Shown here: piece after piece, positions 1 to 64,000 of the stretch | Position numbering within the stretch: position 1 is the stretch's first letter | Layout of the letters: the number at the start of each line of letters is the position of its first letter | NCBI GenBank assembly: GCA_041665625.1 | Contig: JBAYIK010000004.1 | Span: forward strand, 26,503 to 90,502 | Length of the DNA stretch: 64,000 nucleotides | Origin: Minisyncoccota bacterium | GTDB taxonomy: Bacteria; Patescibacteriota; Minisyncoccia; Phycocordibacterales; XYD1-FULL-46-19 | Direction of reading: 5' to 3' | Made by a program: the position numbers and the translations under genes | Notes under the pieces: generated by a model | Told to the model about the DNA's origin: nothing | The model's input: the letters and a program-made list of their open reading frames with translations, nothing else | Database searches by the model: none

Positions 1-768
1 CCAGTTGTAAGATTCAGGGAGTAACTTGATCCAGGGTAATCAAAAGAAGCCTTGTTGGTTATTGTGAGGATATTATCTTTAGGCCAAGCAATTGACCACT
101 CAGTTAAGGGTGATGACCAGACTTTCTTAGAACTTTTTATAGACCAGTCGCTTGTATAGAGGTTTGCACTGCCATCTTTTTGTTGTTCTAGATAAGCAAC
201 CTTACTACTACCTGGAGAGACAGCGAGAGATAAGGGGTTGATCCAATTTGTTGTTTTTAGCTCAGAAGGCTCAGTGCTTGAGGCCGAATTCATCTTTAGT
301 TGACCAAGATAGGTAGAAATTTGGCCATTTTTTTCTTGTTTTAAGATAGAGCGCCAACCGCTGGTGTCACTCCCTAGATAAGCCTCACCTATCCCAGGGA
401 GGGTGGTATTGCTTAACCTAGCCATATTGTTCTGATTATCAAGAGAATATAGATTACCGGTTCCTTTCTCGACAAAAATAGTTATTAAATTCTTTCCCAC
501 TACTACAGTACCTATATTGGCAATGCTCATTTGGCTTAGTTCTGGGCGGTTTGGTACCCCCATCGCCGAACTTGGTCCCCCACTAATTGTGGTCGACCCT
601 GTGTTTATTATTTCCCCACCCGTTGTTGAAGCAATAGGGAAAAGTGGTGAGGGGGTGGTCATGGTTGTTGGGGGGAGAGTTGTTTTATTCTGATTGTAGA
701 CAAAGTACCCAATGATTCCCAGTGAGACGATAATAGCAATAACTAAAATTGTAATGATTATTTTTTTC
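1..768 (-). CDS. Partial CDS with its 5' end in the window, running off the left edge. Thr/Ser-rich protein with an N-terminal membrane anchor, or secreted. Unknown function.
   Basis: The reverse complement of 766-768 is ATG, followed by MKKIIITILVIAIIVSLGIIGYFVY. The frame stays open to position 1. It is absent from the ORF track because there is no stop in the window. Confidence 0.5.
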
Positions 769-770
769 AT

Positions 771-1145
771 TTAATTTAAGAAAGGAATATTTACTAGTAG
801 TTTAGTCGCTAAATCTGGGTTTATTTGGTCTAGAATTAACCAGGAAACGAGAGCGATCCCAACCCCCCAGGCAACCTTAATTATTCGTTCCTTAGCGTTG
901 ATCTTAAGAGAATAGACGTTAGAGAACATGTATTGGGCACCATAGATAACCAAAGCAATAACAGCAGCGAGCATGACGGCAATAAACAAAATAACATAAA
1001 CACTTTGAATATATTCAGTCAGGGTAGTTGGTGTCCCTGAGGCCTTGTTTATTCCCGCTGGCACAGTAACAGATTGCTCTAAAAGAACATAACCTTTGGC
1101 TGGGTCTGCGGCTTGGGCTAAAATAGGATTTTGGTTAGATGGCAT
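771..1145 (-). CDS. Small membrane protein with two hydrophobic segments. Candidate VirB2/TrbC-like pilin of the adjacent T4SS-like locus.
   Basis: 124 aa with two hydrophobic segments (VYVILFIAVMLAAVIALVIYGA and VAWGVGIALVSWLIL). Sits at the head of a co-directional T4SS gene set. The assignment rests on architecture only. Confidence 0.35.
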   Translation of the reverse strand: MPSNQNPILAQAADPAKGYVLLEQSVTVPAGINKASGTPTTLTEYIQSVYVILFIAVMLAAVIALVIYGAQYMFSNVYSLKINAKERIIKVAWGVGIALVSWLILDQINPDLATKLLVNIPFLN

Positions 1146-2151
1146 TGTAAGTTTTTAATAAATTATTACCGAACTTAATGTTAAAACGGTTATTGATGGA
1201 GTTGTTGGTGCTTACCCCACTACTTATTTGTAAGTTGATTTCATTTATTCCTGTTCCCCCACTAGGTTGGCGAACAGTTAGGATATTTGGGGTCTCTGTT
1301 TTTGGAGAGCTGAGGCTGTTAACGCGCCAGGCATAGTTGGCGTTGTCTAAGGAATCTAGTGGCCAGAAAAAAGGAATAGCGATAAAGCGAGCTTCTTCCC
1401 CATATAGTTCATAAGTGTCAACAATTTCCTTTTTATAATTAGTTCCTTCTAGTGGCACCTGCTCGTAGAAGGCAATTTCTGGTTTACTGAGATAAATAAC
1501 AAGACTTTTACTGGCGCGGCTCTTCCCATCGGCGCTTGATATTTTAAGGCTGATCTTGATTTGGCTATCTTTTGGTCCAGTGGAAATAGAGACGATATTC
1601 TTCCCCTTCCCTGAGATTTCCTTATTAAGCGTCTCATCAATATACCAACTATAGATAAGATCGTTGGTTTTTAAGACTTGTCCTAGTTGATTTGTTAGAA
1701 AAGGGGTAGCCAAAACTTTGAGTGAGGCTCCGGCACTGGCGCGAGCCTTACCTTGGTAGAAGGGCGGGGTTAAGGTATTAGCTTGCCAGGAAAAACTAAT
1801 ATCTGACGGTTCAAAATAGAAACTTTTATCAGCCAGATGTCTTTGGTTATAGAAAACAGAGACTTTAATGCGTGTTGGTTTACCTAATTGCCCTAATTGA
1901 AAAGAGTATTTTTTATTACCAATTGAGGAGATCTTAAGGATTCCGTCTTGGTACCAATCATAGCGAGCATTTTCATTATCAAAACCAAATCCAGTTAAAG
2001 AGATAGAGACCATCCCCCCTGGGGCGGGCTCTTGAGGAATAACTTCGGCGACAATATTAGTCCCTGTCCCGGTCTCGGTGACGGCCCAAGCCAATAAGGG
2101 TAGGCAAAGAACCAGGATTAGTAAGTAGAAAGCTTTTTTAAATTGTCTCAT
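1135..2151 (-). CDS. Secreted protein of unknown function with an N-terminal signal peptide.
   Basis: MRQFKKAFYLLILVLCLPLLAWA signal-like N-terminus. Co-directional with the T4SS genes. Confidence 0.5.
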   Translation of the reverse strand: MRQFKKAFYLLILVLCLPLLAWAVTETGTGTNIVAEVIPQEPAPGGMVSISLTGFGFDNENARYDWYQDGILKISSIGNKKYSFQLGQLGKPTRIKVSVFYNQRHLADKSFYFEPSDISFSWQANTLTPPFYQGKARASAGASLKVLATPFLTNQLGQVLKTNDLIYSWYIDETLNKEISGKGKNIVSISTGPKDSQIKISLKISSADGKSRASKSLVIYLSKPEIAFYEQVPLEGTNYKKEIVDTYELYGEEARFIAIPFFWPLDSLDNANYAWRVNSLSSPKTETPNILTVRQPSGGTGINEINLQISSGVSTNNSINNRFNIKFGNNLLKTYNAI

Positions 2152-2169
2152 TTCCTCTAATTATAATAC

Positions 2170-3063
2170 TTAAATGGCGATTGGCCAATCATCCGGTTTC
2201 TCCTCTTCTTTTTCGGCTGGGACCAACCCCCCGGTTTTTTGGTCGAATTCAACATAGGCGTCATTAGGGGTTGAGACTTTATATTCTTTTGCCTCTGGCT
2301 CCCTGAGTGACTTTAGATATTCATCACTTAGTTTTTTTGTCCCATCGGGATTTGTCTCTTCTGAAGCCTTCGCTATTTGTCGAGTTCGCCTAAAGCTCTC
2401 AGCTCTCTTCACTCCGTCATTGATAGCAGCTTTTTTGGTGGGTCGGTCTTGGTTATCACTCTCCCTGATGATCTTCTTGGCTTCACTAATTATTTTTTCT
2501 GAACGAATGTTTAAAGTCCCTTTACTTGAATATGCCCCTTCTCCTTCCTCGTCTATTAAGTCTATATTGTTGTTTAGGGCCTCCATTTCTTCATAAGTTA
2601 GCTGCCCCAATATAGCAAGCTTCTTTTCGGCTTTCCTCATTCTTCTTTTTGTTAGGTACCAGGCGTAGAAGATTGTAGAAATGTTGCCTGGGACGAGAAC
2701 GATATCAACATAAGGAATAAAAGCAATTAATCCGTTTAATACCCAAAAGGTGATCTTCATTTTTTTATTAAAGAGTAAGCCCTTTTTGGTAAACATAAAA
2801 ATATAGATTCCCCCACTTACAACAAGGGCAATAGCATCCCCAAAGATGGGGATGAGGCCAATTAAATCCTTGGCTAACGTTAAGGTTATGATGGCAGAGA
2901 AGGCAACATTCGCATGTCCAGCCGAAACCAGGCCATTTAACTTTTTAGCTAATTTCTCGGAGGACTCTTTTACATTAATCTTTATTCTGATATTAGACTC
3001 CTTCCCGCCGCTAGGAGACTCATCTCCAACGAGCTCATTTGCTAGGTCTCCAAATGTTGACAT
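2170..3063 (-). CDS. Membrane protein of unknown function.
   Basis: Internal hydrophobic helices followed by a charged C-terminal half. Lies in the T4SS-like operon. Confidence 0.5.
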   Translation of the reverse strand: MSTFGDLANELVGDESPSGGKESNIRIKINVKESSEKLAKKLNGLVSAGHANVAFSAIITLTLAKDLIGLIPIFGDAIALVVSGGIYIFMFTKKGLLFNKKMKITFWVLNGLIAFIPYVDIVLVPGNISTIFYAWYLTKRRMRKAEKKLAILGQLTYEEMEALNNNIDLIDEEGEGAYSSKGTLNIRSEKIISEAKKIIRESDNQDRPTKKAAINDGVKRAESFRRTRQIAKASEETNPDGTKKLSDEYLKSLREPEAKEYKVSTPNDAYVEFDQKTGGLVPAEKEEEKPDDWPIAI

Positions 3064-3076
3064 CTTTCTTTATTTT

Positions 3077-4900
3077 TTAGGCTTGTTCCCCCTGCTTTGC
3101 TGCCTGGAATTCGGCCTTAGCCTTCTTGATGGCTAAAATTTGCGATGGGTCAGAAGTGATAATTTGTTCCTCAGTATAAGAAGCTTCAATCCTAATCTCG
3201 ACACGCTTAAGGCCGGCAATAAAGATGCCATTACCAATTGGTGATTCTAGTAAGAAATACTTTTCTTCGTCGGTCAGGTTGAAGATTTGCTGAACTTGGT
3301 CAATAGAGGCTGGAGATTGTTTAAGTAGGATCTGAATTGAGGAGTTGGTGATGATAGGCATGCCGTATTGGGACTTAATGAAGTCGCCAACGTCTTGGGT
3401 GATGGTTGCAACGCCGAGATAATACTTACGACCTCTTTTAACAAGAGCATAGAGGAAGGAGGCGGTATCATCAGCCTTCATCATCCACCAGGCCTCATCG
3501 ACGACGAGGAGTCTCTTTTTAAGATTACGACGAACCGCATTCCAGATGTGGTGCATGACAATATACATAGCTACAGGTTTGAGTTCATCTTCCATGTCGC
3601 GGATAGAGAAAACAACGAATTTCTTGTTGATATCAACGTTGGTGGGTTTATTGAGAAATCCGGCCCAGGTGCCTTGGGTATATTTGAGCAATCTCTGAGC
3701 CAGGGACTCCCCTCCTTCCATTCCGGCTAAGACTAGTTCGAGGTCAGATAAAAGTGGCGCAGGCTTGTTGGTGAAGTCGGTGTCGGGGGTGATATCTTTA
3801 AGAGCATAAGTCTCAGAGATGGCGTTATCAAGGATAGAATCTTCCTCTGGGCTAAGGCCCCCAAGCATGATACGGAAGAGCCCAACCAGGTTGATGATGT
3901 TAGAACGTAAAACATCTGAAGGAGACTCGTCTTCTCGAGCAAAGGGTAAGTCAAAGGGGTTAATATGGTGCTCAGAGGTTAAAGAAATATTAAAATAACG
4001 TCCGCCGACTGCTTCGGCCAAGAATTCATACTCTCGTTCTGGGTCGATGACAATAACATCAATATCAAACATGAGGCTCCGCAGAATCTCTAGTTTAGTA
4101 GCAAAAGATTTTCCTGATCCGGATTTAGCAAAGATGACTGAGTTGTAGTTCTCTAGAGAAAAACGGTCAAAGATGACCAAGGAAGAGTTGTGCATGTTGC
4201 GGCCATAGAGAATCCCTTTATTTGAGGTGAGGTCAAAGGAGACAAAGGGGAAGATACTAGAGAGCGGAGTAGAGTTAATTCGGGTATTCACTTCTAATAG
4301 ATCGGTGGCAAAAGGAATAACGCTCTTGAAACCCTCAGCTTGTTGGAAAAGTGCCGTCTTAAGGTAAATCAATTTAGCATCTAAGATCGATCGGATATCA
4401 CCCTCGGTTTTCTCAAGTTCCTCCTCGGTATTACCATATAGAGTAACATAGAGGCCAACGCTAAACATTTTTTCTGTTGCTTGCATTAATTGGTCACGTA
4501 GATTCTCGATGTCGGCTTGAGCAGTATCAAGCATTGGATCACGAACCATCCCCTTCTCTTCCCTTGTTATTATCTGACTCTCAACCTCGGCAATTTTTTT
4601 CTGTAAGGTACGAAGAGTGACCGTTGTGTCTAAAGGGTGAACAAAAATAGAAATATCAAAGACGCTATCAAGGTTAATAATCGGAGAAAACCATTCCTCA
4701 CTTAAGAATCGGGGGTAAGAAATAACAAAGAGTGTTCGGGCTATTTTTTCACCCAGGTCAAGACTCTTCGGTGTTATACGTAGAGCGGATGGTGAAATAA
4801 TATCACGCAACTCAAGGACCCCTACTTGATAAATATCCTGGGGGAGAAGAGGAATCAGGTTCTCTTTCTTCTTGTTGCTGCTAAAAAAGGGTATATCCAT
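3077..4900 (-). CDS. virB4: VirB4/TrbE/CagE-family type IV secretion ATPase.
   Basis: Walker A motif FAKSGSGKSF and Walker B motif LLVVDEAWWM. Size and context match the VirB4 family. Confidence 0.85.
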   Translation of the reverse strand: MDIPFFSSNKKKENLIPLLPQDIYQVGVLELRDIISPSALRITPKSLDLGEKIARTLFVISYPRFLSEEWFSPIINLDSVFDISIFVHPLDTTVTLRTLQKKIAEVESQIITREEKGMVRDPMLDTAQADIENLRDQLMQATEKMFSVGLYVTLYGNTEEELEKTEGDIRSILDAKLIYLKTALFQQAEGFKSVIPFATDLLEVNTRINSTPLSSIFPFVSFDLTSNKGILYGRNMHNSSLVIFDRFSLENYNSVIFAKSGSGKSFATKLEILRSLMFDIDVIVIDPEREYEFLAEAVGGRYFNISLTSEHHINPFDLPFAREDESPSDVLRSNIINLVGLFRIMLGGLSPEEDSILDNAISETYALKDITPDTDFTNKPAPLLSDLELVLAGMEGGESLAQRLLKYTQGTWAGFLNKPTNVDINKKFVVFSIRDMEDELKPVAMYIVMHHIWNAVRRNLKKRLLVVDEAWWMMKADDTASFLYALVKRGRKYYLGVATITQDVGDFIKSQYGMPIITNSSIQILLKQSPASIDQVQQIFNLTDEEKYFLLESPIGNGIFIAGLKRVEIRIEASYTEEQIITSDPSQILAIKKAKAEFQAAKQGEQA

Positions 4901-4901
4901 A

Positions 4902-5615
4902 TTATTTATTTAAATCTTCTTTGGCGCTATCAATAGTTGGTGTCTCGTTTTCCCCTGGGTTAAAAATCTTGAAATAGATTTCGATCAATTCCTCTGTGCC
5001 AAGGATCTCGCTTCGGAGCCCAACACGATTTAGTCCACTTTTGACAACATTAATGCGTTGATTTAATTGCTCTAGATTCTCCTCAAAGCTACTCATGGCT
5101 TGTGTTTTATTGCCTTTAGCCTTTTTTTGACCCAAGAGGCCACTAAGGAACCCTCCTCCCCCACCTTGGATGAAGGCCGGCTCATAAGGGACGACAACAA
5201 AGAAGCTTTTGGTCATGACGTTATGGCTCTCAGTGAAAAATTTTATGTACTCGATATACTCTTTAATCTGTATCTTGAGTAGTTCATTGGTTTGCTCATT
5301 CATTCTTTCGGCGAGGGTCGCGAGGTATGGTTTGATATCAAGACGACGGGACTGGATAAAAATTTGAAAGGTGAAATCCACAGAGTTAAGGAAATTTTGG
5401 AAAGCCCCAATAATAGCTGTTTTCTCGTCAATAGATTTGAGGCCAAAGTTGACGGAAGAGACCATAATTATCGCCCGCAAGGATCCATCCTTGAGAACGA
5501 CGGTCCCATTCTTAATCTCCTTGATAGGGACGAAGTCTTGAGAGGCGCTACTTTGTTTGGTTAAGTCATTAAGATTCATATTCTTCTTTGTTTTCTGGGT
5601 TTCCTTGGACATCAA
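4902..5615 (-). CDS. Hypothetical soluble protein in the T4SS locus. It could be an accessory protein or a split-off domain associated with VirB4 (inference).
   Basis: 237 aa with no transmembrane segment. Immediately upstream of virB4 and translationally adjacent to it. Confidence 0.4.
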   Translation of the reverse strand: MMSKETQKTKKNMNLNDLTKQSSASQDFVPIKEIKNGTVVLKDGSLRAIIMVSSVNFGLKSIDEKTAIIGAFQNFLNSVDFTFQIFIQSRRLDIKPYLATLAERMNEQTNELLKIQIKEYIEYIKFFTESHNVMTKSFFVVVPYEPAFIQGGGGGFLSGLLGQKKAKGNKTQAMSSFEENLEQLNQRINVVKSGLNRVGLRSEILGTEELIEIYFKIFNPGENETPTIDSAKEDLNK

Positions 5616-6003
5616 GACTCCAAGAAAGATCTTTTAATTTACTCGCTGAGAGTCTTGGTAGATTTGCTCCCTCTGGTCCAGCCATCACCTTACTAACAAC
5701 CTCAGTTTTCTTAATATCTGTGCCCGCACCCTGTTTCCATAAATATAATTTCTTGGTGAAGACATATTTGATGAAGGATTCGAGGATGAAGATAAAGCTA
5801 CGGCCGTTATATTTATAGAAAGCGAGAGAGACTACCAGGCCCCCGGTTCCAAGGATGAGAAAGATAGAGATAAAAAAGGGCAGATAAACATACCAAATGA
5901 AGCAAAGACCTGCTCCCCCGGCTAAGTAAAGGAATTGTTTGAAAGTGAGAGGACCAAAAATGGTATCCTCCATCTCAATAAATTGTGGGACCTGAAATTG
6001 CAT
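5569..6003 (-). CDS. PrgI/VirB3-like small membrane protein.
   Basis: N-terminus MQFQVPQFIEMEDTIFGPLTFKQFLYLAGG followed by two transmembrane helices. This resembles the PrgI-family signature and its position beside VirB4. Confidence 0.45.
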   Translation of the reverse strand: MQFQVPQFIEMEDTIFGPLTFKQFLYLAGGAGLCFIWYVYLPFFISIFLILGTGGLVVSLAFYKYNGRSFIFILESFIKYVFTKKLYLWKQGAGTDIKKTEVVSKVMAGPEGANLPRLSASKLKDLSWSLDVQGNPENKEEYES

Positions 6004-6023
6004 TGCTAGTTTTAGCTTGGGGA

Positions 6024-6485
6024 CTAGACGATGGGTTCACGATAAGGATCACGTGCCGGTTTACCGCTCGTTTCCTTGTTCTCATTATCCCCTGTTTGCG
6101 TCTTAACTTCAACTTCTTGTTTGGGGACATTCACTACTCCGCCCATCTTTTGGTCGAAAATCTGCTGAGGTGAGCTCATTTTTTCAATTTCACCTCTGAT
6201 TTTAGAAAAAATTTCTTGGTTGAGGTCATAAGTAATGAGGTTGGCGATGTCTTCAGAAAGACCAAGATACTTACGGAGGTTATAGTTAAAGTTAGTGTTT
6301 CTTTCTAGTCCATGGAGGACAAGTGATACCTCTTCATTAAGAATACTAAGTTGGTCAATATGGAGGTTGTATTTCTTACCAATATCAAGGATTTTATCAA
6401 TTGTTTCTTCGGACCCCATAAAATCCTGAACAACTTTGGGTAGTTGTTGATATTGAGCGCGCATTTGTTCTTTGGTGTATCTCAT
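6024..6485 (-). CDS. Hypothetical protein in the T4SS locus.
   Basis: 153-aa ORF co-directional with and packed tightly against its neighbours. Confidence 0.4.
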   Translation of the reverse strand: MRYTKEQMRAQYQQLPKVVQDFMGSEETIDKILDIGKKYNLHIDQLSILNEEVSLVLHGLERNTNFNYNLRKYLGLSEDIANLITYDLNQEIFSKIRGEIEKMSSPQQIFDQKMGGVVNVPKQEVEVKTQTGDNENKETSGKPARDPYREPIV

Positions 6486-6501
6486 TTGTTTTATTTTTTA
6501 G

Positions 6502-9102
6502 TTAGAAGCCAGAGCCATTACCCTCGAAGTAGGCTTTTAGTCTTTGTAATTCCTTAGGTAGCGTCCCTGTTGAGCTACTGATGGCTCTCTCGATTTTCTC
6601 TCTTATTGCATCCTTCTCTGACTGCTGGAAGGAGGCAGAACCACGTATTGCTTGTAATTGTTCTGTTGTTAGTTTGGTTGCAATATTTTGATAGGCCAAG
6701 CTGCCTGGGTCAAGGTCCGTGATGTGCTCAGGGCGTATATTTCTTATGTCACTATCACTAATACTTGCCCCTTGGCCATCCTTGAACATTTGTTGGACCT
6801 TGGCCAAAGCGGCTTCAGACTGAGCAGTTCTTGTTTGTTTAGACTCCTCTCTCTTTGTTTCCTCTTTGTCTCTTCCAACTAAGGCCTCTTTTATTGTCTT
6901 CACCCTAAGCTTAAGGGTTGCATCGCCGGCAATATCTTTTTCTAGCTCTATCCTCTCGGCTGGGGTGAGTTTTTTGTACACAGCACTTAGGTCCCCATCA
7001 GAGAGAGAGGAGAGAGCGAGAGCTTTGTCTCCTCCCTTGCTACTCTTTACCATCTCAGCGGCGATATCTTGAGCCTTCTTTCCTGATAGCTTTCCTCTGT
7101 TCTGGGCCATACGATCAGCAACCATTTGAGCCCCCTTCTTAGCGCCGGCAGTAGCATTTGGATCAGCCAAGATTTTACGGGCAGCCAGTTCAACCTTCAC
7201 ACTCTCATTACCCATGTTGTTGTAAATATAATCGAACTCCTCCTTACCTCTGAAGCCGGCAAGACCTTCGACGAAGCGGGATTTTTGCTCGTCGGTCTCA
7301 AGGTTCTTGACATCACTTAAGATACTCTTAGCTCTTTCGTCAACACTAAATGGCTGGACCCCAAGGGCCGAAGTGAGAGGGTTCCTGATGGCCTGGCCGG
7401 CACGTTTGCCATATTCACTCTCTCGAGCCGTTCTTAAGACTCCAGTATCCCAGCTACGGCGAACAAGGCGAAGCCCACCTTCATTCCAACTCTTAGCGGC
7501 AGCTTTTCCAACAGATGAACCAGCAATTCCTGCTCCCACTCGGTTGGCCAGACGTCCCCCGTAACGACTAAGAGGGCGGCTGAGCATCTGCCTTGCTTTA
7601 GAGGCAAAACCGGGAGTGGCTTCGGCCCCGACTTCACTGACCTTTTGGGCGATGAAGATACAAGAAACAATTAGGCCAAGAATAATAATATTGACGACAA
7701 CGAGTGTCCCTGACCCTCCTCCCGCAATTGCCCAACCAGATGTCCCAGAGGTTCCCCCGACATCGGATATCCCCCCTTTTCCTAAGAGCATAAAGACAAG
7801 GTAAAGTGGGATGAGAAAGGCGGGGGCGAAGAATGACTGTTTAACAAGCTCGTTCATCCAGGACTTGAAATAATTAAATTTAGTCCCAGGGATTATTTGA
7901 GACATAAAGGCAAATGGAGAAACTATATATATGAATAATAAAACAACTGTTCTTATTATGAATAGAAAAGCAGCAATAAGAAGAACTATCGCTGTCGCCA
8001 GGAAGATAAAAATATTGCCAAAAGTTTGTCCAATAATACTCAAGAAACTAAGGCGATTTATTTTGGGCTCAATAATGACAGAAGAATCAATATTTCCGTC
8101 GCCAGTAGCGTTGGTTACATAAAGCTTGTCGAGCATTAATTTTTTCACGAGCTCTGTCCCAATAGTTTTGAACTCCATACCTGCACCACCCATCGATTGA
8201 TAGAATTCATAGGCGATAATATTTGATGTGTCGACAACAACCCTAACGAAGAAACCACTAAAATTGACCAGAAGGGCAACAATGACCACATTTGTGATCA
8301 TCTTTTTAGGATCACTAATACCCTTAAGGTCAAAAATTGTTCCGATGGCTATATAAAGAAGGATAAAGACAAAAAAGAGGTTAGAAAAATCACGGACGAG
8401 TTTCCAGGCAGAACTTACGGCATCTGCTTGGAACCAGGTTGTGACCATGGTTATAGACATGTAGACAGAGACATCAAAAATTTTACTGGCTAACCATAAA
8501 ACTAAAACAAAGAGCCAGGAGACAAGATTCCCTGTCCAACCCACCGTTCTCATTAGGCAGTTACCTATATTAATTCCGCCACTAACAGTAAAACAAGAAG
8601 CGTTGTCTATGGCTCCCTCTAGTTTTGTCTCGTTTAACATTTTAACGAGGTTGGCTTTACGATCTTTAACAATCTGGTCATATCTTGCTTGAGCAGCCTT
8701 CTTCTCGGCTGGGGTCTTGGCGTTTTGCAGCATAACACTCTGCAATTGTTGTTCCCCACTGTTTATAATTTCTTTAGCCCTTTTAATGGCCGAGTTGTTT
8801 TTTGTAATGCTGTTCTCCGCTTCTTTTATGCTGTTTCTTATTGAATCGTCTATTATCCACCAATGATTCTGTTTCTGAAGATCTTCAATCGTCTTTCTTT
8901 GTCCAACGTTAGCTGCCTCCATGTTATCAATAATTTGTTGCTGTCTTGGTATCTCGGTATTCAGATAAGTAATCCACTGCTCCTCAGTAACAGCCGCCCT
9001 CATTGTTGTTGGTAGAGCCCCAAATAAGACAAATATAAAGGCTAAAGCAGTAAAAATTGCTTTTCTAAAAAATACTTTATTATCTACTAAGGAAGAAAAC
9101 AT
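6502..9102 (-). CDS. Large polytopic membrane protein, VirB6/TrbL-like, with a long hydrophilic C-terminal tail.
   Basis: Signal/transmembrane N-terminus, a coiled-coil region, then many transmembrane helices with Gly-rich loops. This is the typical position of a VirB6 analogue in conjugation modules. Confidence 0.5.
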   Translation of the reverse strand: MFSSLVDNKVFFRKAIFTALAFIFVLFGALPTTMRAAVTEEQWITYLNTEIPRQQQIIDNMEAANVGQRKTIEDLQKQNHWWIIDDSIRNSIKEAENSITKNNSAIKRAKEIINSGEQQLQSVMLQNAKTPAEKKAAQARYDQIVKDRKANLVKMLNETKLEGAIDNASCFTVSGGINIGNCLMRTVGWTGNLVSWLFVLVLWLASKIFDVSVYMSITMVTTWFQADAVSSAWKLVRDFSNLFFVFILLYIAIGTIFDLKGISDPKKMITNVVIVALLVNFSGFFVRVVVDTSNIIAYEFYQSMGGAGMEFKTIGTELVKKLMLDKLYVTNATGDGNIDSSVIIEPKINRLSFLSIIGQTFGNIFIFLATAIVLLIAAFLFIIRTVVLLFIYIVSPFAFMSQIIPGTKFNYFKSWMNELVKQSFFAPAFLIPLYLVFMLLGKGGISDVGGTSGTSGWAIAGGGSGTLVVVNIIILGLIVSCIFIAQKVSEVGAEATPGFASKARQMLSRPLSRYGGRLANRVGAGIAGSSVGKAAAKSWNEGGLRLVRRSWDTGVLRTARESEYGKRAGQAIRNPLTSALGVQPFSVDERAKSILSDVKNLETDEQKSRFVEGLAGFRGKEEFDYIYNNMGNESVKVELAARKILADPNATAGAKKGAQMVADRMAQNRGKLSGKKAQDIAAEMVKSSKGGDKALALSSLSDGDLSAVYKKLTPAERIELEKDIAGDATLKLRVKTIKEALVGRDKEETKREESKQTRTAQSEAALAKVQQMFKDGQGASISDSDIRNIRPEHITDLDPGSLAYQNIATKLTTEQLQAIRGSASFQQSEKDAIREKIERAISSSTGTLPKELQRLKAYFEGNGSGF

Positions 9103-9107
9103 TTTAA

Positions 9108-11732
9108 TTATCTTGATACTTTCAAATCTCTAGTACTCCCACCTTTATTATTATTACATTTTATTTTGTATTCTACTGATTGACCTGACGTGATGGTTAT
9201 ATCAATACTCCCCGATCTCTCAAGACTGGCGCCAACTTCCTTAAGGACAGTTGTTCCGTCGCCGGCAACCCATTTATTATTACTGAGACAATTGTCAGCA
9301 TTTGGTGAATACCAGTAAACGCGGGAGACACCCTCACCCATATCTTTTGCCTTGAAGACGACCCAAGGCTTAAGGCTATCTAAGAGGTCACCAAGAGCTC
9401 CTAGAATTAATTGAATGGCCCCATTGCTTTCTGGGTCAGCTCCTCCGTCTTCGCTAAAGAGTCCTTCAACTAATCCTGTCAGGTCTCCCCAACCGGCACC
9501 TCCTTGGCCATAGTCACCTTCGTCTCCTCCATCGCCACCGGAGCTTCCTCCTCCAGGGTTTGTATTTGGGTCACTCCTAGTGTTGGCCCCCTCATCGGCA
9601 ATATTCTCTAGCGGGGTTATCCCTGGGCCAATTGCTCCCCCTCCGCGGGTCGACGGTTTATTAGTGAGGACCTCGGCAATGTCGGGCCCGTTCTCTGGAG
9701 CAACGTCTGGTTTTGATGTGGCGCCTTTATACTGGTCAAGTCGAGAATTAACGGTTGCCCCATGAACTTCTTTTATGATGCTTCCTGGCTGGATAATTTT
9801 CCACTCAGCGCACTCTTTCCCATCAGCTGATTTTACTACGCAAGTTCTGGTTCCGAGAAACCCCTGCCCTTGAAGAGCCTCATCTCTAGCCGATTGAACG
9901 GCTGTATTTTTGCTGATCTCTACTTGGTCAGCAGCAATAAGGTAACTCCCAAAACGGTTGTTCTTGGGCTCAGCGAGCTTCTTGAAGCTGTTCCAAAATT
10001 CATCGGACTTTGCGAGGTCAGATTTGGCAGGTTCTTCTCCGACAGCAAAAACGTTTCTGCCTGTGAGAAATGCCAGAGGTTTGTTGATGTAACTTAATAA
10101 AGTAGAAATAATAGGAATACGGTTATTTGCTAATAACCCGCGGCCCTCCTTCGTAACTGAATCGGTAGAAGCGACAACCGTACTTGATATTGCCGCCGAA
10201 TCTTCTGGGGTCAGATCGGAGTTTATGGATAGGCTATTGTCATTTTTAAGGTTTTCCATTACAACACTCATGTTTGGGTTGGAGCTACTAGCCAGAGTGG
10301 CGTAGACAACCTTCTCGGCTTCTCGGCTTTGTTCCCCCCAGAAGGCCCGGTTATTTTGCACAAAGAGAGGGCTGTCTGTCACCTCTTTCCCTTCTCCGTC
10401 GATCCTTGACCCTCCTTTTTTTATTGCTCCATTTTCTCCATATTCTGCTTCGGCGTACTTCGCAATTTCTGCAGACTTGGTTCGAGAAACAATGGCATCT
10501 TCCACCATCTTTTTTTCAAATCCTTGCTGAATACGTTTGATCGCGCGGAGGTGGGTACAAATTTGAATAGACAAATTCTTAGTTTGCTCTGTGTAGGTCT
10601 CAATCTTCTTAGTCTGCTTTTTAATGGCTTCAGTTTTGTCCATTAGATCGCCTGCTTGCTCTTGTACCGGGACATAAGTCTGGGCAAAGGCGTTGTTGGC
10701 CTTGAATAGCATGGCAAAAATACTAAAAGGTTTTTGCCAATTGAAGGCAACTGGCCCACAAAGCGCTTGGGCGTCGGGATCAGAAGCAATCTTCCCGTCA
10801 ATAATTGAGCCATCGCTATTTCGCATTACGTCAGCATTGTTCTCTGCTCTGCCTCTAACTTGGGTAGCGTACTCACTATTCATTATTTCATCACCGGCGG
10901 CATCCCAACTGGCTTGATCTCCTGTGCGTTGGGCCTCTCGCATATTGCTATACATATCATCAAACCCATCGACACCTTGTCCTCCGGAAGCTCCCATATT
11001 GAAGCTCATGTCAGTGAGAGTCGTTTGTCTCTCGGGGGTTAGATCATCCCAATTTACCCCATGTCTCTCGGCTGAAGCTTGGGCATTGGTGCGGGCGGTG
11101 GCGTAATCGGCATCAAATAATTGATTGGCTTGTTCTCTTGTCACACCATCAGCGACAGGGAAAGGCTCGTTGCCTGTAATTTGGTGGCCATAGCCCACTG
11201 TTTGGTGCCCTCTGTCGTTGTAAGGATCAGCGGAGAATCCTTCGTTCGCGACAGTGTAGGCTGGGCCATTACCATTTTCACCAGAACAGGCCGGAGGAGG
11301 AGGGTCAGGGATACCGTCTCCATCAGAATCTACTGGAGGTTTATCAGGGTCATAGGCGTCATCTTGCCTAGGTTTTGACCCCCCAGCACCAGTGCCTCCC
11401 ACTTCAGTATTCACAGATTCTTCACCTTTTTTGCAGACCTTGATATCTTCTTCCTCTTGGGCCTTCTTTAATCTCTCGGCTTCAAGCTTCGTCTGAGCAT
11501 CATCCTTCTTTTGTCTCTCAGCGACGGGATCGGTTTGTTCGCCGTCAGTTGGAGCGCCTGTCCCGTCAAGAGGAAAAGCCTCAGGGAAGGCATCTTCCAC
11601 TGGGTTCGTGTCTAGCGGGAGATCTAGAAGTTGAGCCGAAGCACCTCCAGGGAGAAAGGAAAATGGCAAAATCAGCAAAAAAGCGAGCGAGAGTATGCTT
11701 AAAAGTTTTTTTGCTGTGAGTTGGTCTTTCAT
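9108..11732 (-). CDS. Large secreted protein carrying a GH24 (T4-lysozyme-like) peptidoglycan hydrolase domain. It is the VirB1-like cell-wall hydrolase of the T4SS module.
   Basis: Signal peptide. The motif EGFSADPYNDRGHQTVGYGHQITG...TREQANQLFDADY matches the lysozyme catalytic region E..D..TIGYGH. Gly-rich C-terminal region. Confidence 0.7.
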   Translation of the reverse strand: MKDQLTAKKLLSILSLAFLLILPFSFLPGGASAQLLDLPLDTNPVEDAFPEAFPLDGTGAPTDGEQTDPVAERQKKDDAQTKLEAERLKKAQEEEDIKVCKKGEESVNTEVGGTGAGGSKPRQDDAYDPDKPPVDSDGDGIPDPPPPACSGENGNGPAYTVANEGFSADPYNDRGHQTVGYGHQITGNEPFPVADGVTREQANQLFDADYATARTNAQASAERHGVNWDDLTPERQTTLTDMSFNMGASGGQGVDGFDDMYSNMREAQRTGDQASWDAAGDEIMNSEYATQVRGRAENNADVMRNSDGSIIDGKIASDPDAQALCGPVAFNWQKPFSIFAMLFKANNAFAQTYVPVQEQAGDLMDKTEAIKKQTKKIETYTEQTKNLSIQICTHLRAIKRIQQGFEKKMVEDAIVSRTKSAEIAKYAEAEYGENGAIKKGGSRIDGEGKEVTDSPLFVQNNRAFWGEQSREAEKVVYATLASSSNPNMSVVMENLKNDNSLSINSDLTPEDSAAISSTVVASTDSVTKEGRGLLANNRIPIISTLLSYINKPLAFLTGRNVFAVGEEPAKSDLAKSDEFWNSFKKLAEPKNNRFGSYLIAADQVEISKNTAVQSARDEALQGQGFLGTRTCVVKSADGKECAEWKIIQPGSIIKEVHGATVNSRLDQYKGATSKPDVAPENGPDIAEVLTNKPSTRGGGAIGPGITPLENIADEGANTRSDPNTNPGGGSSGGDGGDEGDYGQGGAGWGDLTGLVEGLFSEDGGADPESNGAIQLILGALGDLLDSLKPWVVFKAKDMGEGVSRVYWYSPNADNCLSNNKWVAGDGTTVLKEVGASLERSGSIDITITSGQSVEYKIKCNNNKGGSTRDLKVSR

Positions 11733-11733
11733 T

Positions 11734-12486
11734 TTACTGGGTATAACTAATGAAAACGTTTATTTGATCTTTAGGGTTCAATGTAAGGCCTTTGTCAGAA
11801 ATATATTGATTTAGGTCACCAAGAGATTTAAGGAATACCTCATAGGTAGTCATAAAAGATTTGCTGTTCACGAGGGCCGATTGTGGTTGGTCTGTCGCCG
11901 TCTCCATGTCACGGAGTATGCTAACTAGGAAATTGATGTCGCCAATGATCTTCTTGTGTTGGGCGGAAAGCTCCTTGGGGACAATAACTTGGGCAAGGTT
12001 TTTAGAAGCTGCTTGATGATAAATTCTTGATTCAACTACGGGGCGAAGTAAGGAAGCATCATTTTTATCTATGGCGAAAATTACGGCTTGGGGCTCATTT
12101 CCTCTCTTGATGTTTAGCGGTTTAAGGGCTGAGATGACGGCTAGATTATAAGCTTGAAGTTGGGCTGTCAGGGTGGCTGTTGAAGTTGAGATGATTAGGT
12201 TGGGCGTTTTTTCTATTAGAGTCTTCGTTTTCTCATCGTTCTGAAGTCCCTTTATAGCAACCGCTTCAATATTCTTTTGTTTAGCGAGAAACTCTTCGGT
12301 ATAGCGAGCTAATTTAGCTTCTTTTTCTTGACGTGCGCGATAGCCGGTATACCACAAAATACTAATGGTAATTACCACTAGGACAATTACTAGCCATATT
12401 ACTCTTTTGCTTGGTAGCTTACTCAATTGTGCTTTAATTATACTACTTAATCTTACTTTTATGCACGTTAAATAGTGGATAAACAA
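11734..12486 (-). CDS. Membrane-anchored protein of unknown function. It is the last gene of the T4SS-like operon or a neighbour of it.
   Basis: 250 aa with one N-terminal transmembrane helix ([16 protein letters not shown]). Confidence 0.45.
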
Positions 12487-12521
12487 CTGATTTTGGTTTA
12501 TTATTAATTTGGTTTTACTTT

Positions 12522-13310
12522 ATGTTTAAAAAATACTCTAAATTAAATTTTTCTCTTGCTGTTTTGGTCATAATTTTAGGATCACTTCCCTTGTCTGTCC
12601 GTGCTGCTGGAACAACTAAAGTCTTGAATATTGGATCTCAGGGGGCAGTGGTCCAAACTCTTCAAGTCGTCTTAAATCTTGATCCAGCAACCAAGGTAAG
12701 TTTGGTTGGGGCGGGGGCTCCTGGCCAAGAGACAAGCTATTTTGGGGAAAAAACCCGTTCGGCTGTTATTAAATTCCAGAAGAAATACCATATTACTGGG
12801 GAAAATGGCCAAATTGGCCCCAAAACTCTTCAGCTAATCAATTATTTGGGCCCCAAAATGGTTCTGGCCAAAAAGAAGAAGATTGAGCTTGTCCCCACTG
12901 ATTGGCCAGAGCCTGGTATTACCGATACGGCTATTCCTGCCACAAAAAGTCACACTTCCCAGCCATCCACGGCTAAAAAGGCTGTTGCCGTAAAGAAAAT
13001 TGCTCCTAAATTATTGTCTCTCTCGCCTCAAACTGTGATTAGCGGTAGCAATGTGACCCTTCGAGGTGAAGGTTTTACTAAGACAGGCAACACTGTTGTG
13101 ACCAAGTTCGAGTCGGTAGCGAATGTCCCCTCAACTGACGGCCAGACTTTAAGTTTCCGTTTTTCTATCCCTCTGAGTGATAAAGTTTTGAATATTATAA
13201 ACTCCCTCCCCCAGGCGGCAGTGCCCTCTCTCTCTGTTCCTATATCTGTTTATGTCACAAATGCTAATGGAAAGAGTGGAGAACTTACTTTTAACTATCA
13301 AATAAGATAA
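12522..13310 (+). CDS. Secreted protein with a peptidoglycan-binding (PG_binding_1-like) domain.
   Basis: Signal peptide. The motif [27 protein letters not shown] matches the PG-binding domain. The same domain type recurs at the C-terminus of the ORF at 59495-62827. Confidence 0.55.
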
Positions 13311-13314
13311 AGAA

Positions 13315-14262
13315 ATGAAGCTTCTCACCCAGATAACTGTTTTATTACTTATTATAAGTTCTTTTTCGTTTCTACCTATGAAAGAAGCTCAGGCGACGGC
13401 CGGCCAGACTCCTTTTGGTGGCTTTTCTCTCTTTGTTGTTGTCTGTACCGCTTCGGGGGGAAATCTATTGGTTATTCATAGTGCCGTGGCGGGCCCTCCG
13501 GACGTTATTTTTAATTATGCATCAAGCCGGCTCTATCCCTATGGCAATATAAGAAATTCGGGGAATTGGCTCCTTGGTAATTTATCGGGGGAACAAGAGT
13601 GTGCCATTTGGGTTGGCCCTTATCGGGTTAGTCTTGGAACTCATCCCCTTATTTCTCTTGTCGGGACATCTGATCCTGGTCATGTTGCTAGGTCTGGTTC
13701 TTCTGGTGAAGGTGATGAGGGGGATGAGCCTGCTCCTCCTGATGACCAAGAACTTCCTCCCGAGGAAGAGGTACCTCCTCCGACAACTCCCGCTGGGGCC
13801 TGCGGTGAAACTCCGGCCGAGAACGGACAAACCGAGGACGAAACACGGTCAGACTTGGCTGCCAGTGGGGTCCAGGTTGATCCAGCTCTTTCTAAAACTT
13901 TGTCTCCCGTTGGCAAGCTCCCCAATAATGCCATCTCTGGCATGAAGGACCTGAAGCAAGATTGTGGACCTAATTGTAAAGTTCTTGTAACGAGTGGTGC
14001 CAGACAACCAGGAAACCCTACTCCCCCAGGAGCTCATGGTACGGGTAAGCCAGTTTTTGATCTGAATAAGGATAAAGGGGCTGGTGGTTTAGATGAATAT
14101 ATTAAGAACAACTCATCGCGTAATTATTATGATAATTTAGGTACTCACTATGTGATGCCTAATGGCGATGAATATCTAGATGAGAATTATGGTGCTACCG
14201 GGGGGACCGGTGCCCACTGGCATGTTCGTATCAATGCTAATCATTGTCCCCCTACCGCTTAA
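13315..14262 (+). CDS. Secreted protein of unknown function with a Pro/Glu-rich linker.
   Basis: Signal peptide MKLLTQITVLLLIISSFSFLP. Low-complexity acidic/Pro linker. Confidence 0.45.
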   Translation: MKLLTQITVLLLIISSFSFLPMKEAQATAGQTPFGGFSLFVVVCTASGGNLLVIHSAVAGPPDVIFNYASSRLYPYGNIRNSGNWLLGNLSGEQECAIWVGPYRVSLGTHPLISLVGTSDPGHVARSGSSGEGDEGDEPAPPDDQELPPEEEVPPPTTPAGACGETPAENGQTEDETRSDLAASGVQVDPALSKTLSPVGKLPNNAISGMKDLKQDCGPNCKVLVTSGARQPGNPTPPGAHGTGKPVFDLNKDKGAGGLDEYIKNNSSRNYYDNLGTHYVMPNGDEYLDENYGATGGTGAHWHVRINANHCPPTA

Positions 14263-14678
14263 ATTATTCCCGTGTTGACTTCCAGCGCATAACTAGTGCT
14301 CGTTGGAGAATAAAAAACTTGAGGGTAAGAACTTGGCGAAAGATTCTTGGTCACACCAAGAATCTTTTTGTTTTTATCTAACCAAATGATGTCGATAGGG
14401 AAATTCATTTCTTTCATCCAGAAACTATAGACCCCGGGTTTGTCAAAAACAAAGAGAAGGCCAGTGCTGGTGGCCAAACTCGCTCTTCCGGAGAGACCCT
14501 TATCCATTTTCTCCTTGGTGTCGGCGATCTCGAGATCAAATGCTTTGTTATTTATAGTTATTTTTTCCTCAGGAATTTTTTCTTGGAAAAGATTATAAAT
14601 CCGATCGCTATTGATAACGATCAAAATCAAAATAATTATTAAAACTAAAGTTAGTTTTTTATTTTTTGACTGAGGCAT
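14259..14678 (-). CDS. DUF192-family protein (COG1430-like).
   Basis: The motif LLFVFDKPGVYSFWMKEMNFPIDIIWLD matches DUF192. The start was placed at the internal Met (MPQSKNKK) to avoid overlap with rsmA. Confidence 0.55.
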   Translation of the reverse strand: MPQSKNKKLTLVLIIILILIVINSDRIYNLFQEKIPEEKITINNKAFDLEIADTKEKMDKGLSGRASLATSTGLLFVFDKPGVYSFWMKEMNFPIDIIWLDKNKKILGVTKNLSPSSYPQVFYSPTSTSYALEVNTGII

Positions 14679-15457
14679 TGCCAGTTTTCTAGATTTAGGT
14701 CCTCGGCACGAGCTTTGGGTGTGAGCTGACAAGAAATTAAAACTTCCTCCCCTACTCCCAGATTACCCCGTAAGAGCTTTCTCTTTTGGGAAAAACCTTT
14801 TTTAAGCAGTTCAAAAAAATCTTCTTCTTTTATTTTTTCTTCAGCCTCTTTTTTGGGTAAAAAGAAATCACGAGAGATATTTTTTATTTGTAAGATTGCT
14901 GAGTCAACATTTGGTTTAGGTTCGAAGGCTCCGGCCGGCACGGTCTTAATATATTTTGGTTCGCCATAAACCTTGACTGAGATAGAAAGAATGCTTTCCT
15001 TTTTGTCACTGGCGACAATTCTTCTCGCTACCTCCTTTTGCACCATTAAGACCATCAGACTTGGTTGGAGCTCTTCTTCGCTTAAAAATTTTCTGATAAC
15101 TTGCCCGGTAATGTAATAAGGAATATTGGCGATGAGCTTATAAGGGGCGCCAATGACTTTCCAAGTTTCAGAAAAATTAAGTTTGAGAACATCGTCGTGA
15201 ATTAAAGTTAGGGATCCGTCATTGATTTGATCGATAAATTTTTCTTGCAAGAATTCAATCAGGCGGTCATCTTTCTCTATGGCCATAACTTTGCAGCCTC
15301 CGATTAGCAATTCTTTAGTTAAGGCTCCTTGTCCAGGGCCAATCTCTAAGACCCAGTCTCCTGGTTGGAGCTCTCCTGCTCTTATAATGTCTAAGAGGGC
15401 GCTCTTGGACTTGAGCCAATTTTGGCCCAGTGACTTTTTTGCCTTGATGTTATCCAT
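14651..15457 (-). CDS. rsmA: 16S rRNA (adenine1518/1519-N6)-dimethyltransferase RsmA/KsgA.
   Basis: SLGQNWL...LEIGPGQGALT SAM-binding signature, collinear with KsgA. Confidence 0.9.
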   Translation of the reverse strand: MDNIKAKKSLGQNWLKSKSALLDIIRAGELQPGDWVLEIGPGQGALTKELLIGGCKVMAIEKDDRLIEFLQEKFIDQINDGSLTLIHDDVLKLNFSETWKVIGAPYKLIANIPYYITGQVIRKFLSEEELQPSLMVLMVQKEVARRIVASDKKESILSISVKVYGEPKYIKTVPAGAFEPKPNVDSAILQIKNISRDFFLPKKEAEEKIKEEDFFELLKKGFSQKRKLLRGNLGVGEEVLISCQLTPKARAEDLNLENWQCLSQKIKN

Positions 15458-15496
15458 GCCTTTAATTATGCCTTAAATCAAGGGTTTTTGGCACCT

Positions 15497-15525
15497 TGAC
15501 AAGATTGGATAAAAGGTGTATAATA
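15497..15525 (+). promoter_or_regulatory. Consensus sigma70-like promoter, TTGACA-17 nt-TATAAT.
   Basis: Exact TTGACA at 15497-15502, a 17-nt spacer, then exact TATAAT at 15520-15525. Confidence 0.5.
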
Positions 15526-15592
15526 GAATTAGAAGAGTTGTAGAGGGTTGTCAATCGAATCACCGAACTGCGCTTTGCGCGGGAGAAGAATC

Positions 15593-15721
15593 ATGAAGAC
15601 GAAAAAGAAAGGCTTTTCATTCGCATTTGAGTACCTTGTGATGGGGGGAGCCATCCTCTTCATCGGCGCCGTCCTCTTTGGGGCGGCTTTCATCGGCTTC
15701 TGCTTCCTTCCCCCGTCGTGA
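15593..15721 (+). CDS. Small hydrophobic peptide of 42 aa, a single-transmembrane micro-protein.
   Basis: GGGAG ribosome-binding site 8 nt upstream of the ATG. Translation is MKTKKKGFSFAFEYLVMGGAILFIGAVLFGAAFIGFCFLPPS. A consensus promoter lies upstream and an intrinsic terminator downstream. Absent from the ORF track because it is shorter than 60 aa. Confidence 0.35.
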   Translation: MKTKKKGFSFAFEYLVMGGAILFIGAVLFGAAFIGFCFLPPS

Positions 15722-15736
15722 CCCCGTTCTCGTTGC

Positions 15737-15798
15737 CACCCGGCGACACAAACACTCGGCTATCGAGGTTTAGTCGTCGGGTGTTTTGTTTGTGTTTT
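15737..15798 (+). terminator. Intrinsic terminator: an 11-bp stem with one G-U pair, followed by a U-rich tract.
   Basis: CACCCGGCGAC pairs with GTCGTCGGGTG, followed by TTTTGTTTGTGTTTT. Confidence 0.5.
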
Positions 15799-15829
15799 GC
15801 GAAATCCAATTTCGCAAAATAAGGGTATT

Positions 15830-17719
15830 TTAGATAATCGTCCAGAGACCGGACTCGGTCTCAATGAGATTCTCATCAATGTCGAAGATGAACTCAGAGG
15901 GCATATTAACGCGACGTTGGCCGAAGACTTGGCGGGTTTGGGCATAAGATAAGTAGAGTTTATGACGAGCGCGGGTAACGGCAACATAGAAAAGACGCCT
16001 CTCTTCCTCGGTGTCACGTTTGCCATCTCCCATCCCCGCATGAGGGAAGAGGTCTTGCTCGAGACCCGTAATAAAAACATAATCAAACTCCAGCCCTTTG
16101 GCGGCGTGCACTGTCATTAATTTAATTCCGGACTTAGGCTGATCAAGTTCGTCTTGATCGCTGGCGAGTGCAATCTCCGTCATCATGGCCTCTATTGCCT
16201 CTTCTGGTGGTAGAGCGTCATATTTGGTGGCGACGTTAACTAATTCTTTTATGTTCTCAAGTCTTTCTTGCCCATCTTCACCATCTTCTTTAAGACTTTT
16301 TTCTAGGCCTGTTTTATCAAGAATGAATTTTATTAATTCAGATGGTTTATTTTGAATCGCAAAATCACTAACTTCGCCTAAAATTTTTTTGAATTGCGAA
16401 ATCTTTAGCTTCATCCCCGCTGGGAGTTCTTCGAACTGTCCGGCGGCCAATTTCATTAAGGTTGTTTTGCCGATCCCTCTTGGGGGAACATTAATGACAC
16501 GCTTCATATTTTCCCAATCCTCTGGATTAAGCGCCGCGCGAACGAAGGCGACTATGTCTTTAATTTCCTTACGGTCGAAGAATCGAGTGCCCAGAACTTG
16601 ATAGGGCACGTCGACTTGAAGGCAGGCCTCTTCGAGAACACGAGATTGAAAATTCGCGCGGTAAAGAACGGCGATCTCGTTGGGGGTGACACCGCTATTT
16701 ATTAATTCCTTAGCTTTTTGGGCCATGAAGCTCGCTTCATCTCCTTCTTCCATACCAGTATAGAGACCAATCTGTGCACCCTCTTTGTTCTTGGTAAAGA
16801 GCTTTTTCTCGTGACGCTGTTTATTTTTCTCAATTACTTGGTTGGCAGCGCTAAGGATTGTCTGAGTGGAACGATAATTCTCCTCTAAGAGTACCATTTT
16901 GGATCCTTTATAATCTTTTTCGAAGCGCATTAAGTTGGTAAAGTCGGCACCCCGCCAGCCATAGATGGATTGATCCATATCGCCCACGACGCAGATATTC
17001 TTATATTTCTCAGCCAGTAGGTTAGTTAATTCATATTGTACAACATTGGTATCCTGATATTCGTCGATATGAATATACTTGAAGCGGTCTTGGTAAGAAG
17101 CGAGAATGTCAGGGTTCGTTTTGAATAGCTCAACTGTTTTTAAGAGTAAGTCATCGAAGTCAAGAGCTTTATTTGTTTTGAGTAGCTCATCATATCTTGT
17201 CCAAATTTGGCTAATTATTTTGCCATAGATGTTGGTTGATTGAGTAGCCGCAAATTCTTTGGCATTAACATTGTCCCCTTTTTGCTTAGAGATGGCATTC
17301 AAGACTTTCTTAGGCTCGAAACGCTTCTCGTCGATGCTCATGGCCCGCATGGCTTCTTTAACTTTTGCCACGGATTCGTCACGGTCAAAGATTGAGAAGT
17401 GAGGAGAAAGACCAAGTCTGGCTCCACTGTGGCGCAAGACATAGACACCAAAAGAGTGGAAGGTGGTGAGCATTGGTGCCCCCTTCTTGTCCCCGTCTAA
17501 TAATTTTTCCACTCTTTCGCGCATTTCCCGAGCGGCCTTATTGGTAAAGGTGATCGCCAAGATATTCTCAGGGGCAATGCCTGATTTTATGAGGTGCAAG
17601 ATGCGGTAAGCGATGGTTCTGGTCTTCCCTGCTCCGGCCCCAGCAATCACTAATAAGGGCCCTTCTTGGTATTCCACCGCTTCTCTTTGTGGGGCGTTTA
17701 ATTGATTTAGATAATTCAT
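15830..17719 (-). CDS. pcrA: UvrD/PcrA-family ATP-dependent DNA helicase.
   Basis: N-terminus LNAPQREAV...GAGAGKTRT Walker A motif and the UvrD motif set. Confidence 0.9.
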   Translation of the reverse strand: MNYLNQLNAPQREAVEYQEGPLLVIAGAGAGKTRTIAYRILHLIKSGIAPENILAITFTNKAAREMRERVEKLLDGDKKGAPMLTTFHSFGVYVLRHSGARLGLSPHFSIFDRDESVAKVKEAMRAMSIDEKRFEPKKVLNAISKQKGDNVNAKEFAATQSTNIYGKIISQIWTRYDELLKTNKALDFDDLLLKTVELFKTNPDILASYQDRFKYIHIDEYQDTNVVQYELTNLLAEKYKNICVVGDMDQSIYGWRGADFTNLMRFEKDYKGSKMVLLEENYRSTQTILSAANQVIEKNKQRHEKKLFTKNKEGAQIGLYTGMEEGDEASFMAQKAKELINSGVTPNEIAVLYRANFQSRVLEEACLQVDVPYQVLGTRFFDRKEIKDIVAFVRAALNPEDWENMKRVINVPPRGIGKTTLMKLAAGQFEELPAGMKLKISQFKKILGEVSDFAIQNKPSELIKFILDKTGLEKSLKEDGEDGQERLENIKELVNVATKYDALPPEEAIEAMMTEIALASDQDELDQPKSGIKLMTVHAAKGLEFDYVFITGLEQDLFPHAGMGDGKRDTEEERRLFYVAVTRARHKLYLSYAQTRQVFGQRRVNMPSEFIFDIDENLIETESGLWTII

Positions 17720-17781
17720 ATTTTTTATAGACTGTTAAACTATAACATACTATAATTGAGGATATAAATAATAACTTTAAT

Positions 17782-18201
17782 ATGAATAATCTTGAACTAG
17801 AAATTGCTCAATTGCAGCAGAAGATCGAAGAGAAAAAGAACCAACTCGAACAGCAGGGTGGCATTGTCGAAGAGAAGGAACTCGTGGGAAGTGCTTTGCG
17901 TGAGATTTTTACTGGTGCTAGCGCTCCAAGTGGGGCTAGTTTGCCAGCTACTTCGGCGGCCGTTACTGCTAAAGCGAGCACTGTAACCGACGATAAGAGC
18001 ATTAGTTACCTTGATAATATTGATGACCAGACAGCTGAGACTATCAGTCTTATTATCCAGAAGCTCCCCGAGACCGGCATTGCTAAAGCGGTCTCTGAAG
18101 CTGAATTGGCTGGGCCATTTCTCGTTGATGTCCTCCATGATGCTCTCGTTGATCGTATGTATGACGAATTAGTTCAAAGAGGTTTTATTAAAACAAAATA
18201 A
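17782..18201 (+). CDS. Hypothetical protein with an N-terminal coiled coil, translationally coupled to the downstream ATPase.
   Basis: Its stop overlaps the ATG at 18201. Confidence 0.4.
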   Translation: MNNLELEIAQLQQKIEEKKNQLEQQGGIVEEKELVGSALREIFTGASAPSGASLPATSAAVTAKASTVTDDKSISYLDNIDDQTAETISLIIQKLPETGIAKAVSEAELAGPFLVDVLHDALVDRMYDELVQRGFIKTK

Positions 18202-20546
18202 TGTCTAATTACATTCTTTATCTTTTGGTTTTTCTAGCCGCGCTTATTGTCTTGGGTCTTGTCTGGCGCCAAACGAGAAAACGACACTGGAAGAGCCTTA
18301 ATTTAAGAATATTGCAGATCCGCATTCCACGTACTGGCAACGAAGACAAGGGCGACCCGCTCAAGGAAATTAATCTCTCTGAGCAACTCTTCTCCTCCCT
18401 CTCCTCTATGAATGAGCCATTTGTTTTCGAGGTGGCGGTTAAGAATGTCGGAGAAGAAATTGGTTTCTACTTGGCGGTGCCTCGGAATCAGCTTGATTTT
18501 GCTAAGAGGGTCATCCAGGGTCTCTTCTTGGACGCTCGGGTGGAGGAGACAACAGATTACACTATTTTCCAACCTCATGGGATGGCGGTGGCCGGTTATC
18601 TTGCGATGGACAAGAGCTATTTGATGCCGATTAATACTTATGCCGAGGTTCAGGCTGATGTCTTTGGCCCGATTGTAAGTACCCTGTCTCGAGTGCGAGA
18701 CACTGACGAGGGCGTGGCCCTTCAGATTGTCGTTAAGCCCGCTGACAGTGGAATTAAAAAGAAAATTTCTTCTGGCCTAGAGCAGCTTAAAAAAGGTGTT
18801 AAGTTTTCTAAGCTTGGTTCGGGTGAAAGTTTTAGTCCAAAAGAGATTTATAAAATTCTTTCGGATAATCCTGGCAAAGATGAAAAGAAGGACGTCCAGA
18901 TGGATGAAGAGATGATTAAGGCTGTTGGCTTAAAATTAGCCAAACCTCTTTTCTTGGTTAATGCCCGTGTCGTCACTTCATCTATTGATCAGAACCGAGC
19001 GGAGGACCTCTTCTTATCCATTGCGGGGGCTCTCACTAAGTTCTCCTCCCCTATTCGCAATAGTTTGAAGATGATCAAACCTAAGAAAGTCCGTTCCCTT
19101 ATTTTTAATTACGTCTTCCGCGAGTTTGATGACAAACAGGCAATGATTCTAAATACTGAAGAAATTGCCAGTATCTTCCACTTACCGACGGCCACTTCGG
19201 ATGTCCCCAATGTTAGCTGGCTTAAGTCTAAAGAGGCTCCCCCACCAGATGAGATCCCTACTGAAGGTCTCAAAATTGGCCAGAGCATCTTCCGTGGTTC
19301 CACTAAGGATATTCGTATTACTGATGACGATCGCCGTCGCCACCTCTACATCATTGGCCAGACTGGTACCGGTAAGTCTGTTATGCTTCAGAATCTCGCG
19401 ATGCAGGACATGAGCGCTGGTAAGGGTTTTTGCGTCATTGATCCCCATGGCGACCTGGTGGATAAGATTTTGAAATTTGTGCCCAAAGAAAGGATTGATG
19501 ATGTCATTATCTTTGATCCTGGGGACCGTGAGCGTCCGCTTGGTCTTAATATGCTCGAATATGATTTTACTAAGCCAGAGGAGAAGACTTTCATTATCAA
19601 CGAGTTTCTGGCCATCTTTAATCAGCTCTTTGATAAAGCGTCGCTCGGTCCAATGTTTGAGCGTTATATGCGTGGCGCTTTGAATCTCTTAATGGATGAC
19701 ATGGTCAATGAGCCCGCTACCATTGTTGATATTCCTCGTGTCTTCACTGATGAAGAATTCCGTAAGCGCAAACTTGCTCGTTCCAAGAACCAACAGGTTA
19801 TCGATTTCTGGACTAAGGAAGTTACTAAGACTACTGGTGACCAGAGTTTAGGTAACTTTGCTCCTTATATCGCTTCTAAATTTGATGGCTTTAGTTCTAA
19901 CGATTATATCCGACCTATCATTGGTCAACCTAAATCTTCTTTTGATTTTAGAAAAGCGATGGATGAGGGCAAAATTATTTTGGTTAATCTCTCTAAGGGT
20001 AAGATTGGGGATATTAGCTCATCCCTCTTGGGTATGGTTATCGTCGGTAAGATCTTAAAAGCGGCTTTGTCTCGCGTTGATATTGAAGAAAAAGAGAGAA
20101 AAGACTTTTATCTCTATATCGATGAGTTCCAGAATTACACCACTGACTCAATTGCTGTCATTTTATCTGAGGCACGTAAGTATCGCTTGGACTTGATTGT
20201 GGCCCACCAATTCATTGCTCAGCTCAAAGATAATATCCGTGATGCCGTCTTTGGTAACGTCGGAAACATTGTCTCCTTCCGGGTTGGGGTGGATGACGCT
20301 GAATATTTGGTCAAACACTTCTCACCAGTTTTTAATGAAAAGGATTTGATAGGGGTAGAGAACCTTAATGCTTACGTTAAGATTTTAGTAAAAGGTATTC
20401 CGAGCACTCCCTTTAACATTAACTTTACTTGGGCCTCGGGAGGTTCAGACGAGGTCCGAGAGGGTCTCAAGGAACTCTCGCGTCTACGTTATGGCCAAGA
20501 TTTAGCCAAAGTTGAGGAGGATATTCAGACTCGCCTCCGAAATTAG
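18201..20546 (+). CDS. Membrane-anchored P-loop ATPase, VirD4/TraG coupling-protein-like or HerA/FtsK-like.
   Basis: N-terminal transmembrane helix. Walker A motif IIGQTGTGKSV and Walker B motif LYIDEFQNY. 781 aa. Confidence 0.6.
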   Translation: MSNYILYLLVFLAALIVLGLVWRQTRKRHWKSLNLRILQIRIPRTGNEDKGDPLKEINLSEQLFSSLSSMNEPFVFEVAVKNVGEEIGFYLAVPRNQLDFAKRVIQGLFLDARVEETTDYTIFQPHGMAVAGYLAMDKSYLMPINTYAEVQADVFGPIVSTLSRVRDTDEGVALQIVVKPADSGIKKKISSGLEQLKKGVKFSKLGSGESFSPKEIYKILSDNPGKDEKKDVQMDEEMIKAVGLKLAKPLFLVNARVVTSSIDQNRAEDLFLSIAGALTKFSSPIRNSLKMIKPKKVRSLIFNYVFREFDDKQAMILNTEEIASIFHLPTATSDVPNVSWLKSKEAPPPDEIPTEGLKIGQSIFRGSTKDIRITDDDRRRHLYIIGQTGTGKSVMLQNLAMQDMSAGKGFCVIDPHGDLVDKILKFVPKERIDDVIIFDPGDRERPLGLNMLEYDFTKPEEKTFIINEFLAIFNQLFDKASLGPMFERYMRGALNLLMDDMVNEPATIVDIPRVFTDEEFRKRKLARSKNQQVIDFWTKEVTKTTGDQSLGNFAPYIASKFDGFSSNDYIRPIIGQPKSSFDFRKAMDEGKIILVNLSKGKIGDISSSLLGMVIVGKILKAALSRVDIEEKERKDFYLYIDEFQNYTTDSIAVILSEARKYRLDLIVAHQFIAQLKDNIRDAVFGNVGNIVSFRVGVDDAEYLVKHFSPVFNEKDLIGVENLNAYVKILVKGIPSTPFNINFTWASGGSDEVREGLKELSRLRYGQDLAKVEEDIQTRLRN

Positions 20547-20628
20547 GGGGGCTTACCCTGCGTAGCTTCACGCGAAGCAGGGGGATAACTGCGTTGAAAA
20601 AGGGCCTATTTTGGGCTAAACTACTGGG

Positions 20629-21666
20629 GTGAAAAAGATTTGGCTGGCCCCAGTTTTATTGTTGTTTTTACTCATTGCTCAGACTGCCGAGGGTAGTGTT
20701 TTGTCTACGCTTTTTGGTTTTTTGACCAGCTCGGTCGGGCAAGTAAGCGCCCTAGTTAAAAAGGAGGAAGAGATCAAGACCGAGACTAATTCTCAGAACC
20801 TCGACTTACCAGAACCAACCATGAGTATCGCCACTAGCTCTCCTAAGGCCGAACTTGATCAAGCTATCACAGGAGGAAGTGCAATTGCCCCTGAGACTGG
20901 TCCCCTTGGCACCTCGGCGGATCTCAAGGATAACCAGGCTCCATCTGACCTGATTAGCGTCTATACAATACACGAGGGGGACACCATTGGTATTGTCGCG
21001 AAGATGTTTAACGTCTCCCCCAACACGGTACTCTGGGCTAATGACCTAAAGAAAGGGTCTGCTTTGAAGCCGGGTGAAACTTTGGTTATCCTCCCTATTA
21101 CTGGTGTTCAGCATATTGTGAAGAAGGGCGACACGGTTAAGAGTATCGCGAAGAAATACGGTGGAGATGTTGAAGAAATCGCTGTTTATAATGATCTTGA
21201 TCTAAGTAAAGACCTTATCGTTGGCAGCACAGTCATTGTCCCTAATGGTGAAGAAAGCACTATTATTTCTGGGCCGAAGGCTGGCCAAAAAGCCCCAGCA
21301 AAATATAAGGGTCCAAGTTATAGTGGTTACTACATGAGACCAATTAGTGGCGGTATGCGCACTCAAGGTATCCATGGTAATAATGCGGTTGACCTTGCTT
21401 CTAAGATTGGTACACCAATTTATGCTGCTGCCCAAGGCCGAGTAATTATTGCTAAGACTGGCGGTTGGAATGGAGGCTATGGTAATTATGTTGTCATCGC
21501 CCACCCTAACGGCACTCAGACTCTCTATGGTCACATGAATAAGGTAATGACCTCTGTCGGCGCGCGTGTTGATAAGGGCGATCAAATTGGCCAACTTGGC
21601 TCCACCGGCCACTCGACCGGTCCGCATGTCCACTTCGAACTCCGCGGGGCTTCGAATCCATTCTGA
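20629..21666 (+). CDS. Secreted M23-family metallopeptidase with two LysM domains.
   Basis: Signal peptide. Two LysM-like repeats (YTIHEGDTIGIVAKMF.. and HIVKKGDTVKSIAKKY..). M23 motifs HGNNAVDL...GSTGHSTGPHVHFE. Confidence 0.85.
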   Translation: MKKIWLAPVLLLFLLIAQTAEGSVLSTLFGFLTSSVGQVSALVKKEEEIKTETNSQNLDLPEPTMSIATSSPKAELDQAITGGSAIAPETGPLGTSADLKDNQAPSDLISVYTIHEGDTIGIVAKMFNVSPNTVLWANDLKKGSALKPGETLVILPITGVQHIVKKGDTVKSIAKKYGGDVEEIAVYNDLDLSKDLIVGSTVIVPNGEESTIISGPKAGQKAPAKYKGPSYSGYYMRPISGGMRTQGIHGNNAVDLASKIGTPIYAAAQGRVIIAKTGGWNGGYGNYVVIAHPNGTQTLYGHMNKVMTSVGARVDKGDQIGQLGSTGHSTGPHVHFELRGASNPF

Positions 21667-22811
21667 TGACAAAAGAAACTGAAACAATAATTATCGGTGG
21701 GGGTATGTCCGGGATTGGCTGTGCTAGGACTCTCGCCAAGGAAGGGAAAGATTTTTTACTAATTAGTAAGGATATTGGTGGCCGGGTTGTCACTTCAGCT
21801 GATGGCCAGGTTAATTATGGCGCCTTCTACATAAGGAGCGATTATCACAACGTCTTACCCTTTGTTAAATTGGGGAGGCGAATTGCTTCGCGGTCTCTTG
21901 GTTGGGAGAAGATCAAGGGCCGACTGACTTTTTGGAATAAAATTTTCAATTACCCTGTTTCCATGATAAAGATTGCCGCCCATCTTCTCATCTTTAATTT
22001 TCATTATCAACGATTTAAGAAAAATTGTGAGAAGTTCTCGCAGGTTGAGGTCTTGGAGAAAGACCCCTATCTAAAAAAGATGCACGAGATGCCTGCCAAT
22101 GATTTTATTAAGAATCATCAGCTCGAGATTCTTCTCCCTCTTTTTGATCCAATCGTAAATAGCACGACTTTCTTGTCTATAAGAGAAGCTCCCTTGTCGG
22201 CGGCGGGGATGCTCCTGATGCTTATGATTGGTCTTTATCCGACAAACGAATTTATTATGGATAAGGATTTATTAGTTGAGGGCATTTCGGGTCAAGTTAT
22301 TTCGGACGAAGTCGTCTCCCTGTTGAGGGAAGATGATCGTTGGCTTATTAAAACTAATTCTGGTCAAGAATATCTTTCTAAAAACCTAGTAATGGCTACA
22401 CCGATTGATATTACTAAGAGACTCCTAAACCTTGATTTCCCGACTAATCAGCCAATCTCTGTTTATATGACACATCTCCGTGGTGAGCTTGTGGCTGAAT
22501 ATGAAGTTCCAGGGAATTTTATTTTATTCTCTCCCGATAAGACCGAAGATATCGTTATTGCTAAGGAGCCCAACGGGACGCTGCTTTTCTATTCCCATGA
22601 CTCAGCCTACAGTTTAGAAAAATATTTTAAGAATTATGAAATAATTGCCGAGAAGTTTTGGTCCCCCGCTTTCTTCGTCGGCCATAGTTTTATACCCTGT
22701 CTGTTCCCCGATAGTTTATTTATCATCGGTGATCACAATATTGTCGGGATGGAAGACGCTTATATTACCGGCATTTATGCCGGCAATAAAATCTCTGGCA
22801 AGACGGTTTAG
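21666..22811 (+). CDS. FAD/NAD(P)-binding oxidoreductase, amine-oxidase-like or desaturase-like.
   Basis: N-terminal IIIGGGMSGIGCAR dinucleotide-binding motif. The start overlaps the stop of the upstream gene. Confidence 0.55.
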   Translation: MTKETETIIIGGGMSGIGCARTLAKEGKDFLLISKDIGGRVVTSADGQVNYGAFYIRSDYHNVLPFVKLGRRIASRSLGWEKIKGRLTFWNKIFNYPVSMIKIAAHLLIFNFHYQRFKKNCEKFSQVEVLEKDPYLKKMHEMPANDFIKNHQLEILLPLFDPIVNSTTFLSIREAPLSAAGMLLMLMIGLYPTNEFIMDKDLLVEGISGQVISDEVVSLLREDDRWLIKTNSGQEYLSKNLVMATPIDITKRLLNLDFPTNQPISVYMTHLRGELVAEYEVPGNFILFSPDKTEDIVIAKEPNGTLLFYSHDSAYSLEKYFKNYEIIAEKFWSPAFFVGHSFIPCLFPDSLFIIGDHNIVGMEDAYITGIYAGNKISGKTV

Positions 22812-22813
22812 TC

Positions 22814-24382
22814 TTACTCAAAAATATTTTTTGGCCTATATTGCAACGCTTCGAGGAGGTGTTGATCTTGGATATCGTTGGAATTATCGAGATCGGCAAT
22901 GGTACGGGCGAGTTTAATAATACGATGGTAGGCGCGGGCTGAGAGATTAAGTCTTTTTGCCGAATCATTCAGAAGTTTTGTCGAAGAGTCTGTGAGGGGA
23001 GCGTATTTTTTAAGCTCTTTGGCCCCCATCTCTCCGTTAGTATTTATATTTTTTATATCTTCAAATCTTTTTGTTTGCTTGGCACGGGCTGATAGGACGC
23101 GAGAACGAATTTTATCAGAGCTCTCCCCCGCTGGTGCCTGGCTCGATAATTCTTCATGCTTGATTTGTGGCACATCAAGCCAGATATCGATGCGGTCAAT
23201 GATTGGCCCAGAGACCTTGCGACTGTATTTTTGGATTTGGCTTTGGGTGCAGGTGCACTCTTTAATTCTTGAACCTTTGAAGCCACAAGGGCAAGGATTA
23301 AGAGCCGCGACGAGTAAGAAACTAGCGGGGAAATTCATCGAACTCCTTGCCCGGGCAACACTAATGACCCTGTCTTCTAGAGGTTGGCGCAAGGCCTCAA
23401 TAACTTTTTTATCAAACTCGGGGAACTCATCTAAGAAGAGGACCCCGCGGTGGGCCAAAGTAATCTCACCAGGCTTAGGCCAAGCCCCACCACCGACGAG
23501 TGAGACATAAGACGAGGTATGATGGGGTGAGCGGAAGGGCGGTTCGGTTATTAGCTCATTATCCAAAGATCCAGTGGCCGAGTGAATCCCCGTGACTTCG
23601 ATAATCTGATCAATATTGAGCGGTGGCATAATGCCAGTGAAGGCCCGTGCGAGCATGGTCTTGCCTGTCCCTGGTGGCCCATACATGGCGACATTGTGAC
23701 CACCAGCGGCGGCGATTTCTAGTCCCCTCTTGGCGGTTTGTTGGCTACGGATTTCTGAGAAATCGGTAATGTTCTCATTTTTATTAAAAATTATTTTTGT
23801 TTTTGGAGCTGATTCAATTCTAGACGAGAGAACGGACTGTCCTTCCCCATCGTCGCCGTCCCCGATCTTTGGGGATAGGTGATTTGTCACCTGTTCAAGT
23901 GAATAACAAGGGTAGATAGTGATATCGTGAATTAGGGCCGCTTCGTTGGCATTCTCCTCTGGCAAATAAACTTCCGCGAAGCCTTTTTCTTTAGCTTTCT
24001 GAACAATAAGGAGAGCCCCATTGATGGGTCTTAATTTCCCATCGAGAGCGAGTTCTCCGATAAAGAGTTTGCCCTTGGGTTGAAATTTCATCTCGCCGGC
24101 AGCGAATAAATAGCCGAGAGCAATCGCCAGATCAAAGGACGATCCTTCTTTACGGATATTGGCCGGAGCCAGAGAGACAATAACTTTTTTGTTGCCCTTT
24201 TGTGGAGCGCGAAAGCCCGAATTCTTTATTGCTGAATTGATACGGTCCTTGGCTTCAGCGACCGCCTTATCAGGGAGGCCAACAATAGAAAAAGATTGAA
24301 GTCCTTTGTTGATATCGACTTCGACTTCAATAATATCGGTCTTGAGGCCGATGATTTGCGCTGAATTTATCTTAGCGACCAT
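22814..24382 (-). CDS. comM: YifB/ComM-family Mg-chelatase-like AAA ATPase.
   Basis: N-terminal Lon-like region, Walker A motif GPPGTGKTM, and a conserved C-terminus typical of ComM. Confidence 0.9.
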   Translation of the reverse strand: MVAKINSAQIIGLKTDIIEVEVDINKGLQSFSIVGLPDKAVAEAKDRINSAIKNSGFRAPQKGNKKVIVSLAPANIRKEGSSFDLAIALGYLFAAGEMKFQPKGKLFIGELALDGKLRPINGALLIVQKAKEKGFAEVYLPEENANEAALIHDITIYPCYSLEQVTNHLSPKIGDGDDGEGQSVLSSRIESAPKTKIIFNKNENITDFSEIRSQQTAKRGLEIAAAGGHNVAMYGPPGTGKTMLARAFTGIMPPLNIDQIIEVTGIHSATGSLDNELITEPPFRSPHHTSSYVSLVGGGAWPKPGEITLAHRGVLFLDEFPEFDKKVIEALRQPLEDRVISVARARSSMNFPASFLLVAALNPCPCGFKGSRIKECTCTQSQIQKYSRKVSGPIIDRIDIWLDVPQIKHEELSSQAPAGESSDKIRSRVLSARAKQTKRFEDIKNINTNGEMGAKELKKYAPLTDSSTKLLNDSAKRLNLSARAYHRIIKLARTIADLDNSNDIQDQHLLEALQYRPKNIFE

Positions 24383-24416
24383 GCGCTAATAGTTATTAGA
24401 TAATAAATAGTAGAAA

Positions 24417-24776
24417 CTATATTTCTACAGTATCCTCTTCGTCACGATGTTCTTTGCAAGTTAGTGAGGCTGGATCAGCGTCGAGACGGTCACGCTCAAT
24501 TGGTTTACGACAGACAGCGCAGACAAAACCATTAGCCAGGGCCCAGTGGAGGGCTCGCTCGTTCTCAAGGATTAGACCCTCAGTGTTCGCAATTTCTTGT
24601 TCAAGTCTCTCTCGGTCATCGCGCTGGCTTCCGACATCATCTCCCGACATTGGCTTGTCATCTTGTATCTCTTTAAGTCTTAGCTCGTCTTCTTTTTTCC
24701 CTTTGGTGAGTTCGGCAATATTTTCCTTAAGAAGGTCTAGATAGTGTTGGTCATTTTTTTCTATTTTGTTGGTCAT
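24417..24776 (-). CDS. DksA/TraR-family C4 zinc-finger protein.
   Basis: C-terminus CAVCRKPI...CKEH is a four-cysteine zinc-finger pattern, preceded by a coiled coil. Confidence 0.55.
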   Translation of the reverse strand: MTNKIEKNDQHYLDLLKENIAELTKGKKEDELRLKEIQDDKPMSGDDVGSQRDDRERLEQEIANTEGLILENERALHWALANGFVCAVCRKPIERDRLDADPASLTCKEHRDEEDTVEI

Positions 24777-24862
24777 TTTGTTTTTCCTCGCATAACGAGA
24801 GTTAATTATTGATTACATCGTAACAAACGGGTTCTTTTTGTCAATAAAACCTTTTAGAGTGT

Positions 24863-26098
24863 TTACCGAGGGGAAGAATAGGAGCTGATGACCTTGGCCA
24901 AGGTCCCCTCATTTATTGTCACGACGAGGGTTTCTTTATCAATCCAAGAATAGACGGCTATAATGGTGTTCGTTTCGTCAACAACTAATCTCGTATCATA
25001 ATTTTTTATCATCTTGTCTTGGAGCGGGGTGTTTAGTATTTTTTCGGTACTCGAGGCGTCTTCAAAGGGGGCCAACAGTTCAGAAATAATAATGTTCTCG
25101 TTGCTTAATATAGCACTAGCAACATTTTTATAGTTTTTTGTTTTTAAAATATAGAAGGGCGAAGTTTGTTCTCCGTAGTAAAAGCCGAGCATTAATTTAG
25201 GCTCAAGAGAGCGCAAGAAGTCGTCTGGCAACTTGAGTTCTAGTTTGCCGGCAATCGCTGTCGGGTCAGCCTCAACCATTTTCATCACTAATCCTGTTTG
25301 GGTTTGTTCCTTTATTTGATAAGTAAAATAAATTTCCTCAATACTTTCTTTCCCTGCCGGCGGGGTTAGACTTTTTTCTCTCAACTCCTCTCGTATTTGA
25401 GTCGCGGTCTCCTGGTCAAGATTGATCGCCTGTTGCTTGTCAGAAAAAATTAGACCTTGTCTTGTTACTTTTACAGTGGCCAGGCTTGTGGTTTGTCTTT
25501 GCCCAATGGCCCAGACTAAAGCAATTAACCCTCCAATTATTAATAGCACCCCAATACCCACTAGCCAGGAGCGGTTAGTTACGCTTTTTTCTTTTTTAGC
25601 TAAGTTCTCTTTGTCTGGCGTTTGAGTGACAATCTTGCTGACACTTAAGCCTTCTCTGCCGATGGTTTCTCCTATGTCACGGGTTAGGGTCTTGATGGCA
25701 GCCGGTCCAGCATTAGGACTCTTTTTTATTAAATTGATTTCTTCTTGAGATTTTAGAATTTCATTAATTTTAGCTACCCGGAGGGCTTCGGCCTCGGCAT
25801 CTTTGACGGTTTGCTCTTGGCCAATTTTATTTTTCTCCTCCTCCTCTTTTATTTTGCGGGCTGCTTCAAGGTCGGCCAGTTTCTTTTGGGCCTCAATTTT
25901 TCCCAGCCGAGCTTTCTCAGCGTCGTCCCAAGCCTTTTTTTGTTCGTCACTGGCCATGGCCTTTGCCGCTTCTTGTCGTCGCCTCTCAAAGTCCTCACTG
26001 GTTTTTTTCCAGCTCATTAGTTTTTCTTCACCAGACAAAACCAACTTAGCTTTAGCTAGTCTGTCTTGCTCATTGGTTTCTGAGGTCTCTTCTGCCAT
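24863..26098 (-). CDS. Hypothetical protein: charged coiled-coil N-terminus, one transmembrane helix, and a C-terminal domain.
   Basis: 411-aa ORF with transmembrane segment WLVGIGVLLIIGGLIALVWAI. Confidence 0.45.
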   Translation of the reverse strand: MAEETSETNEQDRLAKAKLVLSGEEKLMSWKKTSEDFERRRQEAAKAMASDEQKKAWDDAEKARLGKIEAQKKLADLEAARKIKEEEEKNKIGQEQTVKDAEAEALRVAKINEILKSQEEINLIKKSPNAGPAAIKTLTRDIGETIGREGLSVSKIVTQTPDKENLAKKEKSVTNRSWLVGIGVLLIIGGLIALVWAIGQRQTTSLATVKVTRQGLIFSDKQQAINLDQETATQIREELREKSLTPPAGKESIEEIYFTYQIKEQTQTGLVMKMVEADPTAIAGKLELKLPDDFLRSLEPKLMLGFYYGEQTSPFYILKTKNYKNVASAILSNENIIISELLAPFEDASSTEKILNTPLQDKMIKNYDTRLVVDETNTIIAVYSWIDKETLVVTINEGTLAKVISSYSSPR

Positions 26099-26105
26099 TA
26101 GTCGA

Positions 26106-27437
26106 TTAACTTAACCAGGGAAAAGTTTTTTTACTACTTTTGTTCACGTCAGCCGGGTCAATTTGCTGGTTCTTTAAGGCGTCGGCCATATCACTTTGAA
26201 GAGTCCGGAGGGGTCTAATCCCTGTACTTTCATCTTGTGAACTTTGAGAGGGCTCCCTTTTTTGATCAATTTTTTGTTGGCGGAGAGAATCAATCTCTTC
26301 GTTTTCTTGGCGGATTCTTTCAAGTTCGAGCATTCTGTTTGGTTCTGGTTTATTCGCCTCCTCCATCTTAGTCACTGGTTGGACGATGGGTTCTGTCGGT
26401 GGTGCGGGTTTGGTTTCTTGAATTGGTGCGGGGGCGGCAGTGCTCGCTTGTTTAACCTGGGCGGTTCTGTCCATCGCCTCAGAAAGCTTTTTCTTTAGTT
26501 CTTCGGCTCTGGCTTGATCCGCTTGCAAGCGCAAAGTTTCTTGTCTTTGTTTTTCCTCCTCAGCTCGACGCAAGGTCTCAATTGATTTGGCCGCACTTGA
26601 GGCAGCATTTTGCTGCTGCTTTTGAATCTCGAGGGCTTTGAGTTCCTCAGCTTTTTTTCTGTCTTCCTCCGCTTTCTTAATTTCTTCAGCTCGCCGTCGC
26701 TCAGCTTCAGCTCCTTGCCTCTCTTCTTCTACCTGTTTGAGAGCCGATTGTTGCCTCTTCTGTTCTTCTAACTCATGCTGCTGGCGCATCACTTCCTGTT
26801 GTAGAAGAATCTGTTCATCAATGGCTTGAATTTTACCTCTTATCTCTTCTTCTTGATTTAGAAGATTTTGGTATTTTTTCTTTACCTCACCAATTTGATC
26901 TTCAATCTTTGTGATCTTCTCTTCGACTAACCATTTTTCTTCTTCAATAGCTCTTCTTTTTTCTTGGGTCTGCCAACGCTTCTGCTCTACCTCATGCTTT
27001 TCTTTAGGGGTAACAGTGGTGTCTTCTTGCCCCTCTTCCTGGTTCTCCTCACTCTGGATGGCATCTTCTTGTAAGAGAATTGGCTCGAGGACTTTTTTCA
27101 GCCCGGTTCTCTTGTCATCCAAGTTTACCCAGGTGAGTTCGAGAAGTTCCTTTTCGTGATCAAGAGAAAGAAGTAAACGATTTAATTGTTGTTTTTCTTC
27201 ACTCGCCTCTTCTTCTTTTTCTGTTGCTTCACGACGGACAGTGCGATCAAGGCCCTCCATCGCAATCTTTGCTTTTCTGACCTTCTCTTCTCGGCTGACG
27301 AGAGGGGCAGCCGTTACTGTCGGGACTGTTGCTTGGGCTGTTGTTGCCGCACTATTAACCGGCGCCACCGTTACTTGCGGTGGTACTTGATTTTGATTAT
27401 CAGAATCAGACGTTGTCTGTTTTACAACATCAGGCAT
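26106..27437 (-). CDS. Highly charged low-complexity coiled-coil protein rich in E, K, Q and R.
   Basis: 443-aa ORF. Repetitive charged heptad-like sequence. Confidence 0.45.
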   Translation of the reverse strand: MPDVVKQTTSDSDNQNQVPPQVTVAPVNSAATTAQATVPTVTAAPLVSREEKVRKAKIAMEGLDRTVRREATEKEEEASEEKQQLNRLLLSLDHEKELLELTWVNLDDKRTGLKKVLEPILLQEDAIQSEENQEEGQEDTTVTPKEKHEVEQKRWQTQEKRRAIEEEKWLVEEKITKIEDQIGEVKKKYQNLLNQEEEIRGKIQAIDEQILLQQEVMRQQHELEEQKRQQSALKQVEEERQGAEAERRRAEEIKKAEEDRKKAEELKALEIQKQQQNAASSAAKSIETLRRAEEEKQRQETLRLQADQARAEELKKKLSEAMDRTAQVKQASTAAPAPIQETKPAPPTEPIVQPVTKMEEANKPEPNRMLELERIRQENEEIDSLRQQKIDQKREPSQSSQDESTGIRPLRTLQSDMADALKNQQIDPADVNKSSKKTFPWLS

Positions 27438-27465
27438 TACTCTTTTATTATAACCAATTTAGTTT

Positions 27466-29628
27466 TTAGTTTCTAGGGCGATAAGGGCTAGAAGGTGGAT
27501 TAACTGGATTTGTTGAAGGCTTCAAACCTTTTTTGTTAGCCCATTCAGGATCTGCTTGCTTGATTGAGAGATTGATACGATGTTTCTCATCAATTTCTTT
27601 AATCACAACTGGAACGATATCCCCAATTTTTAGAGCATCAGCAACTTTATCAATTCTGAAGTTGGCAATTTCGGAGACGTGCACTAGTCCATCAGCATCC
27701 TTGCCAATTTGGACAAAAGCGCCGAAGTCCATGAGTCTAACAACTTCACCTTCAAAACGTTCTCCAACTTTATAAACATGGCAAATGCCCTCAATCATTT
27801 CTTTGGCGGCATTGGCTTGGTCAGTCTTGCCGGTGATGTAGACAGTGCCGTCATCTTCAATCTCTACGACAGCGCCAGTATCAGCGGTAATTTGTTGGAT
27901 CATCTTGCCGCCGGGGCCGATAACAGCACCAATCTTGTCGGTAGGGATCATTATTTTAAGAATCTTTGGAGCTGAAGCATTAATCTCGGCACGTGGAGCT
28001 GGGATGGCCGCGACCATAACAGCAATAATTTTTTCACGAGCGACACGAGCATTATCAATCGCTTTCTCGAGAATGGCGACCGGGATGCCACCCATTTTAA
28101 TATCTAATTGGATGCCAGTGATGCCAACAGTGGTGCCGGCTACCTTAAAGTCCATATCACCATAGTGGTCTTCGACGCCTTGGATGTCAGTAATAAGTTC
28201 ATACTTATCATCATTCTCATACATTAAGCCGATAGAGATACCGGCGACTGGTCTTTTGATTGGTACTCCCCCATCCATAAGAGCGAGGGTACTAGCGCAG
28301 ACCGAAGCTTGAGAGCTTGAACCATTAGAAGCTAAGACTTCAGAGACGAGACGAATGGTATAAGGAAATTCTTCACGAGAAGGGATAACTCCACGTAGAG
28401 ATTTCTCAGCAAGAGCTCCATGGCCAATTGAACGGCGAGAGGTATTGCCAACACGCCCAGTTTCACCAACCGAATATGGAGGGAAATTATAATGATGGAA
28501 GAAGTACTTCATGCTGTCTACCTCCATCCCTTCAACAATGAGTGAGTCACGTGGTCCGCCAAGAGTTAGGGTCGTTAAGACGTGAGTGGCACCGCGATAG
28601 AAGAGGCCGTTACCATGAACAACTTTAGAAAAACCACCAGCTTGAGCAAAGAGAGGGCGCACTTCATCAAGAGCCCGGCCATCGGTGCGACGTTTTTTCT
28701 CAATCGCCTCCATGTGAACAACTTCATCAATCTGTTTTTCAAAATAATTTAACCAAGCGCCAAGGTTAGCCTCGGGCATTTTCTCGGTGCGGAGTTTAAG
28801 CCAATCCTCTTTGAGACTGTCTGAAGATTTTTTGCCAGTTCCTTCAAACATAACCCCTTCAATTTTTGGAGCAATATTTTCTTTGAACAAAGATTCGGCC
28901 TCGGCGGGAATAGTGGGGATATTAAGAACGAGTTTTGGCTTGGCCATCTCAGCAATAATTTGCTTCTGCCAGATTTGGATTTTCTCAATTTCTTCCTGAG
29001 CCTTTCTTAGGGCTTCTTTAACTTTAGCCTCAACAATTTCATTGCCAGCGGATTCGATCATACTGATCTTACCTTCACCACCACAAACTAAGAGATCAAA
29101 AATTCCAGTTGTTCGTTCCGTGAAAGTTGGGTTGATAACTAGGTTTTCATTTCCCTCCATTTGCCCCAGGCGCACCGAACTAACGGGCCCACCCCAAGGA
29201 AGTTCTGATGTCGCGAGCGCCAGCGATGCGCCAATAACAGCTGGGACGTCGGCATCATTGTCTTCGTCCATGGCGAGTACAGTAATAATTACTTGAATTT
29301 CGTTGCGAATAGCACTATCAAAAAGAGGACGAATAGTGCGGTCAACAATACGCCCCGTGAGGACGGCCTCTTCACTAGGTCTACCCTCTCTTTTGATGTA
29401 ACGAGCTCCACCAATCTTGCCGGCGGCATAATAACGCTCTTCGTATTCAACGGTGAGCGGGAAATAATCGCTGTCCTCCTTCGTATTAGGAGACATAACG
29501 ACGGTGGCGAGCAACATGGTCTCACCATACTTCAAAATAACTGAGCCAGTGGCTTGGTCGGCAATGTCAGTAAACATGGCCGTTAACGTGCGACCTCCGA
29601 CTTCTAACGAATATTCTTTTTTAGTCAT
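27466..29628 (-). CDS. pnp: Polynucleotide phosphorylase.
   Basis: Two RNase PH-like domains plus KH and S1 regions (GERFEGEVVRLMDFGAFV). 720 aa. Confidence 0.95.
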   Translation of the reverse strand: MTKKEYSLEVGGRTLTAMFTDIADQATGSVILKYGETMLLATVVMSPNTKEDSDYFPLTVEYEERYYAAGKIGGARYIKREGRPSEEAVLTGRIVDRTIRPLFDSAIRNEIQVIITVLAMDEDNDADVPAVIGASLALATSELPWGGPVSSVRLGQMEGNENLVINPTFTERTTGIFDLLVCGGEGKISMIESAGNEIVEAKVKEALRKAQEEIEKIQIWQKQIIAEMAKPKLVLNIPTIPAEAESLFKENIAPKIEGVMFEGTGKKSSDSLKEDWLKLRTEKMPEANLGAWLNYFEKQIDEVVHMEAIEKKRRTDGRALDEVRPLFAQAGGFSKVVHGNGLFYRGATHVLTTLTLGGPRDSLIVEGMEVDSMKYFFHHYNFPPYSVGETGRVGNTSRRSIGHGALAEKSLRGVIPSREEFPYTIRLVSEVLASNGSSSQASVCASTLALMDGGVPIKRPVAGISIGLMYENDDKYELITDIQGVEDHYGDMDFKVAGTTVGITGIQLDIKMGGIPVAILEKAIDNARVAREKIIAVMVAAIPAPRAEINASAPKILKIMIPTDKIGAVIGPGGKMIQQITADTGAVVEIEDDGTVYITGKTDQANAAKEMIEGICHVYKVGERFEGEVVRLMDFGAFVQIGKDADGLVHVSEIANFRIDKVADALKIGDIVPVVIKEIDEKHRINLSIKQADPEWANKKGLKPSTNPVNPPSSPYRPRN

Positions 29629-29730
29629 CTCTAAATTGGGAGTGTTAGCCAGATTTTAGATCTGGTTATTACCAAACCTACATATCCAGCCACCACTCAA
29701 CTTAAATTATTAATACCTAGACTTTACCAT

Positions 29731-29767
29731 AAAAAAACCCGGGCGACCACTTGTGGCGGTCGCCCGG
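29731..29767 (-). terminator. Intrinsic terminator on the minus strand: a 10-bp GC stem plus a U-run.
   Basis: CCGGGCGACC pairs with GGTCGCCCGG, followed on the minus strand by TTTTTTT. Confidence 0.55.
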
Positions 29768-29793
29768 AAACGGGGGGTTTGGGCATTGGGTTT

Positions 29794-29997
29794 TCATCGT
29801 GGGAGAGGGCGTTCTTTTGCCCCTCCTTCTTGCCGCGAGGAAACGACGGGTTCCCCTTCTTGACCATCATGGCTCTGGGACTGAAGCCTGAATTTGAGAT
29901 CTTCCCGGCGGTCGAGCTCCCGATACTCATCCTTTAGTTTTCTCGCAAACCAAAGAACAACGAGTGCAAAAAGAATATATCCCAGCAGAATCTTCAT
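29794..29997 (-). CDS. Small single-transmembrane protein of 67 aa. This is where the GC-rich block begins.
   Basis: AGGAGG ribosome-binding site upstream. MKILLGYILFALVVLWF transmembrane helix. Higher GC than pnp. Confidence 0.4.
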   Translation of the reverse strand: MKILLGYILFALVVLWFARKLKDEYRELDRREDLKFRLQSQSHDGQEGEPVVSSRQEGGAKERPLPR

Positions 29998-30075
29998 GTT
30001 TTAGACCTCCTATTTTTCTCGCCCATGCGAGAAGCCTAATTTCTACTTCTAATTATAACTAACTTTGTACATTTT

Positions 30076-30117
30076 GTCAAAAGCAAAAGGCAGGGGTGGA
30101 ACTGGTCCACCTCTGCC
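30076..30117 (-). terminator. Intrinsic terminator after the SPFH-like gene.
   Basis: An approximately 12-bp stem, GGCAGGGGTGGA pairing with TCCACCTCTGCC, followed on the minus strand by TTTTGCTTTTG. Confidence 0.5.
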
Positions 30118-30158
30118 TCGGGTTCGGTCACGAAATTACAAAGTTGTTTCCGCCGTCA

Positions 30159-31196
30159 TTATTTGGCGGCGGGAGCTGTTGGGGCCGGTGCGGGAGCAGG
30201 AGCCTCGGGTTTCGGAGCGAACTCCTCGGGGCTGAACTTTTCGAGGTCGATGACCTCTTTCGGGTGCACCTTCGCTTCTGCCTTCGCGCCCGCCCGGATG
30301 CCGTCTGGATGAAGCATCTGTGTAAGCTGGGAATTCCCCATCATCTGTTTCATGTCCTCTACGTTCGTCCCGTAGGGGTACATAATGAAACAATTGTTTG
30401 GACCTTGCGCCGCCGACGAGAGTGCCCGGATTTGCCACCAAACCAAGTATTCAGGGGAATCTTTCAGTTCCTCCTTCACGATGCGAATTCCGCCCGCGAC
30501 GCCCTCGGCTTTCTCTTTCTCCACAAGGGCCTGGGCTTTCTCCACTTCGACCTGGCCTTGAGCACGCTCGAGATCGGCTTTGACCTCGTTCTTGGCCGCC
30601 TGTTGAAGCAACTCGGTTGCGGCCAACTTTTCTTGGGCGGCGGTGATGCTTGCCGGCCAATCATAGTTGGAAATCTCCGAGTCGACAATTGCCAGGGGTG
30701 TTGCTGCCGAGGCTTCCATCAGTTGTTTCCTGACTTCCACCCCGAGCTTCATGCTGTTCGCGATGCAGGCGTTGATGTCCGGTTGGACCTCATAAACCTG
30801 ACGCGGAATGGCCTGGGCCTTCATCTTGATAAAGGTATCGTACATCTGTTTGACCGTAATCTTGTTCTCGGCATCAGCCAAAACAGATTCGAAAGCCTTC
30901 TGCATGGCCTGCTTGTCCTCGACATTGGCCCGCACACGGCAGGTGAAATCATATTTCAGATTCACCTTGCCGTTCACGAGGATATTGAGTGTCTCGTTGA
31001 ACGCTTGGTTGGTCGTTTCCAGCAGGTAGACTTTGTCCCGCGGATTGCTCCAGTGGTTGCCCACCGGCAGAATCTCGGTACCCCAGCCACTGGGCGTCCG
31101 CACGCGCCCGATATATCCGGGCGGTACTGTGACGGTGCAACCCGCCAGTATGAACACGGCCAACATCAGCATCAGAATCTTCGCGCTTGTTTTCAT
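30159..31196 (-). CDS. Lipoprotein with an SPFH/band-7-like domain and a C-terminal coiled coil plus an Ala/Pro tail.
   Basis: Lipobox ILAGC after the internal Met (MKTSAKILMLMLAVFILAGC). Coiled-coil region rich in A, E, K and Q. High-GC codon usage. Confidence 0.45.
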   Translation of the reverse strand: MKTSAKILMLMLAVFILAGCTVTVPPGYIGRVRTPSGWGTEILPVGNHWSNPRDKVYLLETTNQAFNETLNILVNGKVNLKYDFTCRVRANVEDKQAMQKAFESVLADAENKITVKQMYDTFIKMKAQAIPRQVYEVQPDINACIANSMKLGVEVRKQLMEASAATPLAIVDSEISNYDWPASITAAQEKLAATELLQQAAKNEVKADLERAQGQVEVEKAQALVEKEKAEGVAGGIRIVKEELKDSPEYLVWWQIRALSSAAQGPNNCFIMYPYGTNVEDMKQMMGNSQLTQMLHPDGIRAGAKAEAKVHPKEVIDLEKFSPEEFAPKPEAPAPAPAPTAPAAK

Positions 31197-31278
31197 GATC
31201 TCTTTCCTCTCATTCCATCTTTGTTTTTGTGTACCTGCCGGCATCAACCGGTATGGCACGTCACGTTGCTTGTGCCGG

Positions 31279-31788
31279 CTACTTGGCCGGCGATGCAGGG
31301 CTCGCCGTTCCAGTCCGTTGCTGGATATCAGCGTCGTGCTTCTTCATCGCCTTGTCGAAGTCGCTGAGGGCGTCTTCGTGCTTCTCAGTGTCGAGCTTCT
31401 TGGCATCGGCAGCAGTCTGCTCCATCTCGGCCTTGGTCGGCAGTTGCGAGTTTTTCACTGCTTCCAGTTCCTTGATCTCGGCTGGCGACTGGTAGTGCGA
31501 AGTGCTCGTCGTGAATGACTGCTTCACGTTCCAGGCGACGTTCACCGCGGAAATGAAGCCGACGACAACGATCACTGAAATGATCGCCGGCCCGATAATA
31601 CTGGGCATCAGCTCCGTCTTTTCCGCGTCAATTGCCGTCTTGCACTTCTTGAGGAAGCTCCGCCAAATCTTGTATAGCCAGTAAGCCAGGAGGATGCCAA
31701 CAATTAGGGCCCCTCCATAGAAAATCCAGCCATACGGGTTCGTCCCCATCATGTTCATCCTGTTCTCCTTTTCTCTCTTTGGTTTCAC
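31279..31788 (-). CDS. Membrane protein of unknown function, GC-rich.
   Basis: Two or three transmembrane helices followed by a charged tail. Confidence 0.45.
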   Translation of the reverse strand: MKPKREKENRMNMMGTNPYGWIFYGGALIVGILLAYWLYKIWRSFLKKCKTAIDAEKTELMPSIIGPAIISVIVVVGFISAVNVAWNVKQSFTTSTSHYQSPAEIKELEAVKNSQLPTKAEMEQTAADAKKLDTEKHEDALSDFDKAMKKHDADIQQRTGTASPASPAK

Positions 31789-31970
31789 ACCTGTTTTGCG
31801 CAGCTCTCACTTGGCTGCATCTCTGAAAATACTAATAGAAAAAGCATCCTCAAAGATGCAGCCAAAACAACTAAGTAATTTTTAAGGAACTATTGCTGGT
31901 GCGATGATAACATAAATCATATGGCCTGTCAACATCAATCTTGCCAAAACAGAGATGTTGTGTCAATCAC

Positions 31971-32013
31971 AAAAATAGCCCCAAGGCCATGAAGTCCTGG
32001 GGCTATTTTTTAA
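31971..32013. terminator. Bidirectional intrinsic terminator with an A-run and T-run on either side of the hairpin.
   Basis: AGCCCCAAGG-loop-CCTGGGGCT, followed by TTTTTT. Lies directly after the stop of the NYN gene. Confidence 0.5.
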
Positions 32014-32016
32014 GAT

Positions 32017-32568
32017 TTATATATGAACCTTAGGAACTGGTTTGCGGGGAGATCCACCGGGCATATTGATGAGATACTTGCGAGGATTCTCAGAGAGATC
32101 TAAGAAGTCGTCCGCAATTTCACGCAATTTCCCGGAGGAACTTTTGCCGAAGGCAATGACTTCTACTTGAGCGCCCATATTTTCTTTAAGATATTCAACT
32201 AACGGGACAAAGTCTCCGTCGCCGGAGCCGATGATGACAGTGTCTAACTTAGGGGCAAGCTTGATGGCATCTACGGCCAAGCCCACATCCCAGTCAGCTT
32301 TCTTGGAGCCATCGACGAAGATTTGGAGATCCTTGGTTTTGACTTCAATACCAATTTTACCAAGGGCTTCAATAAAATTCTTCTCGTCCCCGGCTTCGGT
32401 TGTGACCATATAGGCCATTGCCCGGATAAGTTGGCGACCACCTAAAGCATCTTTTAATACTTGGCCGAAGTTAACGCGAGCGCCACCATAGAGATTCTTG
32501 GCACTATGATAGAGGTTTTGGGTGTCGATAAAAATGCCGACACGCTGGTTCTTATGTTTGATACTCAT
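32017..32568 (-). CDS. NYN/LabA-like (PIN-fold) domain protein.
   Basis: Motifs VGIFIDTQNL, DWDVGLAVDAI and IGSGDGDFVPLV, typical of LabA/NYN. Confidence 0.7.
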   Translation of the reverse strand: MSIKHKNQRVGIFIDTQNLYHSAKNLYGGARVNFGQVLKDALGGRQLIRAMAYMVTTEAGDEKNFIEALGKIGIEVKTKDLQIFVDGSKKADWDVGLAVDAIKLAPKLDTVIIGSGDGDFVPLVEYLKENMGAQVEVIAFGKSSSGKLREIADDFLDLSENPRKYLINMPGGSPRKPVPKVHI

Positions 32569-32683
32569 AAAAAATTATTAATTAATGAAACTTATAAAAA
32601 TTGCTTACTCTAAGTAATCGAGTAAATAGAGAAAACTATCTTGATTTTAAACCAAGATCAATACAAAAGAAAGGAAGAAAAAA

Positions 32684-32932
32684 TTAAGCAGCCGCTTTGA
32701 GTTCAGCTTTACGCTTTTGGGCGTCAATATAGCGCTGATGAGAACGGCGATCAGAGACAAGTTTAAGTAGTCCACGACGAGAGTGGAAATCTTTTGGGTT
32801 TTTCTTAAGGTGGCTGGCGAGTTCCTCAATTCTTTCGGTAATCAAAGAAACTTGCACTTCGGCCGAGCCGGTGTCTTTGTCATGCTTCTGGACCTTTTTG
32901 ATAATGGTCTCTTTCTTTTTTGTTGAAATCAT
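32684..32932 (-). CDS. rpsO: 30S ribosomal protein S15.
   Basis: Motif DTGSAEVQV...HSRRGLLKLV. The start was set at the second Met (MISTKKK) because the -10 element lies inside the longer ORF. Confidence 0.85.
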   Translation of the reverse strand: MISTKKKETIIKKVQKHDKDTGSAEVQVSLITERIEELASHLKKNPKDFHSRRGLLKLVSDRRSHQRYIDAQKRKAELKAAA

Positions 32933-32941
32933 GGTGTCGTT

Positions 32942-32970
32942 AGTATAGCACACGCCCTAAAATAATGCAA
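32942..32970 (-). promoter_or_regulatory. Promoter for rpsO, TTGCAT-17-TATACT, giving a leaderless or very short leader.
   Basis: The minus strand reads TTGCAT, 17 nt, TATACT, then 9 nt before the ATG. Confidence 0.45.
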
Positions 32971-33037
32971 CCCCCACACCAACTTTTGCATTATTGGGTT
33001 TTGCGCTTTTATCGCGATGTAAAAGTTGGTGTGGGGG
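32971..33037. promoter_or_regulatory. Long hairpin of 21 bp with one G-U or mismatch and a 25-nt loop. It lies at the junction of the high-GC block and rpsO and is probably a terminator or insulator.
   Basis: CCCCCACACCAACTTTTGCAT pairs with ATGTAAAAGTTGGTGTGGGGG. Confidence 0.5.
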
Positions 33038-33137
33038 CATGCCCCCTTGTGTTGAGCATAAGAAAGGGGCCCATACTGCTGTCACGTGGTCGTGGCTAGC
33101 GCGTAGGGCCCCAGGGGGAAGAGAAACGAGAACGGTG

Positions 33138-34190
33138 TTACCACCAGAAGCTGAATCGTGCCTCAATCTTGACCGGGCTTTCCATCCCCAGGTCTTGTTT
33201 TGATGAGGCGATGGTTTTCACCGCGTCGAGGGTCAAGGTTGTTGTCCTCTTCTGGTCGAGCCAGAAGCGGAGTCCGGCGGTGGCATTGACCTCGTAACCA
33301 GTCGCACTCTGCAGGGTGACCCGGTCTATTGAGATCTCGCCTTTGTCTGACACACTGAACTGTGTTTCCTCCCAGCTTTTGGCTTGGAGGCTCCACCAAT
33401 CTATCATCCCATGAATTTCAACTCGCGGGAGGGGTTCCCAGGCGGCGAGCGTATAGCCCCCGACCAAGTCACTCGTCCTGGAGTCGTTCATGGCGAAGTA
33501 GATAGCACTCCTTAGGTACAAGTTTTCTGCCAGCGCCGCGTTGGCGTCAATGGCAAAACGTTTGTAATCCTCGGAGCACTGGAGTGTGCCGGCAAGCCAA
33601 CTTTTGCCGAAGTTCTTCTGGAGTCGGGCTGAAACTTCCAACCCTCTCCAGTTCTCTTCGCTATCGAAGGGCACTACCGAGCGCCCACCGACGTCGGCCA
33701 TGATCAGCCAGCCGTCCTCGTCTTTTGACGAATACTCAACTTGTGCACCCCAGATGAAACTTCCCGTGGGGTCACAATTCGGGTACGAGACGGTCTCGTT
33801 CAATGCAGCGATGGGGGTGGTGAAACCTCCAGCGGCAAAGAATCTCCCGACTCGGAGCTTCCAGTTCTCATCGACTTTGTACCAGGCGTTGGCCAGCATC
33901 AAATAATTTTTGCTGGTTTCTTCCTGGAACTGGGCGAAGTTGATCAGGAGCTCTGTCCCCCACCGGCCGGACTTCCCGGTTAGGTTGGAGGAAAGACGGA
34001 AGTTTGTCAGCGAGAGGTCTCGCTGTCCGTCTGTTGAGTACCCATAGGCCTGGACCAGTCCGCGCAGCTTGAGCTTTGCGAACCCCAGGTCCATTGAGTG
34101 GACGAGGCCGGGTTCGTTCTCTTGCCCCATTGCGCTAGCCACAATTGCCAGCAGACAAAACACAAACGCCAAGATCATAGACTTCTTCAT
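33138..34190 (-). CDS. Signal-peptide protein with an aromatic C-terminus (..RFSFWW). It looks like an outer-membrane beta-barrel (porin-like) protein.
   Basis: Signal peptide with cleavage site ASA-MGQ. Alternating beta-strand-like pattern. Terminal aromatic residues. High GC. Confidence 0.4.
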   Translation of the reverse strand: MKKSMILAFVFCLLAIVASAMGQENEPGLVHSMDLGFAKLKLRGLVQAYGYSTDGQRDLSLTNFRLSSNLTGKSGRWGTELLINFAQFQEETSKNYLMLANAWYKVDENWKLRVGRFFAAGGFTTPIAALNETVSYPNCDPTGSFIWGAQVEYSSKDEDGWLIMADVGGRSVVPFDSEENWRGLEVSARLQKNFGKSWLAGTLQCSEDYKRFAIDANAALAENLYLRSAIYFAMNDSRTSDLVGGYTLAAWEPLPRVEIHGMIDWWSLQAKSWEETQFSVSDKGEISIDRVTLQSATGYEVNATAGLRFWLDQKRTTTLTLDAVKTIASSKQDLGMESPVKIEARFSFWW

Positions 34191-34194
34191 GGTT

Positions 34195-35538
34195 CTATCC
34201 TTCCGTAACTGTTGCCAGTCCGGAAAGACAAAGCGTTGTGCTTGTCTGATTTTTCCGAACTAGCGCACTAATCGGCGGACCACGCGGTTTCACCGCGTTC
34301 CAGCTGAAACGCTGGAGCGGTTGCGTGATCTCTCGGAATTCTCCCTCTTCACTTTCCACATCCCCAGTCTCTTCGACCGGAGCCGTAAGGATTGCAAAGA
34401 CTTTGAACTCCTTATGAAGTGGCACCCACCTTGCGGTGCTTGCCACTTTTTCTTCGTCAGTTATCTTGTTGACGAGAGGAGCTTCGGCGACACAGGCGAC
34501 AATAGTGGGCTGCAGGGTGTCGGCGTTTCCTCTGATGTGGAACCCGAACAAAATCCCCATTACCCAAACCATGGCACAAACCGCGACCGATTGCTTCAAG
34601 ACTTGACCAGAGGCTAGGAAGGACTCCAATGCTTCATTGAAAGCAAGTAGCGGTTCTTCGACCTGACGCAGGATTGCTTGTCTCTCTGCTTCGTTCAACC
34701 TGTAGCCGAACTCTTTCCCTGACAAGTATTCTCGCTCCAATTTCTTGAAGCGGTAGGCCTTGCCAGTAGCGTTGTCCATGACGATGAACCCGATCGGGCC
34801 ACAGAGCGTGGCCTTGAGGAAGACCATTGGGCGGAGCATGAGCTCTTCCCTTAGTTTCTTCCCCGCGTACCTGATGTCCAAGAGAACAATCAGTAGAAAT
34901 GGCAAGGTCATTAACCAATACCACTTCATGCTTGTCCTGACTGCCCACCAGAATGCTCGGCCAAGGGAGCCATCGTCGTAGGCCTTACCTAGGGCCCCGT
35001 TTTCCCCGTCTCTTTCGGCGACGGCTTCACGGCACTCGTCTTCGAAGGCTTGCATCGCACAGATCTGTCTCGCTGTTTCGGTCCTTATTTCCCCTCGGAA
35101 ATCTGGGCCGGGTTGCCAACGTTCTATGTAGCTCTTTCTGATCAGGCTGTCCTTTCCCCAAACTGATTCATACGAGACCATGAAGCCCAGCTTGATCTTC
35201 AGCTGGTCGCTTCTCCAAGAAGCTTGAAGCATCTCTTTGACAGAGACACCCCCCTTCTCGATACCCTCCTGGATTCTTTGCTTGAGGACAAGGAACTCAT
35301 CTTCGGCTCTCTCTCGTTCGGGTGTTCCTTGGAGCAGGACGGGAGAATCCTCAAACTTGAGTTTCCCAATCCAGTCCCAGTTTCCGCCCAGCATGAGAGT
35401 TAGAACGATGAGCCCGGCGGAGATCAGCTTCTGCCCCCAGGGCATCTTACTGATCTTTGTTTCTAGCCGGCTCGGTTCGGTCGGTTGGTAGTTTCTACGT
35501 CGTCTGTACTCGAATTGTTCGTAGTACATTTCTTTCAC
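34195..35538 (-). CDS. Membrane protein of unknown function, GC-rich.
   Basis: 447 aa. Ribosome-binding site AGGAGGTG upstream and a TTGACA -35 element. Several transmembrane helices. Confidence 0.45.
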   Translation of the reverse strand: MKEMYYEQFEYRRRRNYQPTEPSRLETKISKMPWGQKLISAGLIVLTLMLGGNWDWIGKLKFEDSPVLLQGTPERERAEDEFLVLKQRIQEGIEKGGVSVKEMLQASWRSDQLKIKLGFMVSYESVWGKDSLIRKSYIERWQPGPDFRGEIRTETARQICAMQAFEDECREAVAERDGENGALGKAYDDGSLGRAFWWAVRTSMKWYWLMTLPFLLIVLLDIRYAGKKLREELMLRPMVFLKATLCGPIGFIVMDNATGKAYRFKKLEREYLSGKEFGYRLNEAERQAILRQVEEPLLAFNEALESFLASGQVLKQSVAVCAMVWVMGILFGFHIRGNADTLQPTIVACVAEAPLVNKITDEEKVASTARWVPLHKEFKVFAILTAPVEETGDVESEEGEFREITQPLQRFSWNAVKPRGPPISALVRKNQTSTTLCLSGLATVTEG

Positions 35539-35667
35539 CTCCTTTCGTTACGAATTTTCTCGTTTTTCTTGTCAAAGACCGAATCTCAACCGACAGGGTT
35601 GAGTTTGTGTACTCTGCATTTCTGGCATAAATTATGTAGTTTGTCAATATCAGAAAATTAAACTCAA

Positions 35668-35696
35668 GGGTCGCCGGCGACAGGCGCGGGCGACCC
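35668..35696 (-). terminator. GC hairpin (GGGTCGCC pairing with GGCGACCC) directly after a stop codon.
   Basis: An 8-bp stem. A moderate U-rich tract follows on the minus strand. Confidence 0.35.
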
Positions 35697-35697
35697 T

Positions 35698-36093
35698 TTA
35701 TCTGGCAAGTTTCCCCCTTTTTCTTTTGCTTTTCTTCCTCTTGAAATCAAGGAGAACCTTGCCGGACTCAATTGCCTTCTCTGGAGTGTACGGTCCGAAG
35801 CGAAGTGGAGAAATTGTCTCCCGGAGAAGGACTCTCCCATTCCTACCGATATACTCGATGGAACGCTTTTCCCCGTTGCATGGCCAGACGATCCAGAGTG
35901 GCTCTCCCCACCACTTCCTTATCTCGCTGAGCCCTTCTTCCCAGTCGTGTCTGTTGTTGGGGATAATGACGATCAAGTCACCCTTGATAAGGGCTAGACA
36001 ATTAAAAAGATCAGGAACGTGGTCGTCCATGTCAATTGGCCCTTTCCTAGGGGTTGTGTTATTTGAAATTGAGAACTTTCTGGTTATTAACAT
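35698..36093 (-). CDS. Hypothetical protein, GC-rich.
   Basis: 131-aa ORF with a basic C-terminal tail. Confidence 0.4.
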   Translation of the reverse strand: MLITRKFSISNNTTPRKGPIDMDDHVPDLFNCLALIKGDLIVIIPNNRHDWEEGLSEIRKWWGEPLWIVWPCNGEKRSIEYIGRNGRVLLRETISPLRFGPYTPEKAIESGKVLLDFKRKKSKRKRGKLAR

Positions 36094-36110
36094 GACATTT
36101 TTGCCTTGCT

Positions 36111-36140
36111 ACGTCAATAAAAAAGACCCGTGTCGTGGGT
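36111..36140 (-). terminator. Intrinsic terminator that closes the hammerhead-punctuated operon.
   Basis: The minus strand reads GACCC-ACGACAC-GGGUC followed by UUUUUUAUU. Confidence 0.45.
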
Positions 36141-36194
36141 CTTACGGCTCATTTATTATCCAGTCGAGCTTCTGGTTTCTGCCACAGCAGAGGG

Positions 36195-36605
36195 TTAGCG
36201 GAGGTCAAGGAGAAGCCACGCTTCAGCGATCATGTCTGGCTGGAATTCTTCGTGAATCCAGACAGCTTCCTCGCTGATGTGGCCGCCACCCATTCCTCCC
36301 GGGATGTGGTTTAGGTCTGTCGCCGGGTCGCAGTCGAATTCAGCGATCTGCTGGGTTATTGCACTCGGCGAGTAGATGTAGATGCTACTTCCCTCCCCCT
36401 CGTTGCAATCCCAGGCCACGTCATCGAGCTTGCGTGAGAGAGTGAGAATGCGGGCTCTCGGTCCGATCAGCGAGAGAGGAACGGTCAAGTAAATCTGACC
36501 ACCCCAATCACCTTCGAAGATGAGCCACCAATCAGTGAAGACGCTCTCTCGCGCCTGCTGGCAGAAACTGGTCAGCACAGCTTGCTCATGTGCGAGCGTC
36601 TTCAT
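36195..36605 (-). CDS. Hypothetical protein: cargo ORF d of the hammerhead array.
   Basis: 136 aa. AAAGGG ribosome-binding-site-like sequence about 30 nt downstream of HHR1. Confidence 0.45.
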   Translation of the reverse strand: MKTLAHEQAVLTSFCQQARESVFTDWWLIFEGDWGGQIYLTVPLSLIGPRARILTLSRKLDDVAWDCNEGEGSSIYIYSPSAITQQIAEFDCDPATDLNHIPGGMGGGHISEEAVWIHEEFQPDMIAEAWLLLDLR

Positions 36606-36637
36606 AGCGAACCCTTTCGGTTAGTTAAAGATCAATC

Positions 36638-36690
36638 CGTTTTCGCTCTTTTGAGCTCATCAGTCGAGACACACATCTCGAGAACGGGGC
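36638..36690 (-). ncRNA. Hammerhead ribozyme, type III (HHR1).
   Basis: The minus strand reads CCCCGUUC^UCGAGA-UGUGUG-UCUCGA CUGAUGAG CUC-AAAA-GAG C GAAA ACGG. The full catalytic core (CUGAUGA...GAAA) is present. Stems I and II are capped by loops, and stem III is open. Confidence 0.7.
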
Positions 36691-36742
36691 CCAATTTGAT
36701 ATCTGGTTGGGCTTCCAGGTTATAACGCTTCGGGTTTCTCAT

Positions 36743-37171
36743 TCACTCCTTCCACCGGAAGGTGGGCCTATCACTAGGCAGTTCGTATTCGGGGTGCAAT
36801 TCCTGAAATTCTTGGAATTGATAGATATAACACCCCGGAGCCATCCCGGGAATGTCATCGGGTCCAAAAGACCCTTTCTGTTTCGCCCCGGTTGTGGAGA
36901 ACTGGAGAACGAGCTTGGCGTGATCTTCTTGGAGTTCGATGTCCAAGAATTTCTCCCAGTTGACGTGGGAACAGTCGCAGGGAACAACGACACAATTATA
37001 CGTGTGCAGCTCCCGGCAATATTCCTCGCCCAAATGGTTTCCCCATTGCTCTCTCCAATTGTCCATTAGCAACAAATGGGAGTGCCCAGCCAAGCAGATC
37101 TCCACCATCTCCACGCCGCCGTTTGAACACGCGCCACTTCTGTCCCACTGCACGACTTGGGCCTTCATGAT
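36743..37171 (-). CDS. Hypothetical Cys/His-rich protein: cargo ORF c.
   Basis: The start was set at MKAQ, which has an AAAGGAG ribosome-binding site 7 nt upstream. An A9 tract lies just 5' of the ribosome-binding site. Confidence 0.45.
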   Translation of the reverse strand: MMKAQVVQWDRSGACSNGGVEMVEICLAGHSHLLLMDNWREQWGNHLGEEYCRELHTYNCVVVPCDCSHVNWEKFLDIELQEDHAKLVLQFSTTGAKQKGSFGPDDIPGMAPGCYIYQFQEFQELHPEYELPSDRPTFRWKE

Positions 37172-37584
37172 GTTTCTCCTTTTTTTTTGCGATATAAAGA
37201 ACAACTCCCCTGTGAAAGTACGACACATGTCGCGCTCTCAATAAGGGAGTCGATTTTTTTAGGATCGACTCAAAAACTTGCGATTGATTGCCCTACCTGA
37301 CGAGCAACCTGGCGTCCCTTGGGTGTCCCGCACTCTCCCGGACCCATGTTCTGGGAAGGAGTCCTTTCGGAGGAAACGTGCAACCATCTCTTTGTTTGTT
37401 ACGGGTTGTTGTGCTGCCGTATCAGAGGAGATTGGCTGTCCAGTCAGAGAGGGTGCTAGCAGCCCTCGTGGACAAGACGGCGGGGTTAAGGAATTAGCCA
37501 TTCACTTTATTATCGACAGCTTTTGTGGCATATCGACGCGGGTGACTTACCGTGACCTCACGTGCTATGGGGATCGCCTACTCC

Positions 37585-37629
37585 CTGCACCGATTTATTT
37601 TCCAAAACTGAAAGACAAATCGGTGCAGG
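37585..37629 (-). promoter_or_regulatory. Conserved 12-bp-stem hairpin accompanying HHR2.
   Basis: CTGCACCGATTT, a 21-nt loop, then AAATCGGTGCAG. Confidence 0.5.
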
Positions 37630-37654
37630 CAATCGCTTTAATTTAAAGAACAAT

Positions 37655-37709
37655 CCGTTTTCGTCATTTCTGACTCATCAGTCGAGACACACATCTCGAG
37701 AACGACGCC
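37655..37709 (-). ncRNA. Hammerhead ribozyme, type III (HHR2).
   Basis: The minus strand reads GGCGUCGUUC^UCGAGA-UGUGUG-UCUCGA CUGAUGAG UCA-GAAA-UGA C GAAA ACGG. Stem II covaries relative to HHR1. Confidence 0.75.
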
Positions 37710-37741
37710 AATTTTATCCAGATTGGCAAACTGGGCCACGG

Positions 37742-38134
37742 TTACCCGGTGCCGAACACTCGAACACTAATGCGCTCGCGTTCGGTCTCTGTTCCGTGGG
37801 CCACCCCAAGCAGGAAGACCTGCGTGAGAAGGCGTTCGAGGGCTGCACCAGCGCTTTCATCGTCAGCACTGGCGGTGCGGGCAACGGCGGCGACCAAGTC
37901 TTCGCCGGGGTTGTAATCCCTTTCCACTTTGCCGAACGCCGGCTCGTGGCACAGGATAACTTCCCCGTCGGTTTCCTTGGCGTACTCTTCACGGCTTACA
38001 CCGATCAAGTACAGGCCAACCTTGCTGTCGACCTGGGACGCAAGAACGTACAACATATCTCCCCCTTTCTTGGTGGTTTGTTGTGTCTGGCTTGCCCGAT
38101 TCATCGGCACGTCATTGTTCGGCAACATCCCCAT
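37742..38134 (-). CDS. Hypothetical protein: cargo ORF b.
   Basis: 130-aa ORF. Its stop lies about 40 nt upstream of the HHR2 cleavage site. Confidence 0.45.
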   Translation of the reverse strand: MGMLPNNDVPMNRASQTQQTTKKGGDMLYVLASQVDSKVGLYLIGVSREEYAKETDGEVILCHEPAFGKVERDYNPGEDLVAAVARTASADDESAGAALERLLTQVFLLGVAHGTETERERISVRVFGTG

Positions 38135-38640
38135 GACCTATCCCCCCCCTCTTTGTTTGTAAAGATCAAACTCCTCAGGAAACACGAGACTATCTCACAT
38201 TCCCATTAAGAGGGCCGAGTCAGGAGGACTCGGCCGAGATGAGAACCAACCATTATTTTTCTTCTGGGTTGGCCAGACTTTGTCGACAGTGTAGGCTATT
38301 CTCTTTTTACCTACCGTCCCAGGAGAGTCCTTGCCGAAGGGATAATGCATGGCCAACTCGTCGCCCTCTGATTTTTATTTCTCCCGATTATTAAATCAGA
38401 TGGGTTGTGCAGTGAGAGGTATCTCTCGGGCTCGTCAGACCCATTCAGCCCTCCTTGACGGAGAAGGGTTGTCCTTCCTGTTGGGTGCTCCCAACATTTT
38501 GGAAGTTAGAGTTTGGGGACTTACCGACACAGAGCGGATCGTGGCCTTTTGGCGACGATAAAACCGCTGGCGGACTTACTCCCTCCACCGGGTAGACCTC
38601 AGCCTACCCCAGAGTAGGTTGCTCGGGTACCTGCACGCAC

Positions 38641-38686
38641 CTGCAACGATTTATTTTTGATGTTAATCAAACGCAAATCGTTGCAG
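38641..38686 (-). promoter_or_regulatory. Conserved 12-bp-stem hairpin accompanying HHR3.
   Basis: CTGCAACGATTT, a 22-nt loop, then AAATCGTTGCAG. The C-to-A and G-to-T changes relative to the copy at 37585 preserve pairing. Confidence 0.5.
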
Positions 38687-38702
38687 GCGCAAATTCAAGG
38701 AT

Positions 38703-38757
38703 CAAACTGTTTCGTCCTTCCGGACTCATCAGGGAGAGAAGATACCCTCCGACAGTT
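38703..38757 (-). ncRNA. Hammerhead ribozyme, type III (HHR3).
   Basis: The minus strand reads AACUGUC^GGAGGG-UAUCUU-CUCUCC CUGAUGAG UCC-GGAA-GGA C GAAAC AGUU. This is a textbook minimal-plus-loops hammerhead. Confidence 0.8.
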
Positions 38758-38786
38758 ACCGGAAGGGGTTGAACCTTCCGGCTGGA

Positions 38787-38936
38787 CTACCTCGCGCTCC
38801 CTACTGGGTTGACGAGAATCCGTTTTTCGAACACCTGTTGGGATGGGTCAACAGAACCCTTGGGCCGGCCAGCCCAGGTAAATCCGGCCTTGCGCAACAT
38901 TTGGGTTGCGACTTTCTCCGCTTCCTTCTGGCTCAT
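38787..38936 (-). CDS. Small ORF a of 49 aa, the first gene of the hammerhead array.
   Basis: GGAG sequence 8 nt upstream of the ATG. Translation is MSQKEAEKVATQMLRKAGFTWAGRPKGSVDPSQQVFEKRILVNPVGSAR. Below the 60-aa threshold of the ORF track. Confidence 0.3.
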   Translation of the reverse strand: MSQKEAEKVATQMLRKAGFTWAGRPKGSVDPSQQVFEKRILVNPVGSAR

Positions 38937-39070
38937 GGATAATTCTCCTTTGGGCTGTGCCCGGTTTGGAATCCATTCCCTTCTGAGCCGCCAGACTGTA
39001 TTACTTGCTGGCTAGCTCGGAAGGAAACAGATTCACTTACCTTTCCCCTCTTTCAAGGTATCTGCTAGGC

Positions 39071-39098
39071 ATTATACTCAGAATCAGAAGTTTGTCAA
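39071..39098 (-). promoter_or_regulatory. Consensus sigma70-like promoter (TTGACA-16-TATAAT) driving the hammerhead-punctuated operon.
   Basis: The minus strand reads TTGACA (39098-39093), 16 nt, then TATAAT (39076-39071). Confidence 0.5.
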
Positions 39099-39370
39099 GT
39101 GCTTTTGACATAAAAACAAAAGTCATCACTTCGTACCCACAAAATATGGCTATAAATAAGAATATTTAGACATCATGATTTTGATAAAGTATAATGACAT
39201 TACTTAAAAACAAGTTTGTCAAAACAATTTTTATTTAAATTTTGTTTAAAATTTTTGACGCATGTCTTTTCTAAAAATATTTGAGAAGAACACAAAACTC
39301 TTATTTTTCAACAAATCTTTGCCAAAATAACAAAAATATGGCCTAAAATAAGCCATTTTGTTGAAACTAC

Positions 39371-39399
39371 TTGACAAACTCTTGCGGTCTGCTATACTT
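39371..39399 (+). promoter_or_regulatory. Consensus-like promoter TTGACA-17-TATACT.
   Basis: TTGACA at 39371-39376 and TATACT at 39394-39399. Confidence 0.5.
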
Positions 39400-39406
39400 A
39401 CACCGT

Positions 39407-39770
39407 ATGTTCTTTTGACTTTATCGTTCCCAACCAGAAGGAGGGTTTGCCATGACTGACTAGGTCGGCGCTTGAGCGTCGCCAGCTAGCCCTATCATGG
39501 CGGCTAGCTGGCGATGTTCTAGGCCCAAAGCTAGTCAAAACCTGAATTCCTGGGGCGTAACGTAAAGTGAGTCTGGAGAGTGTTTTTGCCCAAACCAAAG
39601 GAGGATCCTGAAATGGGCGACTAGGGCCGGACAGAGACCATGATTGGTCGAGATTGATCGAGGGTAACCTGGGGATACATTCCCCACGCTGCCAATTGGT
39701 AGCAGAAGAGCAAGCAAAAGGGGCCTAGCGCAGTCGTTACGACGACAAGCGGAGGCCCCAATCTTTTTTC
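39407..39770 (+). ncRNA. Candidate structured non-coding RNA of about 360 nt. Unassigned family.
   Basis: No plus-strand ORF. GC-rich relative to its flanks. A perfect 11-bp hairpin (GCCAGCTAGCC pairing with GGCTAGCTGGC) and several other stems. Ends with GGGGCCU...AGGCCCC followed by UCUUUUUU. Confidence 0.4.
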
Positions 39771-39775
39771 TCAAA

Positions 39776-40522
39776 TTATTTCTTTAGTTTATCAAAAGCT
39801 AAGCTAAAAAGGCTTCTCATCGTGTCAGCAAAGTCTTTGTTTGTTATAGAGATTGCCCCAATCTTCTTCCCCAGGATATTTATTTTTACTTTATTCTTGT
39901 AAATGGCAATGTCACAACTTAGGGGATATTTATCTTGTTCGATTTTTATTCTTTCACTTGTATTGTCACTTGGGCGGCTAGTTTTTTCTGAGGTATATAA
40001 GACTTTATTTTTTACATTTTTACCTAATCTTATTTCCCTTAGCTGGGTTAATTCTTTTTCTGTAAATGTTTCGTCAATGAGGTCTTTGGGATAAATTAAA
40101 TAAGAAATCCCCTCTTTGTCTTCAGAACTAAAGAAGTCCTGCATTGAGCTTATTATTCCTTCTCTTCCTTCAAAGTATTTTACTACCGGTCTCTCCCCGC
40201 TCTCGCGTTGGATGCTCTTGAGTTGAGGGATAATGTCAGTTAGACGTTTGGAATTCTCTTCTAAGACAACCTTCTGGCGCTCGATAAAAGATTCTAATCT
40301 CTCTGGCGGCTCGGCTTGGTAATGAGTTTTTTTATCGACTTGAATTTCACTCACTAAGCCCTTCTTGGCCAGTGTTTCTAACACTGGGTAAATGGTCGTG
40401 CGGTTTACCTTTGTTTTGTTGGCTAATTCAACGACTGAGGCGCTGTCATATTGCAAGAGAGCCACATAAACTTCGGCTTCTTTATTTGATAATCCAATTT
40501 GCTCTAAGTATTTTTCAAACAT
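39776..40522 (-). CDS. TrmB-family HTH transcriptional regulator.
   Basis: N-terminus LSNKEAEVYVALLQYDSASVVELANKTKVNRTTIYPVLETLAKKGLV, a winged-helix motif of the TrmB type. Confidence 0.7.
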   Translation of the reverse strand: MFEKYLEQIGLSNKEAEVYVALLQYDSASVVELANKTKVNRTTIYPVLETLAKKGLVSEIQVDKKTHYQAEPPERLESFIERQKVVLEENSKRLTDIIPQLKSIQRESGERPVVKYFEGREGIISSMQDFFSSEDKEGISYLIYPKDLIDETFTEKELTQLREIRLGKNVKNKVLYTSEKTSRPSDNTSERIKIEQDKYPLSCDIAIYKNKVKINILGKKIGAISITNKDFADTMRSLFSLAFDKLKK

Positions 40523-40642
40523 AGTTAGATTATATCACATCTGTCAATTTGTTTTAACAAACTTTTCCTTGCCAGACCCCAAGAGGTCCCGAGGTCCGGC
40601 GGATGTCGCAAAATATTTTGGGAATCTGATATAATTATATCG

Positions 40643-41623
40643 ATGGCCGATTTAAATAGACTTAAACAAGAATTCTTGGAGTATCTCGAGATTGAGAAGG
40701 GGCGCTCGCTTAAGACGGTAGAGAATTATGATCGCTATTTGATAAGATTTTTTACTCAATCTGAGGCCAAATCCCCTTCTGACATAACTGATGACGCTGT
40801 TCGGCAATATCGTTTATGGCTTAATCGGCAATCTTCTTTTAACCATACTTCTTCTAACAAAGACGGCCGAATTTCTCGTGCCGGGAGCAAGAATAGCAAT
40901 GATAATCTCAAGAAGAACACTCAGAACTATCACTTAATTGCTCTTAGGGTTTTTCTTAAATACCTTGCTCGTCGCTCTGTCCCCTCTTTGCCCCCAGAGA
41001 AGATAGAGCTCGCCAAGACGGCTGGTCGTGATCTCGACTTGATTACTGACATTGAACTCAAGAGGCTAATAGATATGCCCAATAAGGAGAAAATTGGCAC
41101 GGGCAAGAATGATCAGGTAAAAATATTGCGGGATAAGGCGATGCTTGAACTCTTTTTTTCTACTGGTTTGCGTGTCTCAGAACTTTGTTCTCTTGACCGC
41201 GATACTATAAATTTAGCCCGTGACGAGTTCTCTATCAGGGGTAAAGGAGAGAAAGTTCGTTTAGTCTTCCTCTCCGACAAAGCCCGTGATGCGATCAAAG
41301 AGTATTTAGCTAAGCGCAAAGATATGGATGAGGCTTTGTTTACAAGTCTGTCCGAAATTAATAAAACCAAGGGAAGTGACAGGCTCACTTCGAGGAGTGT
41401 CGAGAGAATAATTAAGAAATACGCTATTAAGGCGGGTATTACCAAGAAGGTAACTCCCCACACTCTTCGTCACTCCTTTGCCACTGATCTCTTGCAGAAT
41501 GGGGCAGATATTCGCTCTGTCCAGATGATGTTGGGGCACTCAAGCGTCTCGACGACCCAGATCTATACTCACGTGACAGATAAACATCTTAGAGATATAC
41601 ATAAGAAATTTCATACTAATTAG
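40643..41623 (+). CDS. xerC: XerC/XerD-family tyrosine site-specific recombinase.
   Basis: C-terminal HTLRHSFAT...LGHSSVSTTQIYTHV (R-H-R-Y catalytic motif region). Spacing matches XerC, with no IntI-specific insert. Confidence 0.85.
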   Translation: MADLNRLKQEFLEYLEIEKGRSLKTVENYDRYLIRFFTQSEAKSPSDITDDAVRQYRLWLNRQSSFNHTSSNKDGRISRAGSKNSNDNLKKNTQNYHLIALRVFLKYLARRSVPSLPPEKIELAKTAGRDLDLITDIELKRLIDMPNKEKIGTGKNDQVKILRDKAMLELFFSTGLRVSELCSLDRDTINLARDEFSIRGKGEKVRLVFLSDKARDAIKEYLAKRKDMDEALFTSLSEINKTKGSDRLTSRSVERIIKKYAIKAGITKKVTPHTLRHSFATDLLQNGADIRSVQMMLGHSSVSTTQIYTHVTDKHLRDIHKKFHTN

Positions 41624-42037
41624 TTATGGCCATAAAATAAAATAGGTTATCCACAGTTTTATGTCCTTTAGTCCTTGTTGCTATTGTCCGATAGTTTTAT
41701 ACTTATATCGGACGTGATTTGTTCATTGATAGGTTCAGTCCCCTCTTCTCCTTTTTATCGGTCATCCTCTTAAGGATTTGGCCCGTTAAGTTATTTTGAG
41801 AAGTGGTGTCAAGTAGAGTTTCTCGGCACAAAGTAAAGGCGTTTTAGTTTGGAGGTGCAAACTCACTTTTAGATTAGGTTAATGGTTGGGACTGTGAAGT
41901 TCCCAATGTGCAAGTTCTCCAGAGTCTTCATAAAACCTGGAATCATCTGTGGTGTAGAAATAATCTTGCCGCATAACTCATTATTTTAAGGCCGCTGACC
42001 CCGCGAGGGGCAGTGGTTCTTAGTTTGTCTAATGAAT

Positions 42038-43522
42038 TTATTTAACGCGGTACTTAGCTCTAATTTTCTTAAGCTCTTCTTGCTCTACTTCTTCTTTTTT
42101 ATCCTTTCCTTTCTCGGCGAGCTCTTTTAGCTCAATTTCAGACAATTTTACCAGTTCTTTAACCCGTTTCACGAGAAACTCTTCATTGTTTATGTCGGGG
42201 TTTTCTAGGGCTTCTTCTAATAAAGCGTTCAAAATATAGCCAATTTTAGGTCCCGGCGTTTCATGTGTAACAGCCATAACCTGTTTCCCATCAATCTTAA
42301 GCATCCCGACAGAGGTTGGAGCTCGGAGAGCCTCTTCAATCATAGACTCATATTTTCTCAGTCTATAAGGTTCTTCTTTGGGGCGGCCCATTCCAATACG
42401 GTCACAAATACGGAGATTCATGAGATCCCAGATATGTTCTGGTCCAACATTGACGATGACTCGCCTAACGGCCGAGAGGGTTATTTTATCGGGGTCAGCA
42501 AAGAACATGTGGTTTCTCACCATATTTACCACCAGATCGGCCAATTTGTTGGGAAATTTGAGCCTAGCCATAATGGTTATGACCATTCTCTCCCCTACCA
42601 CCTCATGCCCGTAGAATGTGTACTCCTTACCCTTGAGGCCTTTGCGCCTTGTTTTAGGTTTGCCAATATCGTGGAACAGGGCGGCCAGTTTCACATGTAA
42701 CGGGTAGCCCTTATCAGCGGCATGCTGTAAGGCTCTTATTGTATGGTCCCAAACGTCATAAATATGCTCCCCTTTCTGCTCTACTCCAATCCCCGCCTCT
42801 ATTTCTGGCAAGATGTGATGAAGTAGTCCTACTTGATGGCAAATGGTCAGGCCGGCCATCGGTTCTGGAGAATCAATAACCTTCACCAATTCATCTCTAA
42901 TCCTCTCCGCTGAGATTTCTTTAATAAGGGCATTATTCTTCGAAATGCTGTCCAAAAGCTCCTTGTTACATGTGAAACGGAGCTCGGAGGCCAGCCTAAT
43001 GGCCCGGAGCATGCGTAGGGCGTCCTCAGAGAAGCGAATGTCGGCTTCCCCTACCGTTCGTATGAGATGAGCATCTATGTCCTTTATACCGCCATATAGG
43101 TCAATTAACTCCCCTGCCTCTGGGTCATAGGCCAGAGCATTGATAGTGAAGTCACGGCGAGAAAGGTCGTCTTCAAGTTTGTCGCTAAACTTTACTTCGT
43201 CGGGGTGACGTCGGTCAGAATAATTGGCTTCTGTGCGGAAAGGGGTGATCTCGACATTCCTGAGCTTCTCATTCTCTGTATCTTCGTTTACAACCGTAAC
43301 TGTACCAAACTTGTTCTCGTAGATGGTTTTGGTAAATAAGGGGATAATCTCTTCAGGTTTGGCGTTGGTTGTGATATCCCAATCCTTTGGCTCTCGGCCA
43401 ATGAGGCTGTCTCTCACGCATCCCCCGACTAAATATGCCAAGAAACCCTTATTTTGTAAGGTTTTGGTGATTTCGAGGATTTCACGTGGAACATTCAATT
43501 GTATCTTGACGGCATTAGTCAT
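42038..43522 (-). CDS. cca: CCA-adding tRNA nucleotidyltransferase with an HD domain.
   Basis: GGCVRDSLIGREPKDWDITT polymerase-beta motif, plus HD-domain histidines. Confidence 0.85.
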   Translation of the reverse strand: MTNAVKIQLNVPREILEITKTLQNKGFLAYLVGGCVRDSLIGREPKDWDITTNAKPEEIIPLFTKTIYENKFGTVTVVNEDTENEKLRNVEITPFRTEANYSDRRHPDEVKFSDKLEDDLSRRDFTINALAYDPEAGELIDLYGGIKDIDAHLIRTVGEADIRFSEDALRMLRAIRLASELRFTCNKELLDSISKNNALIKEISAERIRDELVKVIDSPEPMAGLTICHQVGLLHHILPEIEAGIGVEQKGEHIYDVWDHTIRALQHAADKGYPLHVKLAALFHDIGKPKTRRKGLKGKEYTFYGHEVVGERMVITIMARLKFPNKLADLVVNMVRNHMFFADPDKITLSAVRRVIVNVGPEHIWDLMNLRICDRIGMGRPKEEPYRLRKYESMIEEALRAPTSVGMLKIDGKQVMAVTHETPGPKIGYILNALLEEALENPDINNEEFLVKRVKELVKLSEIELKELAEKGKDKKEEVEQEELKKIRAKYRVK

Positions 43523-43585
43523 AGTGTTATTTTAGCTTAATTTTGCTAAATACTCAAAAAATAGGTAGAATTACTAAGTTCTTTT

Positions 43586-43658
43586 GCCCCGATAGTTCAA
43601 TGGATAGAACGACGGTCTTCGGAACCGTTGATGTGGGTTCGACTCCTGCTCGGGGCAC
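43586..43658 (+). tRNA. tRNA-Arg(UCG).
   Basis: Hand-folded cloverleaf. Acceptor stem GCCCCGA pairing with TCGGGGC. Anticodon loop CTTCGGA. The T-stem has two wobble pairs. Confidence 0.6.
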
Positions 43659-43668
43659 TAATCTTTGA

Positions 43669-43752
43669 GAGCATGTGGCGGAATTGGTATACGCGTACGC
43701 TTCAGAAGCGTATGGAGTGATCCTTGGGAGTTCGAGTCTCCCCATGCTCACC
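43669..43752 (+). tRNA. tRNA-Leu(CAG), with a long variable arm.
   Basis: Acceptor stem GAGCATG pairing with CATGCTC. The D-arm TGGCGGAATTGGTATACGC is Leu-like. Anticodon loop TTCAGAA. Confidence 0.7.
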
Positions 43753-43816
43753 TTCTGTGATTTGAACTTTTTGTATTTTTTTGTTATTATTCAAAAGCTA
43801 GTTAGAGGTGCTGCGA

Positions 43817-43849
43817 GCCACGTTAGAGGCTCTCAAGTCTCTAACGTGG
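43817..43849 (+). promoter_or_regulatory. Conserved 5' leader hairpin abutting tRNA-Gly(GCC).
   Basis: CCACGTTAGAG(GCT), a loop, then (AGT)CTCTAACGTGG. A paralogous copy lies upstream of tRNA-Gly(UCC) at 51059-51092. Confidence 0.5.
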
Positions 43850-43922
43850 CGAGTATGGTTTAGTGGTAGAACACGTCCTTGCCAAGGATGAGACGGGAGT
43901 CCGATTCTCCCTACTCGCACCC
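43849..43922 (+). tRNA. tRNA-Gly(GCC).
   Basis: Acceptor stem GCGAGTA pairing with TACTCGC. Anticodon loop TTGCCAA. T-loop TCCGATT. Confidence 0.75.
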
Positions 43923-43923
43923 A

Positions 43924-44077
43924 CGCCAATATTCTCATCGTCGCGAATGAATTCGCGACAGCTTTGCTGTAATGAGAATATTGGCGTGGGTGCTCGCACC
44001 CCTACCTATCCCCATCTCGACGAATATATTCATGACCTCTTTGCTGTAATGAGAATATTGGCGTGGGCGCTCGCACT
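43924..44077. repeat. Repeat cluster immediately 3' of tRNA-Gly. It contains a 13-bp perfect inverted repeat and a 38-bp direct repeat with one mismatch. The direct repeat contains a copy of the tRNA-Gly 3' end (CTCGCACCC).
   Basis: CCAATATTCTCAT pairs with ATGAGAATATTGG. The sequence CTTTGCTGTAATGAGAATATTGGCGTGGG(T/C)GCTCGCAC occurs at 43961 and at 44040. Confidence 0.6.
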
Positions 44078-44303
44078 TACGTATAGAACTTTCTTAAGAT
44101 TTTGCCTAAAACCCTACAAACTGTGGATAAGTCCGGGGTATAAGTGGATAAAAGACATCCCATAGACTAAGAGATATTCTTATAGAAAACAGGGCAAAAA
44201 GCAAGAATATCCTTATTTTACAACATATTTTAGCCAAAAGTCGTCTTTAAAAGTAGTTTTTTATAGAACTGACCAATAGTGTTTCTTAAGAAACAGGTTC
44301 CAC

Positions 44304-44732
44304 ATGGCACAGGTACCTAAAAATAAGACCCAAAAGCAGATTACGGGGCAAATAGGGGAGGATGAAGCGGCAAAATACCTTAAAAACAAGGGTTTTTCTG
44401 TCCTTGACCGTAATTATCGCAAACCTTGGGGCGAATTGGACATTGTTGCCAAGAAAGGGGAGTGGCTCTATTTTATGGAAGTCAAAACTGTGACCCGGGC
44501 GACCTCCGAGGCTAGCCCCCAAATTCCCCGAGGACTAGCCTCGGGAGACTCTTATGAGCCCGAAGACAATATCCACCCGTGGAAAATCAAGCGCTTATCT
44601 CGCGCTATCAATACTTATCTCTTAGAGAAAAAGATTGATGATGAGACCGACTGGCAAGTCGATTCTATTGCTGTTTACCTCAATAATAGGGGAGAGCTCC
44701 TCAAAATTGAACATTTGGAGGATATTTTCTGA
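44304..44732 (+). CDS. yraN: YraN/UPF0102-family predicted endonuclease.
   Basis: Motif GEDEAAKYL...LDRNYRKPWGELDIVAKKGEWLYFMEVKT. Confidence 0.7.
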   Translation: MAQVPKNKTQKQITGQIGEDEAAKYLKNKGFSVLDRNYRKPWGELDIVAKKGEWLYFMEVKTVTRATSEASPQIPRGLASGDSYEPEDNIHPWKIKRLSRAINTYLLEKKIDDETDWQVDSIAVYLNNRGELLKIEHLEDIF

Positions 44733-44867
44733 CTTTGGAGAAGTCAGCCCTGCTAAGCCTTGGCGAAGCGGGGGATTATATGCTAAGATATGACGGTAAC
44801 CTTAATCGCCTACGCGAAAACTCAGCGGGCTTTGCCACGCCGTAGATTCGCTCCGGCGAATCGAAGG

Positions 44868-44939
44868 CGGGGTGTAGTGCAACGGCTAGCACGAGTCCTT
44901 TGGGAGGATTTAATCCGAGTTCGAATCTCGGCACCCCGA
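44868..44939 (+). tRNA. tRNA-Pro(UGG).
   Basis: A C1-G72 acceptor pair, typical of bacterial tRNA-Pro. Anticodon loop TTTGGGA. T-arm CCGAG-TTCGAAT-CTCGG. Confidence 0.7.
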
Positions 44940-44940
44940 C

Positions 44941-44976
44941 AAAAACAAAAAAGCGAGAATTTTTCTCGCTTTTTTG
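44941..44976. terminator. Bidirectional intrinsic terminator.
   Basis: A-run, then AGCGAGAA-ttt-TTCTCGCT, then TTTTT. Confidence 0.6.
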
Positions 44977-45001
44977 TTTGGTACCGAGATTCGAACTGAA
45001 C

Positions 45002-46459
45002 TTAGGTTTTTTCTTCTGCGTCAATAATCTCTCTTGCTCTCTTCCTAATCTCACCTATTTTAGATATGGGGGCAATAAGGATCGCTTTTTCTTTGGGCCA
45101 CACTTCAATAGTAATACCATTCGTGCCGCTGGGGCCATAATTATCAATTTCCCAGGTTCTAGTGTCAGTATCCATATCATGGGAATAAAAATTTTTCTTG
45201 CCGGCCATTTCATTCATAATATCAGTCAATATTCTCGCTGTCGGGATCTGAGAAAAGTAGCTAAATTGGGCTGTTCCGTCTGTTTCAGACAGTTCTGTTA
45301 AGGCATCTTGGAGTTTGTTTGGGTCGAACTCACGAAAATTCCTAATGATTCCGTCTCTTCCAAAAACAACAACAAACCGCTTCTTCCCATCTGTCGCCAT
45401 CAATCTTCTTTCGTTGCGGCCCTTTTGGGCCATATCTTCGCTGAAGGAGAACGACTGGTCATTGATTTCTGCGAGGTAATGGCCCAGTACTTTTTCTATT
45501 GGGTCCCCAATTTCTATCTCTGCTCCATTTAGATCTATAATTGGCACTACCACTTGGCCTTGGGGATATCTTTCTGAGTTTGGCAAAGATACTATATTGT
45601 ATAAGCCCCTTGGAGTTATTATTGGATAAGTTCCTTGTGTTATCCCATGTTCTCCTTCAGTTTTTTCTTCTCTATTTGAAACGCCAAACCCTCTTTGGTG
45701 GCTTCTGTTTTCCCCCACAAGATCTATCTCAGCATCTCTAAATAATCTCTTTTTCCCCGAGTTGTTTATCCCATAAAAACTAATCGCTACTCTTTCCTTT
45801 GGTAATTTGCCCAATAAGGCTTCAACCCATTCTTTTTTGTCTGTTTCTCTTGATCTCGTGTGTGGCTGGTATCCAGCATAGAGCTCAGCGAGTTGGTAGA
45901 CGTCAAGGTAGGTCTTATCCTCATCTAAATAATCAGATGGTTCGGAGGCCCAGTATAAGATAGAAGTGTTCTTCTTAAGACTTTGGCCATAATTTTGGAA
46001 AATGCGCTCAAGCTGTTTATAAGAGATGTGTTCTCTTGCACCAGGAACGGCATCAAAGGCACAGAATGGGCATCCCTTAGAGCAACCAAAGGTCAATTGT
46101 ATAGCATGAAGATTTTCGAAAATAAGCTTCAATTGTTCTGGGGTAAACCTTTTTTCTAGTCCGAGAGGTAGTTCGTCGTCATCTTCTTGGGTTTCTCTGT
46201 AGATCTCTCTCTTTTGGGCAATTATGTTATCTAACAACTTTCTTTCCTCCTGTGCTAACCATTTCTCCCAATAGCTGAATTGGGCCACGAGCTCTGGATT
46301 CTCCAAGGCTTCGTCAAGGTAAGTCTCTAGACGACCCTCTCTTGTTAGCTCGGCAAAATAATCAGCCAATTGGCCAGGATTTAGGAGAATAATCTCTTCT
46401 TTATTAAGAAAGGGTTTTGGTGATTTGGCCTGATCATTTTCTAGGGGGCTATATTCCAT
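45002..46459 (-). CDS. Hypothetical protein with a CxxxCxxC cluster. It may be radical-SAM-like.
   Basis: GCSKGCPFCAF motif at about residue 120. No other family signature was recognised. Confidence 0.35.
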   Translation of the reverse strand: MEYSPLENDQAKSPKPFLNKEEIILLNPGQLADYFAELTREGRLETYLDEALENPELVAQFSYWEKWLAQEERKLLDNIIAQKREIYRETQEDDDELPLGLEKRFTPEQLKLIFENLHAIQLTFGCSKGCPFCAFDAVPGAREHISYKQLERIFQNYGQSLKKNTSILYWASEPSDYLDEDKTYLDVYQLAELYAGYQPHTRSRETDKKEWVEALLGKLPKERVAISFYGINNSGKKRLFRDAEIDLVGENRSHQRGFGVSNREEKTEGEHGITQGTYPIITPRGLYNIVSLPNSERYPQGQVVVPIIDLNGAEIEIGDPIEKVLGHYLAEINDQSFSFSEDMAQKGRNERRLMATDGKKRFVVVFGRDGIIRNFREFDPNKLQDALTELSETDGTAQFSYFSQIPTARILTDIMNEMAGKKNFYSHDMDTDTRTWEIDNYGPSGTNGITIEVWPKEKAILIAPISKIGEIRKRAREIIDAEEKT

Positions 46460-46658
46460 TTTCTTTTTCTTTTATCTTGGCTTCTAAAACGGCCTTTTTG
46501 TAGTCGTCTAAAGTGGCAAGCTCATCTTGTAGTTTGGAAATTGATTCTGCCAAACGTAAGATGTCAGATTTTTGTTCACCTGTTTTTTGTTGAGTGTTCA
46601 TGACTAATATTTTAATGCTTCTTTCCCTTATTGTCACTAACCTTGACTTATAAACCAA
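46449..46658 (-). CDS. Small coiled-coil protein of 69 aa.
   Basis: Its ORF overlaps the downstream gene start by 11 nt. Uncertain. Confidence 0.3.
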   Translation of the reverse strand: MVYKSRLVTIRERSIKILVMNTQQKTGEQKSDILRLAESISKLQDELATLDDYKKAVLEAKIKEKENGI

Positions 46659-46851
46659 TATTTGCTATAATTGAAGCATCGATTAACTGTTCTAGGAAGG
46701 TTGAATTAAAACTCACACAATTCTCAAGGGCTGTTTCGAAAAATGCGTTACAGCCCTTTTCTGTATTCGCGAATCCTGCTCCGTATAAAACGGTGGCCAG
46801 GCTAGTTTTATTCGTATTAATTCCTGTTAAACGGGATAAAAATAAATAATA

Positions 46852-48126
46852 ATGTATAACTTTAATAACAATAAGCGTTTTGGTGCTAAAAAACCCCTCT
46901 CAAGTAGGGGAGCTCCTTCGCGTCTCGGTTCTCGAGTCATGGGGCGTTCTTCTAGTGCTTCACGACCTTCTCGTTTCTCAAGTTCTTCCCGCCCAACTTT
47001 TAAGAAAAAGATGCGTGGTGAATATATCGATATTGCCCGCTTTGTTAAGAAGGCGGTTGTTGGTGTTGTTAGCGAGCCGGTTGTGATTGAGCACGTCTTT
47101 GCCGATTTTGGCTTCACGCCTCAATTGCAGAAGAATCTCGAAACGAGAAATTACCTTAACCCAACCCCAATCCAAGATCAATCCATAATGCACACCATGG
47201 CCGGCAAGGATATGATTGGTCTGGCCAATACCGGTACTGGTAAAACCGCCGCCTTTCTTCTCCCCATGATTAACAAATGTTTCCTTGATAAACAGCAGGG
47301 TGTCTTGATTGTGGCTCCAACCCGCGAGCTCGCTATTCAGATCGATGATGAGTTCAAGAAATTTACTGGGGGCTTAGGCCTCTTCTCGGCTGTTTGCGTT
47401 GGTGGTGCACCTATATATAGACAAATTGCCGACCTTCGTCGCAATCCAAACTTTGTGATTGGTACCCCTGGGCGTCTTAAGGATCTTAAGGATAGGGGAG
47501 TAATTCATTTTGCTGACTATCAAAATATTGTCTTGGATGAGATTGATCGCATGCTCGATATGGGCTTCGTCGAAGAAATTCGCCGTATCTTAGCTGAGAT
47601 GCCTAAAGAGAGACAATCTCTCTTCTTCTCAGCGACTTTGCCTCCTAAGATTAGAGACTTGTCTCAAGCCTTCTTGACCGACCCGGTTGTTGTTAAGGTG
47701 ACGACTGGTGAGACTTCAGAGAATGTTGATCAAGACATTGTTAAACATAATAAAGAAAATAAATTCGAGAAATTGCGCGACCTGCTCGGAACGAAGGCTT
47801 TAGAAAAAGTTCTTATCTTCTCCGAGACCAAGAGGGAAGTAGATCGTCTTACTGTGAGCCTGTCTAAAGAGGGCTTCAAGGCGGAGTCTATCCATGGCGA
47901 CAAGCGTCAGAGCCAACGCGAGAAAGCTTTGTGGAAGTTTAAGGAGAACCATGTGCAGATCCTTGTTGCCACCGACGTGGCCGCTCGTGGTCTGGATATT
48001 AAGAATATCACTCACGTGATCAATTATTCTCTACCTCAAACTTATACCGACTATGTTCACCGTATTGGCCGTACTGGCCGTGGTGACATGAAGGGTTGTG
48101 CTCTAACCTTCGTGGAGGTAAAATAA
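46852..48126 (+). CDS. DEAD-box ATP-dependent RNA helicase with an Arg/Ser-rich N-terminal extension.
   Basis: Q-motif region, Walker A motif ANTGTGKTAAF, then DEID, SAT and HRIGRTGRG motifs. Confidence 0.9.
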   Translation: MYNFNNNKRFGAKKPLSSRGAPSRLGSRVMGRSSSASRPSRFSSSSRPTFKKKMRGEYIDIARFVKKAVVGVVSEPVVIEHVFADFGFTPQLQKNLETRNYLNPTPIQDQSIMHTMAGKDMIGLANTGTGKTAAFLLPMINKCFLDKQQGVLIVAPTRELAIQIDDEFKKFTGGLGLFSAVCVGGAPIYRQIADLRRNPNFVIGTPGRLKDLKDRGVIHFADYQNIVLDEIDRMLDMGFVEEIRRILAEMPKERQSLFFSATLPPKIRDLSQAFLTDPVVVKVTTGETSENVDQDIVKHNKENKFEKLRDLLGTKALEKVLIFSETKREVDRLTVSLSKEGFKAESIHGDKRQSQREKALWKFKENHVQILVATDVAARGLDIKNITHVINYSLPQTYTDYVHRIGRTGRGDMKGCALTFVEVK

Positions 48127-48135
48127 TTTTGTTTG

Positions 48136-48207
48136 TCGGAGTGCAGGGATTTGAACCCTGAGTCCCACGAACCCGAATCGTGGATGTTACCGTTACACTA
48201 CACTCCG
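48136..48207 (-). tRNA. tRNA-Pro(CGG).
   Basis: Minus-strand acceptor stem CGGAGTG pairing with CACTCCG (C1-G72). Anticodon loop TTCGGGT. T-loop TTCAAAT. Confidence 0.7.
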
Positions 48208-48241
48208 AATATTTCGTTTTTATATTAACACAGAAAAGACA

Positions 48242-48274
48242 AAGGCGCCCGCGACGAGTGGTCGCTTGCGCCTT
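48242..48274. terminator. GC hairpin with a nested inner hairpin, flanked by an A-tract and a T-tract.
   Basis: AAGGCGC-CCGCGACgagtgGTCGCTT-GCGCCTT. Confidence 0.35.
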
Positions 48275-48280
48275 TAGTTG

Positions 48281-48601
48281 TCAGGCAGGGCAAGTTTCAT
48301 TGTAGGCAAGACTTTGCCAGTATTCTTTGTAGTGCTCCCAGCCTTCGGGCGGAGTTGCAGGGTGACCAACCTTCAAACCAGTGTAATAAAGATTGAGCTC
48401 CTTTTGCCCTTCTTCCCAAGCGATTGAGAACATGTGGGCGAAGCCTATCTGGACGTACCAGACGAAGACTTCGGTGTCGGTCAGGGCTCTCCCCTCCATG
48501 AGGACTGCGGTGTCGCGGTAGCGCATCGCATCTTGGTATTGAGTGAGGTTTCTCAGGCGCATCTCCTCTTCCTTGCGAAGAGTTTCATCTGTGACTTCCA
48601 C
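48281..48601 (-). CDS. Hypothetical protein.
   Basis: 106-aa ORF with no recognisable motif. Confidence 0.35.
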   Translation of the reverse strand: MEVTDETLRKEEEMRLRNLTQYQDAMRYRDTAVLMEGRALTDTEVFVWYVQIGFAHMFSIAWEEGQKELNLYYTGLKVGHPATPPEGWEHYKEYWQSLAYNETCPA

Positions 48602-48697
48602 GATGACGACTCCTTTCTTAGAATTGTAGATGAAGACAAAATCTGCCCATAGTGTAGCACTAAGGGCAGATTTGACAACTAAATAAAAATCTATTAA

Positions 48698-48958
48698 TTA
48701 TTTTTTACCCCACTTCTTCTTGTAGATGAAGAAGTAGTAGAGGATATCCAAGAGGCCAACGGTGTTGACGAGCAAGAGCACGACAAACCAGACCTTGGCA
48801 CCACTTCGGGCGGCCCGCCATAGGGCGAGACCTTTCCAGACGAGGGTCCAGATAATTACGATAGCTATTAATGTGGTCATGCCGATAATCGACAAGACCG
48901 AAGCGACACCCCAAACTTGTGGAGGTAATTCTCCAGCTCTACTTATAATATTATCCAT
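48698..48958 (-). CDS. Small protein with two transmembrane helices.
   Basis: Hydrophobic segments VASVLSIIGMTTLIAIVIIWTLV and VWFVVLLLVNTVGLL. Confidence 0.4.
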   Translation of the reverse strand: MDNIISRAGELPPQVWGVASVLSIIGMTTLIAIVIIWTLVWKGLALWRAARSGAKVWFVVLLLVNTVGLLDILYYFFIYKKKWGKK

Positions 48959-49023
48959 GTCTAAAATTATACCATGGTGGTCTAAAGTTTGACGATACTT
49001 TTATCCACAGTTATCATCAAGCT

Positions 49024-49797
49024 ATGTTAATTCAAATTCAAAAAGAATTAAGAAAAGTGGCAAGCAAAGAGAAGGCTAAAATTTTGGCGCGGTTTTTTAA
49101 AACCGGGAAAGGGGAATATGGTGAAGGTGACAAATTCTTGGGGGTAGTGGTGCCGGAGCAAAGACGGATTGCAAAAAATGTTCTTGCCCAAGAAAGTCCT
49201 TTGGCTTCGATCTTGCTCAATCTGCAAAAACTTCTACAAAGTGAATTTCATGAAGAAAGATTAATACCACTTTTAATTTTGGTGGAGTTGTATAAAAAAG
49301 GTGACCCCTCGACAAGCTCAGGGCGGTCAAGCCGGAAAAAGATTTTTGATTTTTATTTAAAAAACTTAAACAGAATTAATAATTGGGATCTTGTTGATTT
49401 GAGTTCCCCGAATATTATTGGTGACTATATTCTAAATTATTTTACTAAACTTCAGGCAAGAAATTTTTTATTAAAATTGGCCCACTCTAAGAATCTTTGG
49501 TCGCGGCGAGTCGCAGTTTTGGCGGCTTTTCCTTTTATCAGAAATAGTCAGTTCGAAGAAATTTTGGACTTAACCAGATTCTTAATTTTAGATCAAAAAG
49601 AAAAACATGATCTAATGTACAAAGCTCTTGGTTGGATGTTGCGCGAAGTGGGCAAGCGAGACGTCGTTGTTCTACATAAATTCTTGAGACAATATTCTAA
49701 CCAACTCCCCCGTGTGACGTTGCGTTATGCCATCGAGAGAATGAGCGATGTTGAGAGAAAAAGTTATTTGTCTAAGCCCAAATCGCTTGCTAGTTAA
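49024..49797 (+). CDS. DNA alkylation repair protein, AlkD-like with HEAT-like repeats.
   Basis: N-terminus IQKELRKVASKEKAKILARFFKTGKGEYGEGDKFLGV matches the DNA_alkylation family signature. Confidence 0.65.
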   Translation: MLIQIQKELRKVASKEKAKILARFFKTGKGEYGEGDKFLGVVVPEQRRIAKNVLAQESPLASILLNLQKLLQSEFHEERLIPLLILVELYKKGDPSTSSGRSSRKKIFDFYLKNLNRINNWDLVDLSSPNIIGDYILNYFTKLQARNFLLKLAHSKNLWSRRVAVLAAFPFIRNSQFEEILDLTRFLILDQKEKHDLMYKALGWMLREVGKRDVVVLHKFLRQYSNQLPRVTLRYAIERMSDVERKSYLSKPKSLAS

Positions 49798-49906
49798 GGG
49801 TTACACGGTTATGGCCAAAAGTTCTTATTATTTTTAGTAAAACCTGAATCGGTGTTTCACAAGCTTTTTTCTTGGCGAACATCATTAAAAGAGTATAATT
49901 ATTGGT

Positions 49907-50782
49907 ATGATAAAATTAATTAATCTTACCGACCTAGCAAAGAAGACTTGGGCCCTCTATGTGGCCAAGTTCAACATCTTGGTTGGCCTAATGGCTCTGC
50001 CATTTGTTCTTTTCATTATTAGTCCGCTCTTGGCTCAGACTGAAGACTTTTTGTATCTACCATTCTCCCTCTTGTTGATGGTTGTCGCTTTTGTTGCAAT
50101 GTTGTGGGGCGGGACGGCGACGGTCATTGTCTTGGATCGACGTGAAGAAAATTTAACAATTAAAGAGGCTCTGACATTGAGTCAGGGTAAACTCTGGCCT
50201 GTCGTCTGGGTGGCCATAATTGTTTGCTTTATCGTTGGAGGAGCTTCGATGCTTTTTATTATTCCCGGATTGATTTTGGCCTTTTATTTTCTGTTTGCCA
50301 AAATTATTGTCATTACCGAAGAAGAGACTGGTATGAAAGCTTTAGTAAAAAGTCGCGAATATCTGCGTGGCTACTTCTGGCCGATTGTCGGACGCTACTT
50401 AGCAATTGTTATTATCTCCACTCTTATTCTAGCAATCTTTAATTCTGTGGCTTCTGTTGTTACCCAGTCGACATCTTCCTTTTTGAATAGTGTAGGAAGA
50501 GAAGCCTTGCTTCTTGTCTTGCAAACTTTTATTAATATCGTCATTTTCCCGTTGATGATTATCCCGGCCTATCTTCTTTATGATAATGTCCGGGAAGTTA
50601 AGAGTGATCTTAACTTCGTTCCTTCAACTGGCCTAACTTATCTCTGGATAGGGCTCGCTGGTTGGGTCTTCTTGGGGGTCTTGATCGTTTTGGCTATTGT
50701 TGTTTTTACCACCGCGATTGGAGGCTTCTTGCTGGGGGCTTTTGCTACAGATATTTTTAACAGTCAAGCTCTCTTAAAATAA
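49907..50782 (+). CDS. Polytopic membrane protein of unknown function.
   Basis: At least six transmembrane helices. Confidence 0.5.
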   Translation: MIKLINLTDLAKKTWALYVAKFNILVGLMALPFVLFIISPLLAQTEDFLYLPFSLLLMVVAFVAMLWGGTATVIVLDRREENLTIKEALTLSQGKLWPVVWVAIIVCFIVGGASMLFIIPGLILAFYFLFAKIIVITEEETGMKALVKSREYLRGYFWPIVGRYLAIVIISTLILAIFNSVASVVTQSTSSFLNSVGREALLLVLQTFINIVIFPLMIIPAYLLYDNVREVKSDLNFVPSTGLTYLWIGLAGWVFLGVLIVLAIVVFTTAIGGFLLGAFATDIFNSQALLK

Positions 50783-50785
50783 AAA

Positions 50786-51004
50786 ATGTATTACGGCTTT
50801 ATTATTATCTTGGCTGCTTGGATCTGGCAGTGGCAGAAGTTTAACCAAGGGCACCGCTCGATGGACCCGTGGTTCTTGCGTCTCTTTGCTTTGGGAATGT
50901 TGGTGCTGGTTCTCGACACTTTCAAAATTTCTAATCTTCTATCTTGGGCTAATGTTGCGACCCTTATCATCACCGTTTTCTTCATTTGGAAATATCGTCG
51001 CTAA
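50786..51004 (+). CDS. Small protein with two transmembrane helices.
   Basis: 72 aa with two hydrophobic segments. Confidence 0.35.
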   Translation: MYYGFIIILAAWIWQWQKFNQGHRSMDPWFLRLFALGMLVLVLDTFKISNLLSWANVATLIITVFFIWKYRR

Positions 51005-51058
51005 CTTTTGCTAGGGCTTAAATTTTTTGCTAAGATACTAAAGCTAGTTAGAAGGCGG

Positions 51059-51092
51059 GCCCCGTTAGAGGCTCGGAAGCCTCTAACGGGGC
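51059..51092 (+). promoter_or_regulatory. Conserved 5' leader hairpin abutting tRNA-Gly(UCC).
   Basis: GCCCCGTTAGAGGCT-cgga-AGCCTCTAACGGGGC, a perfect 15-bp stem. It overlaps the tRNA 5' end by 2 nt. Confidence 0.5.
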
Positions 51093-51161
51093 GGGATTAG
51101 TTTAGCGGTAAAATATCAGTTTTCCAAACTGAGGTCGGGAGTTCGACTCTCCCATCCCGCA
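51091..51161 (+). tRNA. tRNA-Gly(UCC).
   Basis: Acceptor stem GCGGGAT pairing with ATCCCGC. Anticodon loop TTTCCAA. T-loop TTCGACT. Confidence 0.75.
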
Positions 51162-51164
51162 CAG

Positions 51165-51193
51165 AAAAAGAGCCTCCGAAAGGAGGCTCTTTT
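51165..51193. terminator. Intrinsic terminator.
   Basis: GAGCCTCC-gaaa-GGAGGCTC followed by TTTT. Confidence 0.6.
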
Positions 51194-51364
51194 GCGGGAT
51201 AAGCAAGCCAACTGCTTGGCTTGCGTGGAGAGTTGAACAGCGGAGCGATGTTTTTGTACCAACAAAAACTAGCGAGCTGGTGCCCAGACCAAGGTGAGCG
51301 ACGGCGAGCCTTGAGTCGCGGGCGACTCTCACGTTTTTTTGCTCAACGAGCTTAATTTTAGTTT

Positions 51365-52168
51365 CTAGACAGTTCTAAGAAAAGAGTCAGTATATTTGGG
51401 CTCGGCTTTTATCGGCTTTGACGATTTCCAGATTTGTTCGAATTGCGCTTTTATTAGGTCCGAGAAATCACGGCTATGGATAACGAAACCAAATCCCTCT
51501 TTTCTTGAAGAAATGAAGGCTACTTTGTCAGCATAAAGCCAGTAGCTCATGTTCCAAGTCATACCTTTTGGAGCTAGGCGCAGTTCTCGCATATGACCTT
51601 TCCCAATACCCAGATATGGATGGCTCTTGAGATCAACAGCCTTATCTCTTGGCCAGATTCCTTTGATTGAGATGTTCTGTTTGATTCGTCGACGGTTCAA
51701 ATCTTCAAGATATTCTTTGCCAAGAATTTCCACCATCTCGTTTATGGGCCACATGGTTAAGGTTTCAATGTTTTCGTACCAAAGCATATCCTTTAATACC
51801 TGCCTTATTCCTTTGGCTCCGGGATAGAACTTAATCTTGGGGTCTAAGGCCTTGAGATTAAGGTTAAGGTTGGGGAGAACCTCGGAGATTAGTCGGTCTT
51901 CTTTCTTCAGCTTCTCAATTTTCCCGCGGATAAGATGCTGTAGATTTTTAACATCATCAGCTTCAAATAATTTTTTGTTCTCTTCTTCTTTTTCTATCAC
52001 TAATCCGCTGTCTATAAGTAGCCTCAAATTATCGTATACCGTCGTCCGGGGCAGTCCGAGATTCTCGGCTAATTGGCGGGCTGAAGAACAGCCATTTTCT
52101 AAAAGCTGAGTATAAACTCTAATACTATTGTCGGAGAAGCCAATTTCTTTTAACGATTCATTTATCAT
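51365..52168 (-). CDS. TrmB-family HTH transcriptional regulator, second paralog.
   Basis: N-terminus FSDNSIRVYTQLLENGCSSARQLAENLGLPRTTVYDNLRLLIDSGLV. Confidence 0.7.
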   Translation of the reverse strand: MINESLKEIGFSDNSIRVYTQLLENGCSSARQLAENLGLPRTTVYDNLRLLIDSGLVIEKEEENKKLFEADDVKNLQHLIRGKIEKLKKEDRLISEVLPNLNLNLKALDPKIKFYPGAKGIRQVLKDMLWYENIETLTMWPINEMVEILGKEYLEDLNRRRIKQNISIKGIWPRDKAVDLKSHPYLGIGKGHMRELRLAPKGMTWNMSYWLYADKVAFISSRKEGFGFVIHSRDFSDLIKAQFEQIWKSSKPIKAEPKYTDSFLRTV

Positions 52169-52307
52169 AATATTTTAGTCATTTCGTCGCTTGTCGACGA
52201 CGACTGGACAATATGACTTTAATCCTCTAAGTTAACATTGTCAAGGAAACATGAGGGATTGTTTCCTCTGTGCTCTTTGAAAACCTGTCAAAAAGGAGCG
52301 AAAAATT

Positions 52308-52601
52308 ATGACCAGGATTATCCTTGGGACGATAGCCTCATTGGCAGTCGTCACTTTCTCCACGGTGGTGCTGATTCTTTCGGCAAGTTTCTTTATCTAC
52401 CCTATGACTGCCGAAGAGGGTGTGAAGTATTTTGTAGTGGTCTGGATCTTTAACGGGTCGCTACTCCTGTTCCAGTTTATAGATGGGCACCAGAAGGCTC
52501 TCGAGGAAATTGATATCCGCTTTAGGGAACAAGGAAAAGTCTTGGCGGATTTGCGAGAGAGTGTCAAAAAACTTGAACAAAGAAAGGAGAAGACGTCATG
52601 A
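52308..52601 (+). CDS. Small membrane protein of 97 aa.
   Basis: AAAGGAG ribosome-binding site. Two transmembrane helices. The stop overlaps a possible downstream 39-aa hydrophobic ORF at 52598-52717. Confidence 0.4.
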   Translation: MTRIILGTIASLAVVTFSTVVLILSASFFIYPMTAEEGVKYFVVVWIFNGSLLLFQFIDGHQKALEEIDIRFREQGKVLADLRESVKKLEQRKEKTS

Positions 52602-52986
52602 GGACCCAAGAAGAAAGAGGTATCTTTGTTCGGCTTGTTCTTGCCCTGAGTGGGATATTTGCTTTCCTTACTTGCGGCATTGTGGTGGGGCCCTCATCTT
52701 CTTTTCTGACGATTTGAGAATCGTTGTCCTGTGCCTTTCTGTGTTTTTTTGCTCGAGCCCCATCTTCTTCTTGGTAGGTTGGGCTTACGATGAAGAAAAG
52801 GCAGAGGCAAAACAGAGAGGGGAGATCAAATAGTGTGTTCTTTGGCCCCAAAAAACCCAGCCCCGTGCGCGAGCCTCGCTCTGCCGGGGCTTTCGCATCT
52901 ATATTATGGTGAGAATGTGGGTGCCCACACTTTCGCCTATCTATCAGGAAAATTGAGTATTTTCAATTTTTTGCTATGATACCAAA

Positions 52987-54129
52987 ATGGTTAACAAAAA
53001 GACTCTTCGGACTTGGGTAGAAATCGACAAGAAGGCCTTGGCACATAACTATAAGATGTGGCGATGCTTTATCGGCCCCAAGAAGAAACTCCTTTCGGTT
53101 ATTAAATCTAATGCTTATGGCCATGGCCTTGTTGATTGCGCTAGGATTTTCTCCAAGCTTGGCACTGATTGGTTAGGAGTAGATGCCATAGAAGAAGCTC
53201 TCGTCTTGAGGCAAGCGGGGATCGAGAAACCGATCTTGGTCTTGGGCTATACTTGCCCAGCTAATTTTGCCCTAGCGGTTAAAGATAATATTACTATCAC
53301 CATCTCCTCTCCCGAATCTCTTAAGGAACTTCTCTCTTTTGATAAAAAACTCTCTAGTCGGCAGGCTCTCAACTTCCAACTCAAGGTAAATACCGGCATG
53401 AATCGCCAAGGCTTCTCTGTCTCTGTTTTGTCTCGAGTCCTTGAAGTTGTCTCTCGTTTAAAGAAAAGTAACTTAGTTGGTATGTATAGTCATCTGGCTA
53501 GTCCTTGTAGTAAGGAAAATGAAGAGAGAACTAAGAACCAAGTCAAATTGTTCAAACAAGCGGTAGAAATTATCGACAATGCTGGCTATGGCAAGATAAT
53601 TAAACATCTTTGTGCCACGGGGGCTACCACCTTTTTCCTAAACGACTCTTTTGACATGGTGCGAGTGGGTCTCGGCTCTTATGGTCTCTGGCCTGACGAG
53701 TCGGCTAAGAAATATCTCGCTAAGAAAGCTAAGCGGTTCTCTCTTAAACCGGCTCTTACTTGGAAGGCGGTGGTGAGCGAGATTCACGGAGCTAAGAAAG
53801 GGGAAGCGGTCGGTTATGATTTTACCCATGTTTTCAAAAAAGATTCTAAGCTAGCGATCTGTGCCGTGGGTTATTGGCACGGCTATAATCGCATTCTCTC
53901 TAACCGAGGTTATGTGATGATAAAGGGTAAAAAGGCCCCGCTGGTTGGTCGCGTCTCAATGGATATGATTATTGTTGATGTGACCAATATCCCCCAGGCT
54001 AAAGTTGGAGATGAGGTTGTGATTATGGGCCCTGGTATTAGCGCCTATGATTTTGCCAAACTCTCCAATACTTCGCCTTATGAAGTTATCACTCGCATTA
54101 ATCCTGATATCCCGAGACTTTATATTTAA
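52987..54129 (+). CDS. alr: Alanine racemase.
   Basis: PLP-lysine motif VIKSNAYGHG. Length matches Alr. Confidence 0.9.
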   Translation: MVNKKTLRTWVEIDKKALAHNYKMWRCFIGPKKKLLSVIKSNAYGHGLVDCARIFSKLGTDWLGVDAIEEALVLRQAGIEKPILVLGYTCPANFALAVKDNITITISSPESLKELLSFDKKLSSRQALNFQLKVNTGMNRQGFSVSVLSRVLEVVSRLKKSNLVGMYSHLASPCSKENEERTKNQVKLFKQAVEIIDNAGYGKIIKHLCATGATTFFLNDSFDMVRVGLGSYGLWPDESAKKYLAKKAKRFSLKPALTWKAVVSEIHGAKKGEAVGYDFTHVFKKDSKLAICAVGYWHGYNRILSNRGYVMIKGKKAPLVGRVSMDMIIVDVTNIPQAKVGDEVVIMGPGISAYDFAKLSNTSPYEVITRINPDIPRLYI

Positions 54130-54140
54130 AATTACCAATC

Positions 54141-54172
54141 AAAAAACCAGCCGGTGTAGGGACTGGTTTTTT
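54141..54172. terminator. Intrinsic terminator between alr and hup.
   Basis: A-run, a short stem ACCAG pairing with CTGGT, then TTTTTT. Confidence 0.45.
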
Positions 54173-54203
54173 GATTGAGCTTTTTGAGCTCGAGGAGGAA
54201 AGA

Positions 54204-54476
54204 CTATTTAACAGCGTCCTTCAAGGCCTTAGCAGGCTTGAATTTTGGCACATTCATAGCAGGAACATGCACGGCCTCACCGGTGCGAGGATTACGAGCC
54301 TCACGAGCCTTGCGGGCCTTAACAGCGAAGATACCGAGACCGGCGATAGAGACGTCATTACCTTTCTTAAGGCTTGAGATGATCGCATCGATCATTACGT
54401 CGACGGCTTTCTCAGCGCTGGCTTTGGTGCCACCGAGAGCTTCGGCCACGACTTCGACAATTCCTTGCTTGTTCAT
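54204..54476 (-). CDS. hup: HU-family DNA-binding protein.
   Basis: MNKQGIVEVVAE...RNPRTGE matches the HU signature. Confidence 0.9.
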   Translation of the reverse strand: MNKQGIVEVVAEALGGTKASAEKAVDVMIDAIISSLKKGNDVSIAGLGIFAVKARKAREARNPRTGEAVHVPAMNVPKFKPAKALKDAVK

Positions 54477-54589
54477 AGTGTTGTTATTTAGTTAAATTTG
54501 AAACAACTTATAATGAGGCCATTATAATATAAGGCTATTTTAGGGGCAAGCTCTCAAAGTGATTATCTTTACCCTTGACACAACCTCAA

Positions 54590-56581
54590 TTACATCATTG
54601 AGATCAAGAACGGGATGATGAGAAGGGCGACAATGTTCAAGATTTTGATCATCGGGTTGATGGCCGGGCCAGCGGTATCCTTGTAAGGATCACCAACGGT
54701 GTCACCAGTAACGGCGGCCTTGTGAGCATCGCTACCTTTACCCCCATGATTACCTAACTCAATATATTTCTTAGCATTATCCCAAGCACCACCACCGGAG
54801 GTCATGGAGATAGCAACGAAGAGACCTGTCACAATACTTCCTACTAAGAGACCACCCAAGGCAACTGGGCCTAAGATGAAGCCGACGAGGACAGGAGCGA
54901 GTACCGGGATAAGAGCGGGGAGTATCATTTGCTTAAGAGCGGCGGAGGTTACGATGTCAACGGCTTTGGCATAATCAGGCTTAGCGGTGCCAGCCATAAT
55001 GCCAGGGATCTCACGGAATTGGCGACGAACTTCGGTGACAACTTCACCCGCAGCTTTACCAACAGCTTCCATACAAAGGGCAGCAAAGTAATAAGGGAGT
55101 AAGCCTCCAATAAAGAGACCAACAATAACTTTAGGATCAGACAAAGAGAAAACTAAGTTACCAGCTTCTTGGGTATAAGAAGCGAAGAGAACGAGAGCGG
55201 CCAGGCCAGCGGAACCAATGGCATAACCCTTGGTGACAGCTTTGGTCGTATTACCGACAGCATCGAGAGGGTCAGTGACATCACGAACAGATTCTGGGAG
55301 CTCGGCCATCTCGGCGATACCTCCAGCGTTGTCAGTGATAGGACCATAGGCATCAATGGCGACAATAATACCAGCCATCGAGAGCATGCTCATGGCGGCA
55401 ATAGCGATACCATAGAGACCAGCGAGGTCATAAGCGGCTAAGATACCAATGACGATAGAGATAAGGGGAAGAGCTGTCGACTTCATCGACATGGCGAGAC
55501 CTTGGATGATGTTGGTGCCATGACCAGAGACGGAGGCCTCGGCAATGGACTTAACAGGATAATATTTGGTTGAAGTATAGTATTCAGTAATGATAACTAG
55601 AGCACCAGTAACCAAGAGGCCAACGATAGCAGAACCAAAGAGGGCTCCAACTGAATAGAGGCCATTCTCGGCCATCATCATGTTGGTGATGAAGTAGAAA
55701 GCGACAGCGGAGATAAGGCCAGAAGCAATAAGCCCCTTATAGAGGGCGCCCATAATATTCTGAGATTTTCCCATCTTTACAAACCATGTTCCGATAATGG
55801 AGGAAATAACGGCGGCGCCACCTAAGACTAGGGGATAGATAATGGCTGGGCTCCCCGCTTTGAAGAGGGAAAGACCAATAATCATACAGGCAATAGTAGT
55901 AACGGCATAAGTCTCGAAGAGGTCCGCGGCCATACCAGCACAGTCTCCAACATTGTCTCCAACATTGTCGGCAATAACGCCAGGGTTCCTAGGATCATCC
56001 TCGGGAATACCTGCTTCAACTTTACCAACTAAGTCGGTACCAACGTCAGCCGCTTTGGTAAAGATACCTCCACCAAGACGAGCAAAGATGGAGATTAAAG
56101 AAGCCCCAAAACCAAGACCGATAAGGGAGGCGACATCCTTGGTGATAGCGTAGAAACCAGCGACACCCAAGAGGGCGAGACCAACAACCAAGAGGCCGGT
56201 GACCGAACCCCCACGGAAGGCTAGGGTAAGAGCGGAGTCTAGGCCATCACGGGCCGCCTCGGTGGTGCGCACATTGGTGCGGACAGAGACGTTCATCCCG
56301 ATATAGCCAGTGGCGGCGGATAAAATCGCGCCCACCAAGAAGCCAATAGCTAGGGTGAGATTAAGGGCAATCCAGAGGATGAAGAAAAGGATAATGGCGA
56401 TAATCGCAATAGTCTTATACTGACGATTGAGATAAGCGCTCGCACCTTGCTGAATAGCGAGGGCAATTTCTTGCATGCGGGCATTACCAGCCGGCTTCTT
56501 CATGATCAAAGTAGCCAAGAAGAGACCATAAACGATAGCCAAAATGGCGGTTACGAGAGCAAAAATAATGTATGGATCCAT
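54590..56581 (-). CDS. hppA: Membrane-bound proton-translocating or sodium-translocating pyrophosphatase.
   Basis: Motif [24 protein letters not shown]. 663 aa, polytopic. Confidence 0.9.
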
Positions 56582-56707
56582 AAAATTAATAAATTACGGT
56601 TAATAATAATTGCTAAATAATCCCTGTATACTAACATATTTTGGCAATTTGGCCAGAGAAAAGAAAGCCCCCGTTTCGCCAAGGCGAAACGGGGGCTTTC
56701 TCGTTTT

Positions 56708-58237
56708 TTATCTCGCGTAATCGATAACTCTCGTTTCTCTGATAACGGTAATCTTGATTTCTCCTGGATATTTGAGCTCTTGCTCAATGCGGAGAGCGAT
56801 ATCACGGGCAATTTTGCGAGCCTCGAGGTCATTAACCTCTTCGGGTCGGATGAAGACACGGATTTCTCGACCAGCGGCAATGGCATAGGTCTTCTCAATG
56901 CCCGAGAAGGAATTGGCAATGTCTTCGAGATCCTTTAAGCGCTTGAGATAATTCTCTAAGCTATCGCGACGAGCACCAGGGCGGGAGGATGAGATAGCAT
57001 CGGCCACTTTCACAATCACCGCTTCTAAGGTCTCGTAAGGATATTCTTCATGGTGACTCTTCATCGCCGTAATGACGGCCTCTGGAGCACCAAACTTCTC
57101 TAAGATACGCTTGCCAATCTCTACGTGAGTACCGGGGATCTCATGATCAACAGCTTTGCCCAGGTCGTGTAAGAGGGCACCAGCTTTGGCCACTTGTGGG
57201 TCACCACCAAGCTCTTCGGCCAACATTCCTGCCAAGTGTGCTACTTCAATTGAGTGCTGAAGAACATTCTGGCCATAAGAGGTGCGGAAATGGAGACGAC
57301 CAAGGATAATGAGGACACGGGGATCAAGGTTCAAGACGCCAACTTCATAAGCGGCGGCTTCACCCTTCTCCTTAATGATTTTAGAAATTTCTTCGCGCGC
57401 TTTCTCGACAGTCTCCTCAATCTTAGCGGGTTGGATACGGCCATCGGCGATCAGGTTCTGAAGAGCGATGCGAGCAATCTGACGACGAACAGGGTCGAAG
57501 GAAGAGAGGACAATGGAGCCAGGGGTATCATCAATAATGACTTCAACCCCAGTCGCTTTCTCAAAGGCGCGGATATTGCGCCCCTCTTTACCGATAATCT
57601 TACCCTTAAGATCGTCAGAGGCAATATCAATAATGGTGGACATTACTTCGGTAACCGTGGAGGTGGAGAGGCGTTGTAGGACAGTACTCATAACCTCTTT
57701 GGCTTTATTCTCTAGCCGATCTGTACCCTCAGCTTCCATCTTCTTAAGGCGAGAGAGAATATCATCTTCACTGCCACGCTCTACTGTCTTAATTAATTCA
57801 GCTTTGGCTTCGTCAACTGAGAGACGACTCACACGCTCAAGCTCCTTGTTCTTAATCTCTTCGGCTTGAGAGATACGCTCTTTAATTTCTTTTACTTCCT
57901 CGATCTTCTTCTTGATCTCGTCGGCGTCACGGTCAATGTCGCCCTGTCTCTTGTCCAAGAGTTCGTCCTTGTTTAGGAGACGGTCCTCCATTTTTTTAAG
58001 TTGGGCCTCTTTTTCCTCGGCTTTAACTTTAACTTCATTAGTAATTTTGTTGGCCTCTTCTTCGGCCTCAGCGACAATTTTCTGGGCCTTGTCTTTAGCC
58101 TCGAGGAAACCTTGCTTGACCTGTAACTCCATCGAGCCCTTCTGGGCGGAGAGAATGAGGTAACGCAAAAGGTACCCTACAGCAATACCAAAGGCTCCGG
58201 TTGCTCCGGCGAGGAGGAATGCAATTTTTAAACTCAT
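56708..58237 (-). CDS. rny: Ribonuclease Y.
   Basis: N-terminal transmembrane helix, coiled coil, KH region, and HD motif LHDLGKAVDHE. Confidence 0.9.
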   Translation of the reverse strand: MSLKIAFLLAGATGAFGIAVGYLLRYLILSAQKGSMELQVKQGFLEAKDKAQKIVAEAEEEANKITNEVKVKAEEKEAQLKKMEDRLLNKDELLDKRQGDIDRDADEIKKKIEEVKEIKERISQAEEIKNKELERVSRLSVDEAKAELIKTVERGSEDDILSRLKKMEAEGTDRLENKAKEVMSTVLQRLSTSTVTEVMSTIIDIASDDLKGKIIGKEGRNIRAFEKATGVEVIIDDTPGSIVLSSFDPVRRQIARIALQNLIADGRIQPAKIEETVEKAREEISKIIKEKGEAAAYEVGVLNLDPRVLIILGRLHFRTSYGQNVLQHSIEVAHLAGMLAEELGGDPQVAKAGALLHDLGKAVDHEIPGTHVEIGKRILEKFGAPEAVITAMKSHHEEYPYETLEAVIVKVADAISSSRPGARRDSLENYLKRLKDLEDIANSFSGIEKTYAIAAGREIRVFIRPEEVNDLEARKIARDIALRIEQELKYPGEIKITVIRETRVIDYAR

Positions 58238-58469
58238 AAGCGTGCTGCCGCTCGGTATTTTTACACGGTATTTTTAGACAACGAAGGAGAAATCAAGGTT
58301 TTTTGCCTTAACTTTAAGGGGATTTGAGGTGGTAATTGATTTCTTAATCATGACCGGCTAGAGACCAAACGGACTTAAAATGTTAATGTTTCTAATAAAT
58401 TTACAACCAATTTGATTTAATATCGAATGTTTTAATGATACCAGACGAACGGCCGGCGGTCAAACTGTT

Positions 58470-58514
58470 AAAAACCAGCCACTTGGAGGTGAAACCTCCA
58501 AGTGGCTGGTTTTT
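58470..58514. terminator. Bidirectional terminator with a perfect 15-bp stem.
   Basis: A-run, then CCAGCCACTTGGAGG-tgaaa-CCTCCAAGTGGCTGG, then TTTTT. Confidence 0.65.
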
Positions 58515-58528
58515 AATTACAACATACC

Positions 58529-58582
58529 AAAAATGTTCAACATCCGATGTTGAACATTTTTCCGCTAGGCATTGCCTAGCGG
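58529..58582. promoter_or_regulatory. Two further perfect palindromes, candidate operators or terminators.
   Basis: ATGTTCAACAT-ccg-ATGTTGAACAT flanked by A and T runs, then CCGCTAGGCA-t-TGCCTAGCGG. Confidence 0.4.
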
Positions 58583-58637
58583 AAATTTTCTCCACTTCTT
58601 TTAATTACCCCAAGTTGCTATAATTTGAGGTAATTAT

Positions 58638-59480
58638 ATGGTTAAAATTACCACTCAAATTGCCCTATTCAAAGGCAAGCAAATCAGAAAGATTATTCAT
58701 AATAACGAGTGGTGGTTTTCGGTTGTGGATATTGTCGAAGCGCTAACAGATAGTTTGAAACCCCGCGTTTATTGGAACGCGATGAAAACAAGGGTTAAGA
58801 GTACTGATGGATTTCAGTTGTCTACAATTTGTCGACAACTGAAATTAGAGTCTTCTGATGGCAAAAAGTATGAGACTGATTGTGCTAACACTGAAGGTGT
58901 CTTCCGTATCATTCAGTCCATTCCATCGCCTAAGGCCGAACCTTTCAAACGTTGGCTGGCGAAAGTCGGTTATGAACGAGTCCAAGAAATCGAAGATCCG
59001 GAGTTGGCCGCCCAAAGGGCTCGGACGATTTATCGAGCCAAGGGTTATCCAGAAGCGTGGATCGAAAAAAGAATGAGGGGTATTGAAGTTAGGGAAACTT
59101 TGACCACCGAATGGAAAAATAGAGGCGCCAAAGAAAAAATTGAATTTGCGATACTAACTAATGAAATTTTGAAAGAAACTTTTGACCTGACGGCGGATGG
59201 TTATAAAAAAGTCAAAGGCCTTAAGCGAGAAAATCTTCGCGATCATATGGATGACATTGAATTAATTTTAACGATGCTAGGGGAAGCTACCACTACTCGT
59301 CTCCATCAAGACCGAGACTCAAAAGGACTTCCTTTATTAAAAAGAGATGCCAAAGACGGCGGCAAAGTAGCTGGCCGAACGAGAAAGGATATTGAGCAAA
59401 AATCCGGTAAGTCAGTAATTTCCAAAAATAATTTTAAAAAGTTAAGCCCTACTTCTCACAAATCTAAAAAATTGCTATAA
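58638..59480 (+). CDS. Bro-N domain protein, antirepressor-like or DinD-like.
   Basis: N-terminus ALFKGKQIRKIIHNNEWWFSVVDIVEALT resembles Bro-N. The C-terminal half is basic. Confidence 0.55.
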   Translation: MVKITTQIALFKGKQIRKIIHNNEWWFSVVDIVEALTDSLKPRVYWNAMKTRVKSTDGFQLSTICRQLKLESSDGKKYETDCANTEGVFRIIQSIPSPKAEPFKRWLAKVGYERVQEIEDPELAAQRARTIYRAKGYPEAWIEKRMRGIEVRETLTTEWKNRGAKEKIEFAILTNEILKETFDLTADGYKKVKGLKRENLRDHMDDIELILTMLGEATTTRLHQDRDSKGLPLLKRDAKDGGKVAGRTRKDIEQKSGKSVISKNNFKKLSPTSHKSKKLL

Positions 59481-59494
59481 TCTGAGGTAATTAT

Positions 59495-62400
59495 ATGAAA
59501 TATGAAAAATCCACTTTTTACTCCCGCCAGAGGCGGGCAAGCTCTCTCTCTCTCTCTCTCGTAATCGCCCTGGGAATTCTTTTTAGTTTCCCGTCCTTGG
59601 CGAGTGCGGCTGTTGATTGCACAAACACTGGCGTTACTGGTGTTCCTCAAATTGAATGTGAAGCATTGATGGCTTTATATAATGGCACAACAGGGTCAGG
59701 TTGGACTACTAAGACAAATTGGGATACCGCCTCTGCTATTAGTACCTGGTCTGGAGTGACCGTTTCAAGTGGTCACGTAACTGTTATAAATATTAGTAAT
59801 TATCATCTCGTTGGTTCACTTCCTGCTGAACTTGGCAATTTGACTTCTCTTATTTCTCTAACAATAAAAAGTAATTCCACTGGGCTGACAGGCTCTATCC
59901 CATCTTCTATAGGTAATCTTACTAATTTATTAGCCACAAATTTATCAGCAAACGCACTTTCTGGTAGTATTCCAACCACGATTGGTAATTTAACTAAACT
60001 CACATCTTTAAATTTATTTGGCAATCAGTTAACCGGAGCAATTCCCACTGAAATTGGTAATTTAACGAATTTGACAACATTATACTTACGTTCTAATCAA
60101 TTATCCGGAAGCATCCCTACAGAATTGACTAATTTAACAAAACTTACTTCTCTTTATCTTGATACTAACCAATTGTCAGGTTCAATCCCATCGGGTCTTT
60201 CTAGTAAATTAGTAACCCTTTGGTTAAATTCTAATCAGTTGTCGGGGGCTTTGCCTCACGATATTGCTAGCATGCCTCTTACTGGTTTCAAAATAGATAC
60301 AAATAATTTTGTGTTTAGTGACTTCGAGTCAGATTTTAGTAGCTATTGCACTAGTTCTCCTTCTTCTTTTGTGTATACGCCCCAGGCTACTGTCGACACA
60401 GTAAGATCTTTAGTTTTTAATAATGGAGATACTCTGACCATTACCTCATCTATAACATCTGGATCCTATGATTTATATCAATGGTATAAGGATGACACAA
60501 TAATTCCTGGAGCAACTTCAAGAGTTTTTACAAAAACAGCGGATGAGAGAACGGACAGTGGTGTTTATTCTTATCGAGTGACAAACAGTGTCGCCACAGC
60601 CTTAACTCTACAGTCAAATAATATAACAGTCAGCATTGCACCTAATCCTCCTGTTTCGGATAACATTTATTATATTGTCGTGAATAATGGTGTTTGGGTT
60701 AGAGGTTCTGTCTCTCCTGATAAGGACATCTCTCAATACTATGATCTTGATGCAACAGATAATCATAATGTTAATTATGGCCCCAATTACATCATAAGTA
60801 GTACCACCCCAAACAATGTCAATAGTTATGATAGCGGTACGCTTATTGGTGGCTATGATGATAGTGTTGCTCCACTCCAAACAGAAAATGTTGGTTATAT
60901 TATGACTAATCATGGATTGATTGTTCCGGTCGTTACTAGCGTTGGACATAATAAAACTAGCGCTGACATTGGCAGTCGTTGGAGTGATGGTTCGCATCAG
61001 TTTATTCTCGTTGAAATTTTAGGCAACGCTTTGACTTTTTATTCCATACCATATGGTTCCCCTTGGGCCATGTCTTATACTGTTGCTGGGGCCCTTACCC
61101 ATGTTTCTGGGGCAACTAATACTGGTAATATTACAGTTACCTCTCAGGTAGCAACTCAAATGTATCCCGTTTTGAAAAATTTAACGCATAATATTCTCGT
61201 TAATGGGGTTTCAGAAGCGACAAGTAGCGACAGCACTTATGCCGGTTATGCTGATTACATTGATATCGTAGAGGAATTTGATTTAATTGATCCATCAACT
61301 CTTGTCACCACAAATAATCCGTTTGTTTGGAACGATGCCACAAGTACTTGGATACACGTCGAAAACACCTTCAAGGTTTCCGCAGGAAAAACCATATTCC
61401 ATGCCGTCTATGAAGTTATGCGACCAATTAATTTTAATTATTTTGGGATAATTCAAACAAAACCACTTTCCTCGACTGAGCATGACAATTTGTACTATTA
61501 TGTGCCAAAAACTAAACCTATCGGAGGATATGATTTTAAAAATACGCAGTTGTTAAATTCGGCTCCAACAACAACTATTGCCTTCACCTCGCCATATATT
61601 GACGACCTTAACAGCCCCCCTGATCGTCAGACGATGTTTTTGAAGAAGAATGCTGAAAGTAATTATGATATTGGTCTTGCTTTTGGCTATAGTCCCTTAT
61701 CGTCATCTACTAGAGATTGTTTGGATTATGGTCAGGGTTGCTGGTGGATTTATACATCAAAGAAAGTATACCCCGTTTATGTTGGGGGCACAGGGGTGAC
61801 TAATAGCGGAACTTATGATGTCTATGCCTATCGTCAATGGATTGATCCTAAAATGTATAATATTAATAAAAGTGCTTATTGGAATAACCAAGACGGGCAT
61901 GACTATGTTTATGTCGATTATCATGAAAGTGTGACGGATGACATAACGGCATTACCTACATCATATGTGGGTAAAGCAATTCGGGTCGTAGAGTCAGAAA
62001 ATATTTCTCTTGCTCAGACAAACGTACCAGTCACGGGATTATCGTTATCTACGACAGGGGTAAATACCTATGGTTATGTGGTCTTGGAGCTTTATGATGA
62101 TAATGTTGCTCCCGCTGTTTCTATCTCCGCTCCCACTGAGAACTCGGTTGTCTCTGGTAACTCTGTCACTCTAACCACTAACGCTTCAGATGATATTGGG
62201 TTAGCTTCTATTCAATTCAAAATTGATGGCGTGAGCTATGGCCCCACTTCAGCCGTTAGCCCCTATTCTCTCACCTGGGACTCCACCACCGTCTCTGATG
62301 GCCCCCATAGCTTGGTGGCTGTCGCTCTTGATACCTCTGGCAACTACGCCACCTCTTCCGCTGTCACTTTCACTGTCCACAATATCCCCACCCCCTCTCA

Positions 62401-62827
62401 TTCTGGCGGTACCGTCCAAAGCCAAATCACTAACCTCCTGGCCATGGGCAACACTGAACTCGCTTCTGAACTCCAAGCCAAGTATTTCCCCGCCTCTTCC
62501 ACCGACCTCACCACCCTTAAAGCCAAACTCGCTCTTCTCCTAGCCCAAATCAAAGCTCTTCAAGACACTACTCCCACCCCCACTTTTACTTTCACCCAAG
62601 ATCTTAAACTCGGCACCAAACATCAAGAAGTTAAACTCTTACAACAATTCTTAAATACCCATGGCTTCTTAGTGGATACTACAGGGGCTGGTTCTCCTGG
62701 TCAGGAGACAACCCTCTTTGGCAAACTAACTCAACAAGCTCTTATCAAGTTCCAGCAAGCCAACAAGATTAAGCCAGCCAAGGGGTACTTCGGGCCGATT
62801 ACGCGCAAGGTGGTGGAGAAGTTTTAA
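59495..62827 (+). CDS. Large secreted surface protein of 1110 aa. It has plant-like leucine-rich repeats, Ig-like and beta-rich domains, and a C-terminal PG_binding_1-like domain.
   Basis: Signal peptide. LRR units such as LxxLxxLxLxxNxLSGSIP repeated at least 7 times. C-terminus GAGSPGQETTLFGKLTQQALIKFQ. Confidence 0.7.
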   Translation: MKYEKSTFYSRQRRASSLSLSLVIALGILFSFPSLASAAVDCTNTGVTGVPQIECEALMALYNGTTGSGWTTKTNWDTASAISTWSGVTVSSGHVTVINISNYHLVGSLPAELGNLTSLISLTIKSNSTGLTGSIPSSIGNLTNLLATNLSANALSGSIPTTIGNLTKLTSLNLFGNQLTGAIPTEIGNLTNLTTLYLRSNQLSGSIPTELTNLTKLTSLYLDTNQLSGSIPSGLSSKLVTLWLNSNQLSGALPHDIASMPLTGFKIDTNNFVFSDFESDFSSYCTSSPSSFVYTPQATVDTVRSLVFNNGDTLTITSSITSGSYDLYQWYKDDTIIPGATSRVFTKTADERTDSGVYSYRVTNSVATALTLQSNNITVSIAPNPPVSDNIYYIVVNNGVWVRGSVSPDKDISQYYDLDATDNHNVNYGPNYIISSTTPNNVNSYDSGTLIGGYDDSVAPLQTENVGYIMTNHGLIVPVVTSVGHNKTSADIGSRWSDGSHQFILVEILGNALTFYSIPYGSPWAMSYTVAGALTHVSGATNTGNITVTSQVATQMYPVLKNLTHNILVNGVSEATSSDSTYAGYADYIDIVEEFDLIDPSTLVTTNNPFVWNDATSTWIHVENTFKVSAGKTIFHAVYEVMRPINFNYFGIIQTKPLSSTEHDNLYYYVPKTKPIGGYDFKNTQLLNSAPTTTIAFTSPYIDDLNSPPDRQTMFLKKNAESNYDIGLAFGYSPLSSSTRDCLDYGQGCWWIYTSKKVYPVYVGGTGVTNSGTYDVYAYRQWIDPKMYNINKSAYWNNQDGHDYVYVDYHESVTDDITALPTSYVGKAIRVVESENISLAQTNVPVTGLSLSTTGVNTYGYVVLELYDDNVAPAVSISAPTENSVVSGNSVTLTTNASDDIGLASIQFKIDGVSYGPTSAVSPYSLTWDSTTVSDGPHSLVAVALDTSGNYATSSAVTFTVHNIPTPSHSGGTVQSQITNLLAMGNTELASELQAKYFPASSTDLTTLKAKLALLLAQIKALQDTTPTPTFTFTQDLKLGTKHQEVKLLQQFLNTHGFLVDTTGAGSPGQETTLFGKLTQQALIKFQQANKIKPAKGYFGPITRKVVEKF
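59542..59560 (+). repeat. Dinucleotide (TC)9 simple-sequence repeat inside the signal-peptide coding region.
   Basis: ctctctctctctctctctc encodes SLSLSL. Confidence 0.8.
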
Positions 62828-62840
62828 TTAAACAAAATCA

Positions 62841-62878
62841 AAAAAAAGGGGGGAAAGCTTAGCCACCCCCTTTTTTTT
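62841..62878. terminator. Bidirectional intrinsic terminator.
   Basis: AAAAAAA-GGGGGG-loop-CCCCC-TTTTTTTT. Confidence 0.6.
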
Positions 62879-62905
62879 GATTTTGCTGATGATGATGTTA
62901 AAATT

Positions 62906-63436
62906 ATGAGAATGAAAAAAGAAAATAATATTGCTTTTGTCGATGGACAAAATTTGCACCTGGGCACAATGCTAAATAATTGGCGGGTCGATTTATGGAA
63001 ATTTAAAGTTTACCTTAAAGATAAGTATCATGTCACTGAGGCTTATTATTTTTTGGGCTATGTTTCTGACGATGAAAAAGATCTATATGATAACTTGCAG
63101 AAATCAGGCTTCACTCTTTGTTTTAAAGAACATCTTTCTCTTTTGAAAGGATCAAAAAAGGGAAATGTTGATACCGACATTGTCTTTGAGATTATGAAAA
63201 ATCTGATGGACAATAAAGATTTTGATAAAATTGTTTTAGTTTCTGGTGATGGAGATTATAAAAAAGTCGTTGATTATTTAATAAAGAAAGATAAGTTTAG
63301 AAAAGTACTCTTTCCTAACAGGAAATTTGCTTCGTCTTTGTATAAAACTCTAGATTTATCCTTTTACGATAACCTAGACAACCCTGACATTAAGGCGAAA
63401 ATTGAATATTTACAGAAAAAGAAAAGGGCTCCTTAG
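62906..63436 (+). CDS. NYN/LabA-like (PIN-fold) domain protein, second paralog.
   Basis: Motifs IAFVDGQNLHLG and VLVSGDGDYKKVV. Confidence 0.65.
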   Translation: MRMKKENNIAFVDGQNLHLGTMLNNWRVDLWKFKVYLKDKYHVTEAYYFLGYVSDDEKDLYDNLQKSGFTLCFKEHLSLLKGSKKGNVDTDIVFEIMKNLMDNKDFDKIVLVSGDGDYKKVVDYLIKKDKFRKVLFPNRKFASSLYKTLDLSFYDNLDNPDIKAKIEYLQKKKRAP

Positions 63437-63510
63437 GCACTCACACCTTTTGGATCCCTTCTCGTATGGATATGTTGTTATTATAACAAAGTGAAAATAT
63501 AAGTCAAGTT

Positions 63511-64000
63511 TTATTTGCCCTTACTCTTAATTATCTCATCGATAATGCCGTATTTTTTGCTTTCTTCGGCCGAGAGGTAGAAGTCGCGGTCGAGATCTTT
63601 CTCAATCTTCTCTTCGGTCTGACCCGTGTTCTTAGCCATGATCTTGGTGAGGTTCTTCTTAGTTTTAATGATATGTTCGGCCGTTATCGCAATGTCAGAG
63701 GCCTGCCCTTCAGTTCCACCGAGAGGTTGGTGAATCATAATCTCGGCATTTGGGAGAGCAAGTCTCTTACCTTTAGCTCCAGAAGAGAGAACCCAAGCCC
63801 CACCTGAGGCGGCCATACCGACACAGACAGTCGAGACATCGGGTTTGATATAATTCATCGTATCAATAATGGCGAGGGTTGAAGTAACAGAGCCACCAGG
63901 AGAGTTTACATAAAGTGTAATATCCTTAGATCCATCTTCGGCGGCTAAGAAGAGGAGTTGGGCGATAATGATATTGGCAAGGTTGTCGTCGATGCCACCA
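63511..64000 (-). CDS. clpP: ATP-dependent Clp protease proteolytic subunit. Partial: the N-terminus lies beyond the right edge.
   Basis: Active-site region [15 protein letters not shown] and HQPLGG. The frame continues open to 64000 (..[26 protein letters not shown]). Confidence 0.9.

Follow-up and report, generated by a model that had tools for sequence, protein, structure and literature searches.

The window, by which we mean the whole 64,000-nucleotide stretch of CPR DNA analysed here, contains two blocks of GC-rich genes separated by a segment of ordinary composition, and one of the blocks encodes a protein resembling a porin. A porin-type barrel is an unexpected type of protein for bacteria believed to lack an outer membrane. 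In the original prediction they were taken for DNA acquired horizontally from a diderm donor, with a chimeric assembly as the alternative.

Base composition of the two blocks

The GC content of the window is 44.6%. In 1-kb windows it rose to 0.50-0.56 at 29.5-32.0 kb (block 1) and at 33.0-39.0 kb (block 2), and fell to 0.42-0.47 at 31.5-33.0 kb and to 0.39 past 39.0 kb. GC3 was 0.56-0.75 in the genes at 30.2-31.8 kb and 33.1-38.1 kb (Table 1), the mean of the host-like genes (n = 44) being 0.433 (sd 0.058; block versus host genes, p = 8.6e-6, Mann-Whitney test). Third positions in the blocks were richer in both bases (C from 0.25 to 0.33, G from 0.18 to 0.32). The small transmembrane (TM) gene had a host-like third position despite its location in block 1, and the GC3 values of the two genes between the blocks were 0.50 (NYN) and 0.46 (rpsO). 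Tetranucleotide profiles of 2-kb windows correlated with the remainder of the window at 0.21-0.55 within the blocks and mostly at 0.75-0.92 outside; a second, milder dip (0.57-0.68) was seen at 54-62 kb. Sliding GC, per-gene GC3 and tetranucleotides thus confirm the abrupt switches to GC-rich third positions, and GC3 the return to host-like style at NYN and rpsO, which the original prediction had described. Its gene inventory (SPFH lipoprotein, signal-peptide protein ending in RFSFWW, hammerheads) and its terminators within the blocks, seen as three terminator-like hairpins, were also found (Table 1).

Table 1. Coordinates of features in the two blocks and in the segment between them
Feature	Position	Strand	Remarks
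Intrinsic-terminator-like hairpin closing block 1	29738-29768	-	13 pairs, 10 G-C, then T-run
67-aa protein, single N-terminal TM helix	29794-29997	-	GC3 0.46; own predicted consensus promoter 30080-30052
SPFH/Band-7 lipoprotein, lipobox ILAGC	30159-31259	-	GC3 0.68 (z 4.4); likely true start gives 345 aa
Membrane protein, 159-169 aa, SPFH partner	31279-31788	-	GC3 0.75 (z 5.5); promoter-like site 31932-31904
NYN-domain gene, host-like composition	32017-32568	-	Pfam E 7e-34
rpsO (ribosomal protein S15), host-like composition	32684-32953	-	Pfam E 9e-25
Secreted 350-aa protein, predicted porin-fold beta-barrel, ends ..RFSFWW	33138-34190	-	GC3 0.69 (z 4.5); signal peptide
RNA-like element, nucleotide-level conservation	34195-34330	-	covers last ~45 codons of 447-aa gene
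Polytopic membrane protein, 416-447 aa, ~4 TM helices (partner)	34195-35538	-	GC3 0.61 (z 3.1)
131-aa ORF	35698-36093	-	GC3 0.56; terminator-like hairpin 35666-35698 after it
136-aa ORF, last cistron of hammerhead operon	36195-36605	-	GC3 0.66; terminator-like hairpin 36143-36123 after it
Hammerhead type III copy 3	36635-36689	-	34.7 bits, E 1.9e-4
161-aa ORF between hammerheads 2 and 3	36743-37228	-	GC3 0.63
21-bp hairpin directly 3' of hammerhead 2	37584-37629	-	paralogous to hairpin 38637-38690
Hammerhead type III copy 2	37653-37707	-	32.0 bits, E 1.1e-3
130-aa ORF between hammerheads 1 and 2	37742-38134	-	GC3 0.68
25-bp hairpin directly 3' of hammerhead 1	38637-38690	-	
Hammerhead type III copy 1	38704-38758	-	46.8 bits, E 7e-8; orthologous copy L003 7336-7390
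49-aa leader ORF	38787-38936	-	71% identical in L003
Consensus promoter TTGACA-16-TATAAT, perfect	39071-39098	-	exactly at block 2 upstream edge

Authenticity of the assembly

Abrupt switches of composition could also mean that CPR DNA had been joined to the DNA of another organism in a chimeric or mis-binned assembly. However, a contig of an independent Logan assembly (SRR6484324) was 100% identical to the window over 27402-36664, which spans the junctions at 29.7, 31.8 and 33.0 kb, and the junction at 39.1 kb was colinear with positions 6843-7467 of the relative L003. Contigs of 22 kb and 91 kb also carried proteins identical to those of the window, other samples yielded MAGs and contigs in which GC-rich and host-like genes alternate with equivalent junctions, and the switches coincided with gene and promoter boundaries. 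Mis-assembly is therefore an unlikely source of the blocks, and we put the probability of a chimera close to nil.

Block 1 and the neighbouring host-like genes

Block 1 was missing from the relatives L017 (whose pnp is 93% identical), L009, L003 and L004, and it is plainly an insertion in this lineage. The insertion lies between NYN and pnp and is a self-contained cassette: a first promoter precedes the 169-aa membrane protein and the SPFH lipoprotein, and a second one precedes the 67-aa TM protein, after which comes the terminator. The SPFH protein matched Pfam family PF01145 (Band_7) with 31.7 bits (cut-off 23.6, E 2e-7) and the PHROG 200 'lipoprotein' family with E 5.5e-29; an identical protein is labelled Candidatus Paceibacterota in NCBI. 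In L005 and L006-L008 the gene directly upstream of the SPFH homologue encodes a protein 32-33% identical to the 169-aa membrane protein, and the module is GC-rich in L005 and L006 as well. Family searches with the 67-aa TM protein gave no match. The original prediction regarded a lipobox lipoprotein as unexpected in a monoderm cell. This argument has to be dropped: monoderm bacteria normally have such lipoproteins, so the SPFH lipoprotein is uninformative about a diderm origin.

The NYN protein shows 88-94% amino acid identity in relatives, and its gene is directly followed by a perfect 13-bp hairpin (31971-32010). The flanking genes of the window are typical of CPR.

Composite structure of block 2

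Block 2 is a composite of a clade-conserved unit and a hammerhead-punctuated operon. The core unit occupies the same position in L017, L009, L010 and L004, and in most relatives it adjoins xerC or rpsO. The gene of the partner membrane protein always lies upstream of the barrel gene, separated from it by 4 nt here and overlapping it by 4 nt in L012 and L016. The two are fused in about two dozen members of the family, and the genes are probably translationally coupled. The RNA-like element at the end of the partner gene was predicted to pair with the Shine-Dalgarno sequence of the barrel gene, and a breakpoint of the allele mosaic is located within this element. The partner protein diverges very rapidly; dN/dS values of 0.10-0.13 for partner and barrel against the closest relative, L017, indicate purifying selection. 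The 131-aa ORF has positionally matching homologues in L017 and L010 and thus counts as the third gene of the conserved unit. In L012, L015 and L016 the pair of partner and barrel genes occupies unrelated loci; that of L016 lies between fusA and tuf.

The hammerhead operon was missing from L017, L009 and L010 (L017 lacks the TrmB/hammerhead region as well as block 1), and as an array it occurred in this genome alone among those compared. The consensus promoter would drive the operon, and the three ribozymes would split its transcript into single-gene RNAs. Family searches with the 136-aa ORF gave no match.

A predicted porin-type barrel

The AF2 model of the 350-aa protein (pLDDT 94, pTM 0.86) has 18 strands, and Foldseek matched it to OmpU, OprP and OmpF with probability 1.0 (E down to 2.6e-11, TM 0.55-0.62). 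The strands are amphipathic (0 of 2000 shuffles), and the C-terminal residue is F, W or Y in 84% of the family. A long conserved loop (residues 119-144) follows strand 5, a position reminiscent of that of the porin constriction loop L3. With this model the protein is confidently predicted to be a porin-type beta-barrel, in agreement with the original prediction. It would most likely act as a diffusion channel located outside the cytoplasmic membrane, for which the partner membrane protein may be a tether or an assembly factor. Neither an outer membrane nor assembly machinery of the Omp85/BamA type is known for CPR, and a classical porin role is therefore without an obvious home. The few CPR bacteria described are monoderm (PMC8871954).

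Origin of the blocks

The barrel had only 6 close homologues among 5.8 billion clusters, and a profile search with the family found 141 clusters among 1.84 billion representatives. Most members carry no taxonomic name; the named true members are all CPR (5 of 5), to which 3 CPR genome records can be added. A Roseomonas protein, the sole non-CPR match to the profile (E 6e-5), was rejected as a spurious repeat match. Members occur in several CPR lineages, with divergence down to 20-30% identity. Informative best matches to the modules came from Paceibacterota, Patescibacteria group, Parcubacteria, Buchananbacteria, Vogelbacteria and Staskawiczbacteria. Judged by these database matches, the envelope-gene modules appear to be known to date from CPR genomes only, as far as these are named.

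In a comparison covering only about 10 loci, barrel GC3 was higher than the host median in all 10 genomes, the difference being 0.06-0.32 (with synonymous sites saturated), and in 8 of these 10 it was also higher than in each of the neighbouring genes; both modules were GC-rich islands in all CPR genomes examined. Against L017, dS was 1.3-2.8 for all genes. In L016, tuf, fusA and the ribosomal genes beside the pair had GC3 values of 0.29-0.39, versus 0.65 for the barrel, which shows that the GC excess of the barrel is not expression-linked codon bias. The identity matrices of partner, barrel and housekeeping genes were mutually incongruent, and between L004 and L010 part of the partner gene was 94-95% identical in nucleotides, although rpsO reached only 83-85% and the barrel 45-66%. 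These comparisons indicate that alleles of the barrel locus have been shuffled between lineages. That the blocks are compositionally foreign, flexible DNA is likewise supported.

Our preferred reading, to which we assign a probability of about 0.7, is that the blocks are authentic Candidatus Paceibacterota flexible islands of CPR envelope-gene modules, whose GC excess is standing and may be kept by exchange. The islands would surround the conserved xerC ... rpsO-NYN-pnp neighbourhood, and the GC excess would be a standing property of these families in CPR, not the fading trace of a recent diderm import. As its cause we favour repeated exchange and recombination of the loci among CPR lineages, a pattern that would be expected of surface proteins in conflict with phages or hosts. 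Such exchange would hold the loci out of equilibrium with the AT-biased chromosomes; the GC could come from a GC-richer CPR gene pool or from GC-biased gene conversion. Counting against this reading, the blocks are bounded by neither a mobility gene nor an att-like repeat nor a phage gene, and the adjacent XerC-like recombinase is conserved in synteny. With regard to horizontal acquisition, the original prediction is supported by the flexibility, the insertion of block 1 and the exchange of alleles, whereas a diderm source and a recent, one-off import are not supported: every CPR genome examined has these modules in GC-rich form although dS is above 1.

A recent transfer from a Gram-negative donor would agree with the GC-rich composition, with the porin-like fold, signal peptide and C-terminal aromatic residue of the barrel, and with the weak Porin_O_P matches (E 0.053 for the barrel, E 0.0011 for P0050). 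However, with the Roseomonas match set aside the exhaustive profile search found no diderm homologue, the barrel profile had no sequence-level relative in the PDB, and the divergence of the family across CPR lineages and the saturated dS among orthologues count against it as well. The best and only informative matches being CPR genomes, an outcome that the original prediction had itself named as refuting, we consider a diderm donor very improbable. Vertical inheritance of native genes, with GC-rich codons held by gene-specific selection (on mRNA structure or stability, or on the translation kinetics of exported proteins, for example), would require no transfer for the core of block 2. The constant position of the core unit in most relatives would agree with vertical descent under a force on composition that is specific to these genes, and the high GC3 at saturated dS, the purifying selection and the conserved RNA structure at the partner/barrel junction point the same way. 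This explanation is nevertheless rather unlikely, given the incongruent trees of two adjacent genes, a 94-95% identical segment shared by genomes otherwise 80-85% identical, the pairs at unrelated loci, the plain insertion of block 1, and other membrane genes and highly expressed genes that are not GC-rich.

The blocks might also be cargo of an integrative mobile element or degraded prophage that uses a XerC-like tyrosine recombinase and is natively GC-richer than CPR chromosomes. A tyrosine recombinase lies beside the variable region in every relative, the content of this region differs (a restriction-modification system in L002, the hammerhead operon here), the SPFH lipoprotein has copies of 25-29% identity in Pseudomonas and Aeromonas phages, and phage-derived DNA commonly has hammerheads. 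Against this, structural, replication and packaging genes are absent, the SPFH gene was the only PHROG match, no flanking direct repeats were found, and neither the barrel nor the 161-aa ORF nor the hammerhead sequence had a match in IMG/VR or GenBank phages, nor did the SPFH gene at close range. The recombinase is syntenic across the clade and 75-90% identical, like a housekeeping Xer gene, and does not obviously belong to the island. Such an element thus seems distinctly unlikely.

Comparison with known systems

With Gram-negative porins (OprP/OprO, Pfam Porin_O_P PF07396; OmpU, OmpF, OmpC) the barrel shares the Sec-type signal peptide, the single-chain closed barrel of amphipathic antiparallel strands in its model, and a C-terminal Phe/Trp as in the signal read by BAM. 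There is, however, no significant sequence similarity (13.2 bits against the Pfam cut-off of 20.9; empty PDB profile search), and the model has 18 strands whereas OmpF and OprP have 16. The barrel is known to date only from CPR, in which outer membrane, BAM and LPS are presumed to be absent; a polytopic membrane protein is always coupled or fused to it, and its gene is persistently GC-rich and recombining.

Block 1 resembles operons of the SPFH-NfeD type (stomatin, flotillin, HflK/C) in its Band_7 domain, membrane attachment and conserved neighbouring membrane-protein gene, but its SPFH protein is anchored by a lipobox instead of a TM hairpin, and the partner has no NfeD match. Its close homologues are few (13 in the family, the two named ones CPR), and the nearest other relatives are phage 'lipoprotein' members of PHROG 200 with ~25% identity. 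Like the recombining surface-gene islands of Gram-negative pathogens (porin/antigen loci), the blocks have atypical composition and conserved flanks, vary in presence/absence among close relatives, and carry mosaic alleles whose breakpoints fall between adjacent genes. Genomic islands are usually AT-richer than their host, whereas the blocks are GC-richer, their GC excess persists over deep divergence, and no integrase, att site or tRNA signature belonging to them was found.

The hammerheads have the intact core CUGAUGAG...CGAAA, the three helices and the NUH cleavage triplet of type III hammerheads (Rfam RF00008), but all 3 copies in the window score below the Rfam gathering threshold of 48.5 bits. 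They differ further in serving as intergenic punctuation of a small-ORF operon, copies 1 and 2 each being followed by a conserved long hairpin, and in having one orthologous copy in L003, upstream of rpsO.

Results

Composition and gene content of the blocks

The original prediction described two blocks (block 1 at 29.7-31.8 kb, block 2 at 33.0-39.1 kb) in which the base composition turns abruptly GC-rich, and this was confirmed by GC content, by GC3 and by the tetranucleotide profile. The GC content, 44.6% for the window overall, was 0.50-0.56 at 29.5-32.0 kb and at 33.0-39.0 kb, 0.42-0.47 at 31.5-33.0 kb and 0.39 past 39.0 kb (1-kb windows). The mean GC3 of the 44 non-block genes in the window was 0.433 (sd 0.058). 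The following values were obtained for the block genes: 0.68 (SPFH gene), 0.75 (gene of a 169-aa membrane protein), 0.69 (barrel gene), 0.61 (gene of its 447-aa membrane partner) and 0.56-0.68 (four small ORFs upstream of the partner), with z-scores of 2.2-5.5 and a Mann-Whitney p of 8.6e-6; C and G were both raised at third positions. The tetranucleotide correlation with the rest of the window, calculated in 2-kb windows, was 0.21-0.55 in the blocks compared with mostly 0.75-0.92 elsewhere. The NYN and rpsO genes between the blocks were, as claimed, host-like (GC3 of 0.50 and 0.46), and the GC3 of the 67-aa gene was host-like as well. The predicted gene content also held: a Band_7/SPFH protein with a lipobox, a signal-peptide protein ending in RFSFWW, and membrane proteins. 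In composition, the blocks are unlike their host, as is expected of a genomic island.

A further GC3 outlier (0.61) was a 106-aa ORF at 48281-48601 (-) beside tRNA-Pro(CGG), whose product is not exported. The H+-pyrophosphatase region (54000-57000) was a milder outlier (GC 0.48-0.50, tetranucleotide correlation 0.57-0.60), probably due to membrane-protein composition. A rule by which the GC-rich genes are those of exported proteins was discarded on account of this ORF and of the only mild GC enrichment of the H+-pyrophosphatase.

Positions of features in the window and in the comparison loci (contigs or MAGs from other samples)
Feature	Window	Comparison locus
67-aa gene	29794-29997	
Barrel gene (350 aa)	33138-34190 (-)	
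Partner gene (447 aa)	34195-35538 (-)	
Partner-barrel pair between fusA and tuf		L016 6757-9029
Candidate RNA element, partner 3' end	34195-34330 (-)	
Hammerhead/leader region	36635-38936 (-)	L003 7124-7467
Hairpin after hammerhead 1	38637-38690	
Hairpin after hammerhead 2	37584-37629	
Putative non-coding stretch	38140-38630 (-)	
Candidate structured RNA	39405-39775 (+)	
TG-extended promoter of candidate RNA	39371-39398	
Terminator hairpin and T-run of candidate RNA	~39735-39790	
TrmB-family regulator gene	39776-40522	L003 5653-6405; L012 10093-10845
xerC-to-barrel interval with accessory genes		L002 3138-7425
rpsO-NYN-pnp region	27466-32953	
17-nt inverted repeat	30133-30149 / 31865-31881	
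Consensus promoter	39098-39071	
Consensus promoter	31932-31904	
Consensus promoter	30080-30052	
Terminator-like hairpin	29768-29738	
Terminator-like hairpin	36143-36123	
Terminator-like hairpin	35698-35666	
VirB4/TraG-like and coupling-protein-like ATPases	3077-4900; 18201-20546	
Two 866-874-aa proteins	6502-11732	

Locus anatomy in related genomes

Gene order was compared at about ten loci. In L017, the closest relative found (PNPase 93% identical at the protein level), the order is xerC, a 123-aa ORF, partner, barrel, a periplasmic-binding-protein gene, rpsO, NYN and pnp; block 1 is absent, pnp following NYN directly, and so are the TrmB gene and the hammerhead operon. The order in L009 and L010 is xerC, (ORF), partner, barrel and rpsO, and that in L003 is xerC, partner, barrel, TrmB, a leader ORF with one hammerhead and a hairpin, rpsO, NYN and pnp. 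In L004 the place between NYN and pnp is taken by a different, host-like gene. Both block 1 and the hammerhead operon are insertions and are missing at the same site in L017, L009 and L010, and every relative of the clade has the unit of 131-aa ORF, 447-aa protein and barrel. This comparison of gene order shows block 1, which brings promoters and a terminator of its own, to be an insertion specific to the lineage of the window. In block 2 the proximal part (131-aa ORF, partner and barrel) is a clade-conserved unit, and the distal part (36.1-39.1 kb, hammerhead operon) forms, with the TrmB gene, a variable region between xerC and rpsO.

The partner gene is always directly upstream of the barrel gene, which it overlaps by 4 nt in L012 and L016. 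These two loci and L015 hold distant family members at unrelated sites. In L016 (MAG GC3 about 33%) the pair lies on the opposite strand between fusA and tuf, interrupting the otherwise conserved order rpsL-rpsG-fusA-tuf-rpsJ.

In this clade the NYN-domain (RNase-like) gene separates rpsO from pnp. The spacer from NYN to pnp forms a second variable site, occupied by block 1 in the window and by a 253-aa gene in L004 and empty in L017. The restriction-modification system found between xerC and barrel in L002 consists of an MmeI-like gene, accompanied by two small ORFs and a DUF3800 gene; this cargo marks the interval as an accessory-gene hotspot. The L002 MAG is labelled Saccharibacteria, yet it shares 75-79% identity with the window in the xerC and CCA-enzyme genes. 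A TrmB-family gene adjoins the partner-barrel pair in three genomes, one of them distant, in three different orientations, and may encode a regulator of the pair. No flanking direct repeats were found at the block borders. The membrane-protein and SPFH pair lies between the arms of a 17-nt inverted repeat (88% complementary), which may mark cassette ends or have arisen by chance. The VirB4/TraG-like and coupling-protein-like ATPases of the window and two 866-874-aa proteins with no family match probably represent a patescibacterial type IV secretion cluster.

The barrel protein and its partner

The N-terminus of the barrel protein (MKKSMILAFVFCLLAIVASA/MGQ) has the features of a Sec signal peptide, and a crude pattern detected a similar N-terminus in 74 of the 94 family members of 280-370 aa. 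An AF2 model built from a 90-sequence alignment (pLDDT 94, pTM 0.86), which replaced an earlier model from 6 sequences (pLDDT 65), predicts an N-terminal signal helix followed by 18 strands closing into an antiparallel barrel of the 16-18-strand type, with a long loop at residues 119-144 that carries the most conserved motif of the family, GR.F.AGG..TP....ETV.YP. The top Foldseek matches in the PDB were OmpU, OprP/OprO, OmpT, OmpF and OmpC (E 2.6e-11 to 1e-8, probability 1.0, TM 0.55-0.62), and the best viral model matched was annotated 'Phosphate-selective porin O and P'. The strands alternate between hydrophobic (lipid-facing) and polar residues: the hydropathy difference between strand faces was 2.62 compared with 1.54 +/- 0.26 for shuffled sequences, none of 2000 shuffles reaching the observed value. 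The protein ends in W, an aromatic residue as in the beta-signal, and F, W or Y is C-terminal in 122 of 145 family sequences (F in 114). The model, its structural matches, the amphipathic strands and the terminal W thus argue for the porin-like beta-barrel of the original prediction.

At the sequence level the family stands apart. The barrel scored 13.2 bits with the curated porin family PF07396 (cut-off 20.9) and the best family member, P0050, 18.7 bits; there was no NCBIfam match above cut-off, and searching the PDB sequences with the barrel and partner profiles gave no meaningful match. Nothing relevant on a porin or beta-barrel of CPR, Patescibacteria or Parcubacteria was found in the literature searched. 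According to PMC8871954, the small number of CPR described so far are monoderm, and most CPR lack envelope data. The barrel gene is under purifying selection (dN/dS 0.10). We infer that the barrel would form a channel external to the cytoplasmic membrane and that the partner would serve as tether or assembly factor.

The partner, a protein with about four TM helices, diverges very rapidly and is under purifying selection (dN/dS 0.13); no family or structure match was found for it. Because of this fast evolution, a word-indexed homologue search with the 447-aa protein returned only 2 matches. About two dozen members of the family carry a fusion in which a shorter membrane domain precedes the barrel. 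Over the last ~135 nt (~45 codons) of the partner gene, conservation was seen at the nucleotide level, synonymous sites included. The RNA structure predicted for this segment from five genomes has 43 pairs, with 95% of cells paired and compensatory changes in 7 pairs, values reached by none of 500 shuffles. There was no Rfam match. One helix is predicted to pair with the Shine-Dalgarno sequence of the barrel gene, and the segment may be a translational control element.

The SPFH module

The SPFH protein matched PF01145 (Band_7) over residues 44-229 with 31.7 bits (cut-off 23.6), and its signal peptide ends in the lipobox MKTSAKILMLMLAVFILAGC, as in a lipoprotein; the lipobox pattern is also present in the homologues of L005 and L006. 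The SPFH gene and a membrane partner of 160-190 aa travel together to different loci in L005 and L006-L008. Like the barrel, the pair exceeds its neighbours in GC3: in L005 it has 0.60-0.63 and they have 0.26-0.45, and in L006 the values are 0.51-0.63 and 0.23-0.38.

Hammerhead operon and other RNA candidates

On the minus strand, small ORFs are interspersed with three matches to the type III hammerhead. Their scores with RF00008 (46.8, 34.7 and 32.0 bits) are below the Rfam gathering threshold of 48.5; all three copies retain an intact core (CUGAUGAG and CGAAA) and paired helices II and III. The hammerheads would be expected to cut the operon transcript into single-gene RNAs. For the small ORFs no relatives were detected in the libraries searched, PADLOC defence models matched none of ten block proteins, and nothing relevant on hammerheads in CPR was found in the literature searched.

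After hammerhead 1, and again after hammerhead 2, comes a long conserved hairpin, and hammerheads 2 and 3 with their flanks form 73-nt repeats that are 84% identical and spaced by 1018 nt. L003 has conserved counterparts of the 49-aa leader ORF, of hammerhead 1 and of its hairpin. They stand upstream of rpsO at a distance of about 0.9 kb, and the stretch from there to rpsO contains no convincing ORF. The same is true of about 500 GC-rich nucleotides between hairpin 1 and the 130-aa ORF in the window, which hammerhead cleavage may release as a non-coding RNA. Between TrmB and the hammerhead operon there is a candidate structured RNA of about 370 nt with a TG-extended promoter, a strong terminator and a folding-energy z-score of -6.7 relative to shuffles; it had no Rfam match at E <= 1, and ARAGORN found no tmRNA. 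An integron-like reading of the region (recombinase, promoter and hairpin-separated cassettes) was rejected: the recombinase is a conserved Xer-like protein and TrmB lies between it and the array, the elements between the ORFs are hammerheads and hairpins, not attC-like sites, and no cassette recurs elsewhere.

Persistence of the GC excess and allele exchange

The barrel GC3 exceeded the median of the neighbouring genes in 10/10 genomes, by 0.06-0.32, and in eight of these it was above that of every neighbour. The modules are GC-rich at every location found; the GC excess belongs to them, not to the genome of the window. Four-fold sites differ at 53-68% between orthologues, and dS is 1.3-2.8 even against L017.

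The housekeeping genes rpsO, NYN and xerC group the window with L004 and L010, and L009 with L003. In the barrel the groups are window and L004 (79%) and L010 and L009 (83%), and in the partner they are L004 and L010 (80%) and window and L009 (46%). In sliding windows, L004 and L010 have 94-95% nucleotide identity within the partner gene, compared with 45-66% in the barrel gene and 77-85% in rpsO. The barrel locus recombines between lineages: the incongruent groupings and the sliding-window identities indicate that alleles of the adjacent partner and barrel genes have been reassorted, at least once recently. The breakpoint of this mosaic coincides with the ~135-nt RNA-like segment.

Origin of the blocks

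The blocks had been interpreted as DNA from a diderm donor or, alternatively, as a chimeric assembly. A 9,263-bp Logan contig of SRR6484324, which may derive from the same reads as the window, is 100% identical to positions 27402-36664 and crosses the junctions at 29.7, 31.8 and 33.0 kb; at the 39.1-kb edge, L003 is colinear with the window. Identical proteins occur on contigs of ~22 kb and ~91 kb from other sources and, what is more telling, the alternation of GC-rich modules and host-like flanks recurs in contigs and MAGs of other samples. An assembly artefact is unlikely, and with the identical contig and this recurrence chimerism has a negligible chance of being correct. The flanks are typical of CPR (VirB4/TraG-like and coupling-protein ATPases, RNase Y, H+-PPase, CCA-adding enzyme), NCBI lists the identical SPFH protein under the name Candidatus Paceibacterota bacterium, on a 91-kb contig, and the DNA of the window is from a CPR bacterium. 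The barrel had only six close homologues among 5.8 billion clusters; a profile search without word filter gave 141 matches in 1.84 billion representatives, most of them lacking a taxonomic label. The named true members are all CPR (Patescibacteria group, Candidatus Paceibacterota, Parcubacteria, Buchananbacteria), and the three genome records are from Paceibacterota, Vogelbacteria and a MAG labelled Saccharibacteria. A Roseomonas repeat protein, the sole non-CPR match, was dismissed as a weak and spurious multi-stretch similarity. The SPFH protein had 13 homologues, the two named ones being from Paceibacterota and Staskawiczbacteria. Since the named homologues of both proteins are CPR, an outcome that the original prediction itself had set as refuting, the diderm donor was abandoned as very improbable; nor is the lipobox a sign of such a donor, lipoproteins being made by monoderm bacteria too. 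The blocks are genuine CPR DNA, and their modules are known so far only from CPR genomes.

A fresh import that has yet to ameliorate is ruled out by the saturated synonymous divergence, at four-fold sites and in dS, and by purifying selection. Expression-linked codon bias was also discarded, as the barrel GC3 in L016 is 0.65 compared with 0.29-0.39 in the adjacent tuf, fusA and ribosomal-protein genes. Gene-specific selection acting in the absence of transfer is an improbable source of the GC excess, at a locus where purifying selection and reassortment of alleles are both seen. That the blocks are cargo of a mobile element or prophage is somewhat less probable still. The SPFH protein has distant relatives in Pseudomonas and Aeromonas phages, its gene being the only match to PHROGs among the block proteins searched. 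No match to the barrel was found in GenBank phages (tblastn), and IMG/VR contained no relatives of the barrel family, the SPFH gene, the 161-aa ORF or the hammerhead 2/3 sequence; scans of JGI metagenome contigs gave only two short fragments. The borders have no mobility genes, att-type repeats or tRNA target, and the recombinase nearest to the blocks is the conserved Xer-like gene. We favour continued exchange among CPR lineages, which would keep these loci off the AT-rich chromosomal equilibrium; the modules would stay GC-rich either by drawing on a GC-richer gene pool or through GC-biased gene conversion.

Discussion

CPR bacteria (Patescibacteria) are treated as monoderm, and their envelope and their uptake of resources from hosts are largely uncharacterised. 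A porin-fold family whose named members are all CPR, with a constant partner and under purifying selection, therefore offers a testable handle on CPR envelope architecture. In a joint reading of the results, to which we give about three chances in ten, Paceibacteria and other CPR would make a true porin-type transmembrane barrel, with the polytopic partner replacing BAM, and export it to an unrecognised outer layer or to the host-cell membrane at the contact site, possibly as a nutrient conduit; the anchor-fused versions would bridge both cells, and a fast-recombining conflict locus would leave a permanent GC-rich footprint. If this is true, a radiation presumed to be monoderm would have its first native OMP-like barrel family, with a direct bearing on the question of an outer membrane in the CPR ancestor or, still today, in some CPR. 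The family also informs the debate on whether the bacterial ancestor was diderm or monoderm.

Modules whose GC3 remains 10-30 points above that of their AT-rich hosts despite saturated synonymous divergence are an unusual compositional phenomenon, and could serve as a natural test between GC-biased gene conversion and a distinct mobile gene pool. In practice, genuine CPR genes of this kind would be liable to be flagged or discarded by contamination filters and binning tools that rely on composition.

The fold and the concept of the genomic island are already known. Compared with the literature searched, what appears to be new is a porin-fold family without sequence relatives outside CPR that has all OMP hallmarks and occurs in presumed monoderms, the obligatory coupling of the barrel to a polytopic membrane protein, and a GC-rich signature that persists through saturated divergence.

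Follow-up and report, generated by a model that had tools for sequence, protein, structure and literature searches.

Three type III hammerhead ribozymes in a composite intercistronic module of a small-ORF operon on a Patescibacteria chromosome

Clustered hammerhead ribozymes in bacterial and prophage DNA were reported in 2011 (Perreault et al., PMC3088659) and the pattern was reviewed in 2017 (reviews: PMC6155905, PMC6765202), and their position around small, non-conserved ORFs without known function is itself a described pattern (PMC3088659, PMC6155905). Tandem bacterial hammerheads cleave polycistronic transcripts of ~2 kb in vitro, and a role in transcript processing has been proposed for them (PMC3088659); what bacterial hammerheads do for their hosts is, according to reviews, an open question still (PMC6155905, PMC6765202). 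No mention of hammerheads in Patescibacteria/CPR was found in the literature searched. The locus described here lies in a window of 64,000 nucleotides from a Minisyncoccota bacterium (coordinates are counted from the first letter of this window). As in the clusters of Perreault et al., for which processing into single-gene mRNAs was proposed, several close hammerheads on one strand flank single small non-conserved ORFs in a polycistronic unit. Unlike those clusters, which stand in a prophage or integrase context, the locus belongs to a Patescibacteria chromosome with no recognisable phage genes and only a housekeeping-type Xer recombinase. The novelty claimed in an earlier note on this DNA was thus overstated, the arrangement having been described already (PMC3088659, PMC6155905). 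The arrangement is known from phage-related DNA; here it takes a lineage-specific composite form, with extra parts that occur mainly in CPR. With three ribozymes, a promoter-to-terminator unit and a non-phage chromosomal setting, the locus is a clean case, and a close relative with other ribozyme and gene content, the related Vogelbacteria genome L001, provides a natural comparison.

A region search with the Rfam model RF00008 (Hammerhead_3) under permissive filters returned matches on the minus strand at all three places where the earlier note had put hammerheads, spanning 38758-38704 (E=4.4e-8), 37707-37653 and 36689-36635, with full-length alignment at every site. The corresponding type III hammerheads are HHR3 (38705..38757, minus strand; 46.8 bits), HHR2 (37654..37706, minus strand; 32.0 bits) and HHR1 (36636..36688, minus strand; 34.7 bits). 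The covariance-model check with the Rfam type III family that the earlier note had suggested gave matches (E-values 4e-8 to 7e-4), though below the gathering score of 48.5 bits, of which all three copies fall short; for this reason a scan of the whole window with RF00008 at its gathering threshold returned no match. The low scores reflect the composition of the Rfam seed, since only 1 of ~35 clear relatives (16 loci) reaches the threshold, and R1, a model built from relatives with the tail sequence left out, assigns 62.9 bits to HHR3, 70.5 to HHR2 and 72.7 to HHR1.

The core pattern CTGATGAG-N8-30-CGAAA was found three times against an expectation of 0.07, a number attained in 0 of 100 shuffles. 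All three copies carry CUGAUGAG-N10-CGAAA, U16.1 and C17, and with them the CUGAUGA...GAAA core, the A15.1-U16.1 pair and an H (not G) at position 17; the core columns (CUGAUGA...GAAA, U16.1, C17) show no variation in 24 relatives. Cleavage is predicted at 38751/38750 in HHR3 (after C17 = 38751), 37700/37699 in HHR2 and 36683/36682 in HHR1. Inspection agreed with the details reported earlier, namely the stem II pairs GUCC/GGAC, GUCA/UGAC and GCUC/GAGC, the stem I sequence that HHR2 has in common with HHR1, and GUUC^U (two copies) and GUC^G (one copy) as cleavage contexts. The subtype has a short stem II (4 bp, 4-nt loop) and a stem I with a 6-nt loop of the R-UGUGU-R type; the stem I loop of HHR3 is UAUCUU, as opposed to the UGUGU of the family. 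The viroid, satellite and plant-genome hammerheads represented by RF00008 have the identical core, capped stems I and II, an open stem III and cleavage after H17; the copies described here differ from them in being DNA-encoded in an mRNA context rather than in a circular RNA replicon, in their short stem II and in their sub-threshold scores. As judged from sequence, the presence of three complete type III hammerhead ribozymes on the minus strand is confirmed.

The fold is supported by covariation across the 24 relatives, in which compensatory changes on both sides occur at 14 of the 16 pairs of the three stems and 94.3% of the cells are paired, compared with 35-46% for slid partners. The covariation score of 0.779 (0.07-0.14 with slid partners) was reached by 0 of 500 shuffles, and in alignment A2 pairing is complete (100%) in both stem I and stem II and amounts to 84.7% in stem III. 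The suggestion that the fold is under selection, first made from the stem II differences between the three copies, is hence borne out on far stronger evidence. Stems I and II are closed by loops and stem III is open; thermodynamic folding formed stems I and II in all three copies. The MFE fold of HHR1 is the canonical hammerhead fold, stem III included, and stem III of HHR3 is canonical in the centroid fold; alternative pairings compete with the short stem III of HHR2. Because of this competition and of the missing UGUGU loop in HHR3, cleavage rates may differ between the copies or be low.

The ribozymes stand in larger modules, in each of which a hairpin abuts stem III on the upstream side, a conserved UUGWUCYUU tail comes after the ribozyme and, in many cases, a long hairpin (at least 20 bp) precedes the next gene. 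The abutting hairpin of HHR3 (GCCGGAAGG-loop-CCUUCCGGU; 38758..38782, minus strand) is formed in both MFE and centroid folds, and the hairpins upstream of HHR2 (37707..37734, minus strand; core GCCAAU/AUUGGC) and HHR1 (36689..36712, minus strand; GCCCAA/UUGGGC) are evident from sequence and fold. The tail reads UUGAUCCUU after HHR3 (38697..38705, minus strand), UUGUUCUUU after HHR2 (37645..37653, minus strand) and UUGAUCUUU after HHR1 (36627..36635, minus strand), where it lies 21 nt 5' of the start codon of ORF-D; it was retained in ~9 of 12 copies that had been found without using it. Long hairpins come after HHR3 (38637..38690, minus strand; 25-nt arms, 84% complementary; conserved in L001) and HHR2 (37584..37629, minus strand; 21-nt arms, 86% complementary). 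These two have CCUGCA-N-CGAUUU in common and differ by a compensatory change, CAACG/CGUUG against CACCG/CGGUG; the third junction, that of HHR1, has none.

The four small ORFs are best explained as one minus-strand transcription unit that starts at the promoter at 39098 and ends at the terminator at 36113, in line with the promoter-to-terminator unit proposed earlier. The sigma-70-type promoter TTGACA-16-TATAAT (39071..39098, minus strand) matches at 12/12 positions and both hexamers are kept in L001, where the spacer has diverged; the intrinsic terminator (36113..36143, minus strand), a stem at 36143..36123 plus a T-run, is conserved in L001. The ribozymes indeed lie between co-directional small ORFs, two flanking each copy, ~1 kb apart on one strand, and the gaps from stop codon to ribozyme are ~29, 35 and 54 nt rather than the 35-60 nt given earlier. 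ORF-A (38787..38936, minus strand; 49 aa) has an AAGGAG ribosome-binding site 8 nt upstream and a diverged L001 homolog at the same position; family searches gave no match for it or for ORF-B (37742..38134, minus strand), the start of which is uncertain (38134, 38104 or 38058) and in place of which L001 has an unrelated ORF. ORF-B is preceded by leader 1, whose highly conserved 3' part (38135..38474, minus strand) is ~99% identical to L001 and contains a hairpin (38236-38213, minus strand), the structured element X1 (38212-38171, minus strand; fold z = -1.85) and, just 5' of ORF-B, the tail UUGAUCUUU (38169-38161, minus strand) with no hammerhead alongside. Leader 2 (37196..37583, minus strand), 5' of ORF-C, is built likewise of a hairpin, a structured element X2 (37249-37205, minus strand; fold z = -2.92) and the tail UUGUUCUUU (37204-37196, minus strand), again with no hammerhead alongside; X2 and its tail are conserved in L001. 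As ORF-B and ORF-C are both preceded by a hairpin and tail without a hammerhead, the tail or leader may matter apart from cleavage. ORF-C (36743..37168, minus strand), a Cys/His-rich orphan of 141 aa, has an ortholog and a paralog in L001, and its sole match among 5.8 billion clusters was itself. ORF-D (36195..36605, minus strand; 136 aa) belongs to an unannotated family with the motifs EGDWGGQIYL, AWDCNEGEG, GGMGGG and LWIHEEF.

Comparison of the module between genomes revealed that its parts differ in their distribution. R1 gave 36 full-length matches and 1 truncated match over the window and 17 CPR loci, in same-strand arrays of up to 6 copies, and its matches in the window were the three known sites only. 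Viral contigs contained 99 R1 matches in 60 loci, often in same-strand arrays, and 121 of their 125 pattern matches were complete. A hairpin within 4 nt of stem III accompanies 20/22 CPR copies (control 1/22), 78/119 viral copies (8/119) and 57/114 metagenomic copies (19/114). CPR copies, unlike those of the viral or prophage type, add the UUGWUCYUU tail, found at 0/121 viral copies, which have A-rich sequence at its place, and often a hairpin of at least 20 bp, found 3' of 13/31 CPR copies (control 4.5%) and of 0/141 viral copies. Hence the abutting hairpin is general and, with the ribozyme core, abundant in viral contigs; the tail and the long hairpin, which viral contigs lack, occur in Patescibacteria genomes and are largely confined to CPR.

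These accessory parts also bear on the possibility that the main job of the module is to form the 3' end of the upstream gene, with hairpin and cleavage replacing an intrinsic terminator, the U-rich tail causing a pause or weak termination, and read-through being secondary or regulated. Of the accessory features, the hairpin next to the cleavage site is the most widely shared, and it has no U-tract of its own; a U-rich tail comes directly after a closed helix at the hammerheads as well as at the X1 and X2 hairpins. We nevertheless regard such a terminator as improbable, given that the G and C conserved in the tail are not needed in a U-tract and that viral copies keep the hairpin with A-rich sequence in place of the tail. 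Moreover, the downstream ORFs have good ribosome-binding sites and start 12-40 nt past the tail where no long hairpin comes between, and they lack a promoter of their own, so that they appear to depend on read-through for expression.

Since the ribozyme and hairpin core is common to many viral contigs, the module probably came from phages or mobile elements and moves together with accessory genes. The genes beside CPR copies are mostly orphan or accessory (MazF, type IV secretion pilin, helicase, STIV-B116-like, Csx3), and an ORF-D homolog adjoins a transposase in one strain. The ribozymes could accordingly be passengers, brought in with accessory cassettes and perhaps able to cleave, with no selected role for the host operon. 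Their viral abundance and accessory neighbours would fit such a history, as would a core mutation in HHR1 (A6 to C, inactivating) in a 99.97%-identical contig, a change that sits near the contig end, and the absence of HHR2 from the L001 operon, by which the ribozymes are not essential for this operon. We hold this to be unlikely, though less so than the terminator function, in view of the strong covariation and intact cores across divergent CPR classes, the retention of HHR1 and HHR3 at orthologous positions in both species, and the lack of phage or plasmid homology found for the operon. The lineage-specific tail and long hairpin are likewise conserved across divergent CPR classes, which argues for selection in CPR hosts.

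The gene neighbourhood (CCA-adding enzyme, Xer, TrmB, operon, rpsO, pnp) is chromosomal. In the foreign block proposed in the earlier note the GC content is elevated (0.50-0.56 at 33-39 kb versus ~0.39-0.45 on the flanks), but comparison of the operon and block with phages, plasmids, PHROGs and PADLOC gave no match; this covers 7 window proteins and 2 L001 proteins searched against PHROGs and a phage DNA comparison of the locus. L001 shares the operon frame with ORF and ribozyme segments swapped, added or missing, so the term cassette-like is supported in part, by the modular variation; a recombinase-linked cassette system is not supported. Like integron arrays (IntI + attC), the locus has small orphan ORFs of variable content, each followed by an imperfect hairpin and divergent from a tyrosine recombinase, and the hairpins might thus be recombination sites for that enzyme, the long ones coming after ORF-plus-ribozyme units. 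The XerC-like recombinase, pointed out earlier as a neighbour of the cassette-like module, is by its profile scores an ordinary Xer enzyme of the generic XerC/XerD/XerA type (XerA_Arch 229 bits, cut-off 220). It is no integron integrase, remaining far below the models of that family (TIGR02249 119 bits, cut-off 265; PRK15417 75, cut-off 435), and it is syntenic in L001. Recombinase and array are kept apart by a TrmB-family gene and a separate non-coding transcript, long hairpins are present at only 2 of the 3 junctions and do not share an AAC/GTT attC core (CAACG/CGTTG vs CACCG/CGGTG), and the breakpoints relative to L001 fall away from the hairpins. With neither IntI nor attC R''/R' cores (RYYYAAC / GTTRRRY) at the boundaries, an integron cassette array is largely refuted and we give it hardly any credence.

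It is well known that the ends produced when a hammerhead cleaves are a 5'-OH and a 2',3'-cyclic phosphate, and that 5'-end-dependent RNases favour a 5'-monophosphate. From the arrangement of the parts we infer, as a reasonably probable reading, that the polycistronic RNA self-cleaves into separate mRNAs, and that cleavage would take place in vivo, protect the ends and affect expression. Each ribozyme would cut itself during transcription, directly 3' of C17, so that a stable hairpin, 5-8 further nt and a 2',3'-cyclic phosphate would form the end of the upstream RNA, and the downstream RNA would carry a 5'-hydroxyl, the folded ribozyme body, the UUGWUCYUU tail and then either the long hairpin and leader or the ribosome-binding site directly; the earlier suggestion that the ribozyme body would stay on the downstream RNA is supported. 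With only 4-6 bp and stacking on the abutting hairpin, stem III would favour folding ahead of cleavage and quick release of the upstream product once cleavage is done. The outcome would be separate mRNAs whose stability and translation are uncoupled from each other. The synthetic insulator RiboJ, an sTRSV hammerhead plus hairpin in the 5' UTR, acts by such cleavage and is similar in that a type III hammerhead and then a hairpin stand directly 5' of a ribosome-binding site and in that cleavage frees the message from its upstream context, with a structured 5'-OH end as the result, a functional analogy only. The element described here, in contrast, is natural, has an extra conserved tail and a much longer hairpin (21-25 bp), and comes with a second hairpin that would shield the upstream RNA at its 3' end.

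Ends of this kind are also substrates of RtcB-type ligases and of hammerhead self-ligation, and successive hammerheads might free ~1-kb RNAs (38750 to 37700; 37699 to 36683) that are ligated into stable coding circles or a retrozyme- or viroid-like intermediate. The two intervals are alike in length (~1050 and 1018 nt), but elsewhere the distance between copies varies greatly within CPR and viral arrays (~320-2200 nt), the units are not homologous repeats outside the ribozyme module, and no ligase is evident near the locus. Perreault et al. looked in bacterial arrays for products that had been circularised or spliced, with a negative result (PMC3088659), and circular RNA appears very improbable.

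The accessory parts suggest specific functions: they could protect RNA ends, insulate the downstream message and be recognised by a host factor. We would further venture, as a speculative and rather doubtful extension, that Patescibacteria have domesticated a phage-type hammerhead as a lineage-specific operon punctuation (3' protective hairpin, ribozyme, tail, long 5' hairpin), which would take over intercistronic processing and end protection in reduced genomes. The module might travel with swappable orphan-gene cassettes, its arrays marking a hypervariable accessory-gene system, and the tail, which also occurs ribozyme-free in 5' UTRs, would be a putative binding site of a CPR-specific factor. 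As this hammerhead subtype is nearly invisible at the Rfam gathering threshold (1/~35), the number of such arrays reported from CPR and phage genomes is probably an underestimate.

Our reading of the minus strand of 35900-39300 revealed, in agreement with the earlier note, three complete type III hammerhead cores, in transcription order HHR3 (38757-38705; CUGUC^GGAGGG-UAUCUU-CUCUCC-CUGAUGA-GUCC-GGAA-GGAC-GAAACAG), HHR2 (37706-37654; CGUUC^UCGAGA-UGUGUG-UCUCGA-CUGAUGA-GUCA-GAAA-UGAC-GAAAACG) and HHR1 (36688-36636; CGUUC^UCGAGA-UGUGUG-UCUCGA-CUGAUGA-GCUC-AAAA-GAGC-GAAAACG). An anchored hammerhead core pattern matched three times in the 64 kb, against 0.07 matches expected. The Rfam model Hammerhead_3 gave no match anywhere in the window at its gathering score (48.5 bits), but it aligned over its full length with each of the three sites in a search of 34-41 kb with permissive filters (46.8, 34.7 and 32.0 bits, just under to well under the cut-off; E-values 4.4e-8 to 6.8e-4). 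Every copy showed stems I and II in thermodynamic folds; HHR1 and HHR3 also showed the canonical stem III, which competed with other pairings in HHR2. The predicted bounding of the unit by a promoter (39098..39071, 12/12 match) and a terminator (36143..36123 followed by a T-run) was confirmed. The gaps from the stop codon of the upstream ORF to the ribozyme, previously put at 35-60 nt, were about 35 and 54 nt in two cases, but about 29 nt in the third. Overall, we consider the observation confirmed and its interpretation partly supported.

HHR1 and HHR2 have an identical 31-nt stretch in common, and independent assemblies of the same organism stop at HHR1: the first position of contig L024 corresponds to 36664, inside HHR1, and that of L023, a JGI contig sharing 99.97% identity with the window, to 36808, just upstream of it. 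The ribozyme repeats therefore probably fragment assemblies of the operon, and contigs with these operon genes are often short or end inside it. Two of the three differences between L023 and the window fall inside HHR1 (L023 positions ~120-150, window 36690-36655), where C17 is replaced by A, and A6 of the core by C (CTGCTGAG). The A6 change is predicted to be inactivating; both lie within 150 nt of the contig end and may represent an assembly artefact.

Related copies were retrieved by scanning one genome per species for the core followed by the UUGWUCYUU tail motif that lies after stem III. Out of 21 loci, 17 were real hammerheads, all in Patescibacteria (CPR), with hosts among Vogelbacteria, Paceibacterota, Parcubacteria, Nomurabacteria, Yonathbacteria, Saccharibacteria, Gracilibacteria and unclassified CPR; the four non-CPR loci lacked stem I and were dismissed as chance matches. 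In an alignment of 24 sequences the canonical structure was 94.3% paired, compared with 35-46% for slid partners, both sides had changed at 14 of 16 pairs, and none of 500 shuffles reached the covariation score, bearing out the claim that the fold is under selection. A covariance model built from the relatives' hammerhead core without the tail (R1) scored the window copies at 62.9-72.7 bits and detected 13 additional copies in CPR loci, with same-strand arrays of six copies in L002, four in L018 and three each in L010, L012 and L016. Of some 35 clear copies at 16 loci, only one reached the Rfam threshold, which is probably why such copies stay unannotated.

Alignment of the three window copies with their flanks and a repeat search revealed that the repeated unit exceeds the ribozyme by three extra parts. 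A hairpin ends 1-3 nt 5' of stem III, a conserved tail (UUGAUCCUU, UUGUUCUUU, UUGAUCUUU) follows directly 3' of stem III, and HHR3 and HHR2 are each followed by a long imperfect hairpin (25-nt and 21-nt arms, respectively); its conserved stem differs between the two by a compensatory change (CAACG/CGUUG versus CACCG/CGGUG). Pairing of the tail with stem II (GUUCUUU with AAAGGAC) is possible on paper; the variable position within the tail does not covary with stem II, and the tail is also present where no stem II exists, both of which speak against this role. The conserved G and C argue against a plain terminator U-tract. Pairing with the 3' end of 16S rRNA (GGAUCA) is unlikely, since it fits the GAUC variant only, while the GUUC variant is just as common; the window contains no 16S gene.

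The restriction of the first genome scan to CPR resulted from its anchoring on the tail. A pattern that required the stem-I loop UGUGU and the core, but no tail, recovered complete type III hammerheads in viral and metagenome collections (121/125 and 117/126, respectively, among the matches listed), which rules out a CPR-exclusive ribozyme. The abutting hairpin accompanied 20/22 CPR copies (control 1/22) and, among the matches listed, 78/119 viral (control 8/119) and 57/114 metagenome copies (control 19/114), while R1 found 99 copies in 60 viral loci, again among the matches listed, with as many as five on the same strand of a locus. The hairpin and type III hammerhead together thus constitute a widespread, phage-associated module. 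The tail was found in 17/20 CPR copies and, among the matches listed, in 0/121 viral and 15/117 metagenome copies. A downstream hairpin of at least 20 bp, used because the control rate equalled the observed rate at a limit of at least 12 bp, occurred in 13/31 CPR copies (control 4.5%) and, among the matches listed, in 0/141 viral and 17/116 metagenome copies. Judged by these counts, the tail and the long hairpin appear to be additions seen in CPR genomes, and only these two parts CPR-linked. In the additional R1 set, which was not selected for the tail, all 12 full-length copies carried the abutting hairpin and about 9 of the 12 a G(A/U)UCUUU-type tail. One viral contig (L032) also contains a DUF805b RNA motif (RF02914, 3733-3765, 42.7 bits, above threshold) about 530 nt downstream of its hammerhead.

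The tail also occurs without a hammerhead. On the minus strand of the window it follows two stable hairpins, X1 (38212-38171) and X2 (37249-37205), and these elements with their tails (38212-38161 and 37249-37196) lie immediately upstream of the ribosome-binding sites of the second and third cargo genes, ORF-B and ORF-C. Hammerhead-free UUG(A/U)UCUUU tails immediately follow a stable hairpin, precede a start codon by 12-40 nt, and were further found in L001 (2668, 1807, 1232), L014 (5732, 6528, 7296), L020 (2989), L021 (6009) and L013 (3299). Tails were counted 44 times on the ribozyme strand versus 14 times on the opposite one, with the caveat that the way the set was built ties about 24 of the 44 to a ribozyme. 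In CPR genomes the hammerhead-free tail thus seems to behave as a 5'-UTR motif in its own right. X1 and X2 might have been degenerate hammerheads or another ribozyme class; they matched neither R1 (E up to 1) nor any Rfam family (E up to 10) and have no conserved internal-loop nucleotides in common, and we model them as stable hairpins.

The 3' part of leader 1, the 5' leader of ORF-B (38474-38135, ~340 nt, minus strand), is ~99% identical between the window and L001, a related Vogelbacteria locus, compared with 74-89% for neighbouring coding regions. The few differences are mostly confined to hairpin loops or leave stem pairing intact, and a 53-aa ORF within the leader has an internal ATG changed to AAG in L001 and keeps a common TTG start. 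Leader 2, preceding ORF-C (37583-37260), shows patches of similarity. Folding z-scores were modest (leader 1, -1.85; leader 2, -2.92), and no Rfam family matched the leaders at E up to 10. Both leaders are probably structured 5' UTRs, and the conserved stretch of leader 1 is possibly a structured RNA.

With the motif, its fold, the selection on this fold, the composite architecture and the intergenic position established, a processing route can be proposed, one that resembles synthetic ribozyme insulators. During transcription each ribozyme would cleave itself after C17, so that the upstream mRNA would end in the hairpin and a 2',3'-cyclic phosphate, and the downstream mRNA would have a 5'-OH end and start with the folded ribozyme, followed by the tail and then by the long hairpin or a ribosome-binding site. 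As stem III is very short and adjoins a stable hairpin, coaxial stacking may assist folding, and the product may be released quickly. Perreault et al. 2011 described several hammerheads around individual genes or small gene blocks, chiefly in prophages, proposed a processing role for clustered bacterial copies and reported in vitro cleavage of ~2-kb polycistronic RNAs (PMC3088659); later reviews, one of them from 2019, still treat the biological role of bacterial hammerheads as an open question (PMC6155905, PMC6765202). In contrast to those prophage clusters, the present one has a Patescibacteria host and a chromosomal setting, and no paper joining hammerheads with Patescibacteria or CPR was found in the literature searched. 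Along with host and setting, our analysis adds a composite module with an apparently CPR-linked tail and long hairpin, and the differences between the operons of two relatives. The arrangement itself was known before, the cargo proteins give little information and ribozyme activity is predicted only; the locus is an unusually clean example that gives testable hypotheses on the accessory parts.

L001, a Vogelbacteria MAG, is syntenic with the window from the terminator to beyond the Xer gene. It keeps the promoter, a homolog of the first cargo gene ORF-A, HHR3 with tail and long hairpin, leader 1, ORF-C, HHR1, the last cargo gene ORF-D and the terminator, and lacks HHR2, its long hairpin and leader 2. 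A 73-aa membrane ORF, preceded by a 95%-identical copy of X1 plus tail, is inserted between ORF-A and HHR3, and the position of ORF-B is taken by a different ORF, a paralog of ORF-C. Such swapped and missing segments lend some support to the cassette-like character proposed earlier, but the breakpoints lie near the ORF-B start and just upstream of X2, and none at ribozymes or long hairpins. Ordinary recombination within a variable region seems a better account of the variation than a dedicated site-specific system. In L265 an rve-family (IS-type) transposase (1413-2360) lies directly downstream of an ORF-D homolog (88% identical), at the site, just past the terminator, where the similarity of window and L001 ends.

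The XerC-like recombinase noted before lies nearby, beyond TrmB, but it is of generic XerC/XerD/XerA type and not an integron integrase; as the hairpins also lack attC cores, an integron/attC reading was rejected. The window sequence has an identical counterpart in ENA contig k141_905378, and at NCBI the organism is labelled a Candidatus Paceibacterota MAG. The gene calls on both sides of the operon are chromosomal: radical SAM, UPF0102, CCA-adding enzyme, Xer and TrmB precede it, and three unknowns, rpsO, NYN, one unknown, Band_7 and PNPase follow it. The contig is not chimeric, since L001 confirms the TrmB-side junction and two independent assemblies the rpsO/pnp side. GC is elevated over 33-39 kb, as claimed for a foreign block, but nothing else marks this region as recently foreign, and the operon DNA had no match among catalogued phages or plasmids. 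As expected of the cargo, its four proteins, and likewise the three downstream unknowns, had no match in Pfam, NCBIfam, PHROGs or PADLOC. ORF-C is an orphan. ORF-D (36195-36605) belongs to a small unannotated family of 41 clusters (~110-185 aa), present also in Paenibacillus and Porifericola, with the near-invariant motifs EGDWGGQIYL, AWDCNEGEG, GGMGGG and LWIHEEF (including proteins P0003-P0042); no Pfam family was found for it, no structural neighbour in the structure libraries searched, and no relatives among JGI metagenome contigs or viral contigs.

Several further elements surround the operon. Six tRNA genes lie a few kb away (43586-44939, 48136-48207 and 51091-51161), four of them within 1.4 kb. 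Between a 350-aa unknown gene and rpsO, a 21-nt inverted repeat (32971-33037; 95% complementary, 25 nt between arms) probably forms a terminator-like hairpin. On the plus strand, 39371-39772 comprises a near-consensus promoter (TTGACA-16-TATACT), a GC-rich stretch of ~365 nt lacking any called gene, and a stem-loop terminator with T-run. The transcript diverges from the hammerhead operon and converges with the TrmB-like gene. This region matched no Rfam family and no tmRNA. It holds two modules of a strong Shine-Dalgarno sequence and a 3-codon mini-ORF, ATG-NNN-GAC-TAG (MTD*, 39453-39464; MGD*, 39614-39625), both kept in L001 as MTD* and MQD*, and a hairpin (39471-39522) with compensatory changes between the window and L001.

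Follow-up and report, generated by a model that had tools for sequence, protein, structure and literature searches.

Long RNA hairpins downstream of type III hammerhead ribozymes in a gene array of Patescibacteria

Hammerhead ribozymes are widespread in bacteria, and their natural role and functional context are poorly defined. The locus described here raises this question in a specific form. In a 64-kb stretch of DNA (the whole stretch analysed, referred to below as the window), a first-pass annotation had pointed out a repeated hairpin beside hammerhead ribozymes. It regarded the hairpin as a functional structured element, either an RNA hairpin or a DNA cruciform, and considered roles in protecting the new 5' end of the mRNA behind the cut, as a processing or binding site, or as an attC-like site defining gene cassettes. 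What kind of element is this hairpin, and what might it do for the RNA that carries it?

All parts of the array lie on the minus strand. Transcription is expected to begin at a sigma-70-type consensus promoter (39071..39098; TTGACA-16-TATAAT, 12/12 matches), with a putative start near 39064, and the promoter region is conserved in two related contigs, L033 (Ca. Vogelbacteria) and L044. A long hairpin of ca. 26 bp (38969..39034), preceded by the motif-like sequence GATACCTTGAAA, lies about 30 nt past this start; it is conserved in the same two contigs and gave −43 kcal/mol over a 107-nt stretch (z = −4.6). The first ORF of the array encodes 49 aa (38787..38936) and has homologues in L033 (ORF-A) and L044 (4388-4537). 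It is followed by ORFs of 130 aa (37742..38134), 142 aa (36743..37171) and 136 aa (36195..36605), and an intrinsic terminator predicted at 36123..36143 ends the array transcript. The N-terminus of the 130-aa product, MGMLPNNDVPMNRA, is common to a different protein in L033. None of these ORFs has an assigned function, and searches of the cargo ORFs against Pfam, PHROGs and PADLOC were all without a match. Because a homologue search with the 142-aa ORF returned only itself, related arrays were sought via a DNA anchor consisting of the hammerhead and the motif behind it. Exact-protein look-ups returned no contig other than those matching the window at 100% identity, all from one strain in four samples, and offered no variation for analysis.

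Three type III hammerheads stand between the ORFs: HHR3 (38704..38758; 46.8 bits, E = 5.7e-8), HHR2 (37653..37707; 32 bits, E = 8.8e-4) and HHR1 (36635..36689; 34.7 bits). These scores all lie under the Rfam gathering score of 48.5, with E values from 5.7e-8 to 8.8e-4 in a 9-kb search. Each of the three has a complete core (CUGAUGA ... GAAA and an NUH triplet), closed stems I and II and an open stem III, and HHR1 is identical to HHR2 in stems I and III. Judged from these sequence features, they are genuine type III hammerheads for which self-cleavage is predicted, after C at about 38751 (HHR3), 37700 (HHR2) and 36682 (HHR1) on the minus strand, and we infer that they also cleave in vivo.

The hammerheads are accompanied on both sides by further elements. 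A short hairpin lies directly 5' of each, namely CCGGAAGG..CCTTCCGG (38759..38781) before HHR3, GCCAAT..ATTGGC (37707..37727) before HHR2 and GCCCAA..TTGGGC (36689..36712) before HHR1. The one before HHR3 would form the 3' terminus of the upstream RNA after cleavage, and GCCAAT..ATTGGC also stands before a hammerhead-like element, module X, at the orthologous junction of L044. Such a hairpin was found 0–3 nt 5' of stem III in nearly all junctions examined; thus, the rest of the junction is consistent with RNA processing. On the 3' side, a U-rich motif, TTGWTCYTTRA, abuts stem III as TTGATCTTT (36627..36635), TTGTTCTTT (37645..37653) and TTGATCCTT (38697..38705). The spacer between hammerhead and hairpin had initially been described as conserved, which holds for this motif and not for the remainder of the spacer. 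Pairing of the motif with hammerhead loop I, the loop of the upstream hairpin or 16S rRNA was sought by eye, and nothing convincing was found.

Two of the three hammerheads are followed by the repeated hairpin. Hairpin B (38637..38690) is separated from HHR3 by 13–16 nt and consists of 17 bp, a 2 × 2 loop, 6 bp and a tetraloop. Hairpin A (37584..37629, with an outer extension to 37580-37633) is separated from HHR2 by ca. 22 nt and consists of 15 bp, a 1 × 1 loop, 5 bp and a tetraloop. Reading of the sequence confirmed the first-pass coordinates of both copies, with CTGCACCGATTT (37585-37596) paired with AAATCGGTGCAG (37618-37629) in hairpin A and CTGCAACGATTT (38641-38652) paired with AAATCGTTGCAG (38675-38686) in hairpin B. 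It also agreed with their placement 3' of HHR2 and HHR3 in the minus-strand transcript (13–22 nt) and with the single compensatory difference between the copies (C:G to A:T). The stem, initially given as 12 bp, is present; its perfect part is actually 13 bp long (CCTGCAMCGATTT) and extends imperfectly to ca. 21–25 pairs (arms of 21 and 25 nt). The statement that a hairpin accompanies each hammerhead had to be abandoned: HHR1 (36635-36689) is followed directly by the motif and then by an ORF, with no copy of the family hairpin. Therefore, the hairpin is not a companion of every hammerhead.

The minus-strand RNA of the two hairpins folded with −33.7 and −33.0 kcal/mol (z = −6.7 and −6.6), and 0 of 200 shuffles folded as well as either, whereas the plus-strand RNA was less stable (−24.5 and −29.0 kcal/mol). 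Perfect hairpins of at least 12 bp are abundant in the 64-kb window (ca. 20 sites vs. 0.12 expected) and are mostly terminators; hairpins A and B are set apart from them by their shared sequence and their link to hammerheads. A reading of the two as intrinsic terminators was rejected, as neither was among the terminator predictions and they are bordered on the 3' side by GGGAGUAGG and UGCGUGCAGG; transcription of the array ends at the terminator at 36143-36123 instead. An Rfam search (E up to 10) returned nothing over 37580-37633, 38636-38690, the leader stretches or module X.

The presence of the hairpin in homologous arrays was checked, and members of its family were found behind hammerheads in L033, L044 and L059 (two copies in L059). 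In alignment A3, comprising the hairpin copies of the window plus three other Patescibacteria contigs, 95.6% of cells were paired, with compensatory double changes in 4 of the 18 pairs and one invariant G-U pair. The covariation score was 0.278, compared with 0.144 in shuffles, and 0 of 500 shuffles reached 0.278; when partners were slid by 1–3 columns as a control, merely 37%–47% were paired. A check for uncompensated stem breaks showed that the changes in the homologues were compensated, and two further hairpin families covaried likewise. The proposal of a functional structured element was thus supported, its pairing being maintained by compensatory changes.

The strand on which this structure is preserved distinguishes RNA from DNA. 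In the covariance model, hairpin A scored 69.3 bits sense vs. 40.3 antisense and hairpin B 71.5 vs. 42.7, within a range over the hairpin family of 66–75 bits sense and 35–47 bits antisense. The sense strand was the more stable one in 22 of 25 non-redundant post-hammerhead hairpins (mean −33.2 vs. −25.2 kcal/mol, p = 6e-5). In the same set, 91 G-U pairs were counted in the sense direction compared with 24 in the antisense, and against these 91 pairs the sense stems held 11 A.C mismatches. This sense-strand specificity indicated that the element acts as RNA. Of the two forms that had been proposed, an RNA hairpin is therefore favoured over a DNA cruciform, the wobbles being G-U on the transcribed sense strand. 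On this comparative evidence, the hairpin is an RNA stem-loop kept paired by selection.

The family hairpin also has a constant position relative to non-coding sequence: 7 of 7 copies open a non-coding stretch of about 180–450 nt that ends in module X. In the window, the stretch from hairpin B to module X (38236..38636) shows 83% identity with L033 and has no fold common to the subfamilies, and that from hairpin A (37271..37583) is in part homologous to L044 4711-4965. Module X itself has copies at 38155..38235 (93.4 bits) and 37190..37270 (72.3 bits). The former comprises two hairpins, of which the irregular one terminates in TTTGATCTTT immediately 5' of the RBS of the next ORF; the latter terminates in GTTGTTCTTTATA before the RBS. 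Module X resembles a hammerhead without the catalytic core, and 8 of its 19 pairs are compensatory. At an orthologous junction it stands in for the hammerhead as an irregular hairpin of 17–20 bp. Behind the family hairpin, a short box (GCGCAG..CC.AAGCA) is conserved. Hairpin, stretch and module X are present or absent as a whole unit before orthologous ORFs; for example, the 49-aa ORF is preceded by the unit in L044 and not in the window or L033. The possibility that the stretch is a single conserved large ncRNA was rejected, given the absence of a consensus fold and its highly variable length.

Long hairpins behind hammerheads are not confined to this family. In a set of 31 non-redundant junctions, each with a type III hammerhead and a UUGWUCYUU motif, the longest helix within 120 nt 3' of the motif had a median of 24 pairs. 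A helix of at least 18 pairs was present in 84% of these junctions, compared with 23.5% of 536 control windows (p = 3.7e-11). Where such a helix was present (26 junctions), the hairpin began a median of 12 nt past the motif and the median helix had 25 pairs; five of the 31, HHR1 included, were without a long hairpin. Stems across the junctions have 21–37 near-perfect pairs, and by sequence the hairpins represent 14 or more families with no relationship to one another. Their distance from the motif is tight (5–43 nt), whereas that to the start codon varies from ca. 10 to ca. 500 nt, which suggests that the hairpin is tied to RNA 5' ends and not to ORF starts. An equivalent motif and hairpin also stand just after two predicted consensus promoters of the same genome (39098-39071 and 31932-31904). 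In L057, L043 and L035, the post-hammerhead hairpin lies directly before the RBS/Shine-Dalgarno sequence and start codon. The junction type was absent from viral contigs, with 0 matches to a first pattern and one match to a looser pattern that was not a hammerhead junction, and phage and plasmid collections gave no blastn match. A one-arm pattern, CCTGCANCGATTTATTT, matched viral contigs 26 times, in all cases by chance and with the second arm absent.

We tentatively prefer to regard the hairpin as a cis-acting 5'-proximal structural module of the ribozyme-released mRNA, serving as an insulator or decay barrier, a reading that we consider possible rather than probable. A polycistronic minus-strand transcript would run from the promoter near 39085 to the terminator near 36130. 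Its junctions would carry, in order, a short hairpin closing the upstream message, the type III hammerhead, UUGWUCYUURA, about 12 nt and a hairpin of ca. 21–25 bp. The hammerhead would cut between the upstream hairpin and its own stem I, so that the downstream RNA would bear a 5'-OH, the ribozyme body, the motif and the long hairpin. This hairpin could fold quickly and locally, so that mispairing between the ribozyme and the variable leader or ORF behind it would be prevented (insulation), and might also bar 5'-to-3' decay or nuclease scanning into the message. The 23-nt hairpin of the engineered insulator RiboJ has just this role. Of the roles raised at the outset, that at the new 5' end of the message and that of a processing or binding site are both plausible; we infer that the consequence is insulation or stabilisation rather than nuclease cleavage. 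The hairpin lies ca. 70 nt from the new 5' end, which would already be structured by hammerhead stem I, and a classical 5'-terminal protective role would therefore be unneeded. In addition, 21–37 near-perfect pairs exceed the needs of insulation or stabilisation, and this size fits RNase III substrates. Five of the 31 junctions, HHR1 among them, also do without a long hairpin. As the family hairpin always opens a 180–400-nt non-coding stretch, it could serve that stretch instead of the ribozyme.

The main rival, somewhat unlikely in our estimate, holds that the hairpin is a processing site for RNase III or for a different nuclease or binding protein with specificity for dsRNA. A stem of roughly two turns would be recognised, and the ribozyme body would be cut from the message or decay of the message would begin. 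The consistent stem size (median 25 pairs) amounts to about two or more helical turns, and the hairpins are in the length range of RNase III substrates (paired stems from about 20 bp upwards, cut to leave a 2-nt 3' overhang) and may be cleaved in this way. In the family hairpins, moreover, a small internal loop separates a long lower stem from a short upper one. Module X, an irregular hairpin at the position of the hammerhead, further suggests that protein-dependent cleavage may substitute for self-cleavage. However, a second cut 30–70 nt past a self-cleaving ribozyme looks redundant, and the 64-kb window contains no rnc gene or signature motif, an observation that bears on the window only. 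It is distinctly unlikely that the hairpin is instead the 5' terminal helix of a separate RNA, freed by the hammerhead on its 5' side and by module X on its 3' side, which the hairpin would define and protect. The regular position of the family hairpin at the head of stretches ending in module X, the presence or absence of the unit as a whole and the conserved box after the hairpin would fit such an RNA. Nevertheless, its interior (178–400 nt) has no consensus fold across subfamilies and no Rfam match, and at many other loci, such as L057, L043 and L035, an RBS and start codon come directly after the hairpin.

The attC-like cassette site proposed in the first-pass annotation would make the hairpin a DNA-level site, as folded ssDNA or a cruciform, for the neighbouring tyrosine recombinase, either attC-like or resembling an Xer/dif module. 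Array gene content does differ among close relatives, a tyrosine recombinase gene lies 2 kb away, divergently transcribed, and attC sites are likewise sequence-variable palindromes. However, this recombinase (40643-41623) scored 244 bits as XerD and 232 bits as XerC; with two integron integrase models it reached 119 and 75 bits, against cutoffs of 265 and 435, respectively, and its gene is in conserved housekeeping synteny in L033 and L044. The R''/R' core of attC, RYYYAAC...GTTRRRY, has an invariant AAC/GTT at the crossover point. Hairpin B and L033 match it partially (CTGCAAC..GTTGCAG), whereas hairpin A, L044 and L059 have ACC/GGT; the AAC/GTT triplet is the covarying position. Unlike typical attC sites, the near-perfect hairpins carry no extrahelical bases, and their arms are 20–24 nt apart, compared with 6–8 bp in Xer sites. 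They are missing at HHR1 and two L033 junctions, unlike one site per cassette ORF, and the breakpoints between the window and L033 fall elsewhere than at the hairpin, close to start codons and ahead of module X. Given also the G-U wobble pattern on the mRNA-sense strand, we consider a recombination site very improbable and did not retain the proposal. Least probable of all is a subterminal hairpin of a non-autonomous IS200/IS605-like or MITE-like element inserted beside the TTGAT-containing motif. Such an insertion would explain why TTGWTCTTT recurs, once behind the hammerhead and once where the non-coding insert ends, and the presence/absence polymorphism of the insert also favours it. The distance of 13–22 nt between hairpin and motif is similar to that in left ends of the IS608 type. 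Yet the two copies are merely ca. 52% identical and both lie inside the array, with no other copy in the 64-kb window. Moreover, the locus contains no transposase, the opposite end lacks a matching hairpin, every copy is oriented alike with respect to transcription, and hairpin sequences are unrelated between genomes. The motif itself was also considered as a target-site duplication of a mobile element; it follows hammerheads with or without an insert, including at dozens of insert-less loci, and this candidate was therefore rejected.

The hairpin and its junction can be compared with several known systems. Hammerhead arrays flanking genes are already known, as clustered hammerheads that cleave in vitro and in E. 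coli have been described (Perreault et al. 2011, PMC3088659). In the available part of that report, as here, several hammerheads of the same orientation flank single genes of variable, unassigned identity close to a tyrosine recombinase gene, and cutting of polycistronic RNA into gene-length mRNAs was proposed. The available part makes no mention of an accompanying long hairpin, a U-rich motif, an upstream hairpin or a non-catalytic replacement module, and it concerns prophage and bacterial operons, whereas the type III hammerheads of this study lie in Patescibacteria chromosomes and not in recognisable prophages. RiboJ, an engineered insulator, combines the sTRSV hammerhead with a 23-nt hairpin (PMC8794103). 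The natural loci L057, L043 and L035 similarly have a self-cleaving hammerhead and then a hairpin 5' of the RBS. In contrast to the short hairpin of RiboJ, the natural stems have 21–37 pairs and are separated from the ribozyme by a conserved U-rich motif, and in the window a leader of 400–500 nt separates hairpin and ORF. The RNase III hairpins of phage T7 early mRNA, and comparable processing stems in bacteria, are likewise irregular hairpins of about two turns between cistrons that define mRNA ends, although in the present arrays the cut would already be supplied by the ribozyme. Integron attC sites share with the hairpins the form of sequence-variable imperfect palindromes between promoterless ORFs and a gene content that varies among relatives. 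The arrays differ from integrons in having no integron integrase, R/L boxes or extrahelical bases, in lacking the hairpin at some junctions and in their RNA-type strand asymmetry. Finally, ompA-type 5'-UTR stabilisers and REP hairpins are stable mRNA stem-loops that set the differential stability of operon segments. Classical 5' stabilisers are short stem-loops only a few nt from the 5' end, whereas the present hairpin is much longer and lies ca. 70 nt away from the end that cleavage would create; REP elements, for their part, shield 3' ends upstream.

The composite junction, in which a 3' hairpin, a ribozyme or its non-catalytic look-alike, a U-rich motif and a long hairpin are combined, appears to be new, and no published description of hammerheads in the ultra-small bacteria of the Patescibacteria/CPR was found in the literature searched. 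The locus and about 30 relatives place the ribozyme within a fixed set of accessory RNA elements (upstream hairpin, U-rich motif and long downstream hairpin). They give a testable picture of how a self-cleaving RNA could cut and outfit the single messages of a polycistronic transcript, and a natural counterpart of RiboJ, a part widely used in synthetic biology. Replacement of the ribozyme by a core-less look-alike at an orthologous junction also offers a way to ask what cleavage contributes. On a wider and unlikely view, Patescibacteria may use modular RNA junctions to build and express accessory-gene arrays. The hairpin-headed stretches of 180–450 nt could then be independent RNAs, or units flanked by hammerheads whose stems I and III are identical (HHR2 to HHR1, 1,018 nt) could circularise, and the repeated junctions would be a substrate for ORF shuffling between genomes. 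The parts of a junction in this modular reading are the 3' hairpin, a type III hammerhead or, in the same orthologous place, the non-catalytic, hammerhead-derived module X, UUGWUCYUURA and often a hairpin of ca. 25 bp.

The interval 36100-39100 of the window forms a single minus-strand operon, opened by a perfect consensus promoter (39098-39071) and closed by an intrinsic terminator (36143-36123), with four small ORFs of 49, 130, 142 and 136 aa in between that had no matches in Pfam, PHROGs or PADLOC. The inter-ORF positions on the same strand are taken by type III hammerheads, three in all and each with a complete catalytic core: HHR3 (38758-38704, 46.8 bits), HHR2 (37707-37653, 32 bits) and HHR1 (36689-36635, 34.7 bits), all scoring below the Rfam gathering score and significant in a 9-kb search. 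The G+C content of this array is 50-55%, against 40-45% in its flanks. The source organism is a Patescibacterium, and a syntenic relative, locus L033, was found in a Candidatus Vogelbacteria genome.

The two hairpins noted in the first-pass annotation behind HHR2 (hairpin A, 37584-37629) and HHR3 (hairpin B, 38637-38690) lie exactly where it had placed them and are real, but their perfect stem is 13 bp (CCTGCAMCGATTT/AAATCGKTGCAGG) rather than 12 bp. This stem is followed by a small internal loop, a second stem and a tetraloop, giving 21-25 pairs in total, and the hairpins start 13-22 nt past HHR3 and HHR2. The minus-strand RNA folds reached -33.7 kcal/mol (z = -6.7) and -33.0 kcal/mol (z = -6.6), whereas the plus-strand folds were weaker (-24.5 and -29.0), since G-U accounts for several of the minus-strand pairs. 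The hairpin had been said to accompany each hammerhead, which does not hold for HHR1, where no copy was present. The supposedly conserved spacer narrowed to an 11-nt motif, TTGWTCYTTRA, which abuts stem III at all three hammerheads. Perfect hairpins of 12 bp or more are by no means exceptional here (approximately 20 sites in the window, mostly terminators), and it is shared sequence and context, not stem length alone, that set these two apart. Terminator prediction over the locus ruled out a terminator reading of either hairpin.

Exact-protein look-ups returned only the same strain, in four samples, and the 142-aa ORF had no homologues in the protein collection; therefore, relatives were sought with a DNA anchor comprising the hammerhead 3' half and the motif, from which the hairpin was left out. 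The anchor recovered six loci in reference genomes, all from Patescibacteria, and 33 loci in metagenomes, approximately 27 of them with real hammerheads; none were recovered in the viral contigs searched. Homologues of hairpins A and B were found directly behind the hammerhead in three of these loci (L033, L044 and L059, the last with two copies), so that the proposed functional structured element recurs in homologous arrays. In an alignment of five distinct hairpin sequences, 95.6% of the cells in paired columns were paired, compared with 37-47% when the 3' partners were slid by 1-3 columns. Compensatory double changes occurred at 4 of 18 pairs (C:G to A:U, G:C to A:U, U:A to G:C and U:A to A:U), one pair was an invariant G-U, the L044 hairpin carried U:A to U:G at three pairs, and a single broken pair (G:A) was seen in L059. 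The covariation score of 0.278 (0.144 after shuffling) was not reached in any of 500 shuffles. Neither absence from homologous arrays nor uncompensated decay, the two outcomes that the first-pass annotation had named as refuting, was observed. A covariance model built from this alignment scored the sense strand at 66-75 bits and the antisense strand at 35-47 bits, and searches with it of the window and of 34 other loci brought up no additional strong copy.

A long hairpin of some kind proved to be a general feature of such junctions. Among 31 non-redundant junctions comprising a hammerhead and the motif, the longest helix within 120 nt downstream had a median of 24 pairs, and helices of at least 18 pairs were present in 84%, compared with 23.5% when 536 windows were drawn at random from these loci (p = 3.7e-11). 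In the 26 junctions with such a helix, it had a median of 25 pairs and started a median of 12 nt past the motif (range 5-43). The hairpin sequences fell into at least 14 unrelated families, and two further multi-member families also showed compensatory changes. Hammerheads of the same loci that had not been picked by the motif carried a motif variant in at least 10 of 14 cases, and again a long hairpin in several. The hairpin keeps its place and orientation just past the hammerhead and motif independently of its distance from the ORF, which varies from approximately 10 to approximately 500 nt. That structure is kept without sequence, at a fixed place beside an RNA-level element, argues strongly that it is the structure that matters.

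Other conserved parts surround the ribozyme. A stable hairpin of 6-13 bp, ending 0-3 nt before stem III, was present at nearly all of 29 related junctions and at the three junctions here (38781-38759, 37727-37707 and 36712-36689, minus strand, for HHR3, HHR2 and HHR1); once cleaved, the upstream message would have this hairpin as its 3' terminus. The motif (UUGWUCYUURA in RNA) follows stem III and also every copy of module X, an 81-nt structured element before the ribosome-binding site. With at most one mismatch, nine copies occur in the window, six of them in the array or the other G+C-rich island; minus-strand sites are 36627-36635, 37193-37204, 37645-37653, 38158-38169, 38697-38705 and 31881-31892, the last being a variant after the promoter at 31.9 kb. 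Two more long minus-strand hairpins of 23-26 bp, 38969-39034 (z = -4.6) and 31808-31868 (z = -8.3), each with a motif-like sequence in front of it, come approximately 30 nt after the consensus promoters at 39098-39071 and 31932-31904, respectively. Therefore, the motif and long hairpin sit near RNA 5' ends, whether these arise by initiation or by a ribozyme. The 31.9-kb hairpin also holds a sub-hairpin and a T run, a possible alternative terminator fold.

In the family of hairpins A and B, the hairpin heads a 180-400-nt non-coding stretch, in which no shared fold was found, ending in module X. This module, a hairpin plus an irregular hairpin, lies at 38235-38155 and 37270-37190 (minus strand) in the window, at 1218-1297, 1793-1872 and 2654-2732 in L033, and at 4296-4375, 4966-5047 and 5495-5575 in L044. 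Its copies scored 72-93 bits with compensatory changes at 8 of 19 pairs, had no Rfam match, and end in a TTGWTCTTT motif with the ribosome-binding site next. In L044, the junction that follows the orthologous 130-aa ORF has the same 3' hairpin and motif as in the window, with module X in the place of HHR2. Module X can be aligned to hammerhead stem I and CUGAUGAG, and lacks stem II and GAAA. An array of 15 kb in L047 contains approximately 12 X-type junctions and one true hammerhead. The module may have arisen by decay of a hammerhead, or it may be an unknown ribozyme or a site whose processing depends on a protein.

The first-pass annotation had allowed for either an RNA hairpin or a DNA cruciform. 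Across 25 non-redundant hairpins, the sense strand was stabler in 22 (mean -33.2 vs. -25.2 kcal/mol, p = 6e-5), and its G-U pairs outnumbered those of the antisense strand by 91 to 24 (p = 2.5e-4); sense-strand stems held 11 A.C mismatches against those 91 G-U pairs. Neither a cruciform nor a double-stranded site for a protein would produce this strand bias, and an RNA hairpin is therefore favoured. The suggested attC-like cassette site failed on every testable point. Of the two hairpins in the window, only B carries the AAC/GTT triplet, which is itself the covarying position; the hairpin is missing at several junctions; and the blocks that differ between the window (38094-37253) and L033 (2800-2386 and 1735-1281) have their boundaries near start codons and ahead of module X rather than at the hairpin. 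The recombinase at 40643-41623 lies in conserved housekeeping synteny and is not an integron integrase (119 bits, cutoff 265) but Xer-type (XerD 244, XerC 232). We regard a DNA recombination site as highly improbable, and the end of a mobile element as slightly more so.

What the comparisons showed is that selection maintains the pairing of this RNA hairpin, and that its location and direction are fixed relative to the 3' edge of the hammerhead and motif. If, as we infer, the hammerheads cleave, the downstream RNA would start with a 5'-OH, followed by the ribozyme body, motif and hairpin. We tentatively favour a structural role, in which a fast-folding local helix would insulate the ribozyme against the leader or ORF that comes next, and would also block 5'-to-3' decay or nuclease scanning. 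This isolating or barrier logic is likened to that of RiboJ, an engineered part joining the sTRSV hammerhead to a 23-nt hairpin (PMC8794103). The main rival, which we consider rather unlikely, is that RNase III or some other protein that binds dsRNA acts on the two-turn stem; two points argue for this, namely the stem length of 21-37 pairs and the irregular-hairpin form of module X, which can take the ribozyme's place. It appears improbable that the hairpin forms the end helix of an RNA released on its own.

There is a known precedent (PMC3088659) in which hammerheads flank individual genes that vary in identity, with integrase genes nearby; these ribozymes cleave both in vitro and in E. coli, and have a proposed role in polycistronic RNA processing. 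In the literature searched, no account was found of hammerheads from Patescibacteria, of a hairpin or motif conserved beside bacterial hammerheads, or of a non-catalytic module that replaces them, which is not proof of absence. The ribozyme-based processing arrangement is known, and the conserved accessory RNA parts, including the hairpin of the first-pass annotation, appear to be newly recognised.

Further features of these loci were recorded. HHR1 and HHR2 share 84% identity over 73 nt on the minus strand (36635-36707 and 37653-37725), with identical stems I and III; stem III of HHR3 differs. Owing to these identical stems, the ends of the 1,018-nt RNA between the HHR1 and HHR2 cleavage sites could rebuild a complete hammerhead, and this RNA could in principle self-ligate into a circle. 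An N-terminal peptide, MG(M/Q)LPNND(V/I)P(M/W)NRA, is kept with synonymous changes in the window (38093-38134, minus strand), L033 (about 1735-1775) and L044 (5062-5105); the C-terminal parts are homologous in the window and L044 and different in L033 ORF-C. The peptide is either a shared N-terminal signal or an intra-ORF recombination joint. At other Patescibacteria junctions, a leader motif, TTYACGCTCAYGG-hairpin-CCACGAGCA, sits after the post-hammerhead hairpin and before the ribosome-binding site (sense strand; L034 at about 3040-3100, L037, L038 and L046). In other loci, some junctions are followed by large helicase genes (L036 3084-4885, L040 8214-9995, L047 1664-3496), of DinG/XPD-like type (approximately 600 aa) or, in one case, DEAH/HrpA-like (610 aa); most other cargo genes have no Pfam domain.

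The window holds two G+C islands (30000-32000 and 33000-39000; 50-55%, genome 40-45%), broken up at 32-33 kb by housekeeping genes that encode an NYN-domain protein and ribosomal protein S15. The N-terminus of the 350-aa ORF at 33138-34190 resembles a signal peptide, and the last residues of this ORF (...FSFWW) resemble those of an outer-membrane beta-barrel, which is unexpected for a Patescibacterium. Upstream of the array, approximately 370 nt at 39405-39778 (plus strand) contain no ORF and fold at -162.8 kcal/mol (z = -7.45), with their own promoter (39371-39398, TTGACA-16-TATACT with TG), motif-like GUUCUUUUGA at the start and a terminator-like hairpin at the end. This stretch, which is not a tmRNA and matched nothing in Rfam, is conserved at approximately 83% in L033 and L044 and includes a covarying hairpin (39479-39514); lying between the array and a TrmB-like regulator, it is a candidate gene for a non-coding RNA. 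The intergenic region upstream of the array is AT-rich, has three consensus promoters on both strands and is conserved in L033 and L044. Inverted and direct repeats around TTGACAAA/TTTGTCAA (39089-39113/39356-39380, 39141-39160/39333-39352 and 39239-39259/39355-39375) may be operator sites of the adjacent TrmB-like regulator (39776-40522).
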